The notes below the pieces were generated by a model, which searched no databases, was not told the origin of the DNA, and saw nothing but the letters and a program-made list of their open reading frames with translations. Position numbers and translations under genes: made by a program. A stretch of DNA of 64,000 nucleotides from Escherichia coli (GTDB taxonomy: Bacteria; Pseudomonadota; Gammaproteobacteria; Enterobacterales; Enterobacteriaceae): the NCBI RefSeq assembly GCF_003334305.1, contig NZ_QOWS01000001.1; one strand, given 5' to 3'. Positions 1 through 64,000 of this stretch are shown piece after piece. Within the stretch, counting starts at the first letter, position 1; each line of letters starts with the position of its first letter.

Positions 1-3000
1 TATTAATCGCTGGGTAACCAGACGGGTAAAGGGATGATTAACAAACAGAGAATGAAAATCTGCCAGCGACCAGCGTCGGGTGGTACGTAGGGCCGTTTCA
101 AGACGCGGGAGCAGGTTTTTGCTCACCTGAGTGGCATCTTTTTTTAGCCCTTTTAGTCGGGCCAATGCCTCGGGCGCTTTCAGTTGATCGTCATCGGCGC
201 GCAACCGGGGAACGCTTTTCTGGCGAACGTTTTGCTGATCAAAGATAACCGGGTTGAGGTTTTCATCGAAGCGAACGGTAAACTGCCGGGGACCAAAATC
301 AAAACTCAACGCCTGCGGATCATCAAGGCCCAGGGTTGGGACTAATCTGTCCGCTAGCTCTTCCTGGCTTAGCCCGCGATTTTCTGCGACCACCTGAAGA
401 AATTCCGCCGCGTTATCACGTAAGGGGCGGGATTTCGCCCGTTGCGATATATGATGCAGCTGTATCAGCGCCATATCATTATTCATCAGGGTAAGGATGT
501 TCAGGCCACTGACAGCACGGGCAGATTTGCCTTCTTGTGGCCAGCCGAGGATCTGTGTCGTTAGATCCCGTGCCGTGCTTTCGTCACCAAAGAGACTTAA
601 CGCCAGAAATGCCCAGTTGTCTTTTACGGGGGCACCAGCTTGTTGCCACGCAGTGAAGAGATCCCAGGCAAAAGCTGCCAGCGTTTGTGGCTGGCAGAAC
701 GTTTTCAGTTGTTCCAGCCCGCTATAAAAACGTCCCCCCTGGGTAAAGCGCAGCATTTCGCCGATAATTTCCAGAGCGTCATCGGTAACAGGTTGATTAT
801 TAGTGATAAGGCGCGGCCTGGACCACATTTGCGGATGCCAGAAATCAGGGGCTTTTGGAATGCGTGCCGGGTAAATCTCTATTGGACTCTGTTTAAGTAA
901 TTGTTCCAGGGCAGGCCATAGATCTGTACGCTGCCAACGATTGGCTACAGTTTGTAGCAATTCGCCATGCCCATGTTCGTAAAGTAAACGCAGGGCAAGT
1001 AATGCAGCTTCGCTTTTATCGCTAGATTTGGTGAAGATAAGAGGGATAAGTGCAGTAGCCGTATGTTCCGGCCATTGTAAAATCCACTGGCGAGCCAGAT
1101 TACGCTGGCCCGCAAAACGGTGCCAGACGCGGGCAATGGGCAGGGCCAGTTCTGTTGCGCCGAAATTTAAAATTAACGGAAATGTTTCTTTTGGACGATG
1201 TGAAAAAGCCAACATCAGACCTGGTAGCGCATCCAACCCGAGGATACTGAGAAAATAGTCCTCACCCGCGAACAGATGTTTTTTCTCATTGATACGCAGC
1301 CAGAAGGTCAAAGCCATCTCACGCGGCAACTGTGCCAATAAATACAGGTTCCAGACACTCTTTTCCGGACGATAACGTGAGTAGTTGTCATTTTCCCATA
1401 TGTTAATTAACGCTTCTATGTGACCGCTGCGGAGCGCCTGTTCTGCTAATTGTGCTTCCGGGGAGTTCCAGCCATTCAGGATCTCTTCAACCCGCCCCTG
1501 GTAGTAATGCCACTGAACAATGAGTGAATTGCGTGCAGCATCCAGTTTTCCGGGGAGTATATAATTCAAAAACAGCCATACATCATCCCCAAAACCCAGT
1601 TCCTGTAATACAACTCGCCCACTTTTTTGTTCCATGCGTTCCGCAAGAGATTCCGTGCTGAAATAACGGGCAGGCTCAGTGGCGGCAAGCCTCTCTCGTT
1701 CGCCAGGTTGCCAGTAAACTTGCGGCGTTAATTCGAGCGGTGCCAAATCAAGACGTGGAGCTGTCATTTTTTTCTTACTACGCCACGGTGGTGAAACGAG
1801 GATTTCAGGCAGATTGCTGTTATCGGTACTATCAATAACCGGTTTGGGCGGTGCCGATAAATAACTATTCAGCACTGCCCTGGCTTGAGTACTTAACCAC
1901 TGCATCATCTCTTCTGCCAGTTGTGGCTGCGATGCCATCAGCGTTTGTAACAGCGTACGCCAGTATTCATCGCGTGCTTTTTGCTGTGCAGGCAGCTTTT
2001 TGTCTTCGATGATTGGATAACCTGGGCGGGCTGGTGGTTCTGTTAACGCCAGCAGTTCTGCCAGTGCGGCGAGCGTCGCATGGGGGAAGTTTTTATGGTA
2101 TTTAGCTACACGTTGCAGGCTGGGTTTGTTTTTATCAGCCACCAGTAGCAAGGTGCGGATGACTTGCGGATGGTTAATTTGTACCAGCAGACTGCCGCAA
2201 TCTTCTTTATGGGCATACATCGCGAGGCGCGGAATGGCTGCCAGTCCTTGTTCGCGCAAAAGGGCGGCGCAGGCCGCGTAGCCGAAGTGGTTTTCATGCG
2301 ACATGTAGCTGGCTTCTCGATCGCTAAATATATCCTGGCTCCAGTAGTGCTCGAGTTTTCTCACCGCTGTGGGGTCATTAGCAACAACTTTTAACCACTC
2401 CTTAGAATGAAAATGAGTTCGCGGGCATTCAAGGCCTACCAACTCATTGGCTATTTCTGGTTTTTCCGGGAGGATCAGCGCAATAAAAGGGCGGCGAACT
2501 TTGGTTATTCCTGGTAGTGCGGCAATGAGTTTGTCGGCGCAACGCTGCCAGCAGCTTTCCTCTGCCAGAGAGAGATGCTTACGCAGTCGGAGATCGAATT
2601 CGTTATAGGTTTCTGAGCGATAACCATAGCCATAATCCTCGTCCTGATACTGCAATGTCACTACCAGAGGATCACTCTCATAACACCGCGCAATAAACTG
2701 GCGTGCAATCACCACCTCAGTCGCATATTCCAGCCCCTCTTGTTGGACGATTTCGTCGAGCAACTGTTGGCTGTCATTTTGCGCGATACAGGCTAGCGCC
2801 GCCATTGTCCGGGCCGGGATTGAGGGTTTGTGTTCGCCGATCAAGTTGATGGCCTGCGTGATGGCGGACTGCCACTCCAGTGAAAAATTTTCATAACGCC
2901 AGACAATGTTTTTTTTCTTCTCAGCTTTTTGTAGCAATTCATCACCCAGTGTCTGAATGATGCTTTCAGTGATAACAGGCACCGGTTCGCCCGGCCATTT

Positions 3001-3084
3001 GCGATGACTGAGTGGTGTTTTGCCTTTTTTATATTTCAGTTCCAGTTGGGCGTTATCCGCCAGCCACGGTAATTCCTTGTCCAT
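1..3084 (-). CDS. yehI: Large DUF4132-type protein, 3'-truncated by window edge (start codon at 3082-3084, reading frame open to position 1)
   Basis: Reverse-strand translation from ATG at 3084 reads MDKELPWLADNAQLELKYKKGK... with no stop seen before the window edge; it is absent from the ORF track only because it has no stop inside the window. Paralogous to the 1264-aa ORF upstream. Symbol inferred from remembered metG-molR-yehI order. Confidence 0.6.
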   Translation of the reverse strand, partial: MDKELPWLADNAQLELKYKKGKTPLSHRKWPGEPVPVITESIIQTLGDELLQKAEKKKNIVWRYENFSLEWQSAITQAINLIGEHKPSIPARTMAALACIAQNDSQQLLDEIVQQEGLEYATEVVIARQFIARCYESDPLVVTLQYQDEDYGYGYRSETYNEFDLRLRKHLSLAEESCWQRCADKLIAALPGITKVRRPFIALILPEKPEIANELVGLECPRTHFHSKEWLKVVANDPTAVRKLEHYWSQDIFSDREASYMSHENHFGYAACAALLREQGLAAIPRLAMYAHKEDCGSLLVQINHPQVIRTLLLVADKNKPSLQRVAKYHKNFPHATLAALAELLALTEPPARPGYPIIEDKKLPAQQKARDEYWRTLLQTLMASQPQLAEEMMQWLSTQARAVLNSYLSAPPKPVIDSTDNSNLPEILVSPPWRSKKKMTAPRLDLAPLELTPQVYWQPGERERLAATEPARYFSTESLAERMEQKSGRVVLQELGFGDDVWLFLNYILPGKLDAARNSLIVQWHYYQGRVEEILNGWNSPEAQLAEQALRSGHIEALINIWENDNYSRYRPEKSVWNLYLLAQLPREMALTFWLRINEKKHLFAGEDYFLSILGLDALPGLMLAFSHRPKETFPLILNFGATELALPIARVWHRFAGQRNLARQWILQWPEHTATALIPLIFTKSSDKSEAALLALRLLYEHGHGELLQTVANRWQRTDLWPALEQLLKQSPIEIYPARIPKAPDFWHPQMWSRPRLITNNQPVTDDALEIIGEMLRFTQGGRFYSGLEQLKTFCQPQTLAAFAWDLFTAWQQAGAPVKDNWAFLALSLFGDESTARDLTTQILGWPQEGKSARAVSGLNILTLMNNDMALIQLHHISQRAKSRPLRDNAAEFLQVVAENRGLSQEELADRLVPTLGLDDPQALSFDFGPRQFTVRFDENLNPVIFDQQNVRQKSVPRLRADDDQLKAPEALARLKGLKKDATQVSKNLLPRLETALRTTRRWSLADFHSLFVNHPFTRLVTQRLI

Positions 3085-3093
3085 GCTCTTTCC

Positions 3094-6000
3094 TTATTCA
3101 AACAGGGCTTCAATATCGTTAATTAGCTCGCTGGCGGTGATGGCATCGAGTACGGAGAACTGCGCTTCCTGTGTTGAATTACTCCCCCAGCCATAGCTTT
3201 CCGCTTTGCCTTCCCATAACCACAGCTTGCTTAAGAGCTGCTCAGCGCTAAGTTCGGCTGGTGACATACCCACCGCAAAACCTTCGTCGATTTCCATGAT
3301 TAACGACCAGCGACCCAAAGGTTTGATCATCCATCCGATCCAGCCTCCATCCTGTGGTTCGCCCTTTATCCAGCCTTTATTCGCCAGCCCCATGACCCGA
3401 CCACTCGGGCATTTTCTGCCTGCCCAGCGGGTCAGTTCACTGGCATTGTGCTCGGCTTCTGTCAGGGCGTAGCTGTTACGGTCGAGCTGGCGGAACGGTG
3501 GTAGCAGTTCGTAGTCGGCAAAAAGCTGACCAAAGGCGGCAGCATCCGTTGGTGATATTTCCAGAACGTGAGGAGTGCCGATAGAGATATCGCCTTCCGG
3601 CAGGGTGAAAAGATCATCGTCAGCGGTGCTGTAGCTGTTATCTTCTGCTACGCGAAAGCAAGCCAGTAGCTGGTTTTCGGCGCTATAAACGCCCCAAATC
3701 AGACGGCGGGTTAAGTGGCGAACCAGCGGATGCTCAACCAGGAAGAGCTGGAAGTTTTCCGGCGACCAGCGGCGGCGCAGGCACATGGCGGATTCCAGCC
3801 TTGCTACCTGCTGGGCGGCGACGGTACGCGCATCTTTTTTCAGCAATTTGTAGCGGTTAACCGCATCGTTCGACCGCGATTCATCATCGCTTTTGTTCGG
3901 TTTGGGCAGGTCTTTCAGGCGGCTGCCGGAAACATCACGCACAAACGGTTTTAAGGTTTCATCAAAGCTGACGGTGAACTGCCGTGGGCCAAAATCCAGC
4001 AGCAGCGAACCGTTATCATCCAGACCGAGATCCGGTGCTAACCGATCTTCAAGCTCCGCCACCGTGAGTTCGCGGCTCTCGGCAATGTCGGCAATTTTTT
4101 CTTTTGCCCGCTCCTGTAATGCTTTGAATTTCAGTTTCTGGGCGATGCCGTTAAGCTGCATAAGGGCGATATCACTACCGATAGCAGCGAGAATATCCAA
4201 CCCAACGGTGGCGCGTTTATGCTGGGATTCACCAGGCCAGGCGCGTATTAATGGCGTCAGTTTGCGGGCGGTGTCATCGTTACCGAGAACGCCTAACGCA
4301 GTGAACGCCCAACTCTCTTTCGACGGCGCGCCAGCGGTCTGCCAGGCGGTAAACAGATCCCAGGCAAATCCCGCCAGTGAGTCGGCGGAACAGACGTCTT
4401 TCACCTGCAATAATCCCGGATACAGAGCCTCTTCCTGAGGGAAGCGGAGCATTTCACCGAGGTGGAGGAGGGCGCTATCTGGCAGTGATTGGGCATTTGC
4501 TTTTAATACCGGGCGCGTCCAGAGCGATGGCTGATAAAAGGCCGGAAGAGTGGGGATTTTTGTCGGGTGATTATCTAAGGGATCGAGCGCAAGCAGAGCG
4601 TTCACCGCATCGGTTACTTCCGGCTGGTTATAACGTCGGGCGATTTCTTGCAGTAATGGCTGATGACCGTTTTCGGTAAGCATACGCAAGGCAGCGCGGG
4701 CGTTATCCTGTGCTTCACCGGCTTTGCCGAGCGCCGCAGGCAGCAGGCCGGTAAGGGCATGTTCCGGGTATTTCAACAGCCAGCTACGGGCGTTTTCGCG
4801 TAGCGTTTTCAGTTTGTTGAAGGCACGGGCGACGGCAGGAGCCAGCTCACTCGCTGCGAAGTAATTCGTGATGGGCAAGGCTTCTTGTGGATAGCGTGCA
4901 AGTGAGTTTACTAACCCAGGTAACCCTTTGAGTCCAAAATGTAACATGGCGTATTCGGTATCGGTATGTGGAGATAGGGTAAGGGCATTCCATGCTTTTA
5001 CTGCTTTCTCCAGCGGCAATGTTGTCAAAATCCCCAACTGCCAATAATGCCCGGTAGGTGAATGAAACACCTTAAATTCACTTAGTAAGGTTGAATAATC
5101 TTCATTTAGCCATGCCTCAACTACCGCTTCGGGAGCTTTAATATATGTACCAGCGATCCGTCGTTGAAAACCCATCCTTGCCAACAGGTTGGTAGTACTT
5201 TCTTCATGGCTAACCGTGATGTGTTTTGAATACCAGATATATTTCGCCAAAAGTTGATTACTGATTTCTTCTGTCAGATAACAGATTGGCTCAATGCCTA
5301 ATGGCGCTAAATCCAGCACCGGAATCGGCGATTTTTTCTTTTTCGAAAGCCAGGGAGGGGAGACTACTACGGCTGGCAGTAGATCGGCGCTGGCATGGTT
5401 TGAGGGCTGTGTCAGTTGTTGCTGGCATGATTTCAGTACGGCAACTGCGGGTGTCGAGAGCCAGGGAATGACCTGTTCTGCCAGTGCTGGTTGTGAGATA
5501 AGCATTGTCATTAGCATAATGCGCCAACTGTTCTCTTCTTTTTGCCCAAGAAGTTCCGTCAGTGCCGCCATTGCTGCATGTGGGAACGCAGCGCAGGCTT
5601 TCGTCATCCGATCGTGACAGCGTTTAGTATGCCCGGCTACACGTATAAGCAGTGTTAATGCGAACGGATGATTGATATGACGCAACACATCGGCGCAGTA
5701 GTCACTTGCGGCATAGGGAGCAAATCGGGGCAGGGCTGCAACACCTTGCTCCTGTAATACGGTGGCTGACCATATCGCACCACAATAGTAATCATCAAAA
5801 ATGGCATATGGCTCGTGATATTTTTCTAATGAGGCAAGAATGTGCTCATCAGTCGCCACTATTTTTAACCACTCAAGCGAGGGTAATTTTTTTTGCCCCA
5901 GTAGACGCTGGGCAATTTCATGTGCAATTTCTGGTTTTTCGGGTAATAACAAAGCAATTAATGGTTGCCGCCATTCTGGAATATGTGGAATTGCGGCAAT

Positions 6001-6888
6001 AAGTTTTTGTGCACATTTTTGCCAGAGAGACTCTTCCGCCAGTGATAAATGTTTACGTAGGCGTAATTCAAATCTGGAATATTGCTCCAAGTAGTCAGGT
6101 GCAATGCCAGACGGCAGAATAATAATGACATTATTCGCATAATCCCATTTAATATCAATCTGTTGAAGGTGTATTATTACATCAGTAGCATATTCCAGAC
6201 CGCCTTCCTGGACGATCTGATCCATAACATCCTCACGCACTTTATATCTTGTGCATTTCATTTCAAGTGCCGTGAGTACAGCCATTACTGGTGATGGTAG
6301 CTGTGTTGTTTTCAGGCCGTCGATCTGACTGATCGCCTGGGCGACGGTGTTTTGCCATTCTAAAGAACAGGCGCTGAAGTCAAATGTGGCTGTTTTATTA
6401 TCCCGTTGCGACACACTACAGGCTAAGCGACGTAATTGGGTCAATTTGTCTGCTTGCTGAACAGGAACTCCGGGAAAGCGGCGATGACTTAACGTGGTGT
6501 GTACAACTTCGGGCGGAAAAACGACAGCAATATCTTTCGCCAGCCACGGTAAAACAGCATCTGTATTTTTGTCAGGCGCACGGGTTTCTGCTACGAAAGA
6601 GGGTTGTTCCTGAATAATGGTGGATAAGTCCGCTACCTTGAGAGAGCCCGTTACCGTTTGGGAAGGTTGCAAAGAATTATCCTTCGCTTGCTCCACATAC
6701 CCCTTCTTCACCTTCTCCGCAATCAGCTTAAGCTCCGCTTTTGCCGCTGCCGCAGCATCTGAAAAACTTTTTATCTGGCTTTGCCCTTTGGTGCCAACTT
6801 TTCCCCAACTGATATGCAACTCGTTTCCCTGTTGCTCAACTGCCCAGAATTTATGTGATTTTTCGTCCTGATAGATAAAGTGTCTCAT
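3094..6888 (-). CDS. molR: WGR-domain + DUF4132 protein (MolR-like), 1264 aa, apparently intact
   Basis: Single 1264-aa ORF; N-terminus MRHFIYQDEKSHKFWAVEQQGNELHISWGKVG resembles a WGR domain; sits immediately downstream of metG on the same strand. Confidence 0.65.
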   Translation of the reverse strand: MRHFIYQDEKSHKFWAVEQQGNELHISWGKVGTKGQSQIKSFSDAAAAAKAELKLIAEKVKKGYVEQAKDNSLQPSQTVTGSLKVADLSTIIQEQPSFVAETRAPDKNTDAVLPWLAKDIAVVFPPEVVHTTLSHRRFPGVPVQQADKLTQLRRLACSVSQRDNKTATFDFSACSLEWQNTVAQAISQIDGLKTTQLPSPVMAVLTALEMKCTRYKVREDVMDQIVQEGGLEYATDVIIHLQQIDIKWDYANNVIIILPSGIAPDYLEQYSRFELRLRKHLSLAEESLWQKCAQKLIAAIPHIPEWRQPLIALLLPEKPEIAHEIAQRLLGQKKLPSLEWLKIVATDEHILASLEKYHEPYAIFDDYYCGAIWSATVLQEQGVAALPRFAPYAASDYCADVLRHINHPFALTLLIRVAGHTKRCHDRMTKACAAFPHAAMAALTELLGQKEENSWRIMLMTMLISQPALAEQVIPWLSTPAVAVLKSCQQQLTQPSNHASADLLPAVVVSPPWLSKKKKSPIPVLDLAPLGIEPICYLTEEISNQLLAKYIWYSKHITVSHEESTTNLLARMGFQRRIAGTYIKAPEAVVEAWLNEDYSTLLSEFKVFHSPTGHYWQLGILTTLPLEKAVKAWNALTLSPHTDTEYAMLHFGLKGLPGLVNSLARYPQEALPITNYFAASELAPAVARAFNKLKTLRENARSWLLKYPEHALTGLLPAALGKAGEAQDNARAALRMLTENGHQPLLQEIARRYNQPEVTDAVNALLALDPLDNHPTKIPTLPAFYQPSLWTRPVLKANAQSLPDSALLHLGEMLRFPQEEALYPGLLQVKDVCSADSLAGFAWDLFTAWQTAGAPSKESWAFTALGVLGNDDTARKLTPLIRAWPGESQHKRATVGLDILAAIGSDIALMQLNGIAQKLKFKALQERAKEKIADIAESRELTVAELEDRLAPDLGLDDNGSLLLDFGPRQFTVSFDETLKPFVRDVSGSRLKDLPKPNKSDDESRSNDAVNRYKLLKKDARTVAAQQVARLESAMCLRRRWSPENFQLFLVEHPLVRHLTRRLIWGVYSAENQLLACFRVAEDNSYSTADDDLFTLPEGDISIGTPHVLEISPTDAAAFGQLFADYELLPPFRQLDRNSYALTEAEHNASELTRWAGRKCPSGRVMGLANKGWIKGEPQDGGWIGWMIKPLGRWSLIMEIDEGFAVGMSPAELSAEQLLSKLWLWEGKAESYGWGSNSTQEAQFSVLDAITASELINDIEALFE

Positions 6889-7028
6889 TCTGCATCCCTG
6901 TAATTTTATCCAGTTGAATGCAGATGCTACCAGTATTTATGCGGGTTAGAGAGAGACAAAATCGCAAGAAAACAACTTTAGGAATTTATAAAGAAAAGGC
7001 GCTGTCGATGCAGCGCCTTAAAGGGGGA

Positions 7029-9062
7029 TTATTTCACCTGATGGCCTGGTTTAGCACCAGCATCCGGGCTTAACAGGAAGATATCTTTCCCGCCAGGACC
7101 AGCAGCCATTACCATGCCTTCGGAGATACCAAAGCGCATTTTACGCGGTGCCAGGTTGGCCACCATAATGGTGTGACGCCCGATCAGTGCCTGCGGATCC
7201 GGGTAGGCAGAACGAATACCGGAGAAGACATTGCGTTTTTCACCGCCGAGATCCAGTGTCAGGCGCAGCAGTTTGTCAGAACCTTCAACAAACTCTGCGT
7301 TTTCGATCAGCGCCACGCGCAGGTCAACTTTTGCGAAGTCGTCAAAGGTGATGGTTTCCTGAATCGGATCATCTGCCAGTGGGCCAGTAACTGGCGCGGC
7401 AGCTGCTTTCACTTCTTCTTTAGACGCTTCCACCAGTGCTTCAACCTGCTTCATATCGATGCGGTTATACAGCGCTTTGAACGGATTCACTTTGTGGCCC
7501 AGCAGCGGTTGCTGGATACCATCCCAGGTCAGTTCTGTATTGAGGAATGCTTCTGCGCGCTCGGTCAGTTTCGGCAGTACCGGCTTCAGGTAAGTCATCA
7601 GCACGCGGAACAGGTTTATGCCCATTGAGCAAATTGCCTGCAGGTCGGCATCGCGGCCTTCCTGTTTTGCCACCACCCACGGAGCCTGCTCGTCGACATA
7701 GCGGTTAGCCAGATCAGCCAGCGCCATGATTTCGCGCACTGCTTTACCAAATTCGCGGCTTTCCCACGCTTCACCAATCACTTCAGCGGCATCAGTGAAG
7801 GTTTTGTACAACTGCGGGTCAGCCAATTCGCTTGCCAGCACGCCGTCAAAACGCTTGTTGATAAAGCCCGCATTACGAGAGGCCAGGTTAACCACTTTGT
7901 TCACGATATCGGCATTCACACGCTGAACGAAATCCTCCAGGTTGAGATCGATATCATCAATGCGCGAAGAGAGTTTCGCAGTGTAGTAGTAACGCAGGCT
8001 GTCAGCGTCAAAATGATTCAGCCAGGTGCTGGCTTTAATAAAGGTGCCGCGAGACTTGGACATCTTTGCGCCGTTCACCGTCACATAGCCATGAACAAAC
8101 AGGTTGGTCGGCTTGCGGAAGTTGCTGCCTTCCAGCATGGCAGGCCAGAACAGGCTGTGGAAGTAAACAATATCTTTACCGATGAAGTGGTACAGCTCGG
8201 CGGTGGAGTCTTTCTTCCAGTATTCATCGAAGCTTACGCTGTCGCCGCGCTTGTCGCACAGATTCTTGAAAGAACCCATGTAGCCAATCGGTGCGTCCAG
8301 CCAGACGTAGAAATATTTGCCCGGCGCGTTCGGAATTTCAAAACCAAAGTATGGCGCGTCGCGGGAGATATCCCACTGTTGCAGGCCGGATTCAAACCAC
8401 TCCTGCATTTTATTTGCCACCTGCTCCTGCAACGCACCGCTGCGGGTCCATGCCTGCAACATTTCGCTGAAAGAGGGCAGATCAAAGAAGAAGTGTTCAG
8501 AATCACGCATTACCGGCGTAGCGCCAGAAACCACCGATTTCGGCTCGATCAATTCAGTCGGGCTGTAGGTCGCGCCGCAGACTTCGCAGTTATCGCCGTA
8601 TTGATCCGGGGATTTACATTTCGGGCAGGTGCCTTTCACAAAACGGTCCGGCAGGAACATGCCTTTTTCCGGATCGTACAGCTGAGAGATGGTGCGGTTT
8701 TTAATAAAACCGTTCTCTTTCAGGCGAGAGTAGATAAGTTCTGACAACTGGCGGTTCTCTTCGCTGTGCGTCGAGTGATAGTTGTCATAGCTGATGTTAA
8801 AGCCTGCGAAATCAGTCTGATGCTCCTGACTCATTTCGCCAATCATCTGCTCCGGGGTGATACCAAGCTGCTGAGCTTTCAGCATGATCGGTGTACCGTG
8901 GGCATCGTCGGCGCAGATGAAGTTGACCTCGTGGCCGCGCATTCGCTGGTAACGGACCCAGACATCAGCCTGGATGTGCTCCAGCATATGGCCGAGGTGG
9001 ATTGAGCCGTTAGCGTACGGCAGTGCGCACGTCACCAGAATTTTCTTCGCGACTTGAGTCAT
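7029..9062 (-). CDS. metG: Methionyl-tRNA synthetase
   Basis: Translation [29 protein letters not shown] (HIGH-type motif), KMSKS present ([10 protein letters not shown]); 677 aa from the internal Met of the 680-aa ORF. Confidence 0.95.
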
Positions 9063-9193
9063 AGTAGGCATTACTTCTTAATAGTGAAAAGGGGTTAGAT
9101 AGTACCAAATGGGAAAATGTTAAGTAAGTACTTCTCTATATTCTTCAGGTAAACTATCAGCTGATGGTTTATCTATACAAAAAAGGAGTCGGG

Positions 9194-10303
9194 ATGAACG
9201 AACAATCCCAGGCCAAATCACCAGAAGCCTTGCGCGCAATGGTCGCCGGGACACTGGCCAATTTTCAGCACCCAACCCTGAAGCATAACCTCACCACGCT
9301 GAAAGCGTTGCACCATGTCGCCTGGATGGACGACACGTTGCATGTGGAACTGGTTATGCCATTCGTCTGGCATAGCGCGTTTGAAGAGTTAAAAGAGCAA
9401 TGTAGCGCCGAACTGCTGCGTATCACCGGGGCGAAAGCTATCGACTGGAAACTGTCGCACAATATCGCCACCTTAAAACGCGTGAAGAATCAGCCGGGTA
9501 TTAATGGTGTGAAGAACATCATTGCGGTCAGCTCCGGTAAAGGCGGCGTGGGTAAATCCTCCACGGCGGTAAACCTGGCGCTGGCACTGGCGGCGGAAGG
9601 GGCGAAAGTCGGCATTCTGGACGCCGATATCTACGGCCCATCAATTCCCACCATGCTGGGCGCAGAAAATCAGCGTCCAACGTCGCCGGACGGTACCCAC
9701 ATGGCACCGATTATGTCTCATGGCCTGGCAACCAATTCAATTGGTTATCTGGTCACTGACGACAATGCGATGGTGTGGCGTGGACCGATGGCGAGCAAGG
9801 CGTTAATGCAGATGTTGCAGGAAACCTTGTGGCCGGATCTCGACTATCTGGTGCTTGATATGCCGCCAGGCACCGGTGACATTCAATTGACGCTGGCGCA
9901 AAACATTCCAGTAACTGGTGCAGTCGTGGTCACCACCCCGCAGGACATCGCGTTGATCGATGCGAAAAAAGGCATTGTGATGTTCGAGAAAGTCGAGGTT
10001 CCGGTGCTTGGTATTGTCGAGAACATGAGTGTGCATATTTGCAGTAACTGTGGTCACCATGAACCGATTTTCGGTACCGGTGGTGCTGAGAAACTGGCTG
10101 AAAAATACCACACACAGCTGCTGGGGCAGATGCCGTTACACATCTCCTTACGTGAGGATCTCGATAAAGGCACGCCAACGGTTATCAGCCGTCCGGAGAG
10201 CGAATTTACCGCTATCTACCGCCAGTTGGCTGACCGCGTTGCAGCTCAGCTCTACTGGCAGGGTGAAGTCATTCCAGGCGAGATTTCCTTCCGCGCGGTC
10301 TAA
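9194..10303 (+). CDS. mrp: Fe-S cluster carrier ATPase Mrp/ApbC
   Basis: P-loop GKGGVGKSS; start MNEQSQAKSPE preceded by AAAGGAG; divergent from metG. Confidence 0.9.
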   Translation: MNEQSQAKSPEALRAMVAGTLANFQHPTLKHNLTTLKALHHVAWMDDTLHVELVMPFVWHSAFEELKEQCSAELLRITGAKAIDWKLSHNIATLKRVKNQPGINGVKNIIAVSSGKGGVGKSSTAVNLALALAAEGAKVGILDADIYGPSIPTMLGAENQRPTSPDGTHMAPIMSHGLATNSIGYLVTDDNAMVWRGPMASKALMQMLQETLWPDLDYLVLDMPPGTGDIQLTLAQNIPVTGAVVVTTPQDIALIDAKKGIVMFEKVEVPVLGIVENMSVHICSNCGHHEPIFGTGGAEKLAEKYHTQLLGQMPLHISLREDLDKGTPTVISRPESEFTAIYRQLADRVAAQLYWQGEVIPGEISFRAV

Positions 10304-10331
10304 CGCCTATTAACCATTCTGGTTATTCTTC

Positions 10332-10374
10332 ATACACCGCAGAGATGTTACATTGATGCGGTGTATTAGTTTTT
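10332..10374 (+). terminator. Putative rho-independent terminator after mrp
   Basis: Inverted repeat ATACACCGCA...TGCGGTGTAT followed by TAGTTTTT; loop is rather long. Confidence 0.4.
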
Positions 10375-10565
10375 GCCGCATTAATGAACACTTATTTAAT
10401 ACTGCGAATATTCTGCGGACCTTCGTCCGAAACTCTACAAAGTCGATTGATCATACAGGCAATGCTTCATTATCATCCTTCGTGGCTGTGTAGTGGATGT
10501 ACAGCTATAGTTTGTTATGCACTCATTCTATCCAGGCATAACCTTTACTACAGGGATAACGTTCA

Positions 10566-10847
10566 ATGAATAAGTATTGGCTGTCAGGAATTATTTTTCT
10601 TGCCTATGGATTGGCTTCTCCCGCATTCTCTTCAGAGACTGCCACATTAACGATTAATGGCAGGATCAGTCCCCCAACATGCAGTATGGCTATGGTTAAT
10701 AGTCAACCACAACAGCATTGTGGTCAGTTAACGTATAATGTTGACACCCGTCATCTGTTTTCTTCGCCCGTCAAAGGTGTAACGACAGAAGTGGTTGTTG
10801 CAGGTAGCGATAGCAAACGTCGAATCGTGTTAAATCGCTACGATTAA
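10566..10847 (+). CDS. yehE: Small secreted protein preceding the fimbrial operon
   Basis: 93-aa ORF with N-terminal signal-like sequence MNKYWLSGIIFLAYGLASPAFS; position upstream of yehD. Confidence 0.75.
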   Translation: MNKYWLSGIIFLAYGLASPAFSSETATLTINGRISPPTCSMAMVNSQPQQHCGQLTYNVDTRHLFSSPVKGVTTEVVVAGSDSKRRIVLNRYD

Positions 10848-10879
10848 TTTGGCAACCTGATTTTAATTGCATTTAGAAA

Positions 10880-10916
10880 GCCGAAATCATTTATATAAAT
10901 GATTTCGGCTTTTTTA
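10880..10916 (+). terminator. Rho-independent terminator
   Basis: GCCGAAATCATT-loop-AATGATTTCGGC stem followed by a T6 run. Confidence 0.7.
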
Positions 10917-11139
10917 TTGATATCAACAATACCATTTACATAAATCTACATTAATTGATAGATGCGATAAATAGTTAATACTCTTAAATATTTGCTGTAT
11001 TTATATTGCAATGGTTAATTTGTTTTAAATCAATAAAACAATGTGTTTACATTGCGGCAACTTTTTTGATGTGAGAAATTTGTTTCCAAGAGATACAGAC
11101 TCTTAACAACCAAAAATAAATTTTATTAAGGAACATATT

Positions 11140-11682
11140 ATGAAACGTTCAATTATTGCTGCCGCTGTCTTTTCTTCTTTTTTTATGAGCGCTGGAGTAT
11201 TTGCTGCAGACGTTGATACCGGAACATTAACTATTAAGGGGAATATTGCAGAATCTCCGTGTAAATTCGAAGCGGGTGGTGATTCAGTAAGTATTAATAT
11301 GCCGACTGTACCAACCACTGTCTTTGAAAGTAAAGCTAAATATTCTACCTATGATGATGCAGTCGGTGTAACCAGCAGCATGTTAAAAATTAGCTGCCCG
11401 AAAGAAGTTGCTGGTGTAAAACTCTCGTTGATTACCAACGATAAAATAACCGGTAACGATAAGGCGATAGCCAGTAGCAACGATACCGTGGGTTACTATC
11501 TCTATTTAGGTGATAACAGCGATGTCCTGGATGTTTCTGCACCTTTTAACATTGAGAGTTATAAAACAGCGGAAGGTCAATATGCTATTCCGTTTAAAGC
11601 AAAATACCTGAAACTGACAGATAACTCAGTGCAATCAGGTGATGTGTTATCTTCTCTGGTTATGCGTGTGGCGCAGGATTAA
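11140..11682 (+). CDS. yehD: Fimbrial major subunit (chaperone-usher pathway)
   Basis: 180 aa, signal peptide MKRSIIAAAVFSSFFMSAGVFA, fimbrial-subunit-like composition; first gene of a subunit-chaperone-usher-adhesin cluster. Confidence 0.8.
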   Translation: MKRSIIAAAVFSSFFMSAGVFAADVDTGTLTIKGNIAESPCKFEAGGDSVSINMPTVPTTVFESKAKYSTYDDAVGVTSSMLKISCPKEVAGVKLSLITNDKITGNDKAIASSNDTVGYYLYLGDNSDVLDVSAPFNIESYKTAEGQYAIPFKAKYLKLTDNSVQSGDVLSSLVMRVAQD

Positions 11683-11762
11683 TAAATAAAATTGCAAGTT
11701 TCTCCAGGTAATAAACATGGCCGCTATCCCCATGGCGGCTTTTTAATTTAAGAGGCATTAAG

Positions 11763-12437
11763 ATGAAAGGATTATTATCTTTACTCATTTTTTCTATGGT
11801 CCTTCCTGCACATGCCGGAATTGTTATCTACGGGACGCGCATTATTTACCCGGCAGAAAATAAAGAAGTTATGGTGCAGTTGATGAACCAGGGAAACCGT
11901 TCTTCGCTGCTGCAGGCGTGGATTGATGATGGCGATACGTCGTTACCACCAGAAAAAATTCAGGTTCCTTTCATGTTAACGCCACCAGTGGCAAAAATAG
12001 GGGCAAATTCCGGGCAGCAAGTAAAAATCAAAATTATGCCGAATAAACTGCCCACTAATAAAGAAAGCATTTTTTATCTGAATGTTCTGGATATTCCACC
12101 AAATAGTCCAGAACAAGAAGGTAAGAATGCACTGAAGTTTGCGATGCAAAACAGAATCAAATTGTTTTACCGCCCGGCGGGTATTGCTCCGGTAAATAAA
12201 GCGACCTTTAAAAAGTTACTGGTAAGTCGCAGTGGCAATGGATTGGTGATAAAAAATGACTCAGCTAATTGGGTGACGATTTCGGATGTCAAAGCTAATA
12301 ATGTCAAAGTCAATTATGAAACTATAATGATTGCCCCCTTAGAAAGTCAGAGTGTTAATGTCAAAAGTAATAATGCAAATAACTGGTATCTGACCATTAT
12401 CGATGACCACGGCAACTATATTAGTGACAAAATTTAA
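11763..12437 (+). CDS. yehC: Periplasmic fimbrial chaperone
   Basis: 224-aa ORF with signal peptide; chaperone-like sequence (YGTRIIYP, MPNKLPTNKESIFYLNV); start may lie upstream. Confidence 0.8.
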   Translation: MKGLLSLLIFSMVLPAHAGIVIYGTRIIYPAENKEVMVQLMNQGNRSSLLQAWIDDGDTSLPPEKIQVPFMLTPPVAKIGANSGQQVKIKIMPNKLPTNKESIFYLNVLDIPPNSPEQEGKNALKFAMQNRIKLFYRPAGIAPVNKATFKKLLVSRSGNGLVIKNDSANWVTISDVKANNVKVNYETIMIAPLESQSVNVKSNNANNWYLTIIDDHGNYISDKI

Positions 12438-12452
12438 TTGCAGGAGCTGCCT

Positions 12453-14933
12453 ATGTTGAGAATGACCCCACTTGCATCAGCAATCGTAGCGTTATTGCTC
12501 GGCATTGAAGCTTATGCAGCTGAAGAAACCTTTGATACCCATTTTATGATAGGTGGAATGAAAGACCAGCAGGTTGCAAATATTCGTCTTGATGATAATC
12601 AACCCTTACCGGGGCAGTATGACATCGATATTTATGTCAATAAGCAATGGCGCGGGAAATATGAGATTATTGTTAAAGACAACCCGCAAGAAACATGTTT
12701 ATCAATAGAAGTTATCAAGCGGTTAGGCATTAATAGCGATAACTTCGCCAGCGGTAAGCAATGTTTAACATTTGAGCAACTTGTTCAGGGTGGGAGCTAT
12801 ACCTGGGATATCGGGGTTTTTCGTCTCGATTTCAGTGTCCCGCAGGCCTGGGTGGAAGAACTGGAAAGTGGCTATGTTCCACCGGAAAACTGGGAGCGGG
12901 GTATTAATGCGTTTTATACCTCTTATTATGTGAGTCAGTATTACAGTGACTATAAAGCGTCGGGTAATAGTAAGAGTACATATGTACGTTTTAACAGCGG
13001 GTTAAATTTACTGGGGTGGCAACTGCATTCTGATGCCAGTTTCAGTAAAACAAATAACAATCCAGGGGTGTGGAAAAGCAATACCCTGTATCTGGAACGT
13101 GGATTTGCCCAACTTCTCGGCACGCTTCGCGTGGGTGATATGTACACATCAAGCGATATTTTTGATTCTGTTCGCTTCAGCGGTGTGCGGTTGTTTCGTG
13201 ATATGCAGATGTTGCCTAACTCGAAACAAAATTTTACGCCACGGGTGCAGGGGATTGCTCAGAGTAATGCGCTGGTAACTATTGAACAGAACGGTTTTGT
13301 GGTTTATCAGAAAGAGGTTCCTCCTGGCCCGTTCGCGATTACAGATTTGCAGTTGGCCGGTGGTGGAGCAGATCTTGATGTCAGCGTGAAAGAGGCGGAC
13401 GGCTCGGTAACCACCTATCTGGTGCCTTATGCAGCAGTGCCAAATATGCTGCAACCCGGCGTATCGAAATATGATTTTGCGGCGGGTCGTAGCCATATTG
13501 AAGGGGCGAGCAAACAAAGTGATTTTGTCCAGGCGGGTTATCAGTATGGTTTTAATAATTTATTGACGCTGTATGGTGGCTCGATGGTCGCGAATAATTA
13601 TTACGCGTTTACTTTGGGGACTGGCTGGAATACACGCATTGGTGCCATTTCCGTCGATGCCACGAAGTCGCATAGTAAACAAGACAACGGCGATGTGTTT
13701 GACGGGCAAAGTTATCAAATTGCCTACAACAAATTTGTGAGCCAAACGTCGACGCGTTTTGGTCTGGCGGCCTGGCGTTATTCATCGCGTGATTACCGGA
13801 CATTTAATGATCACGTTTGGGCAAACAATAAAGATAATTATCGCCGTGATGAAAACGATGTCTATGACATTGCCGATTATTACCAGAACGATTTTGGCCG
13901 TAAAAATAGCTTCTCTGCCAATATGAGCCAGTCATTGCCAGAAGGCTGGGGGTCTGTGTCCTTAAGTACGTTATGGCGAGATTACTGGGGGCGTAGCGGC
14001 AGCAGTAAGGATTATCAGTTGAGTTATTCCAATAACTGGCGGCGGATAAGCTATATCCTCGCGGCAAGCCAGGCGTATGACGAGAATCATCATGAAGAGA
14101 AACGTTTTAATATTTTTATATCGATTCCCTTTGATTGGGGTGATGACGTTACGACGCCTCGTCGGCAAATATATATGTCTAACTCAACGACGTTTGATGA
14201 TCAGGGGTTTGCCTCAAATAATACGGGATTATCAGGAACCGTTGGAAGCCGGGATCAGTTTAACTATGGGGTCAACCTGAGTTATCAGAATCAGGGAAAT
14301 GAAACGACAGCTGGGGCGAATTTGACCTGGAACGCGCCGGTTGCGACAGTGAATGGCAGTTATAGTCAGTCGAGTACTTATCGACAGGCTGGAGCCAGTG
14401 TTTCAGGGGGCATTGTCGCCTGGTCGGGGGGCGTTAATCTGGCGAACCGTCTTTCCGAAACGTTTGCTGTGATGAATGCGCCAGGAATTAAAGATGCTTA
14501 TGTCAATGGGCAAAAATATCGCACAACAAACCGTAATGGAGTGGTGGTATACGACGGAATGACACCTTATCGGGAAAATCACCTGATGCTGGATGTGTCG
14601 CAAAGCGATAGCGAAGCAGAATTACGTGGCAACCGGAAAATTGCCGCCCCTTATCGCGGCGCGGTTGTACTGGTTAATTTTGATACCGATCAGCGCAAGC
14701 CCTGGTTTATTAAAGCGTTAAGAGCGGATGGTCAACCATTAATGTTTGGTTATGAAGTCAATGATATCCATGGTCATAATATTGGCGTTGTCGGTCAGGG
14801 AAGCCAGTTATTTATTCGCACCAATGAAGTACCGCCATCGGTTAATGTGGCAATTGATAAGCAACAAGGACTTTCATGCACAATCACCTTCGGTAAAGAG
14901 ATTGATGAAAGTAGAAATTATATTTGCCAGTAA
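12453..14933 (+). CDS. yehB: Fimbrial outer-membrane usher
   Basis: About 826 aa from MLRMTPLASAIVALLLG after AGGAG; usher-like length and composition. Confidence 0.85.
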   Translation: MLRMTPLASAIVALLLGIEAYAAEETFDTHFMIGGMKDQQVANIRLDDNQPLPGQYDIDIYVNKQWRGKYEIIVKDNPQETCLSIEVIKRLGINSDNFASGKQCLTFEQLVQGGSYTWDIGVFRLDFSVPQAWVEELESGYVPPENWERGINAFYTSYYVSQYYSDYKASGNSKSTYVRFNSGLNLLGWQLHSDASFSKTNNNPGVWKSNTLYLERGFAQLLGTLRVGDMYTSSDIFDSVRFSGVRLFRDMQMLPNSKQNFTPRVQGIAQSNALVTIEQNGFVVYQKEVPPGPFAITDLQLAGGGADLDVSVKEADGSVTTYLVPYAAVPNMLQPGVSKYDFAAGRSHIEGASKQSDFVQAGYQYGFNNLLTLYGGSMVANNYYAFTLGTGWNTRIGAISVDATKSHSKQDNGDVFDGQSYQIAYNKFVSQTSTRFGLAAWRYSSRDYRTFNDHVWANNKDNYRRDENDVYDIADYYQNDFGRKNSFSANMSQSLPEGWGSVSLSTLWRDYWGRSGSSKDYQLSYSNNWRRISYILAASQAYDENHHEEKRFNIFISIPFDWGDDVTTPRRQIYMSNSTTFDDQGFASNNTGLSGTVGSRDQFNYGVNLSYQNQGNETTAGANLTWNAPVATVNGSYSQSSTYRQAGASVSGGIVAWSGGVNLANRLSETFAVMNAPGIKDAYVNGQKYRTTNRNGVVVYDGMTPYRENHLMLDVSQSDSEAELRGNRKIAAPYRGAVVLVNFDTDQRKPWFIKALRADGQPLMFGYEVNDIHGHNIGVVGQGSQLFIRTNEVPPSVNVAIDKQQGLSCTITFGKEIDESRNYICQ

Positions 14934-14948
14934 TAGTCAGGTGGTTCT

Positions 14949-15983
14949 ATGGAAATTCGCATAATGCTATTTATATTAATGATGATGGTTATGCCTGTGA
15001 GCTATGCGGCATGTTATAGTGAGTTATCTGTTCAGCACAACTTGGTTGTTCAGGGGGATTTTGCACTTACTCAAACACAAATGGCGACATATGAGCATAA
15101 TTTTAATGATTCGTCATGCGTAAGTACAAATACTATCACCCCTATGAGCCCGTCGGATATTATTGTTGGACTTTATAACGATACCATAAAATTAAATTTA
15201 CATTTTGAATGGACCAATAAAAACAACATCACGTTGTCAAATAATCAGACCAGTTTCACCAGTGGTTATTCAGTTACGGTGACACCTGCGGCCAGTAATG
15301 CAAAAGTGAATGTTTCTGCGGGGGGCGGCGGTTCAGTGATGATTAATGGTGTTGCGACATTATCCAGCGCTTCATCATCGACACGCGGGAGTGCCGCAGT
15401 ACAATTTCTACTGTGTTTATTAGGTGGCAAGTCATGGGATGCATGTGTAAATAGCTACAGAAATGCATTGGCACAAAATGCAGGTGTCTATTCCTTTAAT
15501 CTGACATTGTCATACAACCCGATAACCACAACCTGCAAACCGGATGATTTATTAATTACTTTAGACAGTATTCCCGTTTCACAATTACCAGCCACAGGTA
15601 ACAAAGCAACAATAAATAGTAAAAAAGAGGATATTATTCTGCGTTGTAAAAATTTATTAGGTCAACAAAATCAAACATCACGGAAAATGCAGGTGTATTT
15701 ATCAAGTTCTGACTTGTTAACCAACAGCAACACAATACTGAAAGGTGCGGAAGATAATGGCGTAGGATTTATTCTTGAAAGTAATGGTTCGCCAGTCACA
15801 CTTTTAAATATCACTAACAGCAGTAAAGGATATACAAATTTAAAGGAAGTTGCGGCGAAGTCAAAACTTACAGATACAACGGTTTCAATTCCGATAACTG
15901 CCAGTTACTACGTCTACGATACAAATAAAATTAAATCTGGCGCACTGGAGGCAACCGCATTAATCAACGTGAAATACGACTAA
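14949..15983 (+). CDS. yehA: Fimbrial tip adhesin-like subunit
   Basis: 344 aa with signal peptide; last gene of the fimbrial operon. Confidence 0.75.
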   Translation: MEIRIMLFILMMMVMPVSYAACYSELSVQHNLVVQGDFALTQTQMATYEHNFNDSSCVSTNTITPMSPSDIIVGLYNDTIKLNLHFEWTNKNNITLSNNQTSFTSGYSVTVTPAASNAKVNVSAGGGGSVMINGVATLSSASSSTRGSAAVQFLLCLLGGKSWDACVNSYRNALAQNAGVYSFNLTLSYNPITTTCKPDDLLITLDSIPVSQLPATGNKATINSKKEDIILRCKNLLGQQNQTSRKMQVYLSSSDLLTNSNTILKGAEDNGVGFILESNGSPVTLLNITNSSKGYTNLKEVAAKSKLTDTTVSIPITASYYVYDTNKIKSGALEATALINVKYD

Positions 15984-16039
15984 TAACAAGCAAGACGAGC
16001 AAGTGGCTAATAATAAAAAATAACAAGGTGTCTGCATTT

Positions 16040-16066
16040 CCCCCTCATGATGAGGGGGCTTTTTTT
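16040..16066. terminator. Bidirectional rho-independent terminator between yehA and rcnB
   Basis: CCCCCTCA-TGAGGGGG hairpin flanked by T-run; overlaps the rcnB stop codon. Confidence 0.7.
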
Positions 16067-16403
16067 AGCGATGATAAAAAATCTCACCGTCGTAGGCTTT
16101 AATGATTTTACCGTCGGTGTCGCTGATCAACACGTACGCGCCACCCATATAGGTCCAGTGCGTCCCGGCATCAGGCGCGGGCAGGTTACGTAACTGCCAC
16201 TGCTTAATGTTGTACTCATCGGTGCGGTACATCTCTGGGACGGTATCGCCTGGTTTGAAATGCTTAAAGTCAGCAATGAAACTGCTTAACTCATACTTAG
16301 AAATTCCCGAGGTATTGGTCGAACCCGCGGTGGCTGGTGCGGCCCAGGCGGCACTGGTAACCAGCAAAAGCGCACCCAGCAACATCTTATTTTTAATGGT
16401 CAT
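16065..16403 (-). CDS. rcnB: Periplasmic protein of the Ni/Co efflux locus
   Basis: 112 aa from MTIKNKMLLGALLLVTSAAWA (signal peptide) inside the 172-aa ORF; downstream of rcnA on the same strand. Confidence 0.8.
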   Translation of the reverse strand: MTIKNKMLLGALLLVTSAAWAAPATAGSTNTSGISKYELSSFIADFKHFKPGDTVPEMYRTDEYNIKQWQLRNLPAPDAGTHWTYMGGAYVLISDTDGKIIKAYDGEIFYHR

Positions 16404-16621
16404 AAACTCTCCACTTTGGGGATCTGTAATATCAGTCGCATATCTTTCCTGCCATACAATATAACTGACAAGCGATATTTTGTTAGTGATCCCATGATTT
16501 CGTAAAAAGTGTAAATGAAAGGATGCCCTAAAAGCATCCTTAGCGAGCAGAGAGTCAGCGGAAATAGCTGATTTAAGAATCATCCTGGGCTGAAGATAAC
16601 ATGCAAGCCTAAAGGATTGAG

Positions 16622-17446
16622 TTATCGCATTATGCCCATGAAGCCATGTACGCCCATATACACACCAACTAAGCCAATCAACAGACTGGAAAAATAGGGG
16701 GCGCGTTTAGCGAGAGTGTTAAATCCGCTCCAGCGTTTTGCGACCTGCTGAACGCTGATTGCTGCGCCAACGCCTACGGTGACCAGCGTTAACGCCAGGC
16801 CAATGCTGAAACTGACGACCAGTGTTGCGCCCAGTGTCAGGGCTTTCAACTGAATGCAAATCAACAGCACGGTAATTGCTGCCGGGCAGGGGATAAGGCC
16901 ACCGGTTAAGCCAAATAGCAAAATTTGCCAGTTGGTGACCTCTCTACCATCAAAGCGTCGTTTAATGTCATTGGCATGGGCTCGTGCATGGGCATCCTGA
17001 TACTCGCCATGTTCGTGATGGTGATGATGTCCATGGTCGTGGTGATCTTCGTGATCGTGGTGATGATGTTCATGATCATACTCGTGCATATTCTCCAGCC
17101 AGTTGCGTTCGCCGCGCCAGGTACGCCAGAACATCCAGAACGCGGTGCCAATAATGATCACTGCGGAAATCAGCTGGAGCCACGGTTCTGCTGATTGAGC
17201 AGTAAAGCGCTTGCTGATCACCATCCCGCCAAAGGCAATTAACCAGACCACTGCGGTATGCGAAATAGTTGCTGCCAGTCCGAGCATCACCGCTTGTTTA
17301 ATGGTGCCTTTGATGGCGATGATAAACGCCGCCATCATCGTTTTTGAGTGCCCTGGTTCCAGGCCATGAAGCGCACCAAGTAAGATGGCGCTGGGGATGA
17401 AGAACCAGGCGTTTCCTTGCTGAAGAAGAGTTGTAAATTCGGTCAT
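16622..17446 (-). CDS. rcnA: Nickel/cobalt efflux membrane protein with His-rich loop
   Basis: 274 aa; central loop HEYDHEHHHHDHEDHHDHGHHHHHEHGEY; multiple hydrophobic segments. Confidence 0.9.
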   Translation of the reverse strand: MTEFTTLLQQGNAWFFIPSAILLGALHGLEPGHSKTMMAAFIIAIKGTIKQAVMLGLAATISHTAVVWLIAFGGMVISKRFTAQSAEPWLQLISAVIIIGTAFWMFWRTWRGERNWLENMHEYDHEHHHHDHEDHHDHGHHHHHEHGEYQDAHARAHANDIKRRFDGREVTNWQILLFGLTGGLIPCPAAITVLLICIQLKALTLGATLVVSFSIGLALTLVTVGVGAAISVQQVAKRWSGFNTLAKRAPYFSSLLIGLVGVYMGVHGFMGIMR

Positions 17447-17483
17447 GATAATAATTCTTAGTATTAATTCGGCAATCTGATTC

Positions 17484-17518
17484 TACTCCCCCCCAGTACC
17501 TGATACTACCCCCCAGTA
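17484..17518. promoter_or_regulatory. Tandem RcnR operator sites in the rcnA-rcnR divergent region
   Basis: TACTCCCCCCCAGTA and TACTACCCCCCAGTA, both TACT-G/C tract-AGTA inverted repeats. Confidence 0.75.
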
Positions 17519-17566
17519 GATTAATAGTGCTATGATTTTTCATATTCTTGTTAACCAGGTGTTGCC

Positions 17567-17839
17567 ATGTCTCATACAATCCGTGATAAACAGAAACTGA
17601 AAGCGCGTGCCAGTAAGATTCAGGGCCAGGTCGTGGCGCTCAAGAAAATGCTCGACGAGCCGCACGAATGCGCTGCAGTTTTACAACAGATTGCTGCTAT
17701 CCGTGGCGCGGTAAACGGTCTGATGCGGGAAGTGATTAAAGGTCATCTGACGGAACACATCGTTCACCAGGGGGATGAGCTAAAACGTGAAGAAGATCTG
17801 GATGTCGTTCTGAAGGTGCTGGATTCATATATCAAATAA
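17567..17839 (+). CDS. rcnR: Ni/Co-responsive transcriptional repressor (CsoR/RcnR family)
   Basis: 90-aa ORF divergent from rcnA; sequence [53 protein letters not shown]. Confidence 0.9.
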
Positions 17840-17927
17840 TTTATTAACGCGATTGTAAAACTGCCGTTTTTCCTCGTTTACAACGCGTGCGCTGGACATT
17901 ACCATCCTCCTCTGCGATTTATCATCG

Positions 17928-18061
17928 CAACCAAACGACTCGGGGTGCCCTTCTGCGTGAAGGCTGAGAAATACCCGTATCACCTGATCTGGATAATGCC
18001 AGCGTAGGGAAGTCACGGACCACCAGGTCATTGCTTCTTCACGTTATGGCAGGAGCAAACT
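17928..18061 (+). promoter_or_regulatory. TPP (THI-box) riboswitch in the thiM 5' UTR
   Basis: Sequence CGGGGTGCCCTTCTGCGTGAAGGCTGAGAAATACCCGTATCACCTGATCTGGATAATGCCAGCGTAGGGAA matches the thiM aptamer; the downstream segment overlaps GGAGCAAACTATG (SD and start). Confidence 0.9.
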
Positions 18062-18850
18062 ATGCAAGTCGACCTGCTGAGTTCAGCGCAATCTGCGCAC
18101 GCGTTACACCTTTTTCACCAACATTCCCCTCTTGTGCACTGCATGACCAACGATGTGGTGCAAACCTTTACTGCCAATACCTTGCTGGCGCTCGGTGCAT
18201 CGCCAGCGATGGTTATCGAAACCGAAGAGGCCAGTCAGTTTGCGGCTATTGCCAGTGCGTTGCTGATTAACGTTGGCACGCTGACGCAGCTACGCGCACA
18301 GTCGATGTGTGCCGCCGTTGAGCAAGCAAAAAGCTCTCAAACACCCTGGACGCTTGATCCAGTAGCGGTTGGTGCACTCGATTATCGCCGCCGTTTTTGT
18401 CTGGAACTTCTGTCTCATAAGCCAACCGCCATACGTGGTAATGCTTCGGAAATCATGGCATTAGCTGGCATTGCTAATGGTGGACGGGGAGTGGATACCA
18501 CTGACGCCGCAGCTAACGCGATACCCGCTGCACAAACACTGGCACGGGAAACTGGCGCAATCGTCGTGGTCACTGGCGAGATGGATTATGTTACCGATGG
18601 ACATCGTATCATTGGTATTCACGGTGGCGATCCGTTAATGACCAAAGTGGTAGGAACTGGCTGTGCATTATCGGCGGTTGTCGCTGCCTGCTGTGCGTTA
18701 CCAGGCGATATGCTGGAAAATGTCGCATCTGCCTGTCACTGGATGAAACAAGCCGGAGAGCGCGCAGTCGCCAGAAGCGAGGGGCCAGGCAGTTTTGTTC
18801 CACATTTCCTTGATGCGCTCTGGCAATTGACGCAGGAGGTGCAGGCATGA
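18062..18850 (+). CDS. thiM: Hydroxyethylthiazole kinase
   Basis: 262 aa, [34 protein letters not shown]; directly follows the riboswitch. Confidence 0.92.
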
Positions 18851-19647
18851 AACGAATTAACGCTCTGACGATTGCCGGTACTGATCCCAGTGGTGGTGCG
18901 GGGATTCAGGCCGATCTTAAAACCTTCTCGGCACTTGGCGCTTATGGTTGCTCAGTTATTACTGCACTGGTGGCGCAAAATACCCGTGGCGTACAGTCGG
19001 TGTATCGCATTGAGCCTGATTTTGTCGCCGCCCAGCTCGATTCGGTGTTCAGCGATGTGCGAATCGACACCACTAAAATCGGTATGTTGGCGGAAACCGA
19101 TATTGTTGAAGCGGTGGCAGAACGGTTGCAACGTTATCAGATCCAAAACGTGGTACTCGACACCGTTATGCTGGCAAAAAGCGGCGACCCGCTGCTTTCA
19201 CCTTCGGCGGTTGCTACACTGCGCAGTCGATTATTGCCACAGGTTTCATTAATAACGCCAAACTTGCCCGAAGCTGCCGCCTTGCTCGACGCGCCACACG
19301 CGCGCACCGAACAGGAAATGCTGGAACAAGGGCGATCGCTGTTGGCGATGGGCTGTGGCGCAGTGCTAATGAAAGGTGGTCATCTGGATGATGAGCAAAG
19401 CCCGGACTGGCTGTTTACCCGCGAGGGTGAACAACGGTTTACCGCACCGCGCATTATGACCAAAAACACCCACGGCACTGGTTGTACGCTCTCTGCGGCG
19501 TTGGCTGCACTACGCCCGCGCCATACAAACTGGGCTGACACCGTACAGGAGGCAAAAAGCTGGCTTTCATCAGCATTAGCCCAGGCCGACACGCTGGAAG
19601 TTGGTCACGGTATTGGTCCGGTTCACCACTTCCACGCCTGGTGGTGA
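18847..19647 (+). CDS. thiD: Hydroxymethylpyrimidine / phosphomethylpyrimidine kinase
   Basis: 266 aa, [34 protein letters not shown]; 4-bp overlap with thiM. Confidence 0.92.
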
Positions 19648-19702
19648 GCACCGTACTATAGCTGCTTTGGTTATTGTCAGCCTTTGGCACTGACATTCAG
19701 GG

Positions 19703-20530
19703 ATGAAACCAATGCAGCTAAGAATTACCAGTCGAAAAAAACTCACCTCTCTATTATGCGCTCTTGGGCTAATTTCCATCGTTGCAATTTATCCGCGTCA
19801 GACGGTGAATTTTTTCTATTCGACAGCAGTTCAGATTACAGACTACATCCATTTCTACGGTTATCGCCCGGTTAAATCTTTCGCTATTCGCATTCCTGCC
19901 AGTTACACCATTCACGGAATAGATGTTTCTCGCTGGCAGGAGCGGATCGACTGGCAGCGGGTGGCAAAAATGCGCGACAACGGTATCCGCTTACAGTTTG
20001 CTTTTATTAAGGCGACGGAAGGCGAAAAGCTGGTGGACCCGTATTTTTCGCGTAACTGGCAACTAAGCCGCGAAAATGGCCTGCTGCGCGGGGCGTATCA
20101 TTATTTCTCCCCGTCGGTAGCAGCGCCGGTTCAGGCACGATTATTTCTGCAAACGGTGGATTTCTCACAAGGCGATTTCCCTGCGGTACTGGACGTAGAA
20201 GAACGGGGAAAATTATCGGCAAAAGAATTACGCAAACGAGTAAGTCAGTGGCTAAAAATGGTCGAAAAAAGTACGGGAAAAAAGCCGATTATTTACTCAG
20301 GAGCCGTTTTTTATCACACCAATCTGGCGGGCTATTTCAATGAATATCCGTGGTGGGTGGCTCACTATTATCAACGTCGTCCGGACAATGACGGCATGGC
20401 CTGGCGCTTCTGGCAGCATTCCGACCGTGGACAGGTAGATGGCATCAATGGTCCGGTGGATTTTAATGTATTTCATGGCACGGTGGAGGAGTTGCAGGCA
20501 TTCGTTGATGGGATTAAAGAAACGCCTTAA
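19703..20530 (+). CDS. yegX: Glycoside hydrolase family 25 (lysozyme-like) protein
   Basis: 275-aa ORF (possible start at 19712); GH25-like sequence HGIDVSRWQERIDWQRV. Confidence 0.8.
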   Translation: MKPMQLRITSRKKLTSLLCALGLISIVAIYPRQTVNFFYSTAVQITDYIHFYGYRPVKSFAIRIPASYTIHGIDVSRWQERIDWQRVAKMRDNGIRLQFAFIKATEGEKLVDPYFSRNWQLSRENGLLRGAYHYFSPSVAAPVQARLFLQTVDFSQGDFPAVLDVEERGKLSAKELRKRVSQWLKMVEKSTGKKPIIYSGAVFYHTNLAGYFNEYPWWVAHYYQRRPDNDGMAWRFWQHSDRGQVDGINGPVDFNVFHGTVEELQAFVDGIKETP

Positions 20531-20581
20531 ATAAGAAGCAGTGATATACTCCCACCAGACTCCCCGGCAGGAAAAAGACAA

Positions 20582-21328
20582 ATGGAACAAGCGCATACCC
20601 AGCTGATTGCCCAACTGAACGAGCGTATTTTAGCGGCGGATAACACGCCGCTTTATATTAAGTTTGCCGAAACGGTAAAAAATGCCGTGCGCAGCGGGGT
20701 GCTGGAGCATGGCAATATTTTGCCCGGTGAGCGTGATTTAAGTCAGTTAACCGGCGTTTCGCGCATTACGGTGCGCAAGGCGATGCAGGCGCTGGAAGAA
20801 GAGGGTGTGGTGACGCGTTCGCGCGGTTACGGCACGCAGATCAACAACATCTTCGAATACTCGTTGAAAGAAGCGCGAGGTTTTTCTCAGCAGGTGGTAT
20901 TGCGCGGGAAAAAGCCCGATACGCTATGGGTTAACAAGCGTGTCGTGAAATGTCCCGAAGAAGTCGCGCAGCAGCTGGCGGTCGAAGCAGGAAGTGATGT
21001 CTTTTTGCTTAAGCGTATTCGCTATGTCGATGAAGAAGCGGTATCGATTGAGGAATCGTGGGTTCCGGCGCATTTAATTCATGATGTTGATGCCATCGGG
21101 ATTTCACTTTATGACTATTTCCGCAGCCAGCACATTTACCCACAACGTACGCGTTCCCGCGTTAGCGCCCGGATGCCGGATGCCGAGTTTCAGTCACATA
21201 TTCAGTTAGATAGCAAAATACCGGTGCTGGTGATCAAGCAAGTGGCGCTTGACCAACAGCAACGGCCTATTGAGTACAGCATTAGCCACTGTCGCAGCGA
21301 TCTATACGTTTTTGTGTGCGAGGAGTAG
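20582..21328 (+). CDS. yegW: GntR-family transcriptional regulator
   Basis: 248 aa; N-terminal HTH LPGERDLSQLTGVSRITVRKAMQALEEEGVV typical of GntR/HutC. Confidence 0.85.
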   Translation: MEQAHTQLIAQLNERILAADNTPLYIKFAETVKNAVRSGVLEHGNILPGERDLSQLTGVSRITVRKAMQALEEEGVVTRSRGYGTQINNIFEYSLKEARGFSQQVVLRGKKPDTLWVNKRVVKCPEEVAQQLAVEAGSDVFLLKRIRYVDEEAVSIEESWVPAHLIHDVDAIGISLYDYFRSQHIYPQRTRSRVSARMPDAEFQSHIQLDSKIPVLVIKQVALDQQQRPIEYSISHCRSDLYVFVCEE

Positions 21329-22267
21329 TTCCTCGCGCGTTGGCGCACAATCACCGCCCCGATGCCCGACAACCCACGACGCCACTGCATTGCCCAGTAA
21401 TACGGCATCCGCCAGTGGCAGACCAGAGGCCAGCCCGGCAAGTACGCCACCTGCATGACTGTCGCCCGCCCCAATGGTGTCTACAACTTGCGTTGGAAAT
21501 GCCGGAATGCAGCCAGAAGCGTCGTTGCTGAAATACCATGCACCCTCTTTATCGAGACGAACGATCAACGGCGCGGCAAATTTCTCCTGCCATTGCTTGC
21601 CAAGTGTTGTTATCTCTGCGGATAAAGCAAAACGTTCGGCGGCAATCTCAGCCTCTTGACGATTGAGTGATACTAAAGGTCGACAGGCCATGATCCGCGC
21701 CAGTAATGCGTCCGGGATATCGCCGATACGTGGGCCAAAATCGATAAACGGCGTCACGTCTTGCAGCTTTTCCAGCCATTCCACTAACAATTCGCCGCAG
21801 GGCGAGGCCAGTTGATAACCGGAAAAATAGAGCAGGCTGCCAGGCGCAACGGTTAATCGCGCCAGCCACTGGCGATTCCACTGATTTTCCACACCGCTGA
21901 ATGACATAAAAGTGCGTTCGCCATCCGGCTCAACCAGCGCCAGACACCAGCCGTTATCGCCTTCGGCGTTATCGATCAGGCTGATTAACCCCTCTTTCGC
22001 CATCCGGTTGCGAATAATCTCCGCCCACACGCCCTGACCGAGCGGCAAGGCATTACCCGCTTCGATGCCGAGGCGCTTTAACGCCACGGCAATATTCAGT
22101 GCGCAGCCGCCAACGTTAACGCTCTGCTGCTTCAGTTCGATATCGCACCCACGCCAGGGGAGGGCATAAGCGTCGGCGATCACATCAATGACCGCCGCGC
22201 CGACGACCATCACCGGCTGACGCGAGGTTAATTCAGGCAGCAGCGTGTGTAATCGAGCGCCGCTCAT
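21302..22267 (-). CDS. yegV: PfkB-family sugar/nucleoside kinase
   Basis: 321 aa; C-terminal DTIGAGDSHAGGVLAGL resembles the PfkB catalytic motif; 3' end overlaps yegW convergently by 27 bp. Confidence 0.85.
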   Translation of the reverse strand: MSGARLHTLLPELTSRQPVMVVGAAVIDVIADAYALPWRGCDIELKQQSVNVGGCALNIAVALKRLGIEAGNALPLGQGVWAEIIRNRMAKEGLISLIDNAEGDNGWCLALVEPDGERTFMSFSGVENQWNRQWLARLTVAPGSLLYFSGYQLASPCGELLVEWLEKLQDVTPFIDFGPRIGDIPDALLARIMACRPLVSLNRQEAEIAAERFALSAEITTLGKQWQEKFAAPLIVRLDKEGAWYFSNDASGCIPAFPTQVVDTIGAGDSHAGGVLAGLASGLPLADAVLLGNAVASWVVGHRGGDCAPTREELLLAHKNV

Positions 22268-23268
22268 ACCGCCTCCCGTTGTTGACGATATTTCGCCAGC
22301 GCTGTGGCATAGCGGTTGAAATCAAGCTGATTTACCGCATCCAGTTCCGCCTTTAATGCAGGATCGATAGCGTTAACGCCATGCAACGCGCCGCAAATCG
22401 CCGTCGCCATAGCGCCGATGGTGTCTGTGTCGCCGCCAAGGTTAGCGCACAGGACGGCGCAGCGATTCGGGTCGGTTTGTGCCAGTTCAACCAGCGCAAT
22501 GGCGCACGGAACGGACTCAATAGTGCTGGTACCTGCGCCAACGACCTGGTAAAGCTGTTCGCTGGCGGATTCGGTGCCGTCGGCATTGCGCACAATTTTC
22601 AGCGCAATCTCCAGACGTGCTGCCAGTGAGGCGCTGAAGGTAGTGATGCGTTTTTGCTGTGCATGTCGCGCAATTGAAGGCAGGGAATCAACAATCGCTG
22701 ACCAGCTTTCTCCGTCAATGGCACGAGAAATCACCCATGCGATGACTACCGCACCTGCAACTGCCAGATCGGATTTATGGGTCGGGCTCGACGCCAGCGC
22801 CACATCATCAATAAAGGAATCAACATCACGCGCCGGAAGCAAACAACCTAATGGCGAGACGCGCATCGCTGCGCCGTTGGTCACGCCGTTGTTTTCCAGT
22901 TCAGCAACGGGTTTACCGTCGCGAATGGCGTTAAGCGCAATCTTCGAGGTCGGACCTAGTACGTTTTTGTTAAAGGCGTCGAAACGCAGCGCCCAGTCGA
23001 GAATATTACGCCCAATCAGATCCGGATCGATCTTGCCTTCACGTTCCAGTAACGCATCCGCCAGACACAGCGCCATCGAGGTATCGTCGGTGAATTCGGC
23101 GCGGTTAAAATAACAGGCCGCGTTATTCTCCTTTGGTCCAGGAAGAAAACGGTCAATCCAGCCAAAGTGTGCTTTAACGCGGCTGCGTGGCCAAAGCTCG
23201 GAGGGCATCCCCATCGCATCCCCTAACGCCTGCCCATAAAGAGCACCGAGAATACGTTCTGTTTTCAT
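22264..23268 (-). CDS. yegU: ADP-ribosylglycohydrolase-family protein
   Basis: 334 aa; N-terminal GALYGQALGDAMGMPSE; 4-bp overlap with yegV. Confidence 0.85.
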   Translation of the reverse strand: MKTERILGALYGQALGDAMGMPSELWPRSRVKAHFGWIDRFLPGPKENNAACYFNRAEFTDDTSMALCLADALLEREGKIDPDLIGRNILDWALRFDAFNKNVLGPTSKIALNAIRDGKPVAELENNGVTNGAAMRVSPLGCLLPARDVDSFIDDVALASSPTHKSDLAVAGAVVIAWVISRAIDGESWSAIVDSLPSIARHAQQKRITTFSASLAARLEIALKIVRNADGTESASEQLYQVVGAGTSTIESVPCAIALVELAQTDPNRCAVLCANLGGDTDTIGAMATAICGALHGVNAIDPALKAELDAVNQLDFNRYATALAKYRQQREAV

Positions 23269-24542
23269 TTAACTTCCCCTTGTGTCAACGCAATATCGCG
23301 ATCATCGACCTTGATAGCCGTAATTTCGTTGTCGGATTCGCGGAAAAAAATCATGAACAGCACGGCGATAATGGCAATCATCACCGCGCCAAAAGTCCAC
23401 ATCCCGGACCAGTTGAAAGTCAGTCCGTTTACCGGTTCCTGATAAGCGAACATCTTTTCCATCATCACACCGCCAAGACGATAGCCGAGCAAACTGCCGA
23501 AGCCCTGGCAGCAGAGCGTGATCAGCCCCTGCGCGGCGGTACGCATATGCACGGGGGCTTTTTTATCGACATAGATGTAAGCGGTAACGTAGTAAAAATC
23601 GTAACTTACGCCGTGAAGCAAAATACCGAGGAACAGTAACGCGTAGGTGAAATATTCATCCGCACTACCGTAAATAAAGAAGCCATAGCGGATCGCAGCG
23701 GTGACCAGACCAAGCAATAATACCTTTTTGATACCAAAGCGTTTAGTGAAAAACGGTAATGCCAGCATAAAGAATATTTCAGAGAACTGGCCGAGCGTCA
23801 TCCAGCCGGTGGCATTTTTCATGCCGACTTCGGTCAGATAACCGTTGGCAAAGATGTAATAGAACGCCAGTGGCATCGCAAACAGGAATGAACAGAAGAA
23901 AAAGACGAGGAAGTTTTTATCGCGCAGCAGGATCAGCGCATCCAGGCCGAGCATGACTTTAATGTCCATTTTGCCGGTGCTTTTTGGCGGCGTGTCGGGC
24001 AGGAAAAACGCAAACACACCGAGCAGAGCAGAACTTCCGGCGGTAATCAGCAGCGGGATGTTAGTCGGTGAGATATCGGCATACCCCAGCATTTGCGGCA
24101 AGAAACCACATGCCAGACCAGAGGCAATCCAGCCGATAGTGCCCATCACACGAATGCGCGGGAAATCACGCTCCACATCCGGCACGTTGGCAAAAGCGAT
24201 ACTGTTAGTCAGCGCAATGGTCGGCATATAGGTTAGCGAGTAGGCCAGCAGTAACGGGAAGAACCCGGCAAAAGTGGTCTGTTGCGCAGCGAAATACATC
24301 AGCAGCGCGCCTGCGAACATCAATACCGCCAGCACTTTTTGCGCCGAGAAAAAGCGGTCAGTGATGGAGCCAACCAGAATTGGCGACAGGATCGCCGCAA
24401 TGGCTGTGCAGGCATACGACCAGCCAATTTCTCCGGCACTAAAACCGCTTTTACTTAACCACAACCACAATGGCACAAACCACGCGCCCCAGATAAACCA
24501 TTCAACAAACATCATGAACGACAGCTTTGCTGTTGTTTTCAT
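23265..24542 (-). CDS. yegT: MFS nucleoside-type transporter
   Basis: 425 aa, multiple hydrophobic segments; first gene of the yegTUV operon. Confidence 0.85.
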   Translation of the reverse strand: MKTTAKLSFMMFVEWFIWGAWFVPLWLWLSKSGFSAGEIGWSYACTAIAAILSPILVGSITDRFFSAQKVLAVLMFAGALLMYFAAQQTTFAGFFPLLLAYSLTYMPTIALTNSIAFANVPDVERDFPRIRVMGTIGWIASGLACGFLPQMLGYADISPTNIPLLITAGSSALLGVFAFFLPDTPPKSTGKMDIKVMLGLDALILLRDKNFLVFFFCSFLFAMPLAFYYIFANGYLTEVGMKNATGWMTLGQFSEIFFMLALPFFTKRFGIKKVLLLGLVTAAIRYGFFIYGSADEYFTYALLFLGILLHGVSYDFYYVTAYIYVDKKAPVHMRTAAQGLITLCCQGFGSLLGYRLGGVMMEKMFAYQEPVNGLTFNWSGMWTFGAVMIAIIAVLFMIFFRESDNEITAIKVDDRDIALTQGEVK

Positions 24543-24798
24543 CTTTTAATTCCTTCATGACAGGTAATGTAAGGTACGCGATGACAATACCACTTAATAA
24601 TACCTTTTAAATACCTTTGCGGTGAAAACTTGACCGCGCTAACATTTTTTCTGATGAATCGAGCCAACAGAAAACGCTGAAAAAACATCCAAAAGATGGA
24701 AAAACTCGCCCGTAACGACCAGGATTATGATTGCCCGCAAAAGGCGGGCCAGGACAATCCATAGCCGATATCCAATCGGAATTTACGGGAGCATAGTA

Positions 24799-25851
24799 AT
24801 GACAGATATTGCGCAGTTGCTTGGCAAAGACGCCGACAACCTTTTACAGCACCGTTGTATGACAATTCCTTCTGACCAGCTTTATCTCCCCGGACATGAC
24901 TACGTAGACCGCGTAATGATTGACAATAATCGCCCGCCAGCGGTGTTACGTAATATGCAGACGTTGTACAACACCGGGCGTCTGGCTGGCACAGGATATC
25001 TTTCTATTCTGCCGGTTGACCAGGGCGTTGAGCACTCTGCCGGAGCTTCATTTGCTGCTAACCCGCTCTACTTTGACCCGAAAAACATTGTTGAACTGGC
25101 GATCGAAGCGGGCTGTAACTGTGTGGCGTCAACTTACGGCGTGCTGGCGTCGGTATCGCGGCGTTATGCGCATCGCATTCCATTCCTCGTCAAACTTAAT
25201 CACAACGAGACGCTAAGTTACCCGAATACCTACGATCAAACGCTGTATGCCAGCGTGGAGCAGGCGTTCAACATGGGCGCGGTTGCGGTTGGTGCGACTA
25301 TCTATTTTGGCTCGGAAGAGTCACGTCGCCAGATTGAAGAAATTTCTGCGGCTTTTGAACGTGCGCACGAGCTGGGTATGGTGACAGTGCTGTGGGCCTA
25401 TTTGCGTAACTCCGCCTTTAAGAAAGATGGCGTTGATTACCATGTTTCCGCCGACCTGACCGGTCAGGCAAACCATCTGGCGGCAACCATCGGTGCAGAT
25501 ATCGTCAAACAAAAAATGGCGGAAAATAACGGCGGCTATAAAGCAATTAATTACGGTTATACCGACGATCGCGTGTACAGCAAGTTAACCAGCGAAAACC
25601 CGATTGATCTGGTGCGTTATCAGTTAGCTAACTGCTATATGGGGCGCGCAGGGCTGATTAACTCCGGCGGTGCTGCAGGCGGTGAAACTGACCTCAGTGA
25701 TGCAGTGCGTACTGCGGTTATCAACAAACGCGCTGGCGGAATGGGGCTGATTCTTGGACGTAAGGCGTTCAAGAAATCGATGGCTGACGGCGTGAAACTG
25801 ATTAATGCCGTGCAGGACGTTTATCTCGATAGCAAAATTACTATTGCCTGA
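24799..25851 (+). CDS. fbaB: Class I fructose-bisphosphate aldolase
   Basis: 350 aa from [18 protein letters not shown], preceded by GGGAG. Confidence 0.9.
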
Positions 25852-25878
25852 TACGCCTCATACGAACAGCACCACCCC

Positions 25879-25992
25879 GTAGGACGGATAAGGCGTTTAC
25901 ACTGCATCCGGCAACCTATGCCTGATGCGACGCGGAAGCGTCTTATCATGCCTACATAGCACTGCCACGTATGTTTACACCGCATCCGGCAT
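25879..25992. repeat. Cluster of REP-like palindromic units (BIME-like)
   Basis: Three copies of the (G)CCGGATAAGGCG...TACA...GCATCCGGCA-type REP consensus in alternating orientation. Confidence 0.75.
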
Positions 25993-26013
25993 AAAAACAC
26001 GCGCACTTTGCTA

Positions 26014-26043
26014 CGGCTTCCCTATCGGGAGGCCGTTTTTTTT
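26014..26043 (+). terminator. Rho-independent terminator-like hairpin with T8 run
   Basis: CGGCTTCCC-TATC-GGGAGGCCG followed by TTTTTTTT. Confidence 0.65.
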
Positions 26044-26105
26044 GCCTTTTACTCCTCGAACAATTTTCACATTGTCGTTTTTGTGATCGTTATCTCGACA
26101 TTTAA

Positions 26106-27030
<925 letters not shown>

Positions 27031-27031
27031 T

Positions 27032-28305
<1,274 letters not shown>

Positions 28306-28314
28306 GGACGGTAT

Positions 28315-28767
28315 ATGACTAACCTGTTTGTTCGTAGCGGAATTTCTTTTGTCGATCGTAGCGAAGTTTTAACCCATATCGGTAATGAGATGCTCGCGAA
28401 AGGTGTGGTTTATGATACCTGGCCACAGGCATTAATTGCCAGAGAAGCAGAATTCCCTACCGGGATAATGCTTGAGCAGCACGCCATTGCTATACCGCAT
28501 TGTGAGGCGATTCATGCTAAGTCGTCAGCCATTTATCTGTTAAGGCCAACAAATAAAGTTCATTTTCAGCAAGCGGATGATGATAACGACGTGGAGGTGT
28601 CGTTGGTTATTGCGTTGATTGTGGAAAATCCGCAGCAGCAATTGAAACTTTTACGCTGTTTATTTGGCAAGTTACAACAGCCCGATATCGTCGAGACACT
28701 AATCACTCTTCCTGAAACCCAGTTAAAGGAATACTTCACAAAGTATGTTTTAGATTCAGACGAATAA
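28315..28767 (+). CDS. gatA: Galactitol PTS enzyme IIA
   Basis: 150 aa; operon position. Confidence 0.88.
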   Translation: MTNLFVRSGISFVDRSEVLTHIGNEMLAKGVVYDTWPQALIAREAEFPTGIMLEQHAIAIPHCEAIHAKSSAIYLLRPTNKVHFQQADDDNDVEVSLVIALIVENPQQQLKLLRCLFGKLQQPDIVETLITLPETQLKEYFTKYVLDSDE

Positions 28768-28797
28768 ATCCCTCTGTAACAATAAAAAGGACTATTT

Positions 28798-29082
28798 ATG
28801 AAACGCAAGATTATTGTCGCTTGCGGAGGCGCGGTTGCGACCTCTACGATGGCGGCGGAAGAAATTAAAGAGTTGTGTCAGAGTCATAATATTCCTGTTG
28901 AATTAATCCAGTGTCGGGTTAATGAAATAGAAACCTATATGGATGGTGTGCATTTGATATGTACCACTGCCAGGGTGGATCGCAGTTTTGGCGATATTCC
29001 GTTAGTTCACGGCATGCCTTTTGTTTCTGGTGTCGGTATCGAAGCATTACAAAATAAAATTCTGACTATCTTACAGGGGTGA
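28798..29082 (+). CDS. gatB: Galactitol PTS enzyme IIB
   Basis: 94 aa, [27 protein letters not shown]. Confidence 0.88.
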
Positions 29083-29085
29083 CCT

Positions 29086-30441
29086 ATGTTTTCAGAAGTC
29101 ATGCGTTATATTCTCGACCTCGGCCCTACAGTGATGCTGCCGGTTGTCATCATTATTTTTTCTAAAATATTAGGCATGAAGGCAGGCGATTGCTTTAAAG
29201 CGGGTCTGCATATCGGGATTGGCTTTGTTGGCATTGGCCTTGTGATTGGCTTAATGCTGGATTCCATTGGTCCGGCGGCGAAAGCGATGGCGGAAAATTT
29301 CGACCTGAATCTGCATGTGGTCGATGTCGGCTGGCCGGGCTCTTCACCAATGACCTGGGCGTCGCAAATTGCGCTGGTGGCGATTCCGATTGCGATATTG
29401 GTTAACGTGGCGATGTTACTGACCCGTATGACGCGGGTGGTAAATGTTGATATCTGGAATATCTGGCATATGACCTTCACCGGCGCGTTGCTGCACCTGG
29501 CAACCGGTTCATGGATGATAGGGATGGCAGGTGTGGTAATTCACGCGGCGTTTGTTTATAAGCTCGGCGACTGGTTTGCCCGCGATACCCGAAATTTCTT
29601 TGAGCTGGAAGGTATTGCTATTCCGCACGGTACGTCGGCGTATATGGGGCCGATTGCGGTGCTGGTCGATGCTATCATCGAGAAAATCCCAGGCGTTAAC
29701 CGAATTAAATTTAGCGCCGACGATATTCAGCGCAAATTTGGTCCATTTGGCGAGCCTGTCACCGTGGGTTTTGTGATGGGGCTGATTATCGGCATCCTCG
29801 CGGGTTACGATGTCAAAGGTGTATTGCAGCTGGCGGTAAAAACGGCGGCAGTGATGCTGCTAATGCCACGGGTGATTAAACCCATCATGGATGGTTTAAC
29901 GCCCATCGCTAAGCAGGCCCGTAGTCGTTTACAGGCGAAGTTCGGCGGTCAGGAGTTCCTGATTGGCCTGGATCCCGCATTACTGCTGGGGCATACGGCG
30001 GTGGTATCGGCAAGCCTGATTTTTATCCCGCTCACCATTTTAATTGCTGTTTGTGTTCCGGGTAATCAGGTGCTGCCGTTTGGCGATCTTGCCACCATCG
30101 GCTTCTTTGTGGCGATGGCAGTCGCCGTGCATCGTGGAAATCTGTTCCGCACCTTAATCTCGGGTGTCATCATCATGAGCATCACTCTGTGGATCGCGAC
30201 GCAAACTATTGGTTTGCACACCCAACTGGCGGCTAATGCTGGGGCGTTAAAAGCCGGGGGTATGGTGGCTTCAATGGATCAGGGCGGTTCTCCCATTACC
30301 TGGTTACTGATTCAGGTTTTCTCCCCGCAAAATATTCCCGGATTCATTATTATCGGCGCAATTTATCTTACCGGTATTTTCATGACCTGGCGTAGAGCGC
30401 GTGGCTTTATTAAACAAGAGAAAGTCGTTCTCGCAGAATAA
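29086..30441 (+). CDS. gatC: Galactitol PTS enzyme IIC (membrane)
   Basis: 451 aa, polytopic hydrophobic profile. Confidence 0.9.
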   Translation: MFSEVMRYILDLGPTVMLPVVIIIFSKILGMKAGDCFKAGLHIGIGFVGIGLVIGLMLDSIGPAAKAMAENFDLNLHVVDVGWPGSSPMTWASQIALVAIPIAILVNVAMLLTRMTRVVNVDIWNIWHMTFTGALLHLATGSWMIGMAGVVIHAAFVYKLGDWFARDTRNFFELEGIAIPHGTSAYMGPIAVLVDAIIEKIPGVNRIKFSADDIQRKFGPFGEPVTVGFVMGLIIGILAGYDVKGVLQLAVKTAAVMLLMPRVIKPIMDGLTPIAKQARSRLQAKFGGQEFLIGLDPALLLGHTAVVSASLIFIPLTILIAVCVPGNQVLPFGDLATIGFFVAMAVAVHRGNLFRTLISGVIIMSITLWIATQTIGLHTQLAANAGALKAGGMVASMDQGGSPITWLLIQVFSPQNIPGFIIIGAIYLTGIFMTWRRARGFIKQEKVVLAE

Positions 30442-30488
30442 TTTTTACCTGAGGGGGAGGTTATCCCCCTTAACAATCAGGAGTTTTT

Positions 30489-31529
30489 ATGAAATCAGTG
30501 GTGAATGATACTGATGGTATCGTGCGCGTTGCAGAAAGCGTCATTCCTGAAATTAAACATCAGGATGAGGTGCGGGTAAAAATTGCCAGCTCGGGCTTAT
30601 GTGGTTCCGATTTACCCAGGATATTTAAAAATGGTGCACATTATTATCCAATAACGTTAGGCCATGAATTTAGCGGCTATATTGATGCGGTGGGATCCGG
30701 TGTTGATGATTTACATCCTGGCGATGCGGTTGCCTGTGTGCCGTTATTACCCTGTTTTACTTGTCCAGAGTGTTTGAAAGGGTTTTATTCCCAGTGCGCA
30801 AAATATGATTTTATTGGCTCACGGCGTGATGGTGGATTTGCCGAATATATTGTCGTTAAGCGGAAAAATGTCTTTGCTCTACCTACTGATATGCCTATTG
30901 AGGATGGGGCTTTTATTGAACCGATTACCGTTGGCTTGCATGCTTTTCATTTAGCGCAAGGTTGTGAGAATAAAAACGTTATTATTATTGGTGCCGGAAC
31001 CATTGGCCTGCTGGCCATTCAGTGCGCTGTCGCGCTGGGAGCAAAGAGTGTGACGGCGATCGACATTAGTTCAGAAAAACTGGCACTGGCAAAATCTTTC
31101 GGTGCGATGCAAACATTTAACAGTAGCGAAATGAGCGCGCCGCAAATGCAGAGCGTTTTACGCGAACTGCGCTTTAATCAGCTTATCCTCGAGACGGCTG
31201 GCGTACCGCAAACTGTCGAACTGGCGGTAGAGATTGCCGGTCCTCATGCCCAACTGGCGCTGGTGGGCACGTTGCATCAGGATCTGCATTTAACATCGGC
31301 AACGTTTGGCAAAATATTGCGTAAAGAGCTGACGGTTATCGGCAGTTGGATGAACTACTCCAGCCCTTGGCCGGGGCAGGAGTGGGAAACGGCGAGCCGG
31401 TTGCTGACAGAACGTAAGTTAAGCCTGGAGCCATTAATCGCTCACCGTGGAAGCTTTGAAAGCTTCGCCCAGGCGGTGCGTGACATCGCTCGTAATGCTA
31501 TGCCGGGCAAAGTGTTGCTCATTCCCTGA
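30489..31529 (+). CDS. gatD: Galactitol-1-phosphate 5-dehydrogenase (Zn-dependent MDR family)
   Basis: 346 aa; CGSD and GHEFSG zinc-ADH motifs; GAGTIG NAD fold. Confidence 0.9.
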   Translation: MKSVVNDTDGIVRVAESVIPEIKHQDEVRVKIASSGLCGSDLPRIFKNGAHYYPITLGHEFSGYIDAVGSGVDDLHPGDAVACVPLLPCFTCPECLKGFYSQCAKYDFIGSRRDGGFAEYIVVKRKNVFALPTDMPIEDGAFIEPITVGLHAFHLAQGCENKNVIIIGAGTIGLLAIQCAVALGAKSVTAIDISSEKLALAKSFGAMQTFNSSEMSAPQMQSVLRELRFNQLILETAGVPQTVELAVEIAGPHAQLALVGTLHQDLHLTSATFGKILRKELTVIGSWMNYSSPWPGQEWETASRLLTERKLSLEPLIAHRGSFESFAQAVRDIARNAMPGKVLLIP

Positions 31530-31628
31530 AACCGCGGGCCAGCGTGATGCTGGCCCGGTATTGTGCAAAACAGATCATTCACCAATGGTCCCCCTTCGTT
31601 TACACTAGCCACAATTGAATATGGGTAA

Positions 31629-32408
31629 ATGACGATGAATTCATTCGAGCGAAGGAATAAGATCATCCAATTAGTGAATGAACAGGGAACCGTGCTTGTT
31701 CAGGATCTGGCGGGAGTATTTGCTGCCTCGGAAGCGACAATCCGTGCCGATTTGCGCTTTCTCGAACAAAAAGGCGTGGTTACGCGCTTTCATGGCGGTG
31801 CGGCGAAAATAATGTCCGGTAATAGTGAAACCGAGACCCAGGAAGTCGGGTTTAAAGAGCGATTTCAGCTCGCCAGCGCGCCGAAAAACAGAATAGCGCA
31901 GGCGGCAGTCAAAATGATCCATGAAGGGATGACCGTTATTCTCGACAGCGGAAGTACCACAATGCTTATCGCCGAAGGATTAATGACCGCCAAAAATATC
32001 ACGGTGATTACCAACAGTCTCCCGGCTGCGTTTGCCCTTTCCGAAAATAAAGACATTACTCTGGTCGTCTGCGGTGGCACGGTCCGCCATAAAACGCGAT
32101 CTATGCATGGATCTATTGCTGAACGTTCCCTGCAGGATATTAATGCCGATTTAATGTTTGTCGGTGCTGATGGTATTGATGCGGTTAATGGTATTACGAC
32201 CTTTAATGAAGGTTATTCGATTAGCGGTGCGATGGTCACCGCCGCTAATAAAGTGATTGCCGTTCTCGATTCATCGAAATTTAACCGTCGCGGTTTTAAT
32301 CAGGTACTGCCAATCGAAAAAATTGACATTATTATTACCGATGATGCTGTATCAGAGGTGGATAAACTGGCATTGCAGAAGACACGGGTAAAATTAATTA
32401 CGGTGTAG
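31629..32408 (+). CDS. gatR: DeoR-family repressor of the galactitol operon, uninterrupted
   Basis: 259-aa continuous ORF with N-terminal HTH (RRNKIIQLVNEQGTVLVQDLAGVFAASEATIRADLRFLE) and C-terminal DeoR sugar-binding-like region. Confidence 0.85.
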   Translation: MTMNSFERRNKIIQLVNEQGTVLVQDLAGVFAASEATIRADLRFLEQKGVVTRFHGGAAKIMSGNSETETQEVGFKERFQLASAPKNRIAQAAVKMIHEGMTVILDSGSTTMLIAEGLMTAKNITVITNSLPAAFALSENKDITLVVCGGTVRHKTRSMHGSIAERSLQDINADLMFVGADGIDAVNGITTFNEGYSISGAMVTAANKVIAVLDSSKFNRRGFNQVLPIEKIDIIITDDAVSEVDKLALQKTRVKLITV

Positions 32409-32421
32409 TATTGTTCTGTAT

Positions 32422-32451
32422 GCCGGATAAGGTATTTACACCGCATCCGGC
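32422..32451. repeat. REP element
   Basis: GCCGGATAAGGTATTTACACCGCATCCGGCA palindromic unit between gatR and yegS. Confidence 0.75.
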
Positions 32452-32489
32452 ATTTCGGATTCTCCCTGGTTCAAGAGAGAATAGTTTGA

Positions 32490-33389
32490 TTAACGCAATA
32501 ATGGACAATCTGGTGGTAATCGACAACGCAACGCCGCCGGAAGTATTTCAATATGAAAGTTTTGTCCGCTCAACGGTTCGCCATCAAGATTAAAAGTGAT
32601 TTCGTGTGGGGCTTGTATATCAAACCACGACGAAGCGCCTTCGATAATATTCGGGTTATCTTCGTCAGATTTTAAGGTTGATACGAGAGCCGGAAGAATT
32701 TCATCGCCGGTAAAAATGCGCAGTTGCAGCAAGCCATCGTTAATTAACGCGTTCGGACACAATTGCTGACCGCCACCGGCCTGACGCCCGTTACCAATAC
32801 CAATGACCAGGGCGTCACCTTGCCAGTGAAAGTTTTCACCGCGGATTTCACAACGGTCCGGTTGCAGAGTATCCATGCGCATTAAGCCATGAATGATGTA
32901 AGAGACGCCACCCAGCGCGGCTTTTAATTTTTCCGGCGTTTCTGTGGTAATACGCGTCCCAAATCCGCCTGTCGCCATATTAATAAAACAGGTTTGTTTG
33001 TTGACCTGCGCCATATCTATCGCAATGGCGTTACCGGCAATTGCCAGTTTCAGCGCCTTATCCAGTGCCTCAGGAATCCCTACACTGGTGGCAAAATCAT
33101 TGGCGGTTCCTAATGGCAAAATTCCCAGCGCGGGTATGTCATCCCCCTCACACTGAATCAACGCCGTAGAAACTTCATTAATGGTGCCATCGCCACCACC
33201 GGCAATCACCGTTGCGACGCCCAACTTCCGGGCCTCCTCTACATATCGTGCGGCATCGCCTTTCTCCCAGGTGACCCGCACATGGATCGTCATTCCTTCC
33301 TCACGCAACAGCATAATTGCTTCGCGCAAGGGTAGATTGTCAGTACTTTTGCCATTAAGAATCAGTAAGCTGGCGGGAAATTCTGCCAT
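32490..33389 (-). CDS. yegS: Lipid kinase (DAGK-catalytic-domain family)
   Basis: 299 aa; GGDGT motif ([13 protein letters not shown]). Confidence 0.9.
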
Positions 33390-33803
33390 GATCGTATGTG
33401 CCTTTATGATTGGTCTGTAGATAGTGTAGAGCAGAAAACAAAAGGTGGAGTCAGAACAGGATGAAAGTCGGAGGATAAAAAGTCAGTTCAAGTATGGAGG
33501 ATTCAGTGGTTACCACCAGGAGCTTGCAATGGGGACAGCGAATACTAACGGCTGCCACCGATAAATTTCAAAAAAGAGCATATGCCTAATATTCAACCAA
33601 ACAGTGGCATCTTAAATATACTATTCCAAATATATTAAAGCCCCCATGGAGTTACCCTGAAGGGCCTCAATGTCCGTAATTCCTACTTATGTAGGAAATG
33701 TTGTACAGAACATTTATTATAATCCTATTCAATTATAATAATCATGCCATTATTATATTTAAACACTAGAGAGTGTCGTTGGTATTTAATGGGGGAAGGT
33801 GAG

Positions 33804-34121
33804 ATGAAAAAGATAGCTGCTATATCATTAATTAGTATTTTTATTATGTCTGGTTGTGCTGTGCATAATGATGAGACAAGTATCGGTAAATTTGGTCTTG
33901 CATATAAAAGTAATATTCAGCGTAAACTCGATAACCAATACTACACCGAAGCCGAAGCTTCTTTAGCCAGGGGCAGAATATCTGGTGCAGAAAATATAGT
34001 AAAAAATGATGCAGCCCATTTCTGTGTTACTCAGGGCAAAAAAATGCAGATAGTTGACCTGAAGACAGAAGGTGCAGGATTACATGGCGTCGCTCGTCTG
34101 ACATTCAAATGTGGAGAGTGA
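33804..34121 (+). CDS. yegR: Small lipoprotein
   Basis: 105 aa from MKKIAAISLISIFIMSGCAVHN (lipobox SGC) after GGAAGGTGAG; last host gene before attL. Confidence 0.75.
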   Translation: MKKIAAISLISIFIMSGCAVHNDETSIGKFGLAYKSNIQRKLDNQYYTEAEASLARGRISGAENIVKNDAAHFCVTQGKKMQIVDLKTEGAGLHGVARLTFKCGE

Positions 34122-34279
34122 GAATATTTTTTGGTAAGCGTCAAACATGCGCGTTCTGGTTGTGCTTAGCCGGAACCTGTGCGAGCACGATGCCGTTACG
34201 TGAAAGGCATCGTGCTATGAAGGGAGATTCTATCGATGTGGTCAATGGAAGACGGTGACCAGGGATAGGGCTTATGCAT

Positions 34280-34306
34280 AAAAAATAAGCCCGTGTAAGG
34301 GAGATT
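34280..34306. mobile_element. P2-type att core (attL) at the prophage left junction
   Basis: AAAAAATAAGCCCGTGTAAGGGAGATT matches my recollection of the 27-bp P2 attachment core; lies about 80 bp outside the int stop. Confidence 0.75.
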
Positions 34307-34385
34307 TAGGGTGTCACCAGTAGGGGCTTTCAACGGTACAATGCGGGTTTGAGCGGCATAAATTACCACTGAAAGCCCTTAAACG

Positions 34386-35399
34386 TTACTCTACTGTGGA
34401 CACTGTGTGGACACTCTCGGCCTCAGTACCACCTCTTAGCGGATTAAGAGAAATGGCGTCCTGAAGGTACTCTGGCGCAAAATGAGCGTAAACCATAGTT
34501 TGCTCAATCCGCGTGTGACCTAGTATCCGTTGTAGCGTGATAATACTTCCTCCATTAATCATGAAATGAGTGGCAAAGCTGTGCCTTAGTGCATGTGTGG
34601 CTTGCCCCATTGGCAAATCCGGTTTTATTGCTTTCATTGTTCGTCTGAAGCGAGGGTAATCAGCATCAGGGAATAAAAAACCTCGTTTGTTATCCGCGAT
34701 CATTTTGGCAACAGCCTCTGAGATCGGGACGGTGCGTGGTTTGTTTGTTTTCGTTTTAACAAACGTGACGCGGTTATGGATGATATTTTCTGCTTTCAAA
34801 CGAGCTGCTTCTCCCCAACGTGCTCCTGTACTCAGGCAAAGAATCGCAATCTTTTTATTGTCGCCGTCAAGTGCTGCAAGCAGTAAGGCAATTTCTTCCT
34901 GTGTTAGATAGCCTGTTTCTGGTTTTTCCTCCTTAAGCCTTTTTGTCCCTCTGATAGGGTGCTCACCAAAGAATAACTCCGCTTCAATCAGGGCTGTAAA
35001 CATGCCGCTAATACATGTTAAATCACGATTGATACTCGAAGGTTTAATACCCTGACTTCTTCGGGTGGCGCAGTACTGGCTGATAAGCGATTTCGTAATT
35101 TGAAATGCGCATGGGTCATTCGTTATTTTTGTGAAGATTTCAATTTTTCCAAGATTAGATTTCCCATGCTCTTCGTGTTTACCCTTTAAATCCCACCAGA
35201 TCTGTGTCAGCTCCGACAGACGTCGCTTGTCTGTTGGTTTTGATAGCCATTCTTTATTGTGGTGGTTGTACAACGTGTATTTCTCGAAAGCGACAGCTTC
35301 GCTTTTCTTATCAAACTTCCTACGGATGCGTTTTCCATTACGTCCAGTAGGGCGGATGTCCACTTCATATCGACCATCATCGAGTTTTTTGATTGCCAT
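34386..35399 (-). CDS. int: P2-like prophage integrase (tyrosine recombinase)
   Basis: 337 aa; C-terminal HALRHSFATHF...LGHTRIEQTMVYAHF catalytic box. Confidence 0.92.
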   Translation of the reverse strand: MAIKKLDDGRYEVDIRPTGRNGKRIRRKFDKKSEAVAFEKYTLYNHHNKEWLSKPTDKRRLSELTQIWWDLKGKHEEHGKSNLGKIEIFTKITNDPCAFQITKSLISQYCATRRSQGIKPSSINRDLTCISGMFTALIEAELFFGEHPIRGTKRLKEEKPETGYLTQEEIALLLAALDGDNKKIAILCLSTGARWGEAARLKAENIIHNRVTFVKTKTNKPRTVPISEAVAKMIADNKRGFLFPDADYPRFRRTMKAIKPDLPMGQATHALRHSFATHFMINGGSIITLQRILGHTRIEQTMVYAHFAPEYLQDAISLNPLRGGTEAESVHTVSTVE

Positions 35400-35514
35400 C
35401 AGAAAACCCTCCGAGTGGTGTGTTTTTTTGCGACTACTAATCGCTTTTTTCGTGGTGGCTGAAATTTAGCCACCAATAGTAGGCACTTGTGATGAATATA
35501 TTCACGATGAATTG

Positions 35515-35814
35515 TTAACCAGTCTTTTGACCGGAGTGGGGCGACGTTGTTTCGTTTTGCCCAAAGTGTGCGAGAGCGGGCGCAATTTGCCCGGACTCAG
35601 GAGCGATCTGATTGGTCATGAACCATAAAGTGTATTTGGTGAATTGTGGGGTCTGCAGGATGTTCATCATGACATCTGTTGGAGGTGTTGAACGACCACT
35701 TTCATAGTAACTCAGCGTGCCATACGGAACCCCTGTTAAATCAGCAAGTTGTTGTCTGCTCAAATACTCTGATTTTCGCATTAAGACTATCTTCTCGCTT
35801 ATCGTGTTTGACAT
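35515..35814 (-). CDS. C: P2-like immunity repressor C
   Basis: 99 aa with HTH (LSRQQLADLTGVPYGTLSYYESGRS); divergent from cox. Confidence 0.88.
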   Translation of the reverse strand: MSNTISEKIVLMRKSEYLSRQQLADLTGVPYGTLSYYESGRSTPPTDVMMNILQTPQFTKYTLWFMTNQIAPESGQIAPALAHFGQNETTSPHSGQKTG

Positions 35815-35928
35815 GGTGTTTAGATCTCAATAGTATTTAGTTTAGATGTAGATTGTTTAGTGCTTGGATGTGGGCACTAAAAGGCATTATAAGACATTAA
35901 ACGCAATTCATGAGGGCTAGAGGACGAC
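35815..35928. promoter_or_regulatory. Divergent early/immunity promoter-operator region (Pe/Pc) with direct repeats
   Basis: Direct repeats GTTTAGAT at 35818-35825 and 35840-35847 (22 bp centre to centre) plus further TTTAG copies, between C and cox. Confidence 0.6.
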
Positions 35929-36204
35929 ATGAGCAAGCAAGTAACACTCATGACTGATGCGATTCCTTATCAGGAGTTCGCAAAACTAATAGGAAAATCG
36001 ACAGGAGCGGTTCGTCGGATGATCGATAAAGGAAAGCTGCCTGTAATTGATATGACCGATCCACAATCAGCTTCAGGTCGTGCAGGTGAATATTGGGTAT
36101 ACCTTCCGGCATGGAATAACGGACTAAAACTGGCTTATGAAAGCCGCCCTAAAGAGATTCGTGACGGCTGGTTGATGTGGTTAGGTCTCGGTGAACCACG
36201 TTAA
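35929..36204 (+). CDS. cox: P2-like Cox (excisionase / repressor of Pc)
   Basis: 91 aa; first gene of the early rightward operon. Confidence 0.85.
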   Translation: MSKQVTLMTDAIPYQEFAKLIGKSTGAVRRMIDKGKLPVIDMTDPQSASGRAGEYWVYLPAWNNGLKLAYESRPKEIRDGWLMWLGLGEPR

Positions 36205-36214
36205 GGAGAACCGT

Positions 36215-36385
36215 ATGAATGAGCCTCGTTGTATTGCTCAGTTACTGCGTAACGAAAGCCCCAGGGCGATTGACTTCACCATCACCCACGGTAAGGGGCG
36301 TAAGGGAATCATTATCCGCACCAAAAAACAGAGTCCGTTAAAAAAGGCTCTGACCTTTCTGAAAAGCCGGAGGGTATGGAAATGA
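36215..36385 (+). CDS. Small early protein (P2 orf78-like)
   Basis: ATG after AAGGAG; position between cox and B. Confidence 0.5.
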   Translation: MNEPRCIAQLLRNESPRAIDFTITHGKGRKGIIIRTKKQSPLKKALTFLKSRRVWK

Positions 36386-36882
36386 CAGTGATGACGCTCA
36401 ATCTCGTTGAAAAACAGCCAGCAGCTATGCGCCGGATAATTGGTAAGCATCTTGCCGTTCCTCGCTGGCAGGATACATGTGATTATTATAATCAGATGAT
36501 GGAGCGCGAACGGTTAACGGTTTGCTTCCATGCTCAGTTAAAACAGCGTCACGCAACGATGTGTTTTGAAGAAATGAACGACGTCGAACGTGAACGACTG
36601 GTATGTGCAATTGATGAATTGCGTGGTGCATTCTCAAAACGCCGTCAGGTTGGCGCAAGTGAGTATGCATATATTAGTTTTTTAACAGTCAGTCAGCGTC
36701 GTACTTTATTTATGCATGCCGGATTGACTGAAAAAGAATTCAACCAGCCATACTGGCGAATTAATGAAGAGTCATGTTACTGGCGTGATGCTTTATTCCG
36801 TGCATTACGTGAATTATTCAGTCTGTTTGAGTATGCACCGACAATTCTGACGTCGGTAAAACCGGAGCAATATCTGCATTAA
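36376..36882 (+). CDS. B: P2-like replication gene B protein
   Basis: 168 aa, position between cox and A. Confidence 0.75.
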   Translation: MEMTVMTLNLVEKQPAAMRRIIGKHLAVPRWQDTCDYYNQMMERERLTVCFHAQLKQRHATMCFEEMNDVERERLVCAIDELRGAFSKRRQVGASEYAYISFLTVSQRRTLFMHAGLTEKEFNQPYWRINEESCYWRDALFRALRELFSLFEYAPTILTSVKPEQYLH

Positions 36883-36945
36883 GTAATTAACCAGAGTTTT
36901 TAACGCACTTAATTGTGCGGGGCTTCTTTTTGCCTGGAGAAAGTT

Positions 36946-37170
36946 ATGCATACAGTTTCTGAAAATCAGTGCGGTATATACGCATTACTGCTGCAACAGG
37001 CCAGAACCGAAGCACAGGCCGACGCTGCGACGCGCTTTTCTTCTCATCTTGATGCCATGATTCGCCACATCACAAAGGCGGAGTTATCCCGCGTGGAGAT
37101 AGTCGAGCTGCTCAGTCAGGAGTCGGAAAAATTTCACAATATCGGATTGTCTCGCGGGGAGGTGCTTTGA
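36946..37170 (+). CDS. Small early protein (P2 orf80-like)
   Basis: About 74 aa from MHTVSENQ after GGAGAAAG. Confidence 0.5.
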
Positions 37171-37472
37171 TGTTCTGTTCTCGTGCAGTTGTATTACTGA
37201 ATAACGCCTTAAAAATCGCCGTTATGAAAAATGGCGATTTGTCTCTTATTCAACTTGGTCTTGATAAAGAAAAACGCGAAATAACTGAATCTGTTATCGC
37301 GATTTATCAGAGTGAATTAAACCTCCTGTCTGATGTGGTCAATTTACTTGTTAAACGCGCTGTATTTCACAAGCAAATTTCCTCCGTGGATGAACTGACG
37401 AAATTAACGACAGAAATCGCCAGCTATTGCGCTGATGAATTTAAAAAACTGAACGACAAAAGGAACTGGTAA
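37167..37472 (+). CDS. Small early protein (P2 orf81-like)
   Basis: 101-aa ORF, 4-bp overlap with upstream gene. Confidence 0.5.
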
Positions 37473-37696
37473 TGCCGGACAACGTAGATTTTATTCAGGA
37501 ACAACAGGCTGAATTACTGGAGCGCCAGATTAACGCGGCAAGGGTAAAACATTGCGGTGCTTCTGCGCTGGTTTGCGAAGAGTGTGACGCGCCAATACCT
37601 GCTGCCCGTCGTGCGGCTTACCCGTCAGCCACGCGTTGTGTTTCCTGTCAGTCAGTCTTTGAAGCAAAAAACAAACATTACCGGAGAACGGCATGA
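37472..37696 (+). CDS. TraR/DksA-type C4 zinc-finger protein (P2 orf82-like)
   Basis: CGASALVCEECDAPIPAARRAAYPSATRCVSC four-cysteine motif. Confidence 0.7.
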   Translation: MPDNVDFIQEQQAELLERQINAARVKHCGASALVCEECDAPIPAARRAAYPSATRCVSCQSVFEAKNKHYRRTA

Positions 37697-37968
37697 GTAT
37701 TCGTATTGAAATTGGCGAACGTTATGTCGTTACCAGTGACAGCTTTCAGTTTATTCTCCACGAGAAAAAGAGAGCGGAAAGCGGTAAAAACGCCGGTCAG
37801 GAATGGCTGGCGGTGGTTGGTTATTACCCGAAATTAAGCCAGCTCGTTTCAGGCCTGATGCATCACGATATTCTGACCGGAAGCGCAAAGTCTTTTGCTG
37901 ATTTAAACGTGCAGGTTGAGCAACTCAGCAAGCGTTGTTCAGAGGCTTTTGGCTCATATGGCCGTTAA
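37693..37968 (+). CDS. Small early protein (P2 orf83-like)
   Basis: 91-aa ORF overlapping the start of A. Confidence 0.5.
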   Translation: MSIRIEIGERYVVTSDSFQFILHEKKRAESGKNAGQEWLAVVGYYPKLSQLVSGLMHHDILTGSAKSFADLNVQVEQLSKRCSEAFGSYGR

Positions 37969-40243
37969 AGCCTCCGGGCGTTTTGTCCCTCCGTCAGCAT
38001 TTGCCGCAGGCACCGGTAAGATGTTTACCGGTGCTTATGCATGGAACGCGCCACGCGAGGCCGTCGGGCGCGAAAGACCCCTTACACGTGACGAGATGCG
38101 TCAGATGCAAGGTGTTTTATCCACGATTAACCGCCTGCCTTACTTTTTGCGCTCGCTGTTTACTTCACGCTATGACTACATCCGGCGCAATAAAAGCCCG
38201 GTGCACGGGTTTTATTTCCTCACATCCACTTTTCAGCGTCGTTTATGGCCGCGCATTGAGCGTGTGAATCAGCGCCATGAAATGAACACCGACGCGTCGT
38301 TGCTGTTTCTGGCAGAGCGTGACCACTATGCGCGCCTGCCGGGAATGAATGACAAGGAGCTGAAAAAGTTTGCCGCCCGTATCTCATCGCAGCTTTTCAT
38401 GATGTATGAGGAACTCAGCGATGCCTGGGTGGATGCACATGGCGAAAAAGAATCGCTGTTTACGGATGAGGCGCAGGCTCACCTCTATGGTCATGTTGCT
38501 GGCGCTGCACGTGCTTTCAATATTTCCCCGCTTTACTGGAAAAAATACCGTAAAGGACAGATGACCACGAGGCAGGCATATTCTGCCATTGCCCGTCTGT
38601 TTAACGATGAGTGGTGGACTCATCAGCTCAAAGGCCAGCGTATGCGCTGGCATGAGGCGTTACTGATTGCTGTCGGGGAGGTGAATAAAGACCGTTCTCC
38701 TTATGCCAGTAAACATGCCATTCGTGATGTGCGTGCACGCCGCCAGGCAAATCTGGAATTTCTTAAATCGTGTGACCTTGAAAACAGGGAAACCGGCGAG
38801 CGCATCGACCTTATCAGTAAGGTGATGGGCAGTATTTCTAATCCTGAAATTCGCCGGATGGAGCTGATGAACACCATTGCCGGTATTGAGCGTTACGCCG
38901 CCGCAGAGGGTGATGTGGGGATGTTTATCACGCTTACCGCGCCTTCAAAGTATCACCCGACACGTCAGGTCGGAAAAGGCGAAAGTAAAACCGTCCAGCT
39001 AAATCACGGCTGGAACGATGAGGCATTTAATCCAAAGGATGCGCAGCGTTATCTCTGCCATATCTGGAGCCTGATGCGCACGGCATTCAAAGATAATGAT
39101 TTACAGGTCTACGGTTTGCGTGTCGTCGAGCCACACCACGACGGAACGCCGCACTGGCATATGATGCTTTTTTGTAATCCACGCCAGCGTAACCAGATTA
39201 TCGAAATCATGCGTCGCTATGCGCTCAAAGAGGATGGCGACGAAAGAGGAGCCGCGCGAAACCGTTTTCAGGCAAAACACCTTAACCAGGGCGGTGCTGC
39301 GGGGTATATCGCGAAATACATCTCAAAAAACATCGATGGCTATGCACTGGATGGTCAGCTCGATAACGATACCGGCAGACCGCTGAAAGACACTGCTGCG
39401 GCTGTTACCGCATGGGCGTCAACGTGGCGCATCCCACAATTTAAAACGGTTGGTCTGCCGACAATGGGGGCTTACCGTGAACTACGCAAATTGCCTCGCG
39501 GCGTCAGCATTGCTGATGAGTTTGACGAGCGCGTCGAGGCTGCACGCGCCGCCGCAGACAGTGGTGATTTTGCGTTGTATATCAGCGCGCAGGGTGGGGC
39601 AAATGTCCCGCGCGATTGTCAGACTGTCAGGGTCGCCCGTAGTCCGTCGGATGAAGTTAACGAGTACGAGGAAGAAGTCGAGAGAGTGGTCGGCATTTAC
39701 GCGCCGCATCTCGGCGCGCGTCATATTCATATCACCAGAACGACGGACTGGCGCATTGTGCCGAAAGTTCCGGTCGTTGAGCCTCTGACTTTAAAAAGCG
39801 GCATCGCCGCGCCTCGGAGTCCTGTCAATAACTGTGGAAAGCTCACCGGTGGTGATACTTCGTTACCGGCTCCCACACCTTCTGAACACGCCGCAGCAGT
39901 GCTTAATCTGGTTGATGACGGTGTTATCGAATGGAATGACCCGGAGGTCGTGAGGGCGCTCAGGGGCGCATTAAAATACGGGCTGAGAACACCAAATCGT
40001 CAGCAGAGAAACGGAAGCCCGTTAAAACCACATGAAATTGCACCATCGGCCAGACTGACCCGGTCGGAAAGAATGCAAATTACCCGTATCCGCGTTGACC
40101 TTGCTCAGAACGGTATCAGGCCGCAGCGATGGGAGCTTGAGGCGCTGGCGCGTGGCGCGACCGTAAATTATGACGGGAAAAAATTCACGTATCCGGTCGC
40201 TGATGAGTGGCCGGGATTCTCAACAGTAATGGCGCGGATATAA
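37958..40243 (+). CDS. A: P2-like replication initiation endonuclease A (rolling-circle)
   Basis: About 761 aa from MAVKASGRF; HxH-type motif TPHWHMMLF and tyrosine pair GYIAKYISK. Confidence 0.9.
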   Translation: MAVKASGRFVPPSAFAAGTGKMFTGAYAWNAPREAVGRERPLTRDEMRQMQGVLSTINRLPYFLRSLFTSRYDYIRRNKSPVHGFYFLTSTFQRRLWPRIERVNQRHEMNTDASLLFLAERDHYARLPGMNDKELKKFAARISSQLFMMYEELSDAWVDAHGEKESLFTDEAQAHLYGHVAGAARAFNISPLYWKKYRKGQMTTRQAYSAIARLFNDEWWTHQLKGQRMRWHEALLIAVGEVNKDRSPYASKHAIRDVRARRQANLEFLKSCDLENRETGERIDLISKVMGSISNPEIRRMELMNTIAGIERYAAAEGDVGMFITLTAPSKYHPTRQVGKGESKTVQLNHGWNDEAFNPKDAQRYLCHIWSLMRTAFKDNDLQVYGLRVVEPHHDGTPHWHMMLFCNPRQRNQIIEIMRRYALKEDGDERGAARNRFQAKHLNQGGAAGYIAKYISKNIDGYALDGQLDNDTGRPLKDTAAAVTAWASTWRIPQFKTVGLPTMGAYRELRKLPRGVSIADEFDERVEAARAAADSGDFALYISAQGGANVPRDCQTVRVARSPSDEVNEYEEEVERVVGIYAPHLGARHIHITRTTDWRIVPKVPVVEPLTLKSGIAAPRSPVNNCGKLTGGDTSLPAPTPSEHAAAVLNLVDDGVIEWNDPEVVRALRGALKYGLRTPNRQQRNGSPLKPHEIAPSARLTRSERMQITRIRVDLAQNGIRPQRWELEALARGATVNYDGKKFTYPVADEWPGFSTVMARI

Positions 40244-40599
40244 TGACAAAGATTCACAAAGTAAAGCTGCACGCAAGATATTTCAACCTTGTGCTGGAGG
40301 AAAAAGAAACGCACAGAATTTAGGGGGATAGCCGTTATCATGTGTATGAAGCACTTGAAATGTATCTGCATCACTTGGGAGTGTGTCAACGGGGAATTTC
40401 CATCTATGTGATTTTTTGAGAGCAATGCAGTGAAGATAAAGATACTTATTATAAATCAATGTGATAGATGGTGCCTCGCAAACGTAAATGATAGTTTTGA
40501 AGCTTCAGGGCTGATGTCGTTCATAAGACTATGTTTACGCTATCATTTATGATAAAAATAATTAATTTTTATCATAAAGATTCAACAGAGGATATGTTG

Positions 40600-42105
40600 A
40601 TGAATCAACTAAAATCAATGAATATCAATAAGTTACTTTTGGATGTTGATAACCCTCGTTTCCCGACGTCAGCAGAAAATCAGCGTGATGCTATTGCCAA
40701 GATGCTTGACTTGCAGTACGACCGCATTTATCGCTTGGCTAAAGATATTGCTTCGAAAGGTTTAGATCCGTCTGAAAACATATTAGTTTATCCTAGTGAA
40801 GAGGAATCTGGCTTTTTCGTCGTTGCTGAAGGTAATCGTCGAGTTACAGCCCTTAAACTTTTACACTCTCCTAGACTTGCACCAACAGAAAAAGCACGGA
40901 AAGCTTTTGAAAAACTTAAGATTACTCAGCTTAAAGATATTAATGTTATAGATAACTGCGTTCTTTTTGACGATGATGAATATGAGCATTGGGTCAATTT
41001 AAAGCATACTGGTCAAAATGCTGGAGTTGGAAGAGTTGAATGGACTGCAACAGAAAAAGCACGACATCTGGCTAGGATGGGTAAGCAGTCATTTGGTAAT
41101 CAAATACTTACATTTATAGAGTTCAATACTGATTTATATAAAGAGATAATTGCTAAAAAAAGACTTTTAAAAATCACAAACATCACGCGTCTTTTTGGTG
41201 ATTTAAAGGTGAGGGATTATTTTAATTTAAAAAGCATTAATGGAGTTCTATACTCATATCAGCCTTATGAACGTTTTTGTGCACAATTAAAAAATATTTT
41301 AGATGTAATGATTGAAGAGGATGATAAAGGTAAGGCTTGTTTTACTGTTAATAGGATTCGTAGCCAAGATGACAGGGTTACATTTATTATTGAACAAAAA
41401 ATAAAACCTTCAGAATCTCTTTTAGATAAGCCGTGGAGTTTATTAGAGCCTAAATCTTTTCTTACAGAGAAAAAACATGATTCTATTGACAAAAATGATG
41501 CATCTGTGAGTGTAAAGAAAGCAGGTCTTTCAGAAGGTGATGCCTTAAAGAATACAGGTGTGGATAAACAGGAAGATGATTATTCTAGACATGTAGGCAC
41601 AGAAGAGAGTAAATCTAAAGTTTCGGGTACGGAACAGAATAAAAACAAGGGAAAAACTCCTCCTAAAGTAGATCGTAATGTGTTGGTGCCATCTTATGTG
41701 AAATTTAATTTTAGAGGGCATAAGAAATGCTCTAGAATATTTAATGAGCTTAAGTCGCATCTGACATTTGATAACACCCCTAATGCTATCTCAATATTGT
41801 TGAGAATATTTATAGATCTCTCTGTAAGCACTTTTGTTGAAGAAAACAAGTTACAATTTAAGGAACCACATAGAACTCCAGGGCTTCATGATAAGGTTAA
41901 AATGTGTGCTAATTTCCTTCGGGAAAATAAAAAGATGACGGGGAGTCAATGTACGGCTGTAATAACTTTCTCGAGCCAAATAACTAAACATGATGGTTCA
42001 TTGCAGCAGTATGTACATAACCCACACTTAATTCCCTCAAAAGAGGCTGTCAACACTGAGTGGGATAACTTTGAGTTGTTATTAAGCCTTATTTGGAGTG
42101 AGTGA
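40600..42105 (+). CDS. ParB/Srx-fold domain protein with disordered Lys/Ser/Glu-rich linker and uncharacterised C-terminal domain (cargo gene 1)
   Basis: ORF 40531-42105 (524 aa); likely start at 40600 (GAGGA seven nt upstream). N-terminus has DVDNPRF and VVAEGNRRVTALKLL, matching ParB box motifs; conspicuously AT-rich against the flanking phage genes. Confidence 0.7.
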   Translation: MNQLKSMNINKLLLDVDNPRFPTSAENQRDAIAKMLDLQYDRIYRLAKDIASKGLDPSENILVYPSEEESGFFVVAEGNRRVTALKLLHSPRLAPTEKARKAFEKLKITQLKDINVIDNCVLFDDDEYEHWVNLKHTGQNAGVGRVEWTATEKARHLARMGKQSFGNQILTFIEFNTDLYKEIIAKKRLLKITNITRLFGDLKVRDYFNLKSINGVLYSYQPYERFCAQLKNILDVMIEEDDKGKACFTVNRIRSQDDRVTFIIEQKIKPSESLLDKPWSLLEPKSFLTEKKHDSIDKNDASVSVKKAGLSEGDALKNTGVDKQEDDYSRHVGTEESKSKVSGTEQNKNKGKTPPKVDRNVLVPSYVKFNFRGHKKCSRIFNELKSHLTFDNTPNAISILLRIFIDLSVSTFVEENKLQFKEPHRTPGLHDKVKMCANFLRENKKMTGSQCTAVITFSSQITKHDGSLQQYVHNPHLIPSKEAVNTEWDNFELLLSLIWSE

Positions 42106-42174
42106 GATTTGTCTACATCTGGACATGGATGTCCAGAAACTGATAAACTACAAAATCAGGAATGAGAGGGATTT

Positions 42175-43059
42175 ATGAAATTTTATACTCCATTAAGATA
42201 CCCCGGCGGGAAAGGTAAGTTATCTTACTTTTTAAAAGATGTTATTGAAAAAAACTCGTTGAATGATGGAGCATATGCAGAACCTTACGCTGGTGGTGCA
42301 GGGGTGGCTTTAGAATTATTATTGGAAGAGTATGTCCGTAAAATCTATATAAATGATGCAGATTTTGCTGTTTATTCTTTTTGGTCATCTGTTGTTAGTG
42401 ATACTGATGAGCTTTGCCGACTTATTAGCCGAGCAAAGATAGATATGGATGAATGGTCTTTTCATCGCTATGTTATTTCGAATCCTTCTGAGTTTACTAA
42501 GCTTGAGGTTGGCTTTGCTGCGTTTTTCTTAAATAGAACAAATCGTTCAGGTATTCTCAAGGCGGGGGTTATAGGCGGGAAATCACAAAATGGAAAATGG
42601 AAAATGGATGTTCGCTTTAACAGGGCGGATTTAATTTCAAGAATTGAGAAGATAGCAAATTATAATCAAAGAATAGTAGTAACTAATCTGGATGCTTTGG
42701 ATTTTCTTGATGTCTTGAATTTTATGGATAATATGGGAAAGGTGGATAAAAATAAAATTCTTTTGTATTTGGATCCTCCTTACTATATTAAAGGGCAAGG
42801 GCTTTACAGGAATTTTTATGAGCATGATGATCATGTATTGGTTATGAAGAAACTCACAGAAATTAATTTCCCAAATTGGCTTGTTTCTTATGATAACGCT
42901 AAGGAAATTAAAGATATTTATAATGGATTTCCGCAAGTTGAGTATTCATTGCAATATACAGCGCATCTCAAAAAATCTGGAGAGGAAGTGATGATTTTTT
43001 CTCCTGAAATAATTATTCCTAATACCCTGAAAGGGGGCTCAATGCCAACTTGCGCCTGA
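42175..43059 (+). CDS. Dam-family (D12 class) N6-adenine DNA methyltransferase (cargo gene 2)
   Basis: 294 aa; motifs collinear with E. coli Dam: YPGGKGK (Dam WAGGK), EPYAGGAGV (Dam EPFVGAGSV), FFLNRTNRSG (Dam LYLNRYGYNG) and DPPYY (residues about 200-204); AT-rich. Confidence 0.85.
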   Translation: MKFYTPLRYPGGKGKLSYFLKDVIEKNSLNDGAYAEPYAGGAGVALELLLEEYVRKIYINDADFAVYSFWSSVVSDTDELCRLISRAKIDMDEWSFHRYVISNPSEFTKLEVGFAAFFLNRTNRSGILKAGVIGGKSQNGKWKMDVRFNRADLISRIEKIANYNQRIVVTNLDALDFLDVLNFMDNMGKVDKNKILLYLDPPYYIKGQGLYRNFYEHDDHVLVMKKLTEINFPNWLVSYDNAKEIKDIYNGFPQVEYSLQYTAHLKKSGEEVMIFSPEIIIPNTLKGGSMPTCA

Positions 43060-43206
43060 TTTTACTTATTTTTTGTCAGTAAGTAATTAGTTTGGTGCAT
43101 TTATTTGCATTCATTTTTAAATGCCAGTTCTGGTATCTAACATCAGTGCTGGCGCATTCTAACCATTACTGCTGCACTGCATTTAAAGCCCTGCATGAAG
43201 CGGGCG

Positions 43207-43225
43207 GGCGAGGCGGGGAAAGCAC
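43207..43225. other. Phage cos site (19-nt cohesive-end sequence)
   Basis: GGCGAGGCGGGGAAAGCAC matches my recollection of the P2/186 cohesive end; lies between the cargo and portal gene Q. Confidence 0.75.
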
Positions 43226-43393
43226 TGCGCGCTGACGGTGGTGCTGATTGTATTTTTTCAGCGTCTCAGCGCGTCGTGACGGCGCTTAGTCTGCCCGTTG
43301 AGGCGTTGTGTGTCTGCGGGGTGTTTTGTGCGGTGGTGAGCGTGTGAGGGCGTGATGACTGGGTGTAAAAAAGCCGCCCGCAGGCGGCGATGT

Positions 43394-44428
43394 TCAGCCG
43401 TTGTCAGTGTCCAGTGAGTAGTTTTTAAAGCGGATGACCTCCTGACCGAGCCAGCCGTTTATCTCGCGGATCCTGTCCTGTAACGGGATAAGCTCATTGC
43501 GGACAAAGACCTTTGCCACTTTCTCAATATCACCCAGCGACCCGACGTTCTCCGGCTTGCCCCCCATCAACTGAAAGGGGATGCGGTGCGCGTCCAGCAG
43601 GTCAGTGGCGCTGGCTTTTTTGATATTAAAAAAATCGTCCTTCGTCGCTACTTCACTGAGGGGGATAATTTTAATGCCGTCAGCTTTCCCCTGTGGCGCA
43701 TAGAGAAACAGATTTTTAAAGTTGTTGCGGCCTTTCGACTTAACCATGTTTTCGCGAAGCATTTCGATATCGTTGCGATCCTGCACGGCATCGGTGACGT
43801 ACATGATGTATCCGGCATGGGCGCCATTTTCGTAATACTTGCGGCGGAACAGCGTGGCCGACTCATTCAGCCAGGCAGAGTTAAGGGCGCTGAGATATTC
43901 CGGCAGGCCGTACAGCTCCTGATTAATATCCGGCTCCAGCAGGTGAAACACGGAGCCGGGCGCGAAAGGTGTCGGCTCATGGAAGGACGGCACCCACCAG
44001 TAAACATCCTCTTCCACGCCACGGCGGGTATATTTTGCCGGTGAGGTTTCCAGTCTGATGACCTTACCGGTGGTGCTGTAACGCTTTTCCAGAAACGCAT
44101 TACCGAACACCAGAAAATCCAGCACAAAGCGGCTGAAATCCTGCTGGGAAAGCCACGGATGCGGAATAAACGTTGAAGCCAGAATATTGCGTTTAACGTA
44201 AATCGGCGAGCTGTGATGCACGGCAGCACGCAGGCTTTTTGCCAGACCGGTAAAGCTGACCGGCGGCTCATACCATCTGCCGTTACTGATGCACTCGACG
44301 TAATCCAGAATGTCACGGCGGTCGAGTACCGGCACCGGCTCGCCAAAGGTGAATGCCTCCATTTTCGGGGCGCTGGCGGTCATTGTTTTTGCCGCAGGTT
44401 GCGGTGTTTTCCCTTTTTTCTTGCTCAT
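43394..44428 (-). CDS. Q: Portal protein
   Basis: 344 aa, P2 gpQ length and position. Confidence 0.9.
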   Translation of the reverse strand: MSKKKGKTPQPAAKTMTASAPKMEAFTFGEPVPVLDRRDILDYVECISNGRWYEPPVSFTGLAKSLRAAVHHSSPIYVKRNILASTFIPHPWLSQQDFSRFVLDFLVFGNAFLEKRYSTTGKVIRLETSPAKYTRRGVEEDVYWWVPSFHEPTPFAPGSVFHLLEPDINQELYGLPEYLSALNSAWLNESATLFRRKYYENGAHAGYIMYVTDAVQDRNDIEMLRENMVKSKGRNNFKNLFLYAPQGKADGIKIIPLSEVATKDDFFNIKKASATDLLDAHRIPFQLMGGKPENVGSLGDIEKVAKVFVRNELIPLQDRIREINGWLGQEVIRFKNYSLDTDNG

Positions 44429-46200
44429 CAGTAAAACTCCAGAATGGTGGATGTCAGCGGGGTGCTGATACCGGCGGTGAGTGGCTCATTTAACAGGGCG
44501 TGCATGGTCGCCCAGGCGAGGTCGGCGTGGCTGGCTTCCTCGCTGCGGCTGGCCTCATAGGTGGCGCTGCGCCCGCTGCTGGTCATGGTCTTGCGGATAG
44601 CCATAAACGAGCTGGTGATGTCGGTGGCGCTGACGTCGTATTCCAGGCAGCCACGGCGGATAACGTCTTTTGCCTTGAGCACCATTGCGGTTTTCATTTC
44701 CGGTGTGTAGCGGATATCGCGCGCGGCGGGATAGAACGAGCGCACGAGCTGGAACACGCCGACACCGAGGCCGGTGGCATCAATACCGATGTATTCGACG
44801 TTGTATTTTTCGGTGAGTTTGCGGATGGATTCCGCCTGAGTGGCAAAGTCCATGCCTTTCCACTGGTGACGCTCAAGTATTCTGAATTTGCCACCGGCCA
44901 CCACCGGCGGTGCCAGTACCACGCATCCGGCGCTGTCGCCACGGTGTGACGGGTCGTAACCAATCCATACCGGACGGGAGCCGAACGGATTCGCGGCAAA
45001 CGGCGCATAGTCTTCCCATTCTTCCAGCGTGTCGACCATGCAGCGTTGCAGCTCCTCGAACGGGAACACCGACGCCTTGTCGTCAACAAATTCACACATG
45101 AACAGGTTTTTAAAATCGTCGGCGCTGTTTTCACGTTTGAGCTGCTCAATGTCGAACAGCGTGCAGCCGCCTTTCAGGGCGTCCTCAATGGTGACAATCT
45201 GCCGCCACTGGCCGTCCGCACAGAGAAGACCTCCGGCAAGGGCGTTATGACTGACGTCGATTTCCACACGTTCGGCGGCGCTGGCGCGTCCCCGGTTGAA
45301 CAGTTCACCCGACCAGAACGGGTAGGCGTCGTGCGCCAGCGTGGACGGGGTGGAGAAATAGGTCGAGCGCAGGTGACTCTGTGAGGCCATACCTGATGCC
45401 ACCTTACGCAGTACCTGAAAATTCGGGATCCAGAAAATCTCGTCGACGTACAGGTCGCCGTTATGGCTCTGCGCGGTGTTGGAGTTGGTGCCGAGAAAAA
45501 TCAGTTTTGCGCCGTTATTGCCCAGGACAATCGGGTCACCGGTCAGGTCAACGTCAACCAGCCGGGCAAAGGCGATGATGTATTCGCGGAACACATACGC
45601 CTGCGTTTTACTGGCCGACAGAAAAATCTGGTTATGACCGGTTTTCAGGGCGCGCAGCAGCGCCTCGCGGGAAAAATAAAACGTCGCGCCAATCTGGCGG
45701 GATTTCAGGATATCGCGGATGCGGTGCTCAAGCCCGGCGCGATACCAGTGCAACTGATATTCGAAAGACTGCTCAAAGAAAATCTGCTCCAGCTTTTCGA
45801 TAGCCTCGTCGCTGAAAAAATTCTTTTTCGGTTTGCGCCGCCCGCCTTTGTTGCGGTTAGCGATGTTCGGATTAAGGTCTGCCTCGTTGCCGGTCTGGTT
45901 GTAGCGGTTTACCCGTGCCAGTCGTTCAATCTGGCGTCCGAGCAGGTCAATTTCCTTGAAGTCACCGCCGGTTTTCTGCGGTTTTATGATGAGCTGGGTC
46001 AGCCGCGCTTCCAGACTCATTTCGACACGGCTGATGGGGGCAACGCTGTCCCAGCCGTCGCGCTGTTTCCAGCTCTGCACCGTCGGGCGTTTCATCTGCA
46101 ACATGGCGGCAATCTGCGGCACGGAAAATCCCTGCCAGTACAGCAGCGCCGCCTGACGACGCGGGTCGTGTAAAAGAGTGGTGTCTGTGGTGATGGTCAT
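44428..46200 (-). CDS. P: Terminase large subunit (ATPase)
   Basis: About 590 aa from MTITTDTT within the 600-aa ORF; divergent from O. Confidence 0.9.
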   Translation of the reverse strand: MTITTDTTLLHDPRRQAALLYWQGFSVPQIAAMLQMKRPTVQSWKQRDGWDSVAPISRVEMSLEARLTQLIIKPQKTGGDFKEIDLLGRQIERLARVNRYNQTGNEADLNPNIANRNKGGRRKPKKNFFSDEAIEKLEQIFFEQSFEYQLHWYRAGLEHRIRDILKSRQIGATFYFSREALLRALKTGHNQIFLSASKTQAYVFREYIIAFARLVDVDLTGDPIVLGNNGAKLIFLGTNSNTAQSHNGDLYVDEIFWIPNFQVLRKVASGMASQSHLRSTYFSTPSTLAHDAYPFWSGELFNRGRASAAERVEIDVSHNALAGGLLCADGQWRQIVTIEDALKGGCTLFDIEQLKRENSADDFKNLFMCEFVDDKASVFPFEELQRCMVDTLEEWEDYAPFAANPFGSRPVWIGYDPSHRGDSAGCVVLAPPVVAGGKFRILERHQWKGMDFATQAESIRKLTEKYNVEYIGIDATGLGVGVFQLVRSFYPAARDIRYTPEMKTAMVLKAKDVIRRGCLEYDVSATDITSSFMAIRKTMTSSGRSATYEASRSEEASHADLAWATMHALLNEPLTAGISTPLTSTILEFY

Positions 46201-46373
46201 GAATACCTCGCCGTGATGAATACACGGCAAGGCTACTGAGTCGCGCCCCGCGATTCGCTAAGGTGCTGTTGTGTCAGTGATAAGCCATCCGGGACTGATG
46301 GCGGAGGATGCGCATCGTCGGGAAACTGATGCCGACATGTGACTCCTCTAATCACTATTCAGGACTCCTGACA

Positions 46374-47228
46374 ATGGCAAAAAAAGTCTCAAAATTCTTT
46401 CGTATCGGCGTTGAGGGTGACACCTGTGACGGGCGTGTCATCAGTGCGCAGGATATTCAGGAAATGGCCGAAACCTTTGACCCGCGAGTCTATGGTTGCC
46501 GCATTAACCTGGAACATCTGCGCGGCGTCCTGCCTGACGGTATTTTTAAGCGTTATGGCGATGTGGCCGAACTGAAGGCCGAAAAGATTGACGATGATTC
46601 GGCGCTGAAAGGCAAATGGGCGCTGTTTGCGAAAATCACCCCGACCGATGACCTTATCGCGATGAACAAGGCCGCGCAGAAGGTCTATACCTCAATGGAA
46701 ATTCAGCCGAACTTTGCCAATACCGGCAAATGTTATCTGGTGGGTCTGGCCGTCACCGATGACCCGGCAAGCCTCGGCACGGAATACCTGGAATTCTGCC
46801 GCACGGCAAAACACAACCCCCTGAACCGCTTCAAATTAAGCCCTGAAAACCTGATTTCAGTGGCAACGCCTGTTGAGCTGGAATTTGAAGACCTGCCTGA
46901 AACCGTGTTCACCGCCCTGACCGAAAAGGTGAAATCCATTTTTGGCCGCAAACAGGCCAGCGATGACGCCCGTCTGAATGATGTGCATGAAGCGGTGACC
47001 GCTGTTGCTGAACATGTGCAGGAAAAACTGAGTGCCACTGAGCAGCGCCTCGCTGAGATGGAAACCGCTTTTTCCGCACTTAAGCAGGAGGTGACTGACA
47101 GGGCGGATGAAACCAGCCAGGCATTCACCCGCCTGAAAAACAGTCTCGACCACACCGAAAGTCTGACCCAGCAGCGCCGCAGCAAGGCCACCGGAGGTGG
47201 CGGTGACGCCCTGATGACGAACTGCTGA
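46374..47228 (+). CDS. O: Capsid scaffolding protein
   Basis: 284 aa from MAKKVSKFF; coiled-coil-like C-terminus. Confidence 0.88.
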   Translation: MAKKVSKFFRIGVEGDTCDGRVISAQDIQEMAETFDPRVYGCRINLEHLRGVLPDGIFKRYGDVAELKAEKIDDDSALKGKWALFAKITPTDDLIAMNKAAQKVYTSMEIQPNFANTGKCYLVGLAVTDDPASLGTEYLEFCRTAKHNPLNRFKLSPENLISVATPVELEFEDLPETVFTALTEKVKSIFGRKQASDDARLNDVHEAVTAVAEHVQEKLSATEQRLAEMETAFSALKQEVTDRADETSQAFTRLKNSLDHTESLTQQRRSKATGGGGDALMTNC

Positions 47229-47286
47229 CCGGCGTCAGTCAGTCCGGGAAAACCTTCACGATTAACCCTTAATTTCAGGAAAAACT

Positions 47287-48360
47287 ATGCGCCAGGAAAC
47301 CCGTTTTAAATTTAATGCCTACCTGTCCCGTGTTGCCGAACTGAACGGCATCGACGCCGGTGATGTGTCGAAAAAATTCACCGTTGAACCGTCGGTCACC
47401 CAGACCCTGATGAACACCATGCAGGAGTCCTCTGACTTTCTGACCCGCATCAATATTGTGCCGGTCAGCGAAATGAAAGGGGAAAAAATTGGTATCGGTG
47501 TCACCGGCCCCATTGCCAGCACCACCGACACCGCAGGTGGCACCGAGCGTCAGCCGAAGGACTTCTCGAAGCTGGCGTCCAACAAGTACGAATGCGACCA
47601 GGTTAACTTCGATTTTTATATCCGCTACAAAACGCTGGACCTGTGGGCGCGTTATCAGGATTTCCAGCTCCGTATCCGTAACGCCATTATCAAACGCCAG
47701 TCCCTTGATTTCATCATGGCCGGTTTTAACGGCGTGAAGCGTGCCGAAACCTCTGACCGCAGCAGCAATCCGATGCTGCAGGATGTGGCGGTCGGCTGGT
47801 TGCAGAAATACCGCAATGAAGCCCCGGCGCGTGTGATGAGCAAGGTCACTGACGAGGAAGGCCGCACCACCTCTGAGGTTATCCGCGTGGGCAAGGGCGG
47901 TGATTATGCCAGCCTTGACGCACTGGTGATGGATGCGACCAACAACCTGATTGAGCCGTGGTATCAGGAAGACCCTGACCTTGTGGTGATTGTGGGACGT
48001 CAGTTACTGGCGGACAAGTATTTCCCCATCGTTAACAAGGAGCAGGACAACAGCGAAATGCTGGCCGCTGACGTCATCATCAGCCAGAAACGCATCGGTA
48101 ACCTGCCAGCGGTACGCGTCCCGTACTTCCCGGCGGATGCGATGCTCATCACGAAGCTGGAAAACCTGTCCATCTACTACATGGATGACAGCCATCGCCG
48201 CGTGATTGAGGAAAACCCGAAACTCGACCGCGTGGAGAACTACGAGTCAATGAACATTGATTACGTGGTGGAGGACTACGCCGCCGGTTGTCTGGTGGAA
48301 AAAATTAAAGTCGGTGATTTCTCCACACCGGCTAAAGCGACCGCAGAGCCGGGAGCGTAA
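47287..48360 (+). CDS. N: Major capsid protein
   Basis: 357 aa, P2 gpN length and position. Confidence 0.9.
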   Translation: MRQETRFKFNAYLSRVAELNGIDAGDVSKKFTVEPSVTQTLMNTMQESSDFLTRINIVPVSEMKGEKIGIGVTGPIASTTDTAGGTERQPKDFSKLASNKYECDQVNFDFYIRYKTLDLWARYQDFQLRIRNAIIKRQSLDFIMAGFNGVKRAETSDRSSNPMLQDVAVGWLQKYRNEAPARVMSKVTDEEGRTTSEVIRVGKGGDYASLDALVMDATNNLIEPWYQEDPDLVVIVGRQLLADKYFPIVNKEQDNSEMLAADVIISQKRIGNLPAVRVPYFPADAMLITKLENLSIYYMDDSHRRVIEENPKLDRVENYESMNIDYVVEDYAAGCLVEKIKVGDFSTPAKATAEPGA

Positions 48361-48363
48361 CCG

Positions 48364-49107
48364 ATGACGAGTCCCGCACAGCGCCACATGATGCGGGTCT
48401 CGGCAGCGATGACCGCGCAGCGGGAAGCCGCCCCGCTGCGACATGCAACTGTCTATGAGCAGATGCTGGTCAAGCTGGCCGCAGACCAGCGCACACTGAA
48501 AGCGATTTATTCAAAAGAGCTGAAGGCCGCGAAAAAACGCGAACTGCTGCCGTTCTGGTTGCCGTGGGTGAACGGCGTGCTGGAGCAGGGCAAAGGTGCA
48601 CAGGATGACATTCTGATGACAGTCATGCTGTGGCGTCTGGATACCGGCGATATTGCCGGTGCGCTGGAGATTGCCCGTTATGCCCTGAAATACGGTCTGA
48701 CCATGCCGGGTAAACACCGCCGCACCCCGCCGTACATGTTCACCGAGGAGGTGGCGCTTGCGGCCATGCGCGCTCACGCTGCCGGTGAGTCTGTGGATCC
48801 CCGCCTGCTGACGGACACCCTTGAACTGACCGCCACGGCTGACATGCCTGATGAAGTGCGCGCAAAGCTGCACAAAATCACCGGTCTGTTTCTGCGTGAC
48901 GCTGGTGATGCCGCAGGGGCGCTGGCACACCTGCAAAGTGCGACACAGCTCGACTGTCAGGCCGGCGTCAAAAAAGAGATTGAACGACTGGAGCGGGAGC
49001 TGAAACCGAAGCCGGAGCCGCAGCCCAAAGCGGCCACCCGCGCCCCGCGTAAGACCCGGAGCGTGACACCGGCAAAACGTGGACGCCCGAAAAAGAAAGC
49101 CAGTTAA
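48364..49107 (+). CDS. M: Terminase small subunit
   Basis: 247 aa; basic C-terminal tail. Confidence 0.88.
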   Translation: MTSPAQRHMMRVSAAMTAQREAAPLRHATVYEQMLVKLAADQRTLKAIYSKELKAAKKRELLPFWLPWVNGVLEQGKGAQDDILMTVMLWRLDTGDIAGALEIARYALKYGLTMPGKHRRTPPYMFTEEVALAAMRAHAAGESVDPRLLTDTLELTATADMPDEVRAKLHKITGLFLRDAGDAAGALAHLQSATQLDCQAGVKKEIERLERELKPKPEPQPKAATRAPRKTRSVTPAKRGRPKKKAS

Positions 49108-49206
49108 CAACCGAATGCGCCCCGCGCCAGGGCGGCACGCCGGTCAGTGTGGGTGAATCACCTGACACTGTTCCGGCGTCCACCGCCCGACTTTTCTGAG
49201 GTAGTC

Positions 49207-49716
49207 ATGATGACGCTGATTATTCCGCGAAAGGAGGCTCCCGTGTCCGGTGAGGGTACGGTGGTCATCCCGCAACCGGCAGGCGACGAGCCGGTGATTA
49301 AAAACACGTTCTTTTTTCCCGATATCGACCCGAAGCGCGTCCGGGAACGTATGCGCCTTGAGCAGACCGTCGCCCCCGCCCGTCTGCGTGAGGCCATCAA
49401 GTCAGGCATGGCGGAGACGAATGCGGAGCTGTACGAGTACCGCGAACAGAAAATTGCCGCCGGTTTTACGCGTCTGGCTGACGTCCCGGCAGACGATATC
49501 GACGGTGAAAGCATCAAGGTTTTTTACTACGAGCGCGCCGTGTGTGCGATGGCGACCGCGTCGCTTTATGAGCGTTATCGCGGCGTGGATGCCAGTGCGA
49601 AAGGCGACAAGAAGGCCGACAGCATTGACAGCACCATTGATGAACTGTGGCGGGATATGCGCTGGGCGGTGGCGCGTATCCAGGACAAGCCGCGCTGCAT
49701 CGTGAGTCAAATCTGA
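49207..49716 (+). CDS. L: Capsid completion protein
   Basis: About 169 aa from MTLIIPRKEAP; stop overlaps the X start codon. Confidence 0.85.
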   Translation: MMTLIIPRKEAPVSGEGTVVIPQPAGDEPVIKNTFFFPDIDPKRVRERMRLEQTVAPARLREAIKSGMAETNAELYEYREQKIAAGFTRLADVPADDIDGESIKVFYYERAVCAMATASLYERYRGVDASAKGDKKADSIDSTIDELWRDMRWAVARIQDKPRCIVSQI

Positions 49717-49919
49717 TGAAGACCTTTGCGCTACAGGGCGACACGCTCGACGCCATTTGTGTCCGGTATTACGGGCGCACTGAGGGCGTGGTTGAGACTG
49801 TGCTCGCCGCAAATCCGGGACTGGCTGAACTGGGGGCGATGCTGCCACACGGCACCGCCGTCGAACTGCCCGACGTTCAGACCGCGCCCGTGGCTGAAAC
49901 TGTCAATCTGTGGGAGTAA
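49716..49919 (+). CDS. X: Tail protein X
   Basis: 67 aa from MKTFALQGDTLDAICVRYYG. Confidence 0.85.
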   Translation: MKTFALQGDTLDAICVRYYGRTEGVVETVLAANPGLAELGAMLPHGTAVELPDVQTAPVAETVNLWE

Positions 49920-49922
49920 CGC

Positions 49923-50204
49923 ATGACAGCAGAAGAAAAAAGCGTCCTGTCGCTTTTCATGATTGGGGTGCTGATTGTTGTCGGCAAGGTGCTTGCCGGT
50001 GGTGAACCCATCACCCCGCGTCTGTTTATCGGGCGCATGTTGCTCGGTGGTTTTGTCTCGATGGTTGCCGGTGTTGTTCTGGTGCAGTTTCCTGACCTGT
50101 CACTGCCTGCGGTGTGCGGCATCGGCTCCATGCTGGGTATCGCCGGTTATCAGGTGATTGAGATTGCCATTCAGCGCCGCTTTAAGGGCAGGGGGAAACC
50201 GTAA
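49923..50204 (+). CDS. Y: Holin
   Basis: 93 aa with transmembrane segments and charged C-terminus. Confidence 0.85.
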   Translation: MTAEEKSVLSLFMIGVLIVVGKVLAGGEPITPRLFIGRMLLGGFVSMVAGVVLVQFPDLSLPAVCGIGSMLGIAGYQVIEIAIQRRFKGRGKP

Positions 50205-50701
50205 TGCCGGTAATTAACACGCATCAGAATATCGCCGCCTTTCTCGACATGCTGGCGGTATCCGAAGGGACGGCGAATCATCCGCTGACGAAAAACCGTG
50301 GCTATGACGTGATAGTCACCGGACTGGACGGGAAGCCGGAAATTTTCACCGACTACAGTGACCACCCGTTCGCGCATGGCCGACCGGCGAAGGTGTTTAA
50401 CCGTCGCGGTGAAAAATCCACGGCCTCCGGTCGCTATCAGCAGCTTTACCTGTTCTGGCCGCATTACCGCAAACAGCTTGCCCTGCCGGATTTCAGTCCG
50501 CTGTCACAGGACAGACTTGCCATTCAGTTGATCCGCGAACGCGGTGCACTGGATGACATCCGGGCGGGACGCATTGAGCGCGCCATTTCACGCTGTCGCA
50601 ATATCTGGGCGTCCCTGCCGGGTGCCGGTTACGGTCAGCGTGAGCATTCACTGGAAAAACTGGTCACCGTCTGGCGTACCGCTGGCGGCGTACCGGCTTA
50701 A
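50204..50701 (+). CDS. K: Endolysin
   Basis: 165 aa, P2 gpK length and position. Confidence 0.88.
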   Translation: MPVINTHQNIAAFLDMLAVSEGTANHPLTKNRGYDVIVTGLDGKPEIFTDYSDHPFAHGRPAKVFNRRGEKSTASGRYQQLYLFWPHYRKQLALPDFSPLSQDRLAIQLIRERGALDDIRAGRIERAISRCRNIWASLPGAGYGQREHSLEKLVTVWRTAGGVPA

Positions 50702-50715
50702 ACGGAGTAAACACC

Positions 50716-51141
50716 ATGAAGAAATTATCCCTTTCACTGATGCTGAACGTGTCGCTGGCGCTGATGCTGGCACTGTCCCTGATTTACCCGCAGAGCGGGG
50801 CCGTCAATTTTGTCGCTGCCTGGGCGATTCTGGCGACGGCTATCTGTGTGGTTGCCGGTGGTGTCGGCGTGTATGCCACTGAGTATGTACTGGAACGCTA
50901 CGGGCGGGAGCTGCCGCCGGAATCGCTGGCCGTGAAGATTGTCACGTCGCTGTTTTTGCAGCCGGTGCCGTGGTGCAGACGGGCGGCGGCTCTGGTAGTG
51001 ATGGTGGCGACGTTTATCTCGCTGGTCGCTGCCGGGTGGATTTTTACTGCGCTGATTTACCTCGTGGCGTCGGTGTTTTTCCGGCTGATACGTAAAGCCT
51101 GTCGTCAGCGTCTTGAGGGGCGGGAATTATGTCAAAGCTGA
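50716..51141 (+). CDS. lysA: Lysis regulatory membrane protein LysA
   Basis: 141 aa, hydrophobic. Confidence 0.8.
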   Translation: MKKLSLSLMLNVSLALMLALSLIYPQSGAVNFVAAWAILATAICVVAGGVGVYATEYVLERYGRELPPESLAVKIVTSLFLQPVPWCRRAAALVVMVATFISLVAAGWIFTALIYLVASVFFRLIRKACRQRLEGRELCQS

Positions 51142-51554
51142 TGATTGTGCTGGTCGTGTTGTTATCGCTGGCGGTGGCGGGGCTGTTTCTGGCGAAGCAA
51201 GAAAACGCCAGCCTGCGCGCCTCGCTGGACAGGGCGAACAACGTCGCCAGCGGGCAGCAGTCGACCATCACCATGCTGAAAAATCAGCTTCATGTTGCCA
51301 TCACCAGGGCAGACAAAAACGAGCTGGCGCAGGTTGCACTGCGTCAGGAACTGGAAAACGCCGCGAAGCGTGAAGCACAGCGCGAGAAAACCATCACGAG
51401 GTTACTCAATGAAAACGAAGATTTTCGCCGCTGGTACGGCGCTGACCTGCCTGATGCTGTGCGCCGGTTGCACCAGCGTCCGGCCTGCACCGACGCCAGT
51501 GATTGTCGCCAACGCCTGCCCGAAAGTGAGTCTTTGCCCGATGCCGGGCAGTGA
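51129..51554 (+). CDS. lysB: Rz-like spanin LysB
   Basis: 141 aa with N-terminal TM segment. Confidence 0.8.
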   Translation: MSKLMIVLVVLLSLAVAGLFLAKQENASLRASLDRANNVASGQQSTITMLKNQLHVAITRADKNELAQVALRQELENAAKREAQREKTITRLLNENEDFRRWYGADLPDAVRRLHQRPACTDASDCRQRLPESESLPDAGQ

Positions 51555-51699
51555 CCCGCAGACGAACGGCGATTTAAGTGCTGATATCCGGCAGCTTGAG
51601 AACGCGTTGGCACGCTGTGCCAGCCAGGTAAAAATGATTAAACACTGTCAGGACGAAAACGATGCTCAAACCCGACAGCCTGCGCAGGGCGCTGACTGA
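51409..51699 (+). CDS. lysC: Rz1-like lipoprotein spanin LysC, in alternate frame overlapping lysB
   Basis: 96 aa from MKTKIFAAGTALTCLMLCAGC (lipobox). Confidence 0.75.
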   Translation: MKTKIFAAGTALTCLMLCAGCTSVRPAPTPVIVANACPKVSLCPMPGSDPQTNGDLSADIRQLENALARCASQVKMIKHCQDENDAQTRQPAQGAD

Positions 51700-52129
51700 T
51701 GCCGTCACGGTGCTGAAAACTAACCCCGATATGCTGCGGATATTCGTGGATAACGGGAGTATTGCCTCCACGCTGGCGGCGTCGTTGTCATTCGAAAAGC
51801 GTTACACGCTCAATGTCATTGTGACCGACTTTACCGGTGATTTTGACCTGCTCATCGTGCCGGTACTGGCGTGGCTGCGGGAAAATCAGCCCGACATCAT
51901 GACCACCGACGAAGGCCAGAAAAAGGGCTTCACGTTTTATGCAGACATCAACAATGACAGCAGCTTTGATGTCAGCATCAGCCTGATGCTGACCGAGCGC
52001 ACGCTGGTCAGTGAGGTCGACGGCGCACTGCATGTGAAGAATATCCCGGAACCCCCGCCGCCGAAGCCGGTCACCCGCCCGATGGAGCTTTATATCAATG
52101 GCGAACTGGTGAGTAAGTGGGATGAATGA
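51662..52129 (+). CDS. R: Tail completion protein R
   Basis: 155 aa; position. Confidence 0.85.
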   Translation: MLKPDSLRRALTDAVTVLKTNPDMLRIFVDNGSIASTLAASLSFEKRYTLNVIVTDFTGDFDLLIVPVLAWLRENQPDIMTTDEGQKKGFTFYADINNDSSFDVSISLMLTERTLVSEVDGALHVKNIPEPPPPKPVTRPMELYINGELVSKWDE

Positions 52130-52574
52130 GTTTAAGCGTTTTGAAGACCGGCTGACCGGGCTGATTGAATCGCTGTCACCGTCAGGGCGTCGGCGACTGA
52201 GTGCCGAACTGGCGAAGCGCCTGCGGCAGAGTCAGCAGCGTCGGGTGATGGCACAGAAAGCCCCGGACGGCACACCCTACGCGCCACGCCAGCAGCAGAG
52301 CGCCAGAAAAAAGACCGGTCGTGTTAAGCGAAAAATGTTTGCGAAACTTATCACCAGTCGTTTTTTGCATATCCGCGCCAGCCCGGAGCAGGCATCAATG
52401 GAATTTTACGGCGGGAAGTCACCGAAAATCGCCAGTGTGCATCAGTTCGGTCTGTCGGAAGAAAACCGGAAAGACGGTAAGAAAATTGATTATCCGGCGC
52501 GTCCTCTGCTCGGCTTTACCGGTGAGGATGTGCAGATGATTGAAGAGATTATCCTGGCTCACCTTGAGCGTTAG
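52122..52574 (+). CDS. S: Tail completion protein S
   Basis: 150 aa; position. Confidence 0.85.
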   Translation: MNEFKRFEDRLTGLIESLSPSGRRRLSAELAKRLRQSQQRRVMAQKAPDGTPYAPRQQQSARKKTGRVKRKMFAKLITSRFLHIRASPEQASMEFYGGKSPKIASVHQFGLSEENRKDGKKIDYPARPLLGFTGEDVQMIEEIILAHLER

Positions 52575-52645
52575 TTTTATCCAGGCAGAGGCTGATGCGC
52601 AATTAAACATTGAGCGGCCATGCTGGTCGCTCAATGTTTAGAGGT

Positions 52646-53431
52646 TTATGAGTGATTTTTATTTGATGCTTTGTATTCTAAAACCTTCTTATTGGCGTAA
52701 AAGAATTTTGTATATGACAGGAATATAACCAGACCTGAAGTGAAATAGACGAGGGATAGTATTAATAATGCTTTTTTGTGACTGTTATTATCTTTAATCT
52801 CCTGGCTTAACCATTCGGAGTCCTCCTCGTTTAGCTGTAAGAGCTTATTGCAGGCGATCTCAGGAAGTGTGTCTTTTATAAATACGTTTTGCAGTTTCTT
52901 GCAATCGGCAAGGCTATAAGTTTTATTAAATTCAACTGCTTTATTTTTGAAGGATAAAAGAACTTTGTCACTATAAACATAGTACATCATGTTTTTATAT
53001 GGTATGCCTATGGCATCCCTTACTATAACGGATTGTTTGTTGTGTATGTAACATGCGAGGAGAATGTAAAAAATACTGGTCAGAATTACAATTATTGTTT
53101 TAATTATGTGTGGTGGTTTTGTTATGTCACCCCAGATGCGAGTAAGGAAAAAATACGATGTTTTTAGTTTTCCATCAATCAGTCCCTGCTGTATCATTCT
53201 CACATTTTCAATGCCTGATACATTGATTCCGTTAATTATTTTAAATAGTTGAATGTCGCGCCACTCGCGGTCAAGTCTTTTTAATTTTTTGTCTGAATAT
53301 CCAAAATTGAAATAATGTGCAATAAGCCTCATAAGGTTACTTTTACCAAAGCTAAAAAATGCTAATACTGCAAAGCTACAAAGGAAAAAAACGATTAGCC
53401 CCCACACATTAGTCACATTATAGCTGACCAT
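52646..53431 (-). CDS. AT-rich predicted membrane protein of unknown function, antisense to the late operons (cargo)
   Basis: 261-aa ORF between S and V; about three hydrophobic helices (IVFFLCSFAVLAFFSF, IIKTIIVILTSIFYILLACYI, ALLILSLVYFTSGLVIFLSY); Lys/Asn/Ile-rich. Confidence 0.65.
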   Translation of the reverse strand: MVSYNVTNVWGLIVFFLCSFAVLAFFSFGKSNLMRLIAHYFNFGYSDKKLKRLDREWRDIQLFKIINGINVSGIENVRMIQQGLIDGKLKTSYFFLTRIWGDITKPPHIIKTIIVILTSIFYILLACYIHNKQSVIVRDAIGIPYKNMMYYVYSDKVLLSFKNKAVEFNKTYSLADCKKLQNVFIKDTLPEIACNKLLQLNEEDSEWLSQEIKDNNSHKKALLILSLVYFTSGLVIFLSYTKFFYANKKVLEYKASNKNHS

Positions 53432-53514
53432 TACGCTCTCCTTGAATGTTGTCTGGTAGTTCTACAAATGAATCCAGATAGCATAACTTTTATATATTGT
53501 GCAATCTCACATGC

Positions 53515-54150
53515 ATGAACACTCTCGCAAATATTCAGGAACTCGCGCGCGCACTGCGCAACATGATTCGCACCGGCATTATCGTCGAAACCGACCTTAA
53601 CGCCGGTCGCTGCCGCGTGCAGACCGGCGGCATGTGCACCGACTGGCTTCAGTGGCTGACCCATCGCGCCGGTCGTTCGCGCACATGGTGGGCACCTTCC
53701 GTGGGAGAACAGGTGCTGATTCTGTCCGTGGGCGGTGAACTCGACACGGCATTCGTTCTGCCGGGGATTTATTCCGGCGATAACCCCGCGCCGTCTGCGT
53801 CGGCGGATGCCCTGCATATCCGTTTCCCTGACGGGGCGGTGATTGAGTATGAACCCGAAACCAGTGCACTTACGGTAAGCGGAATTAAAACGGCCAGCGT
53901 GACGGCTTCTGATTCTGTTACTGCCACGGTGCCGGTGGTCATGGTGAAAGCATCAACCCGCGTCACCCTGGACACACCGGAGGTGGTCTGCACCAACAGG
54001 CTGATTACCGGCACGCTGGAAGTGCAGAAGGGCGGGACGATGCGCGGCAACATTGAACACACCGGCGGTGAACTCTCATCAAACGGTAAGGTACTGCATA
54101 CCCATAAACACCCCGGCGACAGTGGCGGCACAACAGGGGGACCTCTATGA
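53515..54150 (+). CDS. V: Baseplate spike protein
   Basis: 211 aa from MNTLANIQELARAL. Confidence 0.88.
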   Translation: MNTLANIQELARALRNMIRTGIIVETDLNAGRCRVQTGGMCTDWLQWLTHRAGRSRTWWAPSVGEQVLILSVGGELDTAFVLPGIYSGDNPAPSASADALHIRFPDGAVIEYEPETSALTVSGIKTASVTASDSVTATVPVVMVKASTRVTLDTPEVVCTNRLITGTLEVQKGGTMRGNIEHTGGELSSNGKVLHTHKHPGDSGGTTGGPL

Positions 54151-54494
54151 CAGCGCGTTATCTCGGAATGAATCGCAGTGATGGCCTGACTGTCACTGAC
54201 CTTGAGCATATCAGCCAGAGTATCGGCGATATCCTGCGCACACCGGTCGGCTCACGGGTGATGCGTCGTGATTACGGCTCGTTGCTGGCGTCAATGATTG
54301 ACCAGCCGCAGACCCCGGCGCTTGAGTTGCAGATTAAAGTCGCCTGTTACATGGCAGTGCTGAAATGGGAACCCCGCGTCACCCTGTCATCCGTCACCAC
54401 GGCGCGCAGTTTTGACGGGCGAATGACGGTCACGTTAACCGGCCTGCACAACGACACCGGCCAGCCACTTTCGTTAACCATCCCTGTGAGTTGA
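54147..54494 (+). CDS. W: Baseplate wedge protein (GPW/gp25-like)
   Basis: 115 aa; position. Confidence 0.88.
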   Translation: MTARYLGMNRSDGLTVTDLEHISQSIGDILRTPVGSRVMRRDYGSLLASMIDQPQTPALELQIKVACYMAVLKWEPRVTLSSVTTARSFDGRMTVTLTGLHNDTGQPLSLTIPVS

Positions 54495-54498
54495 AACC

Positions 54499-55407
54499 AT
54501 GCCGATTATCGACCTGAACCAGCTACCCGCACCGGATGTGGTCGAGGAGCTGGACTTTGAAACCATTCTTGCTGAACGCAAGGCGACACTGATTTCCCTT
54601 TACCCGGAAGACCAGCAGGAGGCGGTCGCCCGTACCCTGACGCTGGAATCCGAGCCTCTCGTCAAACTGCTGGAGGAAAATGCTTATCGTGAGCTTATCT
54701 GGCGTCAGCGTGTGAATGAGGCTGCACGGGCGGTGATGCTGGCCTGTGCCGCCGGTAATGACCTTGATGTGATTGGTGCCAATTACAACACCACACGCCT
54801 GATTATCACCCCGGCAGATGATTCGACCCTCCCGCCGACACCGGCCGTGATGGAATCTGACACGGATTATCGTCTGCGTATTCAGCAGGCGTTTGAAGGT
54901 TTAAGCGTCGCCGGGTCGGTGGGGGCTTATCAGTATCATGGTCGAAGTGCCGACGGGCGTGTCGCAGATATCTCTGTCACCAGTCCTTCTCCGGCCTGCG
55001 TCACTATCTCTGTGCTGTCACGTGAAAATAACGGCGTCGCATCCGAAGACCTGCTGGCCGTGGTGCGTAACGCCCTTAATGGCGAGGACGTCAGGCCGGT
55101 GGCCGACCGCGTGACCGTGCAGTCTGCCGCCATTGTTGAATATCAGATAAACGCCACGCTTTACCTTTACCCTGGTCCCGAAAGCGAACCCATCCGCGCT
55201 GCTGCCGTGAAAAAACTGGAAGCGTATATCACGGCACAGCACCGGCTGGGGCGCGACATCCGTCTGTCTGCCATTTATGCCGCTTTGCATGTGGAGGGCG
55301 TGCAGCGTGTCGAGCTGGCCGCACCACTGGCCGACATCGTGCTCAACAGTACGCAGGCGTCTTTCTGTACCGAATACCGCGTCGTGACCGGAGGCTCGGA
55401 TGAGTGA
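54499..55407 (+). CDS. J: Baseplate protein J
   Basis: 302 aa; position. Confidence 0.88.
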   Translation: MPIIDLNQLPAPDVVEELDFETILAERKATLISLYPEDQQEAVARTLTLESEPLVKLLEENAYRELIWRQRVNEAARAVMLACAAGNDLDVIGANYNTTRLIITPADDSTLPPTPAVMESDTDYRLRIQQAFEGLSVAGSVGAYQYHGRSADGRVADISVTSPSPACVTISVLSRENNGVASEDLLAVVRNALNGEDVRPVADRVTVQSAAIVEYQINATLYLYPGPESEPIRAAAVKKLEAYITAQHRLGRDIRLSAIYAALHVEGVQRVELAAPLADIVLNSTQASFCTEYRVVTGGSDE

Positions 55408-56011
55408 TTCGCGCCTGCTGCCGACCGGCTCATCACCGCTTGAAATTGCTGCCGCGAAAGCCTGTGCGGAAATTGAAAAAACGCCGGTCAGTATTCGTGA
55501 GCTGTGGAACCCGGACACCTGCCCGGCAAATCTGCTGCCGTGGCTGGCGTGGGCCTTTTCGGTCGACAGGTGGGATGAAAAGTGGCCGGAAGCGACAAAA
55601 CGCGCCGTTATCCGCGATGCCTATTTCATCCACTGTCATAAGGGTACTGTCGGCGCAATCCGGCGTGTTGTGGAGCCGCTCGGCTATCTGATTGAAGTGA
55701 GGGAGTGGTGGCAGCTCAACGAGGAGCCGGGGACGTTCCGTATCGTTGTTGGCGTGCTTGAGCAGGGTATTACCGAAGAAATGTATCTGGAGCTGGAACG
55801 TCTCGTTGCTGATGCAAAACCGGCGAGCCGCCATCTGACGGGACTGGCTATCAGTTTAAGTACAACCGGCAACATTTTTGCCGGAACGGGATGCTATCAC
55901 GGTGACGCCCTGACGGTTTATCCCTACACCCCGGAGGCCATTATTGTCGGAGGGGATTATTTCCCGGCCTCGGTCATTCATTTAATTGATAACCTGAGAG
56001 TAAACGCATGA
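55400..56011 (+). CDS. I: Baseplate protein I
   Basis: 203-aa ORF overlapping J end and H start. Confidence 0.8.
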   Translation: MSDSRLLPTGSSPLEIAAAKACAEIEKTPVSIRELWNPDTCPANLLPWLAWAFSVDRWDEKWPEATKRAVIRDAYFIHCHKGTVGAIRRVVEPLGYLIEVREWWQLNEEPGTFRIVVGVLEQGITEEMYLELERLVADAKPASRHLTGLAISLSTTGNIFAGTGCYHGDALTVYPYTPEAIIVGGDYFPASVIHLIDNLRVNA

Positions 56012-57687
56012 CAGTGAAATACTACGCCATTCTGACTAATCAGGGCGCAGCACGACTGGCTAACGCGACGATGCTCGGCAGTAAGCTGAATCTGACGCAA
56101 ATGGCCGTTGGTGATGCGAATGGTGTATTACCGACACCAGACCCGGCACAGACAAAACTGATTAACCAGAAACGCATTGCACCGCTGAATCTTCTGAGTG
56201 TTGACCCTAACAATCAGAGCCAGATTATTGCGGAGCAAATTATCCCTGAAAACGAGGGAGGATTCTGGATCCGTGAGATTGGGCTTTATGATGATGAAGG
56301 CGTACTCATTGCGGTGGCGAACTGCCCGGAAACGTACAAACCGCAGTTGCAGGAAGGCAGTGGTCGTACCCAGACTATCCGCATGATTCTGGTTGTCTCG
56401 AATACCGAAGCCATCACGCTGAAAATCGATCCGTCGGTGGTACTGGCGACCCGTAAATATGTGGATGACAAAATCTCAGAACACGAACAGTCACGACGAC
56501 ACCCGGATGCATCGCTGACCGCAAAAGGTTTTACTCAGTTAAGCAGCGCAACCAACAGCACGTCTGAAACACTGGCCGCAACGCCGAGAGCGGTAAAGAT
56601 CGCGTATGACCTTGCTAACGGGAAATATACTGCACAGGACGCGACCACAGCGCGAAAAGGTCTTGTCCAGCTCAGTAGCGCCACCAACAGCGATTCTGAA
56701 ACGCTTGCGGCAACGCCAAAGGCGGTAAAGACAGCATATGACCTTGCTAACGGGAAATATACCGCACAGGACGCGACCACAGCGCGAAAAGGCCTTGTCC
56801 AGCTCAGCAGCGCCACTAACAGCACGTCAGAAACGCAGGCTGCCACACCAAAAGCCGTGAAGGCTGTATATGACCTTGCCAATGGAAAACAACCTGCCGA
56901 CGCCACACTGACCGCACTGGCAGGCCTTGCCACTGCGGCAGACAAACTACCGTATTTTACGGGGAATGATACAGCCAGCCTGACAACCCTGACTAATGTT
57001 GGACGGGATATTCTGGCTAAAACAAGCAAACAGGAGGTTATTCATTATCTTGGTTTGGGAGCTACAAACGGATACGTGGGACGCTTGGTGAATACCCGGG
57101 TTTTCACGTCATCAGGTACGTACACCCCGACACCAGGAACAAAACGGATCAGGGTCACAATAACGGGCGGCGGTGGCGGAGGGGGTGGCTGCCAGGCTAT
57201 ATCCAGTAACGAAACGTTTTTCGGTGCTGGCGGTGGGGCCGGAGGGACAGTAATCACCATACTGACCCCGACACAGAATAGTTATCCTGTCACTATCGGC
57301 GCAGGTGGGGCCGGCGGCGTTGGTGCGACGAACGGCCTCAAGGGCGGTGATAGCTCGTTCGGATCGGTAATAGCCCCTGGTGGTGAAGGCGGCGGAAAAG
57401 TAGGAGTCACAAACACAAACGGCGGTAACGGAGGCGTACCGAATATTGGCGATATCCGCATCACTGGTGGAGATGGAGGCGACGGTCAGTCCGGGAATAT
57501 CAGCGTCAGCGGTGAAGGCGGTGCATCGTACTGGGGAGGCGGTGGACGTGCAGGCGCTGGCGGTGGCGTTAGAGGCAGGGCATTTGGTTCAGGCGGAGGT
57601 GGTGCATACGATGCAGGTTATAGCGGAACCAGTATGACGGGCGGGAAAGGTGCTGATGGGGTTTGTATTATCGAGGAGTTTGCATAA
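56008..57687 (+). CDS. H: Tail fibre protein with internal tandem repeats and Gly-rich C-terminal domain
   Basis: 559 aa; conserved N-terminus MTVKYYAILTNQGAARLANA; three ~44-aa repeats (QLSSATNS.SETLAATP.AVK.AYDLANGKYTAQDATTARKG); C-terminal third dominated by GGxGG runs. Confidence 0.88.
   Translation: MTVKYYAILTNQGAARLANATMLGSKLNLTQMAVGDANGVLPTPDPAQTKLINQKRIAPLNLLSVDPNNQSQIIAEQIIPENEGGFWIREIGLYDDEGVLIAVANCPETYKPQLQEGSGRTQTIRMILVVSNTEAITLKIDPSVVLATRKYVDDKISEHEQSRRHPDASLTAKGFTQLSSATNSTSETLAATPRAVKIAYDLANGKYTAQDATTARKGLVQLSSATNSDSETLAATPKAVKTAYDLANGKYTAQDATTARKGLVQLSSATNSTSETQAATPKAVKAVYDLANGKQPADATLTALAGLATAADKLPYFTGNDTASLTTLTNVGRDILAKTSKQEVIHYLGLGATNGYVGRLVNTRVFTSSGTYTPTPGTKRIRVTITGGGGGGGGCQAISSNETFFGAGGGAGGTVITILTPTQNSYPVTIGAGGAGGVGATNGLKGGDSSFGSVIAPGGEGGGKVGVTNTNGGNGGVPNIGDIRITGGDGGDGQSGNISVSGEGGASYWGGGGRAGAGGGVRGRAFGSGGGGAYDAGYSGTSMTGGKGADGVCIIEEFA
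56509..56904 (+). repeat. Three tandem ~132-bp coding repeats inside H
   Basis: Near-identical units beginning GCGACCACAGCGCGAAAAGG at 56641 and 56773, with a more diverged first copy from about 56509. Confidence 0.8.
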
Positions 57688-58097
57688 TGAATGCGTCATA
57701 TGCAGTTATTGAAAATGGGATGGTTGTGAATGTCATTGTCTGGGATGGCGAGGATGAATTCACTGTGCCGGATAATCAGCAGCTCATTAATATTTCTGAT
57801 ATCAGTGAGCAGCCCGGAATCGGCTGGGTGTATTCAGACGGGGGATTTACTGCGCCACCCACTCCGGAACGTTCTCATGATGAACTGGTAGCTGACGCTG
57901 AACAGAAAAAACAGTCGCTGTTAGACGCAGCAATGGTCAATATCAGCGTGATTCAGTTAAAGCTGCAGGCCGGGCGCAAACTGACGCAAGAGGAAACTAC
58001 CCGACTTAACGTTGTGCTGGATTATATCGACGCTGTGACGGCAACAGATACCAGCACCGCACCGGATGTCATCTGGCCTGAACTGCCGGAGGCGTAG
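57687..58097 (+). CDS. G: Tail fibre assembly chaperone
   Basis: 136 aa from MNASYAVIENG; start overlaps the H stop. Confidence 0.8.
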   Translation: MNASYAVIENGMVVNVIVWDGEDEFTVPDNQQLINISDISEQPGIGWVYSDGGFTAPPTPERSHDELVADAEQKKQSLLDAAMVNISVIQLKLQAGRKLTQEETTRLNVVLDYIDAVTATDTSTAPDVIWPELPEA

Positions 58098-58197
58098 ACC
58101 ATTCAATATCTGACGTACCGGAAGTATCGGACCGCTCCGGTGCGTACAGGTAATCCAGCCACAAATTATATTGCGCCAGTACCTCAGACCTGCCGGG

Positions 58198-58398
58198 CTA
58201 TTGCTTAGTGTTCATGTGTTTATTGGCCTGATTAATCAGTAGCTGTCTTTCTGGTCGTGTGGATCCTGCAAATCCTGAATGGTCGGAAATACCGCAGGCG
58301 GGCTGATTGCCCGCCTTTTTTATCTGTTGTTTCATCCACTGACCAGCCAGGTCAAATAGCGTCTCATGCTCTGCACAACAGAAAATAGTTGCACCCAT
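58198..58398 (-). CDS. Small antisense ORF at the G/FI junction (P2 Z/fun position); coding status uncertain
   Basis: 66-aa ORF in the gap between G and FI; contains the plus-strand terminator hairpin. Confidence 0.3.
   Translation of the reverse strand: MGATIFCCAEHETLFDLAGQWMKQQIKKAGNQPACGISDHSGFAGSTRPERQLLINQANKHMNTKQ
58297..58321 (+). terminator. Rho-independent terminator after the V-G tail operon
   Basis: GGCGGGC-TGATT-GCCCGCC hairpin followed by TTTTTT. Confidence 0.7.
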
Positions 58399-58417
58399 TA
58401 ACCACGGAGTTAAACGG

Positions 58418-59608
58418 ATGAGTGACTATCATCACGGCGTGCAGGTGCTGGAGATTAACGACGGCACCCGCGTCATTTCCACCGTATCCACTGCCATTGT
58501 CGGCATGGTCTGCACGGCCAGCGATGCGGATGCGGAAACCTTCCCCCTCAATAAACCTGTGCTGATTAGCAATGTGCAGAGCGCAATTGCAAAGGCCGGT
58601 AAAAAAGGCACGCTGGCGGCGTCGCTGCAGGCCATCGCTGACCAGTCAAAACCGGTCACCGTTGTCGTGCGTGTGGAAGACGGCACCGGCGACGACGAAG
58701 AAACGAAACTCGCGCAGACCGTTTCCAATATCATCGGCACCACTGACGAAAACGGTCAGTATACCGGACTGAAAGCCCTGCTGGCGGCAGAGTCGGTAAC
58801 CGGTGTTAAACCGCGTATTCTCGGTGTGCCGGGACTGGACACCAAAGAGGTGGCTGTTGCACTGGCATCAGTCTGCCAGAAGCTGCGCGCTTTCGGGTAT
58901 ATCAGCGCATGGGGCTGTAAAACCATTTCCGAGGTGAAAGCCTACCGCCAGAATTTCAGTCAGCGTGAGCTGATGGTCATCTGGCCGGATTTCCTCGCAT
59001 GGGATACGGTCACCAGTACCACCGCCACCGCGTATGCCACCGCCCGTGCGCTGGGTCTGCGTGCCAGAATCGACCAGGAGCAGGGCTGGCATAAAACGCT
59101 GTCCAACGTCGGGGTAAACGGTGTTACCGGCATCAGCGCGTCCGTATTCTGGGATTTGCAGGAGTCCGGTACCGATGCTGACCTGCTTAACGAGTCTGGC
59201 GTCACAACGCTGATTCGACGCGACGGTTTCCGATTCTGGGGTAACCGTACCTGCTCTGATGACCCGCTGTTCCTCTTTGAAAACTACACCCGCACCGCGC
59301 AGGTGCTGGCCGACACGATGGCTGAGGCGCACATGTGGGCGGTGGACAAGCCCATCACCGCAACGCTGATTCGCGACATCGTTGACGGCATCAATGCCAA
59401 ATTCCGTGAGCTGAAAACAAACGGCTATATCGTGGATGCGACCTGCTGGTTCAGCGAAGAATCCAACGATGCGGAAACCCTTAAGGCCGGAAAACTGTAT
59501 ATCGACTACGACTATACCCCGGTGCCTCCTCTTGAAAACCTGACCCTGCGCCAGCGTATTACCGATAAATACCTGGCAAATCTGGTCACTTCGGTTAACA
59601 GCAATTAA
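58418..59608 (+). CDS. FI: Contractile tail sheath protein
   Basis: 396 aa; position. Confidence 0.9.
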   Translation: MSDYHHGVQVLEINDGTRVISTVSTAIVGMVCTASDADAETFPLNKPVLISNVQSAIAKAGKKGTLAASLQAIADQSKPVTVVVRVEDGTGDDEETKLAQTVSNIIGTTDENGQYTGLKALLAAESVTGVKPRILGVPGLDTKEVAVALASVCQKLRAFGYISAWGCKTISEVKAYRQNFSQRELMVIWPDFLAWDTVTSTTATAYATARALGLRARIDQEQGWHKTLSNVGVNGVTGISASVFWDLQESGTDADLLNESGVTTLIRRDGFRFWGNRTCSDDPLFLFENYTRTAQVLADTMAEAHMWAVDKPITATLIRDIVDGINAKFRELKTNGYIVDATCWFSEESNDAETLKAGKLYIDYDYTPVPPLENLTLRQRITDKYLANLVTSVNSN

Positions 59609-59620
59609 GGAGCCTGACCG

Positions 59621-60139
59621 ATGGCAATGCCGCGCAAACTCAAGTTAATGAACGTCTTTCTGAACGGCTACAGCTATCAGGGCGTTGCAAAGTCCGTCAC
59701 GCTGCCAAAACTGACCCGTAAGCTCGAAAACTATCGCGGTGCTGGGATGAACGGCAGCGCACCGGTAGACCTCGGCCTTGATGACGATGCGCTGTCAATG
59801 GAGTGGTCGCTCGGGGGCTTCCCGGATTCGGTTATCTGGGAGCTTTACGCCGCAACCGGTGTGGATGCCGTGCCGATTCGTTTTGCTGGCTCTTACCAGC
59901 GTGACGATACCGGCGAAACGGTGGCCGTCGAAGTGGTCATGCGTGGCCGTCAGAAAGAAATCGACACCGGCGAGGGTAAACAGGGAGAAGACACCGAGTC
60001 GAAAATCTCCGTGGTCTGTACCTATTTCCGGCTGACGATGGACGGTAAGGAGCTGGTCGAAATCGACACCATCAACATGATTGAGAAGGTGAACGGCGTC
60101 GACCGGCTGGAGCAACACCGCCGAAATATCGGCCTGTGA
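59621..60139 (+). CDS. FII: Tail tube protein
   Basis: 172 aa; position. Confidence 0.9.
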   Translation: MAMPRKLKLMNVFLNGYSYQGVAKSVTLPKLTRKLENYRGAGMNGSAPVDLGLDDDALSMEWSLGGFPDSVIWELYAATGVDAVPIRFAGSYQRDDTGETVAVEVVMRGRQKEIDTGEGKQGEDTESKISVVCTYFRLTMDGKELVEIDTINMIEKVNGVDRLEQHRRNIGL

Positions 60140-60195
60140 TTTTCATCCGGTCAGCCTGGCTGACCGGTTAACCCTGATTCAGAAGTGAGAAAACC

Positions 60196-60471
60196 ATGAA
60201 CAAAGAAAATGTGATTACCCTGGACAATCCGGTCAAGCGTGGTGAGCAGGTTATCGAACAGGTCACGCTGATGAAACCTAATGCCGGGACGCTGCGCGGT
60301 GTCAGTCTGGCTGCGGTCGCAAACTCCGAAGTCGATGCGCTGATTAAGGTGCTGCCGCGCATGACTGCACCGATGCTGACCGAGCAGGAAGTCGCCGCGC
60401 TGGAACTGCCTGACCTTGTGGCGCTGGCCGGTAAGGTGGTCGGTTTTTTGTCGCCGAACTCGGTGCAGTGA
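60196..60471 (+). CDS. E: Tail assembly chaperone E
   Basis: 91 aa ending ...KVVGFLSPNSVQ. Confidence 0.85.
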   Translation: MNKENVITLDNPVKRGEQVIEQVTLMKPNAGTLRGVSLAAVANSEVDALIKVLPRMTAPMLTEQEVAALELPDLVALAGKVVGFLSPNSVQ

Positions 60472-60623
60472 CGTTTCCGAAAAATCTGTCGGTCGATGAC
60501 CTGATGGCGGATGTGGCAGTGATATTTCACTGGCCGCCATCAGAACTGTATCCCATGAGCCTGACCGAACTCATCACATGGCGCGAAAAGGCGCTCCGGC
60601 GAAGCGGAAACACGAATGAGTAA
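60196..60623 (+). CDS. E': E+E' fusion produced by programmed -1 ribosomal frameshift
   Basis: Slippery run TTTTTTG at 60444-60450 inside E; the -1 frame stays open to TAA at 60621-60623, overlapping the T start; total about 142 aa. Confidence 0.75.
60444..60450 (+). other. Programmed -1 frameshift slippery heptamer (T6G)
   Basis: GGTTTTTTG in frame G-GTT-TTT-TG near the 3' end of E. Confidence 0.75.
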
Positions 60624-63063
60624 CAATGTAAAATTACAGGTATTGCTCAGGGCTGTTGACCAGGCATCCCGCCCGTTTAAATCCATCCGTACAGCGAGCA
60701 AGTCGCTGTCGGGGGATATCCGGGACACACAAAAATCACTGCGCGAGCTGAACGGTCACGCATCCCGTATTGAGGGATTTCGCAAGACCAGCGCACAGCT
60801 CGCCGTGACTGGTCATGCACTTGAGAAGGCACGGCTGGAAGCCGAAGCCCTTGCCACACAGTTTAAAAATACCGAACGTCCGACCCGTGCTCAGGCGAAA
60901 GTGCTGGAATCCGCAAAGCGAGCGGCGGAGGACTTACAGGCGAAATATAACCGCCTGACGGATTCCGTTAAACGCCAGCAGCGGGAGCTGGCCGCTGTGG
61001 GAATTAATACCCGCAATCTTGCACATGATGAGCAGGGACTGAAAAACCGTATCAGTGAAACCACCGCACAGCTTAACCGGCAGCGTGACGCGCTGGCGCG
61101 TGTCAGTGCGCAACAGGCAAAACTTAATGCAGTAAAACAGCGTTATCAGGCCGGAAAGGAACTGGCCGGAAATATGGCCTCAGTGGGCGCTGCCGGTGTG
61201 GGGATTGCTGCTGCGGGAACGATGGCCGGAGTTAAGTTGCTGATGCCCGGTTATGAGTTTGCGCAGAAAAACTCAGAATTGCAGGCCGTGCTCGGTGTGG
61301 CAAAAGACTCCGCCGAAATGACCGCACTCCGCAAACAGGCGCGCCAGCTCGGCGACAACACCGCCGCCTCAGCGGATGATGCGGCTGGTGCGCAGATTAT
61401 CATTGCGAAAGCGGGTGGAGATGCTGCGGCTATTCAGGCGGCAACGCCGGTCACGCTGAATATGGCGCTGGCGAACCGCCGCACGATGGAAGAAAACGCC
61501 GCCCTGCTGATGGGGATGAAATCCGCCTTTCAGCTTTCAAACGATAAGGTCGCTCATATCGGGGATGTTCTCTCCATGACGATGAACAAAACCGCCGCCG
61601 ATTTTGACGGTATGAGCGATGCGCTGACCTATGCTGCACCTGTGGCAAAAAATGCCGGTGTCAGCATTGAAGAAACCGCCGCAATGGTCGGAGCGCTGCA
61701 TGATGCAAAAATCACAGGCTCAATGGCGGGGACGGGAAGCCGTGCCGTATTAAGCCGCCTGCAGGCACCGACGGGAAAAGCATGGGATGCACTCAAAGAG
61801 CTTGGAGTGAAAACCTCAGACAGCAAGGGAAACACCCGGCCAATATTTACCATTCTGAAAGAAATGCAGGCCAGTTTTGAGAAAAACCGGCTCGGTACTG
61901 CCCAGCAGGCTGAATACATGAAAACTATTTTCGGGGAGGAGGCCTGCTCAGCCGCTGCCGTGCTGATGACTGCCGCCTCAACCGGAAAGCTGGACAAACT
62001 GACCGCTGCGTTTAAAGCCTCAGACGGGAAGACCGCCGAGCTGGTAAATATCATGCAGGACAACCTAGGCGGTGACTTTAAAGCGTTTCAGTCCGCTTAT
62101 GAGGCGGTGGGGACTGACCTGTTTGACCAGCAGGAAGGCGCGCTGCGTAAGCTCACGCAGACGGCCACAAAGTATGTGTTAAAACTCGACGGCTGGATAC
62201 AGAAAAACAAATCACTGGCGTCAACCATCGGCATCATTGCCGGCGGTGCACTGGCGCTTACTGGCATCATCGGTGCCATTGGCCTCGTAGCCTGGCCGGT
62301 TATCACCGGCATCAATGCCATCATCGCGGCAGCAGGCGCAATGGGGGCAGTCTTCACGACGGTTGGCAGTGCTGTTATGACCGCCATCGGGGCTATTAGC
62401 TGGCCGGTTGTGGCCGTGGTGGCTGCCATTGTCGCCGGTGCGTTGCTTATCCGTAAATACTGGGAGCCTGTCAGCGCATTCTTTGGTGGTGTGGTTGAAG
62501 GGCTGAAAGCGGCATTTGCGCCGGTGGGGGAACTGTTCACGCCACTGAAGCCGGTGTTTGACTGGCTGGGTGAAAAGTTACAGGCCGCGTGGCAGTGGTT
62601 TAAAAACCTGATTGCCCCGGTCAAAGCCACCCAGGACACCCTGAACCGTTGCCGTGACACGGGCGTCATGTTCGGGCAGGCACTGGCTGACGCGCTGATG
62701 CTGCCGCTTAATGCGTTCAACAAACTGCGCAGTGGTATTGACTGGGTACTGGAAAAACTCGGTGTTATCAACAAAGAGTCAGACACACTTGACCAGACCG
62801 CCGCCAGAACTCAAGCCGCCACGTATGGCAGCGGTGGTTATATTCCGGCGACCAGCTCTTATGCAGGCTATCAGGCTTATCAGCCGGTCACGGCACCGGC
62901 TGGCCGCTCTTATGTAGACCAGAGTAAAAACGAATATCACATCAGCCTGACGGGTGGTACTGCGCCGGGGACACAGCTTGACCGCCAGTTACAGGATGCG
63001 CTCGAAAAATACGAGCGGGATAAACGTGCGCGCGCCCGTGCCAGCATGATGCATGACAGTTAA
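60616..63063 (+). CDS. T: Tail tape measure protein
   Basis: 815 aa; coiled-coil N-terminal region and Gly/Ala-rich hydrophobic stretch. Confidence 0.9.
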   Translation: MSNNVKLQVLLRAVDQASRPFKSIRTASKSLSGDIRDTQKSLRELNGHASRIEGFRKTSAQLAVTGHALEKARLEAEALATQFKNTERPTRAQAKVLESAKRAAEDLQAKYNRLTDSVKRQQRELAAVGINTRNLAHDEQGLKNRISETTAQLNRQRDALARVSAQQAKLNAVKQRYQAGKELAGNMASVGAAGVGIAAAGTMAGVKLLMPGYEFAQKNSELQAVLGVAKDSAEMTALRKQARQLGDNTAASADDAAGAQIIIAKAGGDAAAIQAATPVTLNMALANRRTMEENAALLMGMKSAFQLSNDKVAHIGDVLSMTMNKTAADFDGMSDALTYAAPVAKNAGVSIEETAAMVGALHDAKITGSMAGTGSRAVLSRLQAPTGKAWDALKELGVKTSDSKGNTRPIFTILKEMQASFEKNRLGTAQQAEYMKTIFGEEACSAAAVLMTAASTGKLDKLTAAFKASDGKTAELVNIMQDNLGGDFKAFQSAYEAVGTDLFDQQEGALRKLTQTATKYVLKLDGWIQKNKSLASTIGIIAGGALALTGIIGAIGLVAWPVITGINAIIAAAGAMGAVFTTVGSAVMTAIGAISWPVVAVVAAIVAGALLIRKYWEPVSAFFGGVVEGLKAAFAPVGELFTPLKPVFDWLGEKLQAAWQWFKNLIAPVKATQDTLNRCRDTGVMFGQALADALMLPLNAFNKLRSGIDWVLEKLGVINKESDTLDQTAARTQAATYGSGGYIPATSSYAGYQAYQPVTAPAGRSYVDQSKNEYHISLTGGTAPGTQLDRQLQDALEKYERDKRARARASMMHDS

Positions 63064-63077
63064 GGAGGTGACGAAAA

Positions 63078-63557
63078 ATGATGCTCGCGTTAGGTATGTT
63101 TGTTTTTATGCGCCAGACACTGCCACACCAGACCATGCAGCGTGAATCGGATTATCGCTGGCCGTCAAATTCCCGTATCGGTAAACGGGATGCCTACCAG
63201 TTTCTCGGTGTGGGTGAGGAAAACATCACGCTGGCCGGTGTGCTTTATCCCGAACTGACCGGCGGAAAGCTGACGATGACCACGCTCAGGCTGATGGCAG
63301 ATGAAGGTCGGGCGTGGCCGTTGCTGGATGGCACCGGCATGATTTACGGCATGTATGTCATCAGCAGGGTGAGTGAAACAGGGAGTATTTTCTTTGCAGA
63401 CGGCACACCCCGAAAAATTGATTTTACGCTGTCGCTCACCCGCGTTGACGAATCACTGGCCGCGCTTTATGGCGATATCGGTAAACAGGCGGAATCGCTC
63501 ATCGGTAAGGCTGGCAGTATGGCGACTAAATTCACAGGTATGACGGGGGCGGGATAA
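63078..63557 (+). CDS. U: Tail protein U
   Basis: 159 aa; position. Confidence 0.88.
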   Translation: MMLALGMFVFMRQTLPHQTMQRESDYRWPSNSRIGKRDAYQFLGVGEENITLAGVLYPELTGGKLTMTTLRLMADEGRAWPLLDGTGMIYGMYVISRVSETGSIFFADGTPRKIDFTLSLTRVDESLAALYGDIGKQAESLIGKAGSMATKFTGMTGAG

Positions 63558-64000
63558 TGCTGGATGCGCTGACATTTGATGCAGGCAGTACGCTGACGCC
63601 GGATTACATGCTGATGCTCGACAGCAGGGATATTACCGGCAATATCAGCGACCGTCTGATGAGCATGACTCTGACGGATAACCGGGGCTTTGAAGCTGAC
63701 CAGCTTGATATTGAACTGAACGATGCCGACGGGCAGGTCGGGCTGCCGGTTCGTGGCGCTGTCCTGACGGTGTATATCGGCTGGAAAGGTTTTGCCCTGG
63801 TATGCAAAGGGAAATTTACCGTTGATGAGGTTGAACACCGGGGCGCACCGGATGTGGTCACCATCCGCGCCCGGAGTGCAGATTTTCGCGGGACGCTCAA
63901 TTCCCGCCGTGAAGGCTCCTGGCATGACACCACGCTCGGTGCGATTGTTAAGGCGATAGCCACCCGTAACAGGCTGGAAGCCAGTGTCGCTCCGTCACTG
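63557..64000 (+). CDS. D: Tail protein D (late control region), 3'-truncated by window edge
   Basis: ATG overlapping the U stop; translation MLDALTFDAGSTLTPDYMLMLDSRDITGNISDRLMSMTLTDNRGFEADQLDIELNDADG. Confidence 0.85.
   Translation, partial: MLDALTFDAGSTLTPDYMLMLDSRDITGNISDRLMSMTLTDNRGFEADQLDIELNDADGQVGLPVRGAVLTVYIGWKGFALVCKGKFTVDEVEHRGAPDVVTIRARSADFRGTLNSRREGSWHDTTLGAIVKAIATRNRLEASVAPSL

What the first reader, a model, noticed from the sequence alone, without database searches (positions are those of the whole stretch)
52575..53514. Reverse-oriented AT-rich membrane-protein gene inserted between tail genes S and V
Seen in sequence: a 261-aa ORF on the minus strand sits in the gap between S (ends 52574) and V (starts 53515), antisense to the surrounding late operons, with about three predicted transmembrane helices and very AT-rich composition. 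Established knowledge: the S/V junction is a variable moron site in P2-like phages. Inference: a single membrane protein expressed from the lysogen is typical of superinfection-exclusion or abortive-infection factors.
Basis: partly seen in the sequence, partly recalled or inferred. Interest (0 to 1): 0.68.

Follow-up and report, generated by a model that had tools for sequence, protein, structure and literature searches.

The report
Phage P2 orf30 membrane-protein gene
This is orf30 of phage P2, a non-essential AT-rich gene annotated decades ago for a three-helix inner-membrane protein of still unknown function; divergent relatives hold the same slot between tail genes S and V in many P2-like prophages.

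Summary
A 261-codon ORF (52646-53431, minus strand, 33.6% GC against about 56% in the flanks) fills the gap between tail genes S and V of a P2-type prophage and encodes a protein with three transmembrane helices.

It is not new. The S-orf30-V stretch is 99.2% identical to phage P2 itself, where the gene is annotated "Orf30; nonessential". The papers found list its function as unknown. The S/V junction is one of the three classic P2 moron sites.

New here:
- The family (phrog_2407, weakly linked to DUF6216) is position-locked. Seven of ten relatives examined, 16-31% identical, lie antisense between S and V of other P2-like prophages, where V measured in three of them is 74-83% identical.
- All examined members are AT-rich. 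All 20 with three detected TM helices have a net-positive first loop; all but one have two cysteines in the second.
- E. coli alleles evolve with dN/dS of 0.4-0.7, against 0.03-0.19 for neighbouring tail genes.
- No known defence, lysis or structural family matches, and no solved fold.

A prophage-expressed, envelope-level phage-exclusion role remains the best guess (about 0.35-0.4). It is untested, and no convincing promoter was found.

The parts
52122..52574 (+). Gene S (tail completion), last gene of the upstream late (O) operon; left boundary of the cassette
   Evidence: ORF; P2 annotation gpS; homology with Wphi stops just after the S stop codon
52575..53514 (.). 940-bp AT-rich S-V cassette: terminator hairpin, orf30, and the P_V control region. 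It replaces the 66-bp spacer of 'empty' phages such as Wphi
   Evidence: In E. coli genomes S+V spans either 1155 bp (empty) or 2029 bp (with cassette)
52604..52640 (.). 13+3-bp hairpin between the convergent S and orf30 genes. P2 annotates it as the putative rho-independent terminator of the O operon; it probably also ends the orf30 transcript
   Evidence: P2 feature 9397-9433 mapped at offset 43207. RNA fold -22.4 kcal/mol, z = -5.3. 99% conserved among alleles. No clear T-run on either strand, read directly from the sequence
52646..53431 (-). orf30 coding sequence, 261 aa plus stop
   Evidence: 99.4% nt and 98.5% aa identity to P2 orf30. phrog_2407 full length, E = 3.6e-148
53348..53407 (-). 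TM helix 1 (aa 9-28); most variable segment, pN/pS 1.27
   Evidence: helix 6-40 in the AF2 model
53108..53347 (-). Predicted cytoplasmic helical domain (aa 29-108), net positive (14 K+R, 7 D+E). Best-conserved part of the family: Q61, G68, N70-V71, position 76 (D in 93% of members, N here), G87
53042..53107 (-). TM helix 2 (aa 109-130)
52775..53041 (-). Predicted periplasmic domain (aa 131-219): four-stranded beta-sheet plus helices, with the conserved cysteine pair C177/C194
   Evidence: (two Cys in loop 2 in 19 of the 20 members with three detected TM segments)
52712..52774 (-). TM helix 3 (aa 220-240), followed by a basic cytoplasmic tail (aa 242-261) with conserved N247 and K254
53438..53443 (-). 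Shine-Dalgarno AAGGAG, 6 nt upstream of the orf30 ATG
   Evidence: Sequence; GGAG invariant, the first A is G in three of six alleles
53446..53473 (+). Ogr activator-binding site of the divergent late promoter P_V, only about 15 bp from the orf30 start codon. Any orf30 promoter must overlap the P_V core promoter
   Evidence: P2 feature 10239-10266 mapped. 97% conserved among alleles. A related CACAAC(A) motif lies close to the start codon of distant relatives
53515..54150 (+). Gene V (baseplate spike), first gene of the next late operon; right boundary of the cassette
   Evidence: homology with Wphi resumes at the V ATG

Best explanation
The feature is orf30 of bacteriophage P2, carried here by a P2-type prophage in an E. 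coli chromosome. This part is shown. It encodes a 261-aa inner-membrane protein with this predicted layout: short N-terminus outside, TM1, an 80-aa basic helical cytoplasmic domain, TM2, a 90-aa periplasmic beta-sheet domain with a conserved cysteine pair that could form a disulfide, TM3, and a basic cytoplasmic tail. The gene sits in its own antisense cassette between two late operons, bounded by a hairpin and by the P_V control region. It is dispensable for the phage. The rest is inferred. Most likely it is an accessory gene transcribed while the late promoters are silent, that is, in the lysogen. Its product would act at the cell envelope to change what happens to incoming phages, by blocking genome entry (superinfection exclusion) or by an envelope-triggered abortive response. 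This would resemble other single membrane proteins encoded by morons inside tail-gene clusters. Rapid divergence at a fixed genomic position would then reflect an arms race with the phages it acts on.
For: Identity: 99.2% nt identity to P2 over S-orf30-V, and the P2 annotation reads 'Orf30; nonessential'. The gene is real and under selection: the ORF is intact at synonymous divergence up to 0.25, and dN/dS is 0.39-0.71 in the informative pairs, with the soluble domains at 0.34-0.38. Moron anatomy: GC 0.34 against 0.56; a hairpin of -22.4 kcal/mol; presence/absence polymorphism, with orf30 in 464 of the 1578 complete E. coli genomes that carry S/V; viable phages without it, Wphi and PsP3. Membrane topology is constant across the family: the first loop is net positive in all 20 members with three detected TM segments, and the second loop has two Cys in 19 of them. 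The AF2 model reaches pLDDT 82.5 and pTM 0.71. Fast evolution at a fixed site: relatives 16-31% identical lie antisense between S and V; V, compared in three of those loci, is 74-83% identical. Neighbouring tail genes show dN/dS of 0.03-0.19 at similar dS, measured on one allele pair. An intact orf30 next to a truncated V in a decayed prophage (L007), and an intact relative in the decayed prophage of L022, hint at value to the host. The other two P2 moron sites carry phage-exclusion genes (old/tin and Z/fun; Z/Fun 'phage exclusion'). In this very prophage the old/tin site carries PD-Lambda-5.
Against: Nothing here shows expression in the lysogen. No convincing sigma-70 promoter lies upstream in this or in related loci; matches are at most 8-9 of 12 positions. 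AT-rich DNA in E. coli is commonly silenced by H-NS (established knowledge). No PADLOC defence model matches this protein or ten relatives. No Pfam, NCBIfam or PDB relative has a known function. From my own knowledge, not tested here: the classic exclusion phenotypes of P2 lysogens were mapped to old, tin and fun, not to orf30, and P2 vir mutants plate on P2 lysogens, so strong self-exclusion is unlikely. Strict linkage to the S/V junction could instead point to a role in the phage's own cycle.
Confidence: 0.4

Rival explanations
1. Orf30 serves the phage's own lytic cycle. It would be a non-essential membrane helper made during productive growth, for example modulating lysis timing, anchoring tail or baseplate assembly near the membrane, or stopping progeny from wasting themselves on the lysing cell.
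For: The family is tied to one position between tail-completion gene S and spike gene V across phages whose Orf30 proteins are only 16-31% identical. The start codon lies about 15 bp from the Ogr-binding site of P_V. The flanking regulatory DNA is more conserved than the ORF, 97-99% against 86-94%.
Against: It is antisense to both late operons and converges on S, so late transcription should oppose it. P2 annotates it as non-essential. It is absent from about 70% of E. coli P2-type S/V loci and from viable phages Wphi and PsP3. It shows no similarity to holins, antiholins, spanins or virion proteins. Intact copies persist in decayed prophages.
Confidence: 0.2
2. Orf30 is a lysogenic-conversion factor for host fitness unrelated to phages. 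It would be an envelope protein that changes stress tolerance, colonisation or serum resistance, as lambda Bor/Lom or the P2-like-prophage gene neaT do.
For: Moron anatomy and the presence/absence polymorphism. Another P2-like prophage moron, neaT, gives niche-specific fitness (PMC3573123). Relatives occur outside P2 prophages, next to an integrase remnant and a GNAT gene, or next to a DsbA-like gene. The wider DUF6216-like fold family is spread over many Proteobacteria.
Against: The fast divergence, especially of the TM helices, fits an arms race better than a housekeeping envelope role. There is no enzyme-like domain or known motif. The orf30-carrying E. coli genomes listed come from many sources: humans, poultry, dog, pig, cattle, wild bird and water.
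Confidence: 0.2
3. Orf30 is a membrane-damaging abortive-infection effector or toxin-like protein. It would be kept silent or inactive until infection, then depolarise the membrane.
For: It is a single multi-TM protein in an AT-rich, possibly H-NS-silenced cassette with only weak promoter signals. A conserved cytoplasmic domain could act as a sensor.
Against: No partner antitoxin or sensor gene is conserved next to it. No PADLOC model matches. Three TM helices plus a folded periplasmic domain is not the usual small pore-former design.
Confidence: 0.12
4. Orf30 is a decaying or functionless passenger ORF that persists only because its cassette also carries the O-operon terminator and the P_V promoter.
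For: The flanking regulatory sequences are more conserved than the ORF. dN/dS is much higher than in neighbouring genes. No function has been reported in the papers found.
Against: All six alleles compared keep an intact 261-codon frame, and dN/dS is below 1, at 0.34-0.38 in the soluble domains. Relatives at 16-31% identity keep length, topology, the Cys pair and motif residues. The structure model built on the 28-sequence family alignment is confident.
Confidence: 0.05

Closest known systems
Bacteriophage P2 orf30 (AAD03281.1 / NP_046770.1; PHROG phrog_2407)
   Same: It is the same gene. Nucleotide identity is 99.2% over S-orf30-V and amino-acid identity is 98.5%. Position, orientation, terminator and P_V control elements are all the same.
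   Different: Four amino-acid substitutions. Here it is in an integrated prophage that carries PD-Lambda-5 in place of P2's old/tin genes.
DUF6216 (Pfam PF19723), uncharacterised bacterial membrane proteins
   Same: Similar length (about 230-310 aa) and fold. Three of 28 family members hit the Pfam model at E <= 0.001. DUF6216 proteins appear among the Foldseek AFDB50 matches at E of about 2e-3.
   Different: The window protein itself gives no Pfam hit even at E <= 10. DUF6216 has no known function, so the link explains nothing.
HK97 gp15-type morons: single inner-membrane superinfection-exclusion proteins encoded inside tail-gene clusters (recalled from Cumby et al. 2012, J Bacteriol; not checked here)
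   Same: A small accessory membrane-protein gene with its own signals, embedded among tail genes of a temperate phage and dispensable for growth.
   Different: No sequence or fold similarity was established. Expression in the lysogen and a block of DNA entry are unknown for Orf30. Orf30 is larger, has three TM helices and two folded soluble domains, and is antisense.
The other P2 moron cargoes: old, tin and Z/fun
   Same: Described in the literature as horizontally acquired, non-essential genes at one of the three variable sites of P2-like phages.
   Different: Those have known exclusion phenotypes, and their sites are highly diverse defence hotspots. The S/V site in E. coli is nearly binary, empty or orf30. 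In more distant P2-like prophages it is usually occupied by divergent members of this one family.
Claudin/TARP-like fold: TM helix bundle topped by an extracytoplasmic beta-sheet
   Different: Three TM helices rather than four, an extra cytoplasmic domain, and scores in the range of generic helical-bundle matches. This is not evidence of relationship.

Membership tests
P2 Orf30 / phrog_2407 | Full-length match to the family profile | tested here: met
   phrog_2407, E = 3.6e-148, residues 1-261 of 261; 98.5% aa identity to P2 Orf30
P2 Orf30 / phrog_2407 | Located between gpS and gpV of a P2-like phage, antisense to the late operons | tested here: met
   The same holds for relatives in L010, L012, L017-L020, L021 (S side only; short contig), L022 (V side only), L029-L031
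Moron (accessory cassette of a temperate phage) | Base composition unlike the surrounding phage genome | tested here: met
   GC 0.336 against 0.56; 0.30-0.38 against 0.42-0.61 in ten related loci
Moron (accessory cassette of a temperate phage) | Present in some and absent from other closely related phages; not needed for growth | tested here: met
   464 of 1578 S/V-bearing E. coli genomes; Wphi and PsP3 lack it; P2 note 'nonessential'
Moron (accessory cassette of a temperate phage) | Own promoter and terminator, allowing expression from the repressed prophage | tested here: inconclusive
   Strong hairpin downstream, but no T-run. Only weak sigma-70 matches upstream, and the space is shared with P_V. 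Expression cannot be measured with these tools
Known anti-phage defence systems (PADLOC-DB v2) | Match to a defence-protein model | tested here: not met
   No family for the window protein at E <= 1 or for ten relatives at E <= 0.01
Superinfection-exclusion membrane proteins | Inner-membrane location | tested here: inconclusive
   Prediction only: three hydrophobic helices, positive-inside charge pattern, Cys pair in the predicted periplasmic loop
Superinfection-exclusion membrane proteins | Made in the lysogen and blocks genome entry of an incoming phage | not testable with these tools
   Needs transcript mapping and infection assays; no paper reporting either was found
DUF6216 (PF19723) | Significant match to the Pfam model | tested here: not met
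   No hit for the window protein. Only 3 of 28 family members reach E <= 0.001; the fold-level matches are weak
   No such hits in PHROGs, Pfam, NCBIfam, PDB sequences or folds

The most novel reading that the evidence does not exclude
The Orf30/phrog_2407 family would be an undescribed, position-locked class of envelope-level exclusion proteins of P2-like phages. A three-TM protein with a cytoplasmic sensor or anchor domain and a disulfide-bonded periplasmic domain would intercept the genome-delivery machinery of competing phages. Its promoter would overlap the divergent late promoter P_V, so that it is on in the lysogen and switched off when Ogr fires P_V. Its extreme divergence at a fixed locus would record an arms race.
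Probability: 0.2. Interest if true: 0.6.

Novelty: already known. Interest (0 to 1): 0.3.

Why it matters
P2 is a model phage. Two of its three variable sites turned out to be rich reservoirs of anti-phage systems. The third site's resident, orf30, is still listed as of unknown function in the papers found, although it sits in about 9% of complete E. coli genomes. Divergent relatives hold the same slot in many other enterobacterial P2-like prophages. This makes it a well-defined target: one gene, simple genetics, a confident structure model, and clear predictions for topology, disulfide formation and expression timing. The finding itself, however, re-identifies an annotated gene, and no function was established here.

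Tried and rejected
- Function by homology failed everywhere. PADLOC gave nothing. NCBIfam gave only a spurious 15-bit hit to a Rickettsia family whose cut-off is 120. Pfam gave nothing for the protein itself and only weak DUF6216 hits for relatives. PDB sequence searches gave nothing.
- The R18C ORF at the same site is on the other strand and is unrelated (hhalign probability 0.5%).
- Two 49-aa ORFs upstream of relative P0016 briefly suggested a peptide-plus-immunity pair. One reads as the C-terminal remnant of a tyrosine integrase, so I dropped the idea.
- Nine literature searches and targeted reads found no functional study of orf30. The Christie and Calendar P2 review is not held.
- The promoter scan found no convincing orf30 promoter.

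Full report
**What is there**

An AAGGAG Shine-Dalgarno motif lies 6 nt upstream of the start codon. S ends at 52574. V begins at the ATG at 53515, following the P2 annotation.

The 940 bp between S and V are a sharp AT-rich island. The ORF is 33.6% GC; the late genes on either side are 56%. Hydropathy analysis gives three transmembrane segments: aa 9-28, 109-130 and 220-240.

**What it is**

The 1.3 kb around the ORF is 99.2% identical to bacteriophage P2 itself (AF063097 / NC_001895). There the ORF is annotated "Orf30; nonessential". The protein differs from P2 Orf30 at four residues.

P2's annotated signals map onto the window:
- the putative terminator of the O operon, at 52604-52640; it folds at -22.4 kcal/mol with z = -5.3;
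- the Ogr activator site of the late promoter P_V, at 53446-53473.

The window carries a P2-type prophage. An integrase-sized ORF lies at 34386-35399 and the A gene at 37916-40243. The gene order matches a prophage between yegR and yegQ in E. coli strain 789.

The literature held here lists Orf30 as "unknown" and names the orf30 locus as one of the three sites where P2-like phages carry horizontally acquired genes (PMC3091744; PMC6823313). Two hotspot studies address the old/tin and Z/fun sites and do not treat orf30. I found no paper that assigns it a function.

**Is it an insertion?**

Within E. coli, yes, in the sense of a presence/absence polymorphism.
- S and V occur in 1578 of 5426 complete genomes.
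- In a spread sample of 60 of these records the pair mostly spans either 1155 bp (a 66-bp spacer, as in phage Wphi) or 2029 bp (with the cassette).
- orf30 is present in 464 genomes, always chromosomal.
- Homology with Wphi stops just after the S stop codon and resumes at the V start codon.
- Other cargo exists at this site but is rarer: an unrelated plus-strand ORF in R18C and a 347-aa ORF in a Klebsiella phage. PsP3 is empty.

**A position-locked, fast-evolving family**

An exhaustive profile search of 1.84 billion representative proteins found 44 relatives. About 25 of them are full length (250-270 aa) and only 16-31% identical to Orf30. All ten that I scanned belong to phrog_2407.

I looked up the genomic context of ten relatives.
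- Seven lie between an S homologue and/or a V homologue of a P2-like prophage, antisense to those genes, exactly like orf30. These are P0006, P0008, P0021, P0026, P0031, P0033 and P0038. P0033 is on a short contig that shows only the S side. P0021 is in a decayed prophage that shows only the V side.
- The other three lie at a contig end next to chromosomal genes, beside an integrase remnant and a GNAT gene, or beside a DsbA-like gene on short contigs.

In three of these loci I compared V with the window's V. It is 74-83% identical, while the corresponding Orf30 relatives are 21-31% identical. S, compared in one locus, is 49% identical.

Every family gene examined is AT-rich, at 30-38% GC. The flanks are 42% GC in the one short non-prophage contig (L026) and 48-61% in the other nine loci. 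The low GC is therefore a maintained property of the family and not just a mark of recent arrival.

Among E. coli alleles the coding sequence is more diverged than its own regulatory flanks.
- The ORF is 86-94% identical between the distinct allele types.
- The flanking regulatory DNA is 97-99% identical.
- Pairwise dN/dS is 0.39-0.71 in all pairs with enough substitutions to judge. Genes R, S, V and W give 0.03-0.19 at similar dS in the one allele pair compared.
- The soluble domains are the most constrained (0.34-0.38). TM1 is the least constrained (1.27) and exists as two recombining haplotypes.

**The protein**

Across the family the plan is constant. Of the 23 full-length relatives checked, 20 gave three or more hydrophobic segments. 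The first loop is net positive in all 20 and should be cytoplasmic. The second loop carries two cysteines in 19 of them.

Conserved residues cluster in the first loop: Q61, G68, N70, V71, position 76 (D in 93% of members, N in this protein) and G87. C177, C194 and I212 are conserved in the second loop, and N247 and K254 in the tail.

AlphaFold2 on the 28-sequence alignment gives a confident model, with pLDDT 82.5 and pTM 0.71. It shows a helical cytoplasmic domain, a four-stranded periplasmic sheet with flanking helices, and a long third TM helix.

No solved structure resembles it convincingly. In AFDB50 it matches only uncharacterised or DUF6216 membrane proteins from Enterobacterales, Pasteurellaceae, pseudomonads and xanthomonads. 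Pfam's DUF6216 model is hit weakly by three of the 28 family members and not by this protein.

**How it most likely works**

- Shown: the identity of the gene, its reality as a coding sequence, the predicted topology, its dispensability, and the polymorphism.
- Inferred: that it is expressed from the prophage and acts at the envelope against incoming phages.

Several points favour the inference:
- the moron anatomy;
- the precedent of the other two P2 sites, and of PD-Lambda-5 in this prophage's old/tin site;
- arms-race-like divergence;
- intact copies in decayed prophages.

One architectural point may bear on regulation. The orf30 start codon is only about 15 bp from the Ogr site of the divergent P_V promoter, so any orf30 promoter must overlap the P_V core promoter. 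A related CACAAC(A) element lies next to the start codon in distant relatives too. The two promoters could then be mutually exclusive, with orf30 on while P_V is silent.

Several points count against the inference:
- no good sigma-70 promoter was found;
- AT-rich DNA is usually silenced by H-NS (established knowledge);
- no defence model matches;
- from my own knowledge, no P2-lysogen exclusion phenotype has ever been mapped to orf30, and P2 vir mutants grow on P2 lysogens.

I put the exclusion or defence reading at about 0.35-0.4. The rivals are a non-essential lytic-cycle role (0.2), a host-fitness conversion factor (0.2), a membrane abortive-infection effector (0.12) and a functionless passenger (0.05).

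**Verdict**

The added value is threefold: the positional conservation and rapid evolution of its family, a confident topology and structure model, and the negative result against all known defence, lysis and structural families. Novelty is "already known". Interest is modest.

Noticed in passing
window 40531-42105 and 42175-43059 (+): The prophage's old/tin hotspot carries a PD-Lambda-5 two-gene defence system: A, E = 5.9e-168; B, a methyltransferase-like protein, E = 2.6e-121. It replaces P2's old and tin genes and is the only other AT-rich island in the prophage.
   Followed up: partly
window 57688-58417: The second classic moron site, Z/fun between the tail-fibre assembly gene and the sheath gene FI, is not AT-rich (49.5% GC). 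It holds only a tail-fibre-assembly-like ORF (57663-58097) and no obvious cargo.
   Followed up: partly
window 53431-53520 and loci L010, L012, L017, L021, L022, L029: A conserved CACAAC(A) element, which in P2 lies within the annotated Ogr-binding site of P_V, sits within about 15-40 bp of the start codon of orf30 and of its distant relatives. The orf30-family promoter region therefore seems always to overlap the divergent late promoter.
   Followed up: partly
alignment A3 (window 52646-53431 against L005-L008): The first 60 or so codons of orf30 (TM1 and the juxtamembrane stretch) exist as two sharply different haplotypes that recombine with otherwise near-identical downstream sequence. The alleles are mosaic.
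   Followed up: partly
L007 (E. coli KBN10P04869) and L022: In two decayed P2-like prophages, one with V truncated and one with J truncated and S replaced, the orf30-family gene is still intact. This may mean it is kept for the host's benefit.
   Followed up: no
L029/L030 1965-2899: In one P2-like prophage lineage, two more genes in the same orientation lie between V and the orf30-like gene: a 180-aa protein and a 131-133-aa DUF7480 protein. The S/V slot can therefore hold a small antisense operon.
   Followed up: no
L013-L016 and L026-L028: Some family members lie outside P2 prophages. One sits next to a remnant of a tyrosine integrase and a GNAT acetyltransferase. Another is divergent from a DsbA-like thioredoxin gene, which is notable given the conserved periplasmic cysteine pair.
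   Followed up: no
window 32490-35399: The prophage integrase-sized ORF (34386-35399, minus) lies next to a 299-aa minus-strand ORF the same length as yegS. Gene order matches the P2-like prophage between yegR and yegQ in E. coli strain 789, so this is probably the same attachment region.
   Followed up: partly

Follow-up and report, generated by a model that had tools for sequence, protein, structure and literature searches.

A P2-type tail fibre of an Escherichia coli prophage with a glycine-rich tip probably acquired by cassette exchange

The tail fibre gene H of an intact P2-like prophage, which is inserted between yegS and the gat operon of Escherichia coli, raises the question of how a fibre with a P2-type attachment end came to terminate in a long series of glycine runs. 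The gene lies in a stretch of 64,000 nucleotides that was analysed as a whole and is referred to here as the window. The best explanation, which is probably correct, is a four-module P2-type fibre whose glycine-rich tip arrived together with its cognate chaperone by cassette exchange. The features on which the argument is built are the following.

56008..56457, + strand: baseplate-attachment (tail-collar fibre N-terminal) domain, H residues 1-150 (PF12571).
56500..56895, + strand: three 44-aa (132-bp) tandem shaft repeats, H residues 165-296 (PF03406, Tandem Repeats Finder).
56896..57048, + strand: conserved linker KQP.DATLTALAGL...YLGL, H residues 297-347, the module-swap junction (identity with P2 H).
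57049..57687, + strand: predicted receptor-binding tip with TNF-like and glycine-rich fold (Gly_rich_2), H residues 348-559 and stop codon.
57687..58097, + strand: G, a 136-aa tail fibre assembly protein (chaperone), translationally coupled to H (PF02413).
58069..58281, - strand: relic of a second, inverted tail fibre assembly gene, with approximate ends (APEC37 annotation, identity with Peduovirus magyaro).
58249..58296, + strand: relic of the 3′ end of a P2-type G gene (88% identity with L004 5033-5084, the terminal ~50 nt of P2 G).
58296..58325, + strand: terminator-like hairpin with T-run ending the V-W-J-I-H-G operon (8-bp stem).

The H reading frame is intact in the ORF map (56008..57687, + strand) and encodes 559 aa. 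Its residues 1-150 match the whole of the Pfam model PF12571 (E 1.7e-62), which confirms the N-terminal baseplate-attachment region of about 150 residues that a first-pass annotation had proposed. The DNA up to nt 56468 is 95.5% identical to that of Peduovirus magyaro and MET_P1_103_31. The gene before H is P2 I (TIGR01634, E 1e-62), and both the ORF map and RefSeq give the order I-H-G inside a V-W-J-I-H-G operon that is followed by the sheath and tube genes. The APEC37 locus, 99% identical to the window, carries the matching RefSeq gene order. A search of NCBIfam gave no model matching H or G. By its PF12571 domain, its place in the I-H-G order and its PF03406 repeats, H is a P2-type tail fibre. 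The P2-family N-terminal domain would dock the fibre, presumably as a trimer, onto the baseplate.

The shaft that follows consists of three PF03406 units, found by Pfam at residues 169-209, 213-253 and 257-296 with E values of 1e-20 to 1e-19. Tandem Repeats Finder reports a period of 132 with 2.6 copies and 83% matches at 56542-56879, and at lag 132 the bases match in 197 of 252 positions, as compared to 66 +/- 7 in shuffles. The three tandem repeats of about 44 residues and their 132-bp period, as first described, are thereby borne out. The description of their DNA as "near-identical" was overstated, as the units compared in pairs are 73%, 66% and 81% identical and adjacent ones share no exact run longer than 29 bp. 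Nor does the term "divergent" suit this part of the fibre, since P2 H contains two copies of this 44-aa unit with 84-87% DNA identity. PF03406 is in fact a widespread Pfam family which also matches the Mu fibre S (E 1e-7). Judged from these alignments, H appears to depart from P2 H in the tip only, not in the repeats.

A prediction that the number of repeats may vary has been borne out as well, since 2, 3 and 4 units are found in E. coli Br_190_kylling, the window and E. coli A7, respectively. The H gene of A7 is nucleotide-identical to that of the window apart from one exact added 132-bp unit, a perfect copy of unit 2. The A7 sequence is 100% identical to the window over 30000-56500. The 2-unit allele of Br_190_kylling belongs to a gene about 95% identical. 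The difference between three and four units may nevertheless stem from an assembly error in which an exact 132-bp duplicate was collapsed or expanded, because a collapsed repeat yields exactly such a pattern, namely one perfect unit extra with everything else checked (30000-56500 and the rest of H) identical. This reading is possible but somewhat unlikely, as ordinary reads can span a 264-bp perfect tandem. Beyond this one pair, the separate allele of Br_190_kylling and the unit counts of P2 H (two) and of the window (three) indicate that copy number differs among real lineages. Unequal recombination between PF03406 units would change the unit number and thereby set the length of the fibre. 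Alleles longer by 396 bp, such as that of STN0717-20 (H of 691 aa), were also considered as carrying three more repeats (396 = 3 x 132). Translation ruled this out, the insert being a 130-aa domain like Mu S' (8ju3_A, E 6e-27).

The similarity to P2 H continues beyond the repeats into the linker. The window is 78-85% identical to P2 H at the DNA level over 56256-57021, with 83% in the linker itself (56899-57021). BLASTP likeness to P2 H reaches about residue 452, but the real conservation stops at YLGL, near residue 350, and BLASTP found in H no counterpart of the C-terminal receptor-binding region of P2 H. The comparison with P2 H and G that had been suggested thus revealed no full-length identity. 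Two further observations fall on the same joint. The identity with a fibre-plus-Tfa cassette of another prophage (L007) begins at 57049, and the 390-nt extra domain of STN0717-20 is inserted exactly between linker and tip, at 57049-57055. The conserved linker ending in YLGL would therefore be a plausible recombination joint. The proposal that the receptor-binding module was exchanged by recombination is upheld by the end of P2 H similarity at about residue 350, by 93.3% identity with the cassette beyond it and by the gene relics downstream. The sequence comparisons show H to be a mosaic, in which a P2-type attachment end and shaft are joined to a glycine-rich tip with its matching chaperone. 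Its four modules, N-terminal domain, shaft, linker and tip, have differing histories.

The glycine-rich C-terminal domain with GGxGG runs, as originally noted, is matched by PF21722 (Gly_rich_2) at residues 368-556 (E 7e-13). Glycine makes up 34% of residues 368-559 and 4-10% elsewhere in H. The tip holds 10 glycine motifs by pattern, about 10-12 conserved motifs being a trait of the family, and the invariant columns of the family alignment are glycine without exception. Among the 150 representatives listed, the Gly_rich_2 domain is C-terminal in nearly all. Structure prediction of the monomer gives a beta-sandwich with a lattice of extended glycine-rich loops. The GGxGG runs are not low-complexity filler but make up a domain that is modelled with confidence and has a homologue in the tip of a solved fibre. 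The solved tip is that of Pam3 gp24, which a profile of 54 tip sequences matched over the whole domain (E 8e-16). A phmmer search of PDB with full-length H missed it, so that the family profile was required. Likewise, when the phage collection was searched with the tip, tblastn gave almost no matches because the low-complexity filter masks the glycine runs, and relatives of the tip were sought instead by DNA and HMM searches. No literature on PF21722 was found under its accession. The tip would fold as a TNF-like beta-sandwich whose extended loops pack as a glycine-motif lattice, as in Pam3 gp24; its packing within a trimer and a polyglycine-type conformation would have to be extrapolated from a model of the monomer. 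Variability was profiled in one dimension across 117 close homologues, and it falls mostly between the glycine motifs. The conserved motifs may accordingly be pictured as a scaffold, and receptor contact is predicted for the variable residues that lie in between.

An altered receptor specificity, as suggested from the outset, is a reasonable expectation from an exchanged tip. By analogy with P2 and with the Klebsiella homologues of Pam3 gp24, the receptor is most likely an LPS structure. One of these homologues, TFP_Y of SCNJ1-Y, blocks DNA ejection triggered by LPS, and its host-range mutations fall in the glycine-rich domain (PMC12671077). LPS is not assured as the receptor because the glycine-rich gp38 adhesins of T-even phages bind outer-membrane proteins. 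Within the same architecture, the tip may thus bind an outer-membrane protein of porin type, as gp38 of T2/S16-type phages does. The glycine-rich lattices of gp38 with their variable loops bind OmpC, OmpF, FadL, Tsx and similar proteins (PMC12032242, PMC12892980), and the variation between glycine motifs among close homologues resembles the hypervariable segments of gp38. The tip of H does not share the features that define T-even gp38, namely a separate monomeric adhesin with a polyglycine sandwich and a fold near that of S16 gp38. A protein receptor is the less favoured choice, unlikely though far from negligible, and an LPS structure is retained as the preferred one.

The gene that follows H bears on the origin of the tip. 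The ATG of G overlaps the stop codon of H (TAATG), and residues 32-135 of G match PF02413 Caudo_TAP (E 3e-21). A phmmer search of PDB with G alone gave no match, whereas a five-sequence profile of the G family found TfaMu (5yvq_B, E 4e-11). The AF2 model of G shows a beta domain (residues 1-55) and two helices (64-94 and 101-118). The two parts differ in their relatives: the first 60 aa recur only in chaperones encoded after glycine-rich tips, and the C-terminal 76 aa are 78% identical to Tfa of Peduovirus magyaro. The start MNASYAVIENG is common to G and the cognate genes in the Mu-baseplate cassette and in phage Goslar, and the short N-terminus and its motif recur in genes downstream of distant glycine-rich fibres. 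By its relatives and its model, G is a protein of two modules, a variable fibre-specific N-terminus and a conserved helical C-terminus. As the cognate chaperone, it would owe its specificity for this kind of tip to the short N-terminal beta domain, and the helical half conserved among Tfa proteins would, by analogy, drive trimerisation. The same division of labour between fibre and chaperone is known from the Pam3 gp24-gp25 complex (PMC9608196).

Tip and chaperone are found side by side in unrelated settings. The segment 57049-58067, which comprises the tip from H residue 348 and G, is 93.3% identical in DNA to the L007 fibre-plus-Tfa cassette. That cassette belongs to a prophage with a Mu-type baseplate, where a 308-aa fibre follows baseplate genes of Mu gp45-48 type, and its Tfa is 90% identical to G. 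Of the 5,426 complete E. coli genomes, 262 carry the cassette, and plasmids account for 77 of its places. The tip domain also occurs in proteins of 983-1405 aa at 85-90% identity. Isolated phages hardly ever have the tip. Among 50,697 phage records searched at the DNA level, the only carrier of the whole cassette is the jumbo phage Goslar, whose gp090 and Tfa match it at 68% DNA identity. By these comparisons, tip and G move together as one cassette among Mu-baseplate prophages, P1-like plasmids, long fibres and Goslar. In the present prophage, the cassette would have replaced a P2-type tip and G.

The region downstream of G keeps traces of such an event. The APEC37 stretch homologous to 58069..58281 is annotated by RefSeq as a Tfa pseudogene with an internal stop, and the Tfa' of Peduovirus magyaro, a convergent gene, has 80% DNA identity with the inverted relic in the window. 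This phage retains an alternative fibre end and a DNA invertase, and the relatives NC_041848 and OQ383618 keep the invertase and the inverted alternative fibre end plus Tfa. In the ~320 nt between G and the sheath gene of the window, neither an invertase nor a complete inverted fibre end was found, only the Tfa' relic of ~210 nt. No invertase and no alternative fibre end are left, and the locus is therefore fixed in one orientation. The cassette probably came from an invertible fibre segment that would later have lost its second half and its invertase. At 58296..58325, the operon ends in a hairpin with an 8-bp stem, including 7 GC pairs, followed by TTTTTATCTG.

These losses may also be taken to mean that the locus is decaying, so that the fibre or its chaperone would be non-functional and the tip without a present role in adsorption. 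In keeping with decay are the two gene relics downstream of G, the lost invertase and alternative fibre end, the later start (125 aa) that RefSeq gives to the G homologue of APEC37 and the label 'incomplete, missing N-terminus' that it attaches to the G homologue in two strains. However, H and G are intact, coupled and part of a complete set of V-W-J-I-H-G, sheath, tube and tape-measure genes. Furthermore, the MNASYAVIENG start is conserved, the G of A7 is annotated full length in RefSeq, and a short N-terminus is characteristic of the chaperone family that accompanies glycine-rich tips. Decay of the locus is thus very improbable. Even less credible is the view that the glycine-rich domain is a C-terminal intramolecular chaperone that is removed, or an enzymatic module acting on the receptor: some fibres do end in self-cleaving chaperone domains (T5 pb1, K1F endosialidase; PMC9608196) and LPS hydrolysis by the Klebsiella homologue was left open by its authors (PMC12671077), but Pfam found no Peptidase_S74, other chaperone or enzyme family in H, a separate Tfa chaperone gene is present, and the solved Pam3 fibre has this domain as its distal tip (PMC9608196; 7yfw, 7ypx).

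The mosaic fibre with its travelling cassette has several implications. The cassette represents a receptor-binding class common in E. coli prophages and without a characterised coliphage representative. As a tentative and rather doubtful extension, it may rank among the major classes of receptor-binding module in temperate E. coli phages, present in ~5% of complete genomes and nearly missing from isolated coliphages because laboratory hosts lack its receptor, which could for example be an O-antigen or an outer-core structure that wild strains possess; 44-aa units would be gained and lost on short time-scales, and the shaft length adjusted in this way would let the tip reach its receptor through surface layers. 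The natural series of 2, 3 and 4 units offers clean material on fibre length versus adsorption. Exact module boundaries, with the joint at YLGL (nt 57049), and the co-travel of tip and chaperone are needed for fibre-swap engineering, the targets of which are P2-type phages, tailocins and transducing particles. No principle is changed by these results, as fibre mosaicism, cassette exchange and the tip fold were already established.

Among known systems, P2 (NC_001895) is the closest for the proximal part. H shares with P2 H the operon position after I, the PF12571 N-terminus, the 44-aa PF03406 unit and the KQP.DATLTALAGL...YLGL linker, with an overall identity of 51% across H residues 1-452. 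P2 H differs in having two repeat units, an additional shaft segment of ~90 aa and a C-terminal region of ~280 aa without similarity to the window tip. As had been remarked, both window proteins are shorter than those of P2 (H, 559 versus 669 aa; G, 136 versus 175 aa). The window G is distantly homologous to P2 G (26% identity, E 6e-5), in which the N-terminal domain is longer. As regards Mu (fibre S/S' with TfaMu, or gpU; PDB 5YVQ, 8JU3), its TfaMu is homologous to G, whereas the tip of its fibre S is unrelated to the window tip. With the invertible segments of Gin/Cin/Pin type, such as Mu S/S', the window shares the relic of an inverted second Tfa gene.

For the tip, the structural counterpart is gp24 of cyanophage Pam3 (PDB 7YPX, 7YFW; PMC9608196), a minimal fibre of 280-289 aa with an alpha-helical docking stalk. 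Unlike gp24, the window tip forms the end of a longer protein with a P2-type attachment domain and a repeat shaft, and the two sequences share only about 30% identity. When the G model was compared with Pam3 gp25, the structural resemblance was not specific. TFP_Y belongs to the same domain family as the window tip, and gp44 of the Klebsiella Jedunavirus BUCT_49532, a 285-aa fibre, is 63% identical to it over 202 residues. Each of these proteins makes up an entire short fibre (~285 aa) and comes from a lytic myovirus of ~49 kb. Read by eye, the gp44 sequence does not carry T169 and S209 of TFP_Y, and no Tfa gene is annotated downstream of gp44 in BUCT_49532. The gp38 of T2/S16-type phages is a separate monomeric protein that caps the fibre and is absent from the best structural matches of the window tip. 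Lastly, the glycine-rich domains of ALK/LTK belong to eukaryotic receptors, and neither they nor gp38 count as members of the same family as the tip.

The fibre gene H lies in the E. coli chromosome within a P2-like prophage, which is inserted beside yegS and the gat operon and extends from an integrase gene (34386-35399). E. coli A7 (NZ_CP028767.1) shows 100.0% identity to the window over 30000-56500. H is preceded by a homologue of P2 gene I (TIGR01634, E 1e-62) and followed by G, which encodes its assembly protein.

Genes and domains of the fibre locus
56008-57687, + strand: H, intact ORF of 559 aa
H residues 1-150: tail-collar fibre N-terminal domain (Pfam PF12571, E 1.7e-62)
H residues 169-209, 213-253 and 257-296: three "phage tail fibre repeat" units (Pfam PF03406, E ~1e-20 each)
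H residues 368-556: Gly_rich_2 (Pfam PF21722, E 7e-13)
57687-58097, + strand: G, ORF of 136 aa, its ATG overlapping the H stop codon (TAATG)
58296-58325: strong terminator-like hairpin closing the operon

Elsewhere in the prophage, two cargo genes 3′ of the P2 A-type replication gene (40531-43059, + strand) match PD-Lambda-5, an anti-phage system, as its protein A (524 aa, E 6e-168) and its protein B, a Dam-like methyltransferase (294 aa, E 3e-121), and the pair occupies the region where P2-like prophages are known to vary. Between the tail-completion genes and V, the opposite strand carries a 261-aa ORF (52646-53431, - strand) with no match in PADLOC or NCBIfam; in size, strand and position it agrees with the non-essential orf30 of P2. 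In the chromosomal part, a TPP riboswitch (RF00059, 71 bits; 17931-18027, + strand) is found 5′ of an operon starting at 18062.

The first-pass annotation described H as an attachment end, three repeats and a glycine-rich end, and this is borne out by the Pfam domains, by the repeat period of 132 bp given by Tandem Repeats Finder and by a glycine content of 34% in residues 368-559. Both proteins are also, as it stated, shorter than their P2 counterparts (559 versus 669 aa for H, 136 versus 175 aa for G). In the repeat region, 197/252 bases match at a lag of 132, against 66 ± 7 in shuffles. However, calling the DNA repeats near-identical was an overstatement: the three units are pairwise 73, 66 and 81% identical, and neighbouring units share no exact run longer than 29 bp. 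The repeat-number variation that it anticipated does occur in nature, as differences of whole units. The A7 gene is identical to that of the window before (492/492 nt) and after (792/792 nt) the repeats, and its sole difference is one additional, perfect copy of unit 2, which makes four units instead of three and a protein of 603 aa. This difference reflects either a very recent event or assembly collapse or expansion. In Br_190_kylling, a gene ~95% identical carries two units (515 aa), as does P2 H. The repeats are common to P2 and many other fibres, but their number is not invariant.

H is not identical to P2 H over its full length, as its glycine-rich C-terminal domain (from residue 348, hereafter the tip) is not that of P2. 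An AlphaFold2 model of H 338-559, made from an alignment of 54 sequences that share 41-86% identity with the window tip, has a mean pLDDT of 93.2 and a pTM of 0.87, and a Foldseek search with it agrees with a Pam3 gp24-type fold. The profile of the same 54 sequences matches Pam3 gp24 across the whole domain (E 8e-16). In the solved Pam3 gp24-gp25 complex, the glycine-rich fibre domain is a TNF-like beta-sandwich, and the variable loop tips of gp24 are the proposed receptor contacts (PMC9608196). Ten glycine-rich motifs are recognized in the window tip by a simple pattern; the invariant columns of the alignment are all glycine, and variation among 117 close homologues falls mostly between the motifs. 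Because of the model, the profile match and the conservation of the motifs, the GGxGG runs belong, by prediction and homology, to a known receptor-binding domain with a defined fold, in which they serve as the scaffold. Given the confident model and the homology to Pam3 gp24, they are not considered a disordered or collagen-like tail.

G is assigned to Caudo_TAP (PF02413, E 3e-21). A profile combining G with four genes directly 3′ of related or distant glycine-rich fibres matches the solved TfaMu (5yvq_B, E 4e-11), with G 15-134 aligned to TfaMu 57-174. The first ~58 residues of G (M..YAVIENG.V.NVIVWDGE...IGW.Y.DG.FTAPP) are kept among chaperones following glycine-rich tips, and the last 76 are 78% identical to a tail fibre assembly protein (Tfa) of Peduovirus magyaro that partners another tip. 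The predicted model of G comprises a beta domain (1-55) and a pair of long helices (64-94, 101-118), the same layout as Pam3 gp25, with its beta-sandwich at 1-55 and helical part at 64-162 (PMC9608196). Searched by fold, the G model gave unspecific matches, also as regards gp25. G owes its small size to a short fibre-specific N-terminal domain, and judging from the sequences this is a trait of the family, not a truncation. The reading of G as a truncated gene was rejected, given that the short N-terminus is common to chaperones after glycine-rich tips and that the identical A7 gene is annotated by RefSeq at full length (136 aa). Elsewhere RefSeq places the start of the homologue later (APEC37, L001 7713-8090, 125 aa) or calls it a pseudogene "missing N-terminus" (STN0717-20, L002 3660-3986; a further strain locus, L003 3132-3458).

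Pairwise DNA comparisons yielded a mosaic map of the locus, in which the tip and G (together, the cassette) match those of L007, a prophage whose fibre (308 aa) and Tfa (138 aa) are encoded 3′ of Mu gp45/46/47/48-type baseplate genes.

Segments of the mosaic map, with DNA identity
55400-56468: gene I plus the first ~155 residues of H, 95.5% to Peduovirus magyaro (NC_041848) and Salmonella phage MET_P1_103_31
56256-57021: shaft repeats with the linker, 78-85% to P2 H
57049-58067: H from residue 348 and nearly all of G, 93.3% to the L007 cassette
57912-58253: 80% to the 3′ ends of both convergent Tfa genes of Peduovirus magyaro
58249-58296: relic of a P2-type G 3′ end, 88% to P2 G over its final ~50 nt

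The left joint of the cassette falls at ...VIHYLGLG; in P2 H, the motif reads ...VIEYLGL, and there its own unrelated tip starts. Exactly at this linker/tip joint, the 691-aa H allele of STN0717-20 holds an extra 130-aa domain (L002 2548-2938) resembling Mu S' (8ju3_A, E 6e-27), and its fibre putatively bears two distal modules in tandem. The extra-domain allele is also present in six further genomes. On the right, two gene relics, an inverted Tfa fragment and the P2-type G end, occupy 58069-58296 between G and the sheath gene; the homologous stretch of APEC37 is annotated by RefSeq as an opposite-strand Tfa pseudogene. Peduovirus magyaro and MET_P1_103_31 keep the full order of H-Tfa, a convergent Tfa' with alternative end and a DNA invertase, and the ~320 nt between G and the sheath gene of the window contain no invertase. 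The relics are read here as recording a decayed invertible segment and a replaced original G. The cassette would have taken the place of the P2-type tip and G, and an invertible segment, degraded since then, was probably its vehicle.

Records of E. coli, Shigella and Klebsiella contain hundreds of sequences closely related to the tip (identity 83-98%), many of them 308-aa proteins wrongly named "carbohydrate kinase". A full scan across 1.84 billion representative proteins yielded 1,409 with the domain (E <= 1e-10); among the 150 matches listed, nearly all have it at the extreme C-terminus, in proteins of ~215-1405 aa. The DNA of the tip and the G N-terminus (57060-57860, coverage >=80%) is present in 262 of 5,426 complete E. 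coli genomes, and the cassette is joined to this particular H in only 23 genomes at >=80% coverage. Plasmids account for 77 of all cassette places in the complete E. coli genomes. Such plasmid records measure ~91-94 kb (e.g., NZ_JBSTNB010000003.1 and NZ_CP151039.1), and judging by their size they may be P1-like phage-plasmids. Among 50,697 deposited phage genomes, the whole cassette occurs only in the jumbo phage Goslar (68% DNA identity, in a P1 gpS-like fibre), with partial tip matches in Klebsiella Jedunavirus BUCT_49532 and two 48-kb coliphages. "Carbohydrate kinase" is the name given in many public records to the 308-aa glycine-rich fibre that Mu-baseplate prophages carry (5001-5927 of L007-L009; proteins P0046-P0120), a propagated misannotation. 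In L007-L009 an acyltransferase_3 gene lies directly 3′ of the cassette.

The module map, homologies, cassette sharing and copy-number alleles of H and G are direct observations. By homology, the fibre would be a trimer docked via H residues 1-150, with the repeats forming part of the shaft and setting its length and three tips at the distal position; the beta domain of G would bind the sides of the tips, and its helices would nucleate trimerisation. Since P2 uses the LPS core as its receptor and the studied enterobacterial homologues of gp24 also indicate LPS, an LPS structure is favoured for the window tip, with a probability somewhat above even. The Klebsiella homologue TFP_Y prevents LPS from triggering DNA ejection, and its glycine-rich domain is where host-range mutations are located (PMC12671077). 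TFP_Y and MMNM_27, the latter as cited there, are the only studied enterobacterial gp24 homologues, and both point towards LPS. In BUCT_49532, the equivalent fibre (285 aa) shares 63% identity with the window tip. Binding to a protein receptor, as gp38 adhesins do, is a less likely alternative; H is not a gp38 adhesin.

Compared with known systems, H is a genuine member of the P2 family by its N-terminus, repeats and gene context, with a tip other than that of P2. Its tip belongs to the Gly_rich_2 / Pam3 gp24 family, and G is a Tfa. Unlike that of Peduovirus magyaro and MET_P1_103_31, the fibre locus is no longer an invertible segment. Every component and the process of cassette exchange were known already; what is new, to a modest degree, is this particular combination of modules and how common the tip is among E. 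coli prophages.

Follow-up and report, generated by a model that had tools for sequence, protein, structure and literature searches.

We consider it very probable that the interval between the tail fiber assembly gene G and the tail sheath gene FI of a P2-like Escherichia coli prophage is a mosaic scar of recombination, to which two ordinary control signals are joined, and that the 66-amino acid (aa) antisense open reading frame (ORF) crossing it is a by-product of this arrangement and no gene. Everything in the interval is of a known kind, and the pseudogene that it contains is already flagged in public annotation.

Organization of the G–FI junction

The late tail region of the prophage occupies positions 55400–64000 of the 64-kb stretch of DNA analyzed here (hereafter, the window), and the ORF list gives its gene order as I, H, G, FI, FII, E, and T. 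The annotation of a genome that is 100% identical over 57900–58500 agrees with this I-to-T order and designates FI a ‘phage tail sheath protein’. As originally predicted, a gap of 320 bp (58098–58417) separates the G stop codon, TAG at 58095–58097, from the FI start codon, an ATG at 58418. Comparison with phage and E. coli records divides this gap into four pieces, each of which has different relatives (Table 1). The left two-thirds are the remains of two tail fiber assembly genes, as judged by sequence comparison, and the right half is the control module of the F operon. The gap is not truly intergenic, because the minus-strand tfa' pseudogene begins within the 3' end of G and reaches into it. 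The original prediction had allowed that the gap might contain nothing but the terminator and the late promoter of FI; in essence that description holds for its functional content, and it misses the tfa' and old-G remains. Of 5426 complete E. coli genomes, 34 have the exact arrangement of this junction and 1648 have the F-operon control module.

Table 1. Features of the G–FI junction and constituent segments of the 66-aa antisense ORF, in window coordinates.
Feature	Position	Strand	Description	Basis
Gene G	57687–58097	+	136-aa tail fiber assembly protein	ORF list; phrog_188, E 6.6e-31
tfa' pseudogene remnant (piece 1)	58069–~58253	−	Inverted tail fiber assembly gene	BLASTP, tblastn, DNA alignment, phrog_188, PGAP
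Old-G relic (piece 2)	~58254–58296	+	Last ~14 codons of an old P2-type G	Reads VDPANPEWSEIPQ
Intrinsic terminator (piece 3)	58296–58321	+	Predicted to close the V-W-J-I-H-G late operon	Pattern scan, RNA fold
PF activator region (piece 4)	58324–58350	+	Predicted Ogr-type activator binding region	Alignment to the P2 record (activator site 17555–17583)
PF core, −10-like (piece 4)	58381–58386	+	GAAAAT	Homology only
PF core, putative start (piece 4)	58392–58394	+	CAC	Homology only
FI ribosome-binding site	58406–58409	+	GGAG, 8 nt before the ATG	Read from sequence
Gene FI	58418–59608	+	Tail sheath gene, first of the F operon	ORF list
66-aa ORF, codons 1–25		−	Antisense to PF (core plus activator site)	
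66-aa ORF, codons ~26–34		−	Antisense to the terminator	
66-aa ORF, codons ~35–48		−	Antisense to the old-G relic	
66-aa ORF, codons 49–66		−	tfa' remnant, ending at the tfa' amber mutation	

Gene G and the remains of two assembly genes

In the present G, a C-terminal half of the conventional Tfa type is joined to an N-terminal part of ∼60 aa that is of another type; residues 1 to ∼60 match two separate PHROGs of unknown function, phrog_14370 and phrog_18617. Public records list the exact G sequence as ‘tail fiber assembly protein’, in a cluster of 451 members, and the annotation of strain MMC-J-0050 has it as an intact protein of 136 aa (WP_134736816.1). PGAP flags the gene as a pseudogene with a ‘missing N-terminus’ in several other genomes. 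The composition of the protein suggests that G is a hybrid chaperone paired with the glycine-rich C-terminus of H and not a broken gene. Gene H itself (56008–57687, plus strand) contains a tandem repeat of 132 bp (44 aa) in 2.6 copies at 56542–56879. In strain EF7-18-58, which is identical to the window across the G–FI junction, H is longer by 132 bp, so the copy number of the repeat differs among near-identical prophages.

The first piece of the gap is recognized once the frame of the 66-aa ORF is followed beyond its TAG, where it runs on as ...KQ-stop-PGRSEVLAQYNLWLDYLYAPERSDTSGTSDIEWSTPPAVQAR-stop. When the first of these stops is read as Trp, the remnant aligns with the last 77 of the 147 residues of the tfa' product of Escherichia phage P2-T22 (KC618326), with 64% identity and E values of 2e-31 by BLASTP and 1e-24 by tblastn. 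Profile searches return phrog_188 (E 1.1e-13) and phrog_3792 (E 1.3e-8), and the conserved C-terminal Tfa region is present. The remnant keeps only residues 71–147 of its homologue, the first ∼70 codons being gone, and it carries two further lesions: a change of TGG to TAG at 58198–58200 (base 58199), which places an in-frame amber codon where the homologue has Trp, and a 21-bp in-frame deletion (7 codons) between 58186 and 58187, identified by DNA alignment. PGAP annotates a partial tail fiber assembly pseudogene at this stretch in all five E. coli genomes checked and adds ‘internal stop’ in four of them. The loss of the 5' half, the in-frame TAG, the 7-codon deletion, and the incomplete and internal-stop flags together identify the remnant as a pseudogene. 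Both the amber codon and the 21-bp deletion are common to all four relatives compared, and these lesions are therefore old. The remnant converges on G and overlaps its 3' end by 29 nt, with the tfa' stop codon at 58069–58071; the same 29-nt convergent overlap of G and tfa' occurs in P2-T22 and in Salmonella phage MET_P1_103_31.

The second piece is what is left of an older G gene of the P2 type. The sequence VDPANPEWSEIPQ that it encodes is a typical end of a tail fiber assembly protein, and tblastn matches the C-terminal 19 aa of P2 gpG to positions 58241–58297 on the plus strand (74% identity, E 1e-4). The relic also aligns to the 3' end of G in phage STYP1, and strain VTB97420v has a tfa gene fragment whose 3' end shares 95% identity with it; the translation of this fragment ends ...SRVDPANPEWPEMPQEVV at its stop codon. 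Three of the four same-junction relatives (STN0717-20, R1, and 504239) retain a CAATAA stop (...EWSEIPQ-stop) five bases before the hairpin; a 9-bp deletion has removed this stop in the window and in isolate 58. The join between tfa' and old G falls at ∼58250–58256, where a TTCTGGT-like sequence occurs in both parental sequences. This coincidence suggests that illegitimate recombination, perhaps at a short microhomology resembling TTCTGGTC, may have produced the join.

Terminator and late promoter

The plus-strand terminator that had been predicted in the gap is present as a sequence feature. A pattern scan locates a stem-loop at 58296–58316, followed by six T at 58316–58321. The stem consists of 8 pairs, 7 of them G-C, and closes a loop of 5 nt; the RNA folds with −18.1 kcal/mol (z = −3.9), better than each of 200 shuffled sequences. 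The minus strand can form the hairpin too (−19.0 kcal/mol, z −4.1), but its stem is not followed by a T-run, and termination is thus expected on the plus strand only. In the VWJIHG operon, G is the final gene (PMC3931495). An identical hairpin stands directly after an intact G in Salmonella phage STYP1 and in E. coli M45, and the hairpin is present in other relatives. In most of the 1648 genomes that share the F-operon control module, homology begins at 58294/58295, the foot of the hairpin, which marks the hairpin as the left edge of this conserved module.

The corresponding hairpin in P2 (NC_001895, ∼17514–17559) has decayed (−11.3 kcal/mol, z −0.08), and the P2 record annotates a different putative terminator after G, beside fun(Z). 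These features are consistent with insertion of fun(Z) between G and the ancestral terminator in P2. Where G abuts PF, the ancestral terminator of G has stayed intact; in P2, which has fun(Z) and a second terminator in between, it has decayed.

Only 3 nt separate the terminator from PF, the predicted late promoter of the sheath operon. P2 late promoters depend on Ogr and have the consensus TGT-N12-ACA (PMC3931495), and in PF such a dyad is expected some 55 nt ahead of the transcription start. The element TGT-N12-CCA at 58328–58345 falls in the same alignment columns as the TGT-N12-CCA of P2 and, like the P2 element, matches five of the six specified bases of the consensus. The P2 record places the start of the F operon at 17626–17628, corresponding to −26 to −24 from the FI ATG, and the same CAC is found at that distance here. 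The bases of the FI ribosome-binding site are invariant in all aligned relatives, and the start of the FI gene is identical to that of P2 FI. Over 58295–58417, which includes the PF piece at 58322–58417, the region is 97.6% identical to the sequence ahead of FI in phages L-413C and P2-EC67 and in many Peduovirus genomes; as a sequence variant, PF in this prophage is of the L-413C/P2-EC67 type. Identity with P2 is 83% over the annotated activator site and start, with the −10 region and the leader alike; PF and the FI leader together are 89.5% identical to those of STYP1. Sequence pattern and homology to the annotated P2 sequence predict an active terminator at the hairpin and, in PF, a late promoter activated by Ogr/Delta. 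The ogr gene would be located beyond the end of the window.

Origin of the junction

From the present arrangement we infer an order of events in which a cassette was replaced at this locus, as opposed to one in which a larger invertible segment was reduced by deletion. The prophage backbone would once have carried G, the hairpin, PF, and FI in direct succession, as STYP1 does still. It may then have received a fiber cassette, consisting of the C-terminus of H, a new G, and part of tfa', from a donor phage with an invertible fiber segment of the kind found in P2-T22 and MET_P1_103_31. The right junction at ∼58250–58256 would have been made by illegitimate recombination. The hairpin, originally 3' of the older G, would now end V-W-J-I-H-G transcription ∼200 nt after the present G.

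In P2-T22 and MET_P1_103_31, the interval between H and FI holds G, an inverted tfa', and a serine DNA invertase, with H' annotated in T22 only. Inverted crossover sites of 26–31 bp are situated in H and upstream of the invertase, and the T22 pair forms a perfect 31-nt inverted repeat. Across the whole window, no serine invertase was found (best tblastn hit of the T22 invertase, E 0.44), and H' is likewise absent (best tblastn E 0.22). The region 55900–58500 contains no inverted repeat of at least 18 nt, and no sequence in the window matches a crossover site within three mismatches. A generic AAACCNNGGTTT search gave hits at chance level, and a working invertible segment was rejected on these grounds. 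The invertase, H', and the paired crossover sites did not arrive or did not survive, so the fiber is fixed in one orientation.

Within H, a half-relic of an invertase crossover site is kept at 57040–57065 on the plus strand (TTGGTTTGGGAG, encoding LGLG). It differs from the T22 site at 8 of 26 bases and has no partner site.

If the lineage had once possessed an entire invertible segment (G, tfa', H', and the invertase), an internal deletion, in place of the import of a partial cassette, would also account for the sharing of 78–92% identity between phages that carry the complete segment and the 3' end of G plus the tfa' remnant, as well as for the half-relic that H retains. However, in the invertase-bearing relatives homology to the window begins only at ∼58327, past the hairpin, and the recombinase gene is directly upstream; these relatives therefore have neither the hairpin nor the old-G relic, and a simple deletion cannot create what they lack. 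We regard internal deletion as unlikely for this reason, and import of a cassette as the simplest account of the junction.

A further reading concerns why the scar might persist. The tfa' stub and the hairpin could serve as a right-hand homology arm for swaps of H–G cassettes with unrelated phages. The idea draws on the wide sharing of the stub among E. coli prophages and on the hairpin as a fixed left edge of the F-operon module: the G/tfa' junction and stub are ∼83–93% identical to tail fiber loci of more than 2,300 complete E. coli genomes, and these loci include lambdoid, e14-type, and P2-type prophages. Retention for such a role seems improbable to us, and translation of the antisense ORF family phrog_11095, which overlaps PF, is much less likely again. 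Recombination that left a scar next to fixed control signals is the account that we prefer for the junction as a whole.

The 66-aa antisense ORF

The minus-strand ORF of the original prediction does exist. It extends over 58198–58398, passes through the hairpin, starts with ATG, and specifies the 66-aa peptide MGATIFCCAEHETLFDLAGQWMK. Since it reads backwards through each of the four pieces in turn, it is a concatenation of unrelated sequences (Table 1). Its ATG (58396–58398) is located 2–4 nt from the putative PF start, and the CAT that the plus strand has at this position is part of the FI leader CCCATTAACC, which is invariant. When the 320 bp were shuffled 2000 times, an ORF of 66 aa or more arose within the gap in 235 cases with ATG starts only and in 419 cases with any start (12–21%). 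By way of comparison, shadow ATG-ORFs of at least 66 aa occur at ∼1.2 per kb in the late region of the prophage.

The frame is not conserved. From the same ATG, four E. coli prophages that share the junction at 97–99% identity have frames of 69, 49, 11, and 11 codons. In P2 and T22, a 1-bp indel near the −10 region alters the whole peptide (MGEWYFQL... vs MGATIFCC...), and in MET_P1_103_31 a stop follows after 3 codons of the antisense frame. The frame from this ATG is open for 45–76 codons in several P2-like phages, mildly above expectation. We judge the 66-aa ORF to be a chance reading frame.

Residues 1–35 alone match a PHROG, phrog_11095, of unknown function, and the match halts at the mosaic boundary at 58295. 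As a genuine protein family phrog_11095 was considered and rejected: the match is limited to the antisense of PF and the terminator, and the sequence is frameshifted among PF variants and truncated in relatives. The family evidently collects pipeline-called ORFs that are antisense to PF; phage 11W, for example, has a 45-aa ORF call on the PF antisense. The exact 66-aa sequence is public only as a ‘hypothetical protein’ (33 contigs, in an 8-member cluster). These deposits and the phrog_11095 match indicate that automatic annotators do call the ORF.

The ORF had been proposed as a possible Z/fun-like lysogenic conversion gene. That proposal fails on sequence, as BLASTP against P2 Fun(Z) returns E 8.6 over 17 residues, which is no homology, and the 64-kb window as a whole contains no Fun(Z) homologue (best tblastn E 3.0, in an unrelated place). 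A minus-strand promoter and a ribosome-binding site were sought as well, and neither was found. No sigma-70-like promoter is predicted on either strand over 57600–58700, and the sequence before the ATG (CTCCGTGGTTAATG) contains no Shine–Dalgarno element. PADLOC and NCBIfam searches gave no match for the ORF or for its read-through form.

More broadly, a true small accessory gene for lysogenic conversion or defense, with a promoter inside the 5' end of FI, would share its strand with P2 fun(Z), would occupy a known hotspot, and would begin with ATG; its deposition as a hypothetical protein and the match of residues 1–35 to phrog_11095 could be added in its favor. We nevertheless hold such a gene to be highly improbable. 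It would have to do without similarity to Fun(Z), a match to a defense family, a promoter-like site, and a Shine–Dalgarno element; its 5' 75 nt are the reverse reading of PF, and its final 18 codons come from a pseudogene, up to the nonsense mutation of the latter. Its length is within chance, with close same-junction relatives having 49, 11, and 11 codons, and the PF variants of the P2 type yield an unrelated, frameshifted peptide, as against the stop after 3 codons in MET_P1_103_31. That the minus strand of the gap instead gives rise to a regulatory antisense RNA, which would damp PF and FI or stabilize lysogeny with the hairpin as a structural element, is scarcely credible: the hairpin is equally stable on that strand and the module at 58295–58417 is highly conserved, but the strand has no promoter and no T-run after its hairpin, the plus-strand terminator, PF, and the FI leader account for the conservation in full, and an Rfam scan of 57500–58900 with E up to 1 gave two sub-threshold chance matches only and no family (the best match, with E 0.35, scored 19.9 bits, where the gathering score is 81.3).

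Accessory genes elsewhere in the prophage

A two-gene PD-Lambda-5 anti-phage system is detected by PADLOC at 40531–43059 on the plus strand, in the old/tin hotspot, which is the position between a gpA-like gene (37916–40243) and the portal gene (43394–44428). Its component A has 524 aa (E 6e-168), and component B, a methyltransferase, has 294 aa (E 3e-121). The prophage thus carries its accessory cargo at the old/tin and not at the Z/fun position; the Z/fun hotspot in this prophage holds no cargo gene. Separately, a 261-aa ORF at 52646–53431 on the minus strand lies between S-like and V-like late genes, where P2 has orf30. Over its full length it matches phrog_2407, of unknown function (E 4e-148), and PADLOC gives no match.

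Comparison with known systems

The Z/fun position of P2-like phages is a recognized hotspot; a recent survey reports that tail fiber and assembly genes are swapped there and that it often carries a DNA invertase (bioRxiv 10.1101/2024.10.15.618418), and that survey means that the general phenomenon is already known. The G–FI junction is not discussed in PMC13100340 or PMC9122126. The junction described here provides an example of how the exchange of a tail fiber cassette leaves nested gene fragments beside fixed control signals. Such scars yield ORFs that are deposited as hypothetical proteins or gathered into PHROG families, and the value of the present analysis lies mainly in correct annotation.

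In P2 itself, Fun(Z) (NP_046777.1) is a 528-aa protein encoded on the minus strand between G and FI, and the note in the P2 record states that fun(Z) blocks the growth of phage T5 and confers FUdR sensitivity in the lysogen. The 66-aa ORF resembles P2 fun(Z) in being located on the minus strand of the G–FI interval, which is a property of the locus and not of the protein. Unlike the 528-aa Fun(Z), it has 66 aa and no sequence similarity. In P2, fun(Z) is situated between the G stop codon and the decayed hairpin; here, the tfa remains fill that slot.

Fiber switches operated by serine invertases include the G segment of Mu with Gin, the C segment of P1 with Cin, and the P segment of e14 with Pin. 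The segments of the T22 and MET_P1_103_31 type have the same convergent arrangement of tfa and tfa' as the window, in which the C-terminal tfa' sequence has 64% protein identity to that of T22. In contrast to the switch of those phages, the mutated C-terminal tfa' stub in the window is a fossil and forms no working switch. A simpler junction is that of STYP1 and of P2-like prophages of the E. coli M45 type, in which the end of G stands immediately before the identical hairpin, and PF and FI follow. By comparison, the window keeps only the last ∼14 codons of that G, and a different G and the tfa' stub are found upstream of them.

What the first reader, a model, noticed from the sequence alone, without database searches (positions are those of the whole stretch)
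60444..60450. Conserved programmed -1 frameshift generating E+E' tail chaperone
Seen in sequence: the heptamer T6G lies near the end of E, and the -1 frame is open from it to a TAA at 60621-60623 that overlaps the tape-measure start codon. Established knowledge: P2 E/E' and the lambda G/GT equivalents use this mechanism. Worth noting so that E' is not missed by ORF-based annotation.
Basis: partly seen in the sequence, partly recalled or inferred. Interest (0 to 1): 0.3.

Follow-up and report, generated by a model that had tools for sequence, protein, structure and literature searches.

The report
Known P2 tail-chaperone frameshift site
This is the well-known programmed ribosomal slip site of phage P2, sitting in a P2-like prophage of E. 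coli, which lets one tail-assembly gene make a short and a long protein; it is real but ordinary, and matters mainly because automatic annotation splits the long protein in two.

Summary
Confirmed and already known. The window is a P2-like (Peduovirus) prophage in the E. coli A7 chromosome. TTTTTTG lies at 60444-60450 in the phase T_TTT_TTG of gene E (60196-60471), six codons before its stop. The -1 frame is open from 60435 to the TAA at 60621-60623, 8 nt into tape-measure gene T (ATG 60616). The predicted 142-aa E+E' product is 141/142 identical to that of phage P2, whose GenBank record annotates this -1 frameshift.

The bare pattern is not rare: 10 mechanical ORFs in the window show it. The comparative evidence is very strong. 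In 23 diverse and 80 further relatives, E' is always in the -1 frame with an in-phase slippery heptamer. GC-rich hosts keep the rare codons GGT-TTT-TTG (joint p about 1e-34). Five lineages have no start codon for E'. Distant relatives carry other slippery heptamers (GGGAAAG, AAATTTT).

The parts
59621..60139 (+). FII, major tail tube gene (172 aa), immediately upstream of E
   Evidence: ORF list; PGAP 'phage major tail tube protein'; P2 FII at the same relative position
60196..60471 (+). Gene E, zero-frame product of 91 aa (tail assembly chaperone family)
60435..60471 (+). 37-nt overlap in which the -1 frame is open while E is still being read; the only stretch where a -1 shift can join E to E'
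   Evidence: TAA at 60432-60434 closes the -1 frame upstream; same 37 nt as described for P2
60444..60450 (+). Slippery heptamer T_TTT_TTG, in phase with E (GGT TTT TTG)
   Evidence: invariant in 80/80 clade loci and in 19/23 diverse loci, with other in-phase heptamers in the remaining 4; codon choice far from expectation
60450..60623 (+). E' segment read in the -1 frame after the shift (57 codons, then TAA 60621-60623). Joined product E+E' = 60196..60450 plus 60450..60623, 142 aa
   Evidence: Translation; Pfam Phage_P2_GpE residues 104-139, E 2.3e-21; phrog_1756; 141/142 identical to P2 E+E'
60468..60470 (+). GTG used by PGAP as the start of a stand-alone E' CDS; most likely an internal Val codon of E+E'
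   Evidence: PGAP CDS 60468-60623; weak SD pairing, -2.6 kcal/mol against -5.0 for the E start; GTG present in only 22 of 80 clade loci, otherwise CTG/TTA/ATA/GTA/CTA/GGA; absent in 186 and in all more distant relatives
60616..63063 (+). T, tape measure gene (815 aa); its ATG lies 5 nt before the E' stop (ATGAGTAA)
   Evidence: ORF; PGAP 'phage tail tape measure protein'; P2 T at the same relative position
60501..60543 (+). Stable RNA hairpin inside the E' core coding region (10-bp outer and 6-bp inner stem), 51 nt 3' of the slip site; role unknown, not a canonical frameshift stimulator
   Evidence: dG -25 kcal/mol, z about -5.9; z -3.0 on 100 nt; kept in the P2/186/Kp4886/YenM clade but no family-wide consensus; 95.7% of cells paired against 26-63% when slid, 2 pairs with double-sided changes
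60433..60439 (+). Shine-Dalgarno-like AAGGTGG, 4 nt 5' of the heptamer; possible modulator, unproven
   Evidence: anti-SD duplex -8.9 kcal/mol; synonymous-resampling control only weakly supportive; AAGGTG kept in most of the 80 clade loci, but it encodes the conserved Lys-Val

Best explanation
This is the programmed -1 ribosomal frameshift site of the P2 tail genes E and E+E', carried by a P2-like prophage. Most ribosomes translating E read GGT TTT TTG and then six more codons to TGA 60469-60471, giving the 91-aa protein E. A minority slip back one base on T_TTT_TTG, with tRNA-Phe in the P site and tRNA-Leu in the A site re-pairing on UUU UUU. They then read GUC from 60450 and continue for 57 codons in the -1 frame to TAA 60621-60623. 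This gives the 142-aa E+E', which shares its first 85 residues with E. By analogy with lambda G/GT, the shared E part binds the tape measure protein T and the E' extension recruits the tail tube protein, with the two products made in a fixed ratio set by slip efficiency. Shown here: the geometry, near-identity to P2, family-wide conservation of the slip arrangement, and nucleotide-level selection on the heptamer. Taken from the literature: that P2 really makes both proteins and needs both. Inferred: the tandem-slippage details, the product ratio and the chaperone roles.
For: Geometry and phase. Identity to P2: 98-99% DNA identity to P2-group phages and 141/142 residues of the fused product. 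The P2 and Wphi records annotate E+E' as a join with a -1 frameshift and as an essential tail protein. Papers quoting Christie 2002 and Xu 2004 describe the same T6G, 37-nt overlap and lack of an RBS. Domains: Phage_TAC_7 plus Phage_P2_GpE; PHROG tail families. tblastn of the fused product finds 418 phage records, 401 of them with at least 80% coverage, and every full-length match listed is in two pieces. In 23 diverse loci (35-99% identity) E' is always in the -1 frame and an in-phase X_XXY_YYZ lies in the overlap: T6G in 19, and TTTTTTT, TTTTTTC, AAATTTT and GGGAAAG in one each. 80/80 further loci have an in-phase T6G despite 43 downstream and 29 upstream sequence variants. Codon choice GGT/TTT/TTG given the amino acids has p 0.0003-0.06 per T-run locus and about 1e-34 jointly over 15 lineages, including 63-67% GC hosts. 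The -1 frame is open from the heptamer to the E' core in every locus (joint shuffle p about 2.5e-6 over 17 lineages), and the -1 translation is conserved from the first codon after the heptamer. Synonymous diversity is 0 to 0.17 at the codons from 60436 to 60454.
Against: No protein-level or reporter data exist for this prophage. The primary P2 paper could not be read here and is known only through papers citing it and through GenBank notes. The bare sequence pattern is common in the window. No downstream stimulatory structure was found, and the upstream SD-like element sits at a spacing (4-5 nt) that, from my own knowledge of dnaX and prfB, is not the one associated with -1 stimulation, so slip efficiency cannot be predicted. 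The lineages used in the joint probabilities are related, so those p-values are rough.
Confidence: 0.93

Rival explanations
1. E' is a separate gene, as RefSeq annotates it. Ribosomes finishing E at TGA 60469-60471 re-initiate at the overlapping GTG 60468 (GTGA), or start at the ATG of the 'LMADV' motif, and make a free 51-aa or smaller E' with no frameshift.
For: PGAP annotates CDS 60468-60623 as 'GpE family phage tail protein'. That 51-aa protein is recorded on about 1000 contigs. GTGA stop/start overlaps are a common coupling arrangement. Many phage records annotate E' from the internal Met.
Against: The GTG occurs in only 22 of 80 clade loci and is ATA in phage 186. Its SD pairing is weak, -2.6 kcal/mol. 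The 'Met' is V, E, A, W or I in 9 of 23 loci, and 5 loci have no ATG/GTG/TTG at all between the heptamer and the E' core. The -1 frame stays open and conserved at protein level upstream of any candidate start, right back to the heptamer. This model does not explain the heptamer's nucleotide-level conservation. P2 is reported to make E+E' by frameshifting.
Confidence: 0.03
2. The long product arises from transcriptional slippage. RNA polymerase adds one extra U in the T6 run, producing a minority mRNA in which E and E' are in one frame, with junction ...GFFV...
For: The site is a homopolymer run in 21 of 23 diverse loci, and Smp131 has T7. A genomic T7 version translates into a continuous 142-aa ORF with an F-F-V junction in three draft assemblies, so the reading frames are compatible with this route.
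Against: From general knowledge, six T is shorter than the runs known to give efficient bacterial RNA polymerase slippage. Two distant relatives have replaced the run by heteropolymeric tandem-slippage heptamers, A_AAT_TTT and G_GGA_AAG, which cannot support transcript slippage but are classic ribosomal sites. All heptamers, including these two independently placed ones, are in the X_XXY_YYZ phase, which matters only for ribosomal slippage. The T7 assemblies also carry other indels and truncated neighbouring genes, so they look like homopolymer errors.
Confidence: 0.04
3. The heptamer and the open -1 frame are coincidental and have no function in this prophage.
For: The same mechanical pattern occurs about 10 times in the window. 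The prophage itself has not been shown to be inducible.
Against: Near-identity to the characterised P2 locus; conservation across 100+ relatives down to 35% identity; codon-choice p about 1e-34.
Confidence: 0.005

Closest known systems
Bacteriophage P2 genes E and E+E' (FETUD tail operon; Christie, Temple, Bartlett, Goodwin 2002, J Bacteriol 184:6522, cited in PMC3091744 and PMC3931495)
   Same: Same gene order FI-FII-E-E'-T-U-D. Same T6G heptamer 25 nt before the E stop, same 37-nt overlap, same ATGAGTAA overlap with T. Products are 91 and 142 aa, with 141/142 residues identical.
   Different: One substitution (N29 here, S29 in P2) and about 1-2% DNA divergence. The element sits as a prophage in the E. 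coli A7 chromosome. The RefSeq annotation here does not carry the joined CDS.
Lambda G / GT tail assembly chaperones and the conserved tail-gene frameshift of dsDNA phages (Levin 1993; Xu, Hendrix, Duda 2004, 2013, 2014; summarised in PMC5009743)
   Same: Two overlapping ORFs between the tail tube gene and the tape measure gene; a -1 shift on an X_XXY_YYZ heptamer near the end of the first ORF; short and long products sharing an N-terminus. One distant E homologue (Mannheimia PHL101) uses G_GGA_AAG, which I recall is the lambda G-T heptamer. The best solved-structure match of the E model is the HK97 tail assembly chaperone.
   Different: A paper states there is no amino-acid similarity to lambda G/T, and no PDB sequence hit was found. 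The heptamer is T6G rather than GGGAAAG. The host tail is contractile (myovirus). The chaperone interactions have not been demonstrated for P2 in anything I could read.
E. coli dnaX and IS3/IS911-type -1 frameshift sites
   Same: A homopolymer-type X_XXY_YYZ heptamer ending in G (A_AAA_AAG there, T_TTT_TTG here), decoded by E. coli ribosomes; an SD-like sequence lies upstream.
   Different: No stem-loop or pseudoknot 5-9 nt downstream (the same is reported for P2 in PMC3091744). The SD-like element lies 4-5 nt from the heptamer rather than the roughly 10 nt I recall for dnaX, so a stimulatory role is doubtful.

Membership tests
P2 gpE / gpE+E' (Peduoviridae; Pfam PF10109 + PF06528) | Sequence homology to P2 E and to the E' extension | tested here: met
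   141/142 identical to the P2 fused product; Phage_TAC_7 E 1.6e-11 and Phage_P2_GpE E 2.3e-21; phrog_103 and phrog_1756
P2 gpE / gpE+E' (Peduoviridae; Pfam PF10109 + PF06528) | Position between tail tube gene FII and tape measure gene T within FI-FII-E-T-U-D | tested here: met
   ORFs and PGAP products, collinear with P2
P2 gpE / gpE+E' (Peduoviridae; Pfam PF10109 + PF06528) | T6G in phase near the end of E; E' in the -1 frame extending 37 nt back into E and overlapping the T start | tested here: met
   description of P2 in PMC3931495
P2 gpE / gpE+E' (Peduoviridae; Pfam PF10109 + PF06528) | Both E and E+E' are actually produced and both are essential for tail assembly | not testable with these tools
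   Stated for P2 in its GenBank record ('essential tail protein') and attributed to Christie 2002. No data for this prophage.
Lambda G/GT-type tail assembly chaperone pair with conserved -1 frameshift (Xu et al. 2004) | Two overlapping ORFs between the major tail/tube gene and the tape measure gene, the second in the -1 frame | tested here: met
   true in all 103 related loci examined
Lambda G/GT-type tail assembly chaperone pair with conserved -1 frameshift (Xu et al. 2004) | In-phase slippery heptamer in the overlap, conserved as a feature even where its sequence changes | tested here: met
   T6G, T7, T6C, AAATTTT and GGGAAAG, all in phase; codon-choice p about 1e-34
Lambda G/GT-type tail assembly chaperone pair with conserved -1 frameshift (Xu et al. 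2004) | Second ORF lacks its own conserved start codon and ribosome binding site | tested here: met
   5/23 loci have no start codon; GTG 60468 is present in only 22/80 clade loci; SD pairing is weak
Lambda G/GT-type tail assembly chaperone pair with conserved -1 frameshift (Xu et al. 2004) | First product has the tail-assembly-chaperone fold of solved examples (e.g. HK97 TAC, 2ob9) | tested here: inconclusive
Lambda G/GT-type tail assembly chaperone pair with conserved -1 frameshift (Xu et al. 2004) | Short product binds the tape measure, the long product's extension binds the tube protein, both are absent from virions, and the ratio is fixed and low | not testable with these tools
   Known for lambda (PMC5009743); inferred for P2-like phages
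-1 frameshift sites with a 3' stimulatory RNA structure (dnaX, IS3, viral pseudoknot types) | Stable stem-loop or pseudoknot beginning about 5-9 nt after the heptamer | tested here: not met
   60451-60510 has z +0.11 and 60455-60500 has z +1.78. The only strong hairpin starts 51 nt downstream. No Rfam family match.
-1 frameshift sites with a 5' Shine-Dalgarno-like stimulator (dnaX type) | SD-like sequence at a stimulatory spacing upstream of the heptamer | tested here: inconclusive
   AAGGTGG at 60433-60439 pairs at -8.9 kcal/mol, but it lies only 4 nt from the heptamer, encodes the conserved Lys-Val, and beats synonymous controls only weakly (fraction 0.01-0.3)

The most novel reading that the evidence does not exclude
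In the P2/186 clade the frameshift may not be element-free, as P2 has been described. The conserved hairpin at 60501-60543 inside the E' core, and/or the SD-like AAGGTGG 4 nt upstream of the heptamer, could be cis-acting RNA elements. They might tune slip efficiency, or they might couple translation of the tape measure gene T (whose ATG overlaps the E' stop) to the shifted ribosomes, tying the amount of T to the amount of E+E'.
Probability: 0.1. Interest if true: 0.35.

Novelty: already known. Interest (0 to 1): 0.1.

Why it matters
Biologically it adds nothing new. The P2 E/E+E' frameshift was described in 2002 and is a standard example of the conserved tail-chaperone frameshift of tailed phages. 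Its practical value is for annotation. In this RefSeq record, and on roughly a thousand other contigs, the E' part is called as an independent 51-aa protein starting at a GTG that is not conserved. The real 142-aa product with the F-L-V junction is not found in a 15-billion-protein collection. Anyone doing proteomics, gene-content comparison or prophage-intactness scoring on P2-like prophages, which occur in about a third of complete E. coli genomes (1778 of 5426), should join the two pieces.

Tried and rejected
1. Statistical significance of the bare pattern: rejected. Ten mechanical ORFs in the window show the same configuration. Those at 36340 (A6G) and 37666 (A6C) are ordinary adjacent P2 early genes with their own ATG.
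2. Downstream stimulatory structure within 60 nt: none.
3. Rfam: only two sub-threshold chance hits, on the opposite strand.
4. A terminator-like hairpin plus T-run at 60423-60444 from the consensus scan: rejected. It has 4 G-U pairs in 8, it is absent from the MFE fold, the scan found no more sites than in shuffles, and by eye the stem is broken in phage 186.
5. NCBIfam: no model matches E, E' or the fusion.
6. PDB by sequence, with a single sequence and with profiles: nothing meaningful.
7. Foldseek of the fused model against PDB: nothing significant.
8. The primary P2 paper (Christie 2002) could not be retrieved by DOI or PMC id.
9. A first count of hairpin 'compensatory' pairs was inflated by one mis-extracted sequence. 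It was redone on 41 clean sequences.

Full report
OBSERVATION. The heptamer TTTTTTG is at 60444-60450. Gene E runs from ATG 60196 to TGA 60469-60471 (91 aa). The E frame reads GGT TTT TTG, so the heptamer is in the canonical tandem-slippage phase T_TTT_TTG, six codons before the E stop. Re-reading from G60450 in the -1 frame gives 57 sense codons and then TAA 60621-60623. The -1 frame is closed by TAA 60432-60434 just upstream. A shift that joins E to E' must therefore occur within 60435-60468, and this window holds only one in-phase X_XXY_YYZ heptamer. The tape-measure gene T starts at ATG 60616. The E' stop lies 3 nt after that ATG (ATGAGTAA), so the two ORFs overlap by 8 nt, but the TAA does not literally overlap the start codon. 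That is the only imprecision in the finding.

IS IT MORE THAN CHANCE? On its own, no. T6G occurs 15 times on the + strand of the window. The full configuration (in-phase XXXYYYZ within 15 codons of a stop, -1 frame open for at least 30 further codons) occurs 10 times among mechanical six-frame ORFs. The two A-rich examples at 36340 and 37666 turned out to be adjacent P2 early genes with their own ATG starts. The case therefore rests on homology and comparison.

IDENTITY. The region matches the E. coli A7 chromosome at 100% (NZ_CP028767.1) and P2-group phages (Peduovirus) at 98-99%. Gene order is FI (sheath), FII (tube), E, E', T (tape measure), U, D, ogr, collinear with P2. The P2 record (NC_001895) and the Wphi record annotate E+E' as a joined CDS: 'shares amino terminus with gpE; -1 frameshift; essential tail protein'. 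The P2 record also carries a misc_feature 'site of -1 translational frameshift' that maps to the base next to the heptamer. The fused product predicted here differs from that of P2 at one residue of 142 (N29/S29). Pfam finds Phage_TAC_7 on residues 7-85 and Phage_P2_GpE on 104-139. PHROGs gives tail families phrog_103 and phrog_1756. NCBIfam has no model.

LITERATURE. The primary paper (Christie et al. 2002) is not in the held library, but two open papers quote it. [quoted passage not shown] Every one of these details is reproduced in the window. The lambda G/GT paradigm, with a ratio of about 30:1, G binding the tape measure, the T domain binding the tube subunit, and neither product in virions, is summarised in PMC5009743.

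COMPARATIVE TESTS DONE HERE.
(a) tblastn of the fused product finds 418 phage records. In 401 the match covers at least 80% of the query, and every full-length match listed is in two pieces, as expected for a frame change.
(b) I compared 23 sequences from many Peduoviridae genera and relatives (hosts Escherichia, Klebsiella, Yersinia, Salmonella, Burkholderia, Ralstonia, Stenotrophomonas, Pseudomonas, Halomonas, Arsenophonus, Aeromonas, Vibrio, Acidovorax, Mannheimia; 35-99% identity). E' is in the -1 frame in all of them, and an in-phase slippery heptamer lies in the overlap in all of them. It is T_TTT_TTG in 19, T_TTT_TTT in Smp131, T_TTT_TTC in Vibrio MAR, A_AAT_TTT in a Xuanwuvirus, and G_GGA_AAG in Mannheimia PHL101.
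(c) In 80 further loci from viral metagenome contigs (65 distinct sequences, 64-100% identity), all have the -1 arrangement and an invariant in-phase T6G, although there are 43 distinct downstream and 29 distinct upstream flank variants.
(d) Given the amino acids, the codon choice that makes the T run (for example GGT TTT TTG in hosts of 63-67% GC) has probability 0.0003-0.06 per T-run locus, and about 1e-34 jointly over 15 lineage representatives. The heptamer is therefore selected as a nucleotide sequence.
(e) Synonymous diversity across 41 collinear clade sequences is 0 to 0.17 at the codons from 60436 to 60454.

RIVAL 1, E' AS A SEPARATE GENE. RefSeq/PGAP annotates a 51-aa CDS at 60468-60623 starting at GTG, and that protein is recorded on about 1000 contigs. 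Against this:
- The GTG is present in 22 of 80 clade loci; elsewhere the codon is CTG, TTA, ATA, GTA, CTA or GGA. It is absent from 186 and from more distant relatives.
- Its SD pairing is weak: -2.6 kcal/mol against -5.0 for the E start.
- The internal 'Met' that many annotators use is V, E, A, W or I in 9 of 23 loci. Five loci (Ralstonia, Arsenophonus, Vibrio MAR, Alfacinha3, PHL101) have no ATG/GTG/TTG at all between the heptamer and the E' core.
- The -1 frame is open from the heptamer to the core in every locus (joint shuffle probability about 2.5e-6 over 17 lineages).
- The -1 translation is conserved from the first codon after the heptamer, with a V/A-A/E-E-x-G motif.

RIVAL 2, TRANSCRIPTIONAL SLIPPAGE. 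This is not excluded by sequence alone. It is disfavoured because two relatives have swapped the T run for heteropolymeric heptamers that only ribosomal tandem slippage can use, and because all heptamers keep the X_XXY_YYZ phase. A fused ORF with an F-F-V junction exists in three draft assemblies. Their DNA carries T7, and two of them also have truncated tube genes and 5 gaps in 1.6 kb, which points to homopolymer assembly errors.

CIS ELEMENTS. No stable structure follows the site: z is +0.11 for 60451-60510 and +1.78 for 60455-60500. This agrees with the literature statement for P2. Rfam has nothing. Two side observations remain unresolved. First, a strong hairpin at 60501-60543 lies inside the most conserved part of E' (dG -25 kcal/mol, z about -5.9). 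It is kept in P2, Wphi, 186, Kp4886-2 and a Yersinia phage but has no consensus across the whole family. On 41 distinct clade sequences, 95.7% of cells pair against 26-63% for slid controls, two pairs show double-sided changes, and the covariation score exceeds 499/500 shuffles. However, most pairs are fixed by conserved amino acids, and the hairpin starts 51 nt past the slip site. Second, an SD-like AAGGTGG at 60433-60439 pairs with the anti-SD at -8.9 kcal/mol and is usually stronger than synonymous-codon controls, but only weakly so. It encodes the conserved Lys-Val, and its 4-5 nt spacing is not the spacing that I recall stimulating -1 shifts in dnaX.

MECHANISM. Shown here: the geometry, the homology, and the conservation of the slip arrangement. 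From the literature: P2 makes both products and needs both. Inferred: tRNA-Phe in the P site on UUU 60445-60447 and tRNA-Leu in the A site on UUG 60448-60450 re-pair one base back, and decoding resumes at GUC 60450-60452, giving ...G-F-L-V-A-E-L... Also inferred are a low long-to-short product ratio set by slip efficiency, and the roles: the shared E part binding the tape measure and the E' extension recruiting the tube protein, as for lambda G/GT.

VERDICT. This is a correct re-identification of a textbook recoding site in a near-identical copy of P2, so novelty is 'already known' and interest is low. The useful residue is the annotation point, since E' is mis-called as a stand-alone gene in RefSeq here and widely elsewhere. 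Two small untested RNA features might modulate the system.

Noticed in passing
window 60501-60543: Strong RNA hairpin (CUGAUGGCGG...CCGCCAUCAG outer stem plus a 6-bp inner stem, dG about -25 kcal/mol, z about -5.9) inside the E' core coding sequence. It is conserved in the P2/186/Kp4886/YenM clade with two double-sided compensatory changes, but is absent as a consensus in distant relatives. Function unknown; too far (51 nt) from the slip site to be a canonical stimulator.
   Followed up: partly
window 60433-60439: Shine-Dalgarno-like AAGGTGG 4 nt upstream of the slippery heptamer (-8.9 kcal/mol against the anti-SD). A similar (A/G)AGGTG is common in relatives and the Lys codon is almost always AAG, but it encodes the conserved Lys/Glu-Val and synonymous controls are only weakly exceeded.
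   Followed up: partly
window 60468-60623 (L001 3569-3724): RefSeq/PGAP annotates E' as an independent 51-aa 'GpE family phage tail protein' starting at a non-conserved GTG. This stand-alone protein is on about 1000 contigs, while the exact 142-aa F-L-V fusion is absent from a 15-billion-protein collection.
   Followed up: yes
L024, L025, L026 (draft E. coli assemblies GCA_003592095.1, GCA_019430965.1, GCA_009741525.1), gene at 601-1029: These carry a T7 run instead of T6, which makes E and E' one continuous 142-aa ORF (F-F-V junction, RJK13013.1). Two of them also have truncated tube genes and 5 gaps in 1.6 kb, so homopolymer assembly error is more likely than a real always-fused mutant.
   Followed up: partly
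L023 (Mannheimia PHL101), L020 (Xuanwuvirus P88_4B11), L010 (Smp131), L021 (Vibrio MAR): Distant E homologues have replaced T6G by other in-phase slippery heptamers at different distances from the E stop: G_GGA_AAG, A_AAT_TTT, T_TTT_TTT(G) and T_TTT_TTC. The slip function is conserved while the site itself turns over.
   Followed up: partly
window 60147-60167: 9-bp GC-rich hairpin CCGGTCAGC-CTG-GCTGACCGG in the FII-E intergenic spacer, with no T-run after it. It sits where phage 186 has an annotated 'tI; partial terminator' between its tube gene and its E homologue (L004 275-301). It may attenuate transcription into E-T-U-D.
   Followed up: no
window 60616-60623: The T start and E' stop overlap as ATGAGTAA, and SD pairing for T is weak (-3.5 kcal/mol). 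Unshifted ribosomes terminate 145 nt upstream of the T start. Translation of the tape measure could therefore be partly coupled to shifted ribosomes. By my reading of the stop contexts, a similar overlap or close abutment is present in most of the 23 relatives, but this is also common in phage late operons generally.
   Followed up: no
window 36100-38000: The early region (B, orf80-83, start of A) is 100.0% identical to phage P2 itself over 1.9 kb, whereas the tail region 60100-60700 is 98.7% identical to P2 records and slightly closer to other Peduovirus isolates. This suggests a mosaic history. The in-phase A6G (36340) and A6C (37666) sites here are just gene junctions with their own ATG starts.
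   Followed up: partly
window 56008-57687: The ORF annotated by PGAP as a tail fiber protein has a long glycine-rich C-terminal region (runs of GGGGGGG). From memory this does not resemble the P2 H protein, which would fit horizontal exchange of the receptor-binding end. Not examined.
   Followed up: no
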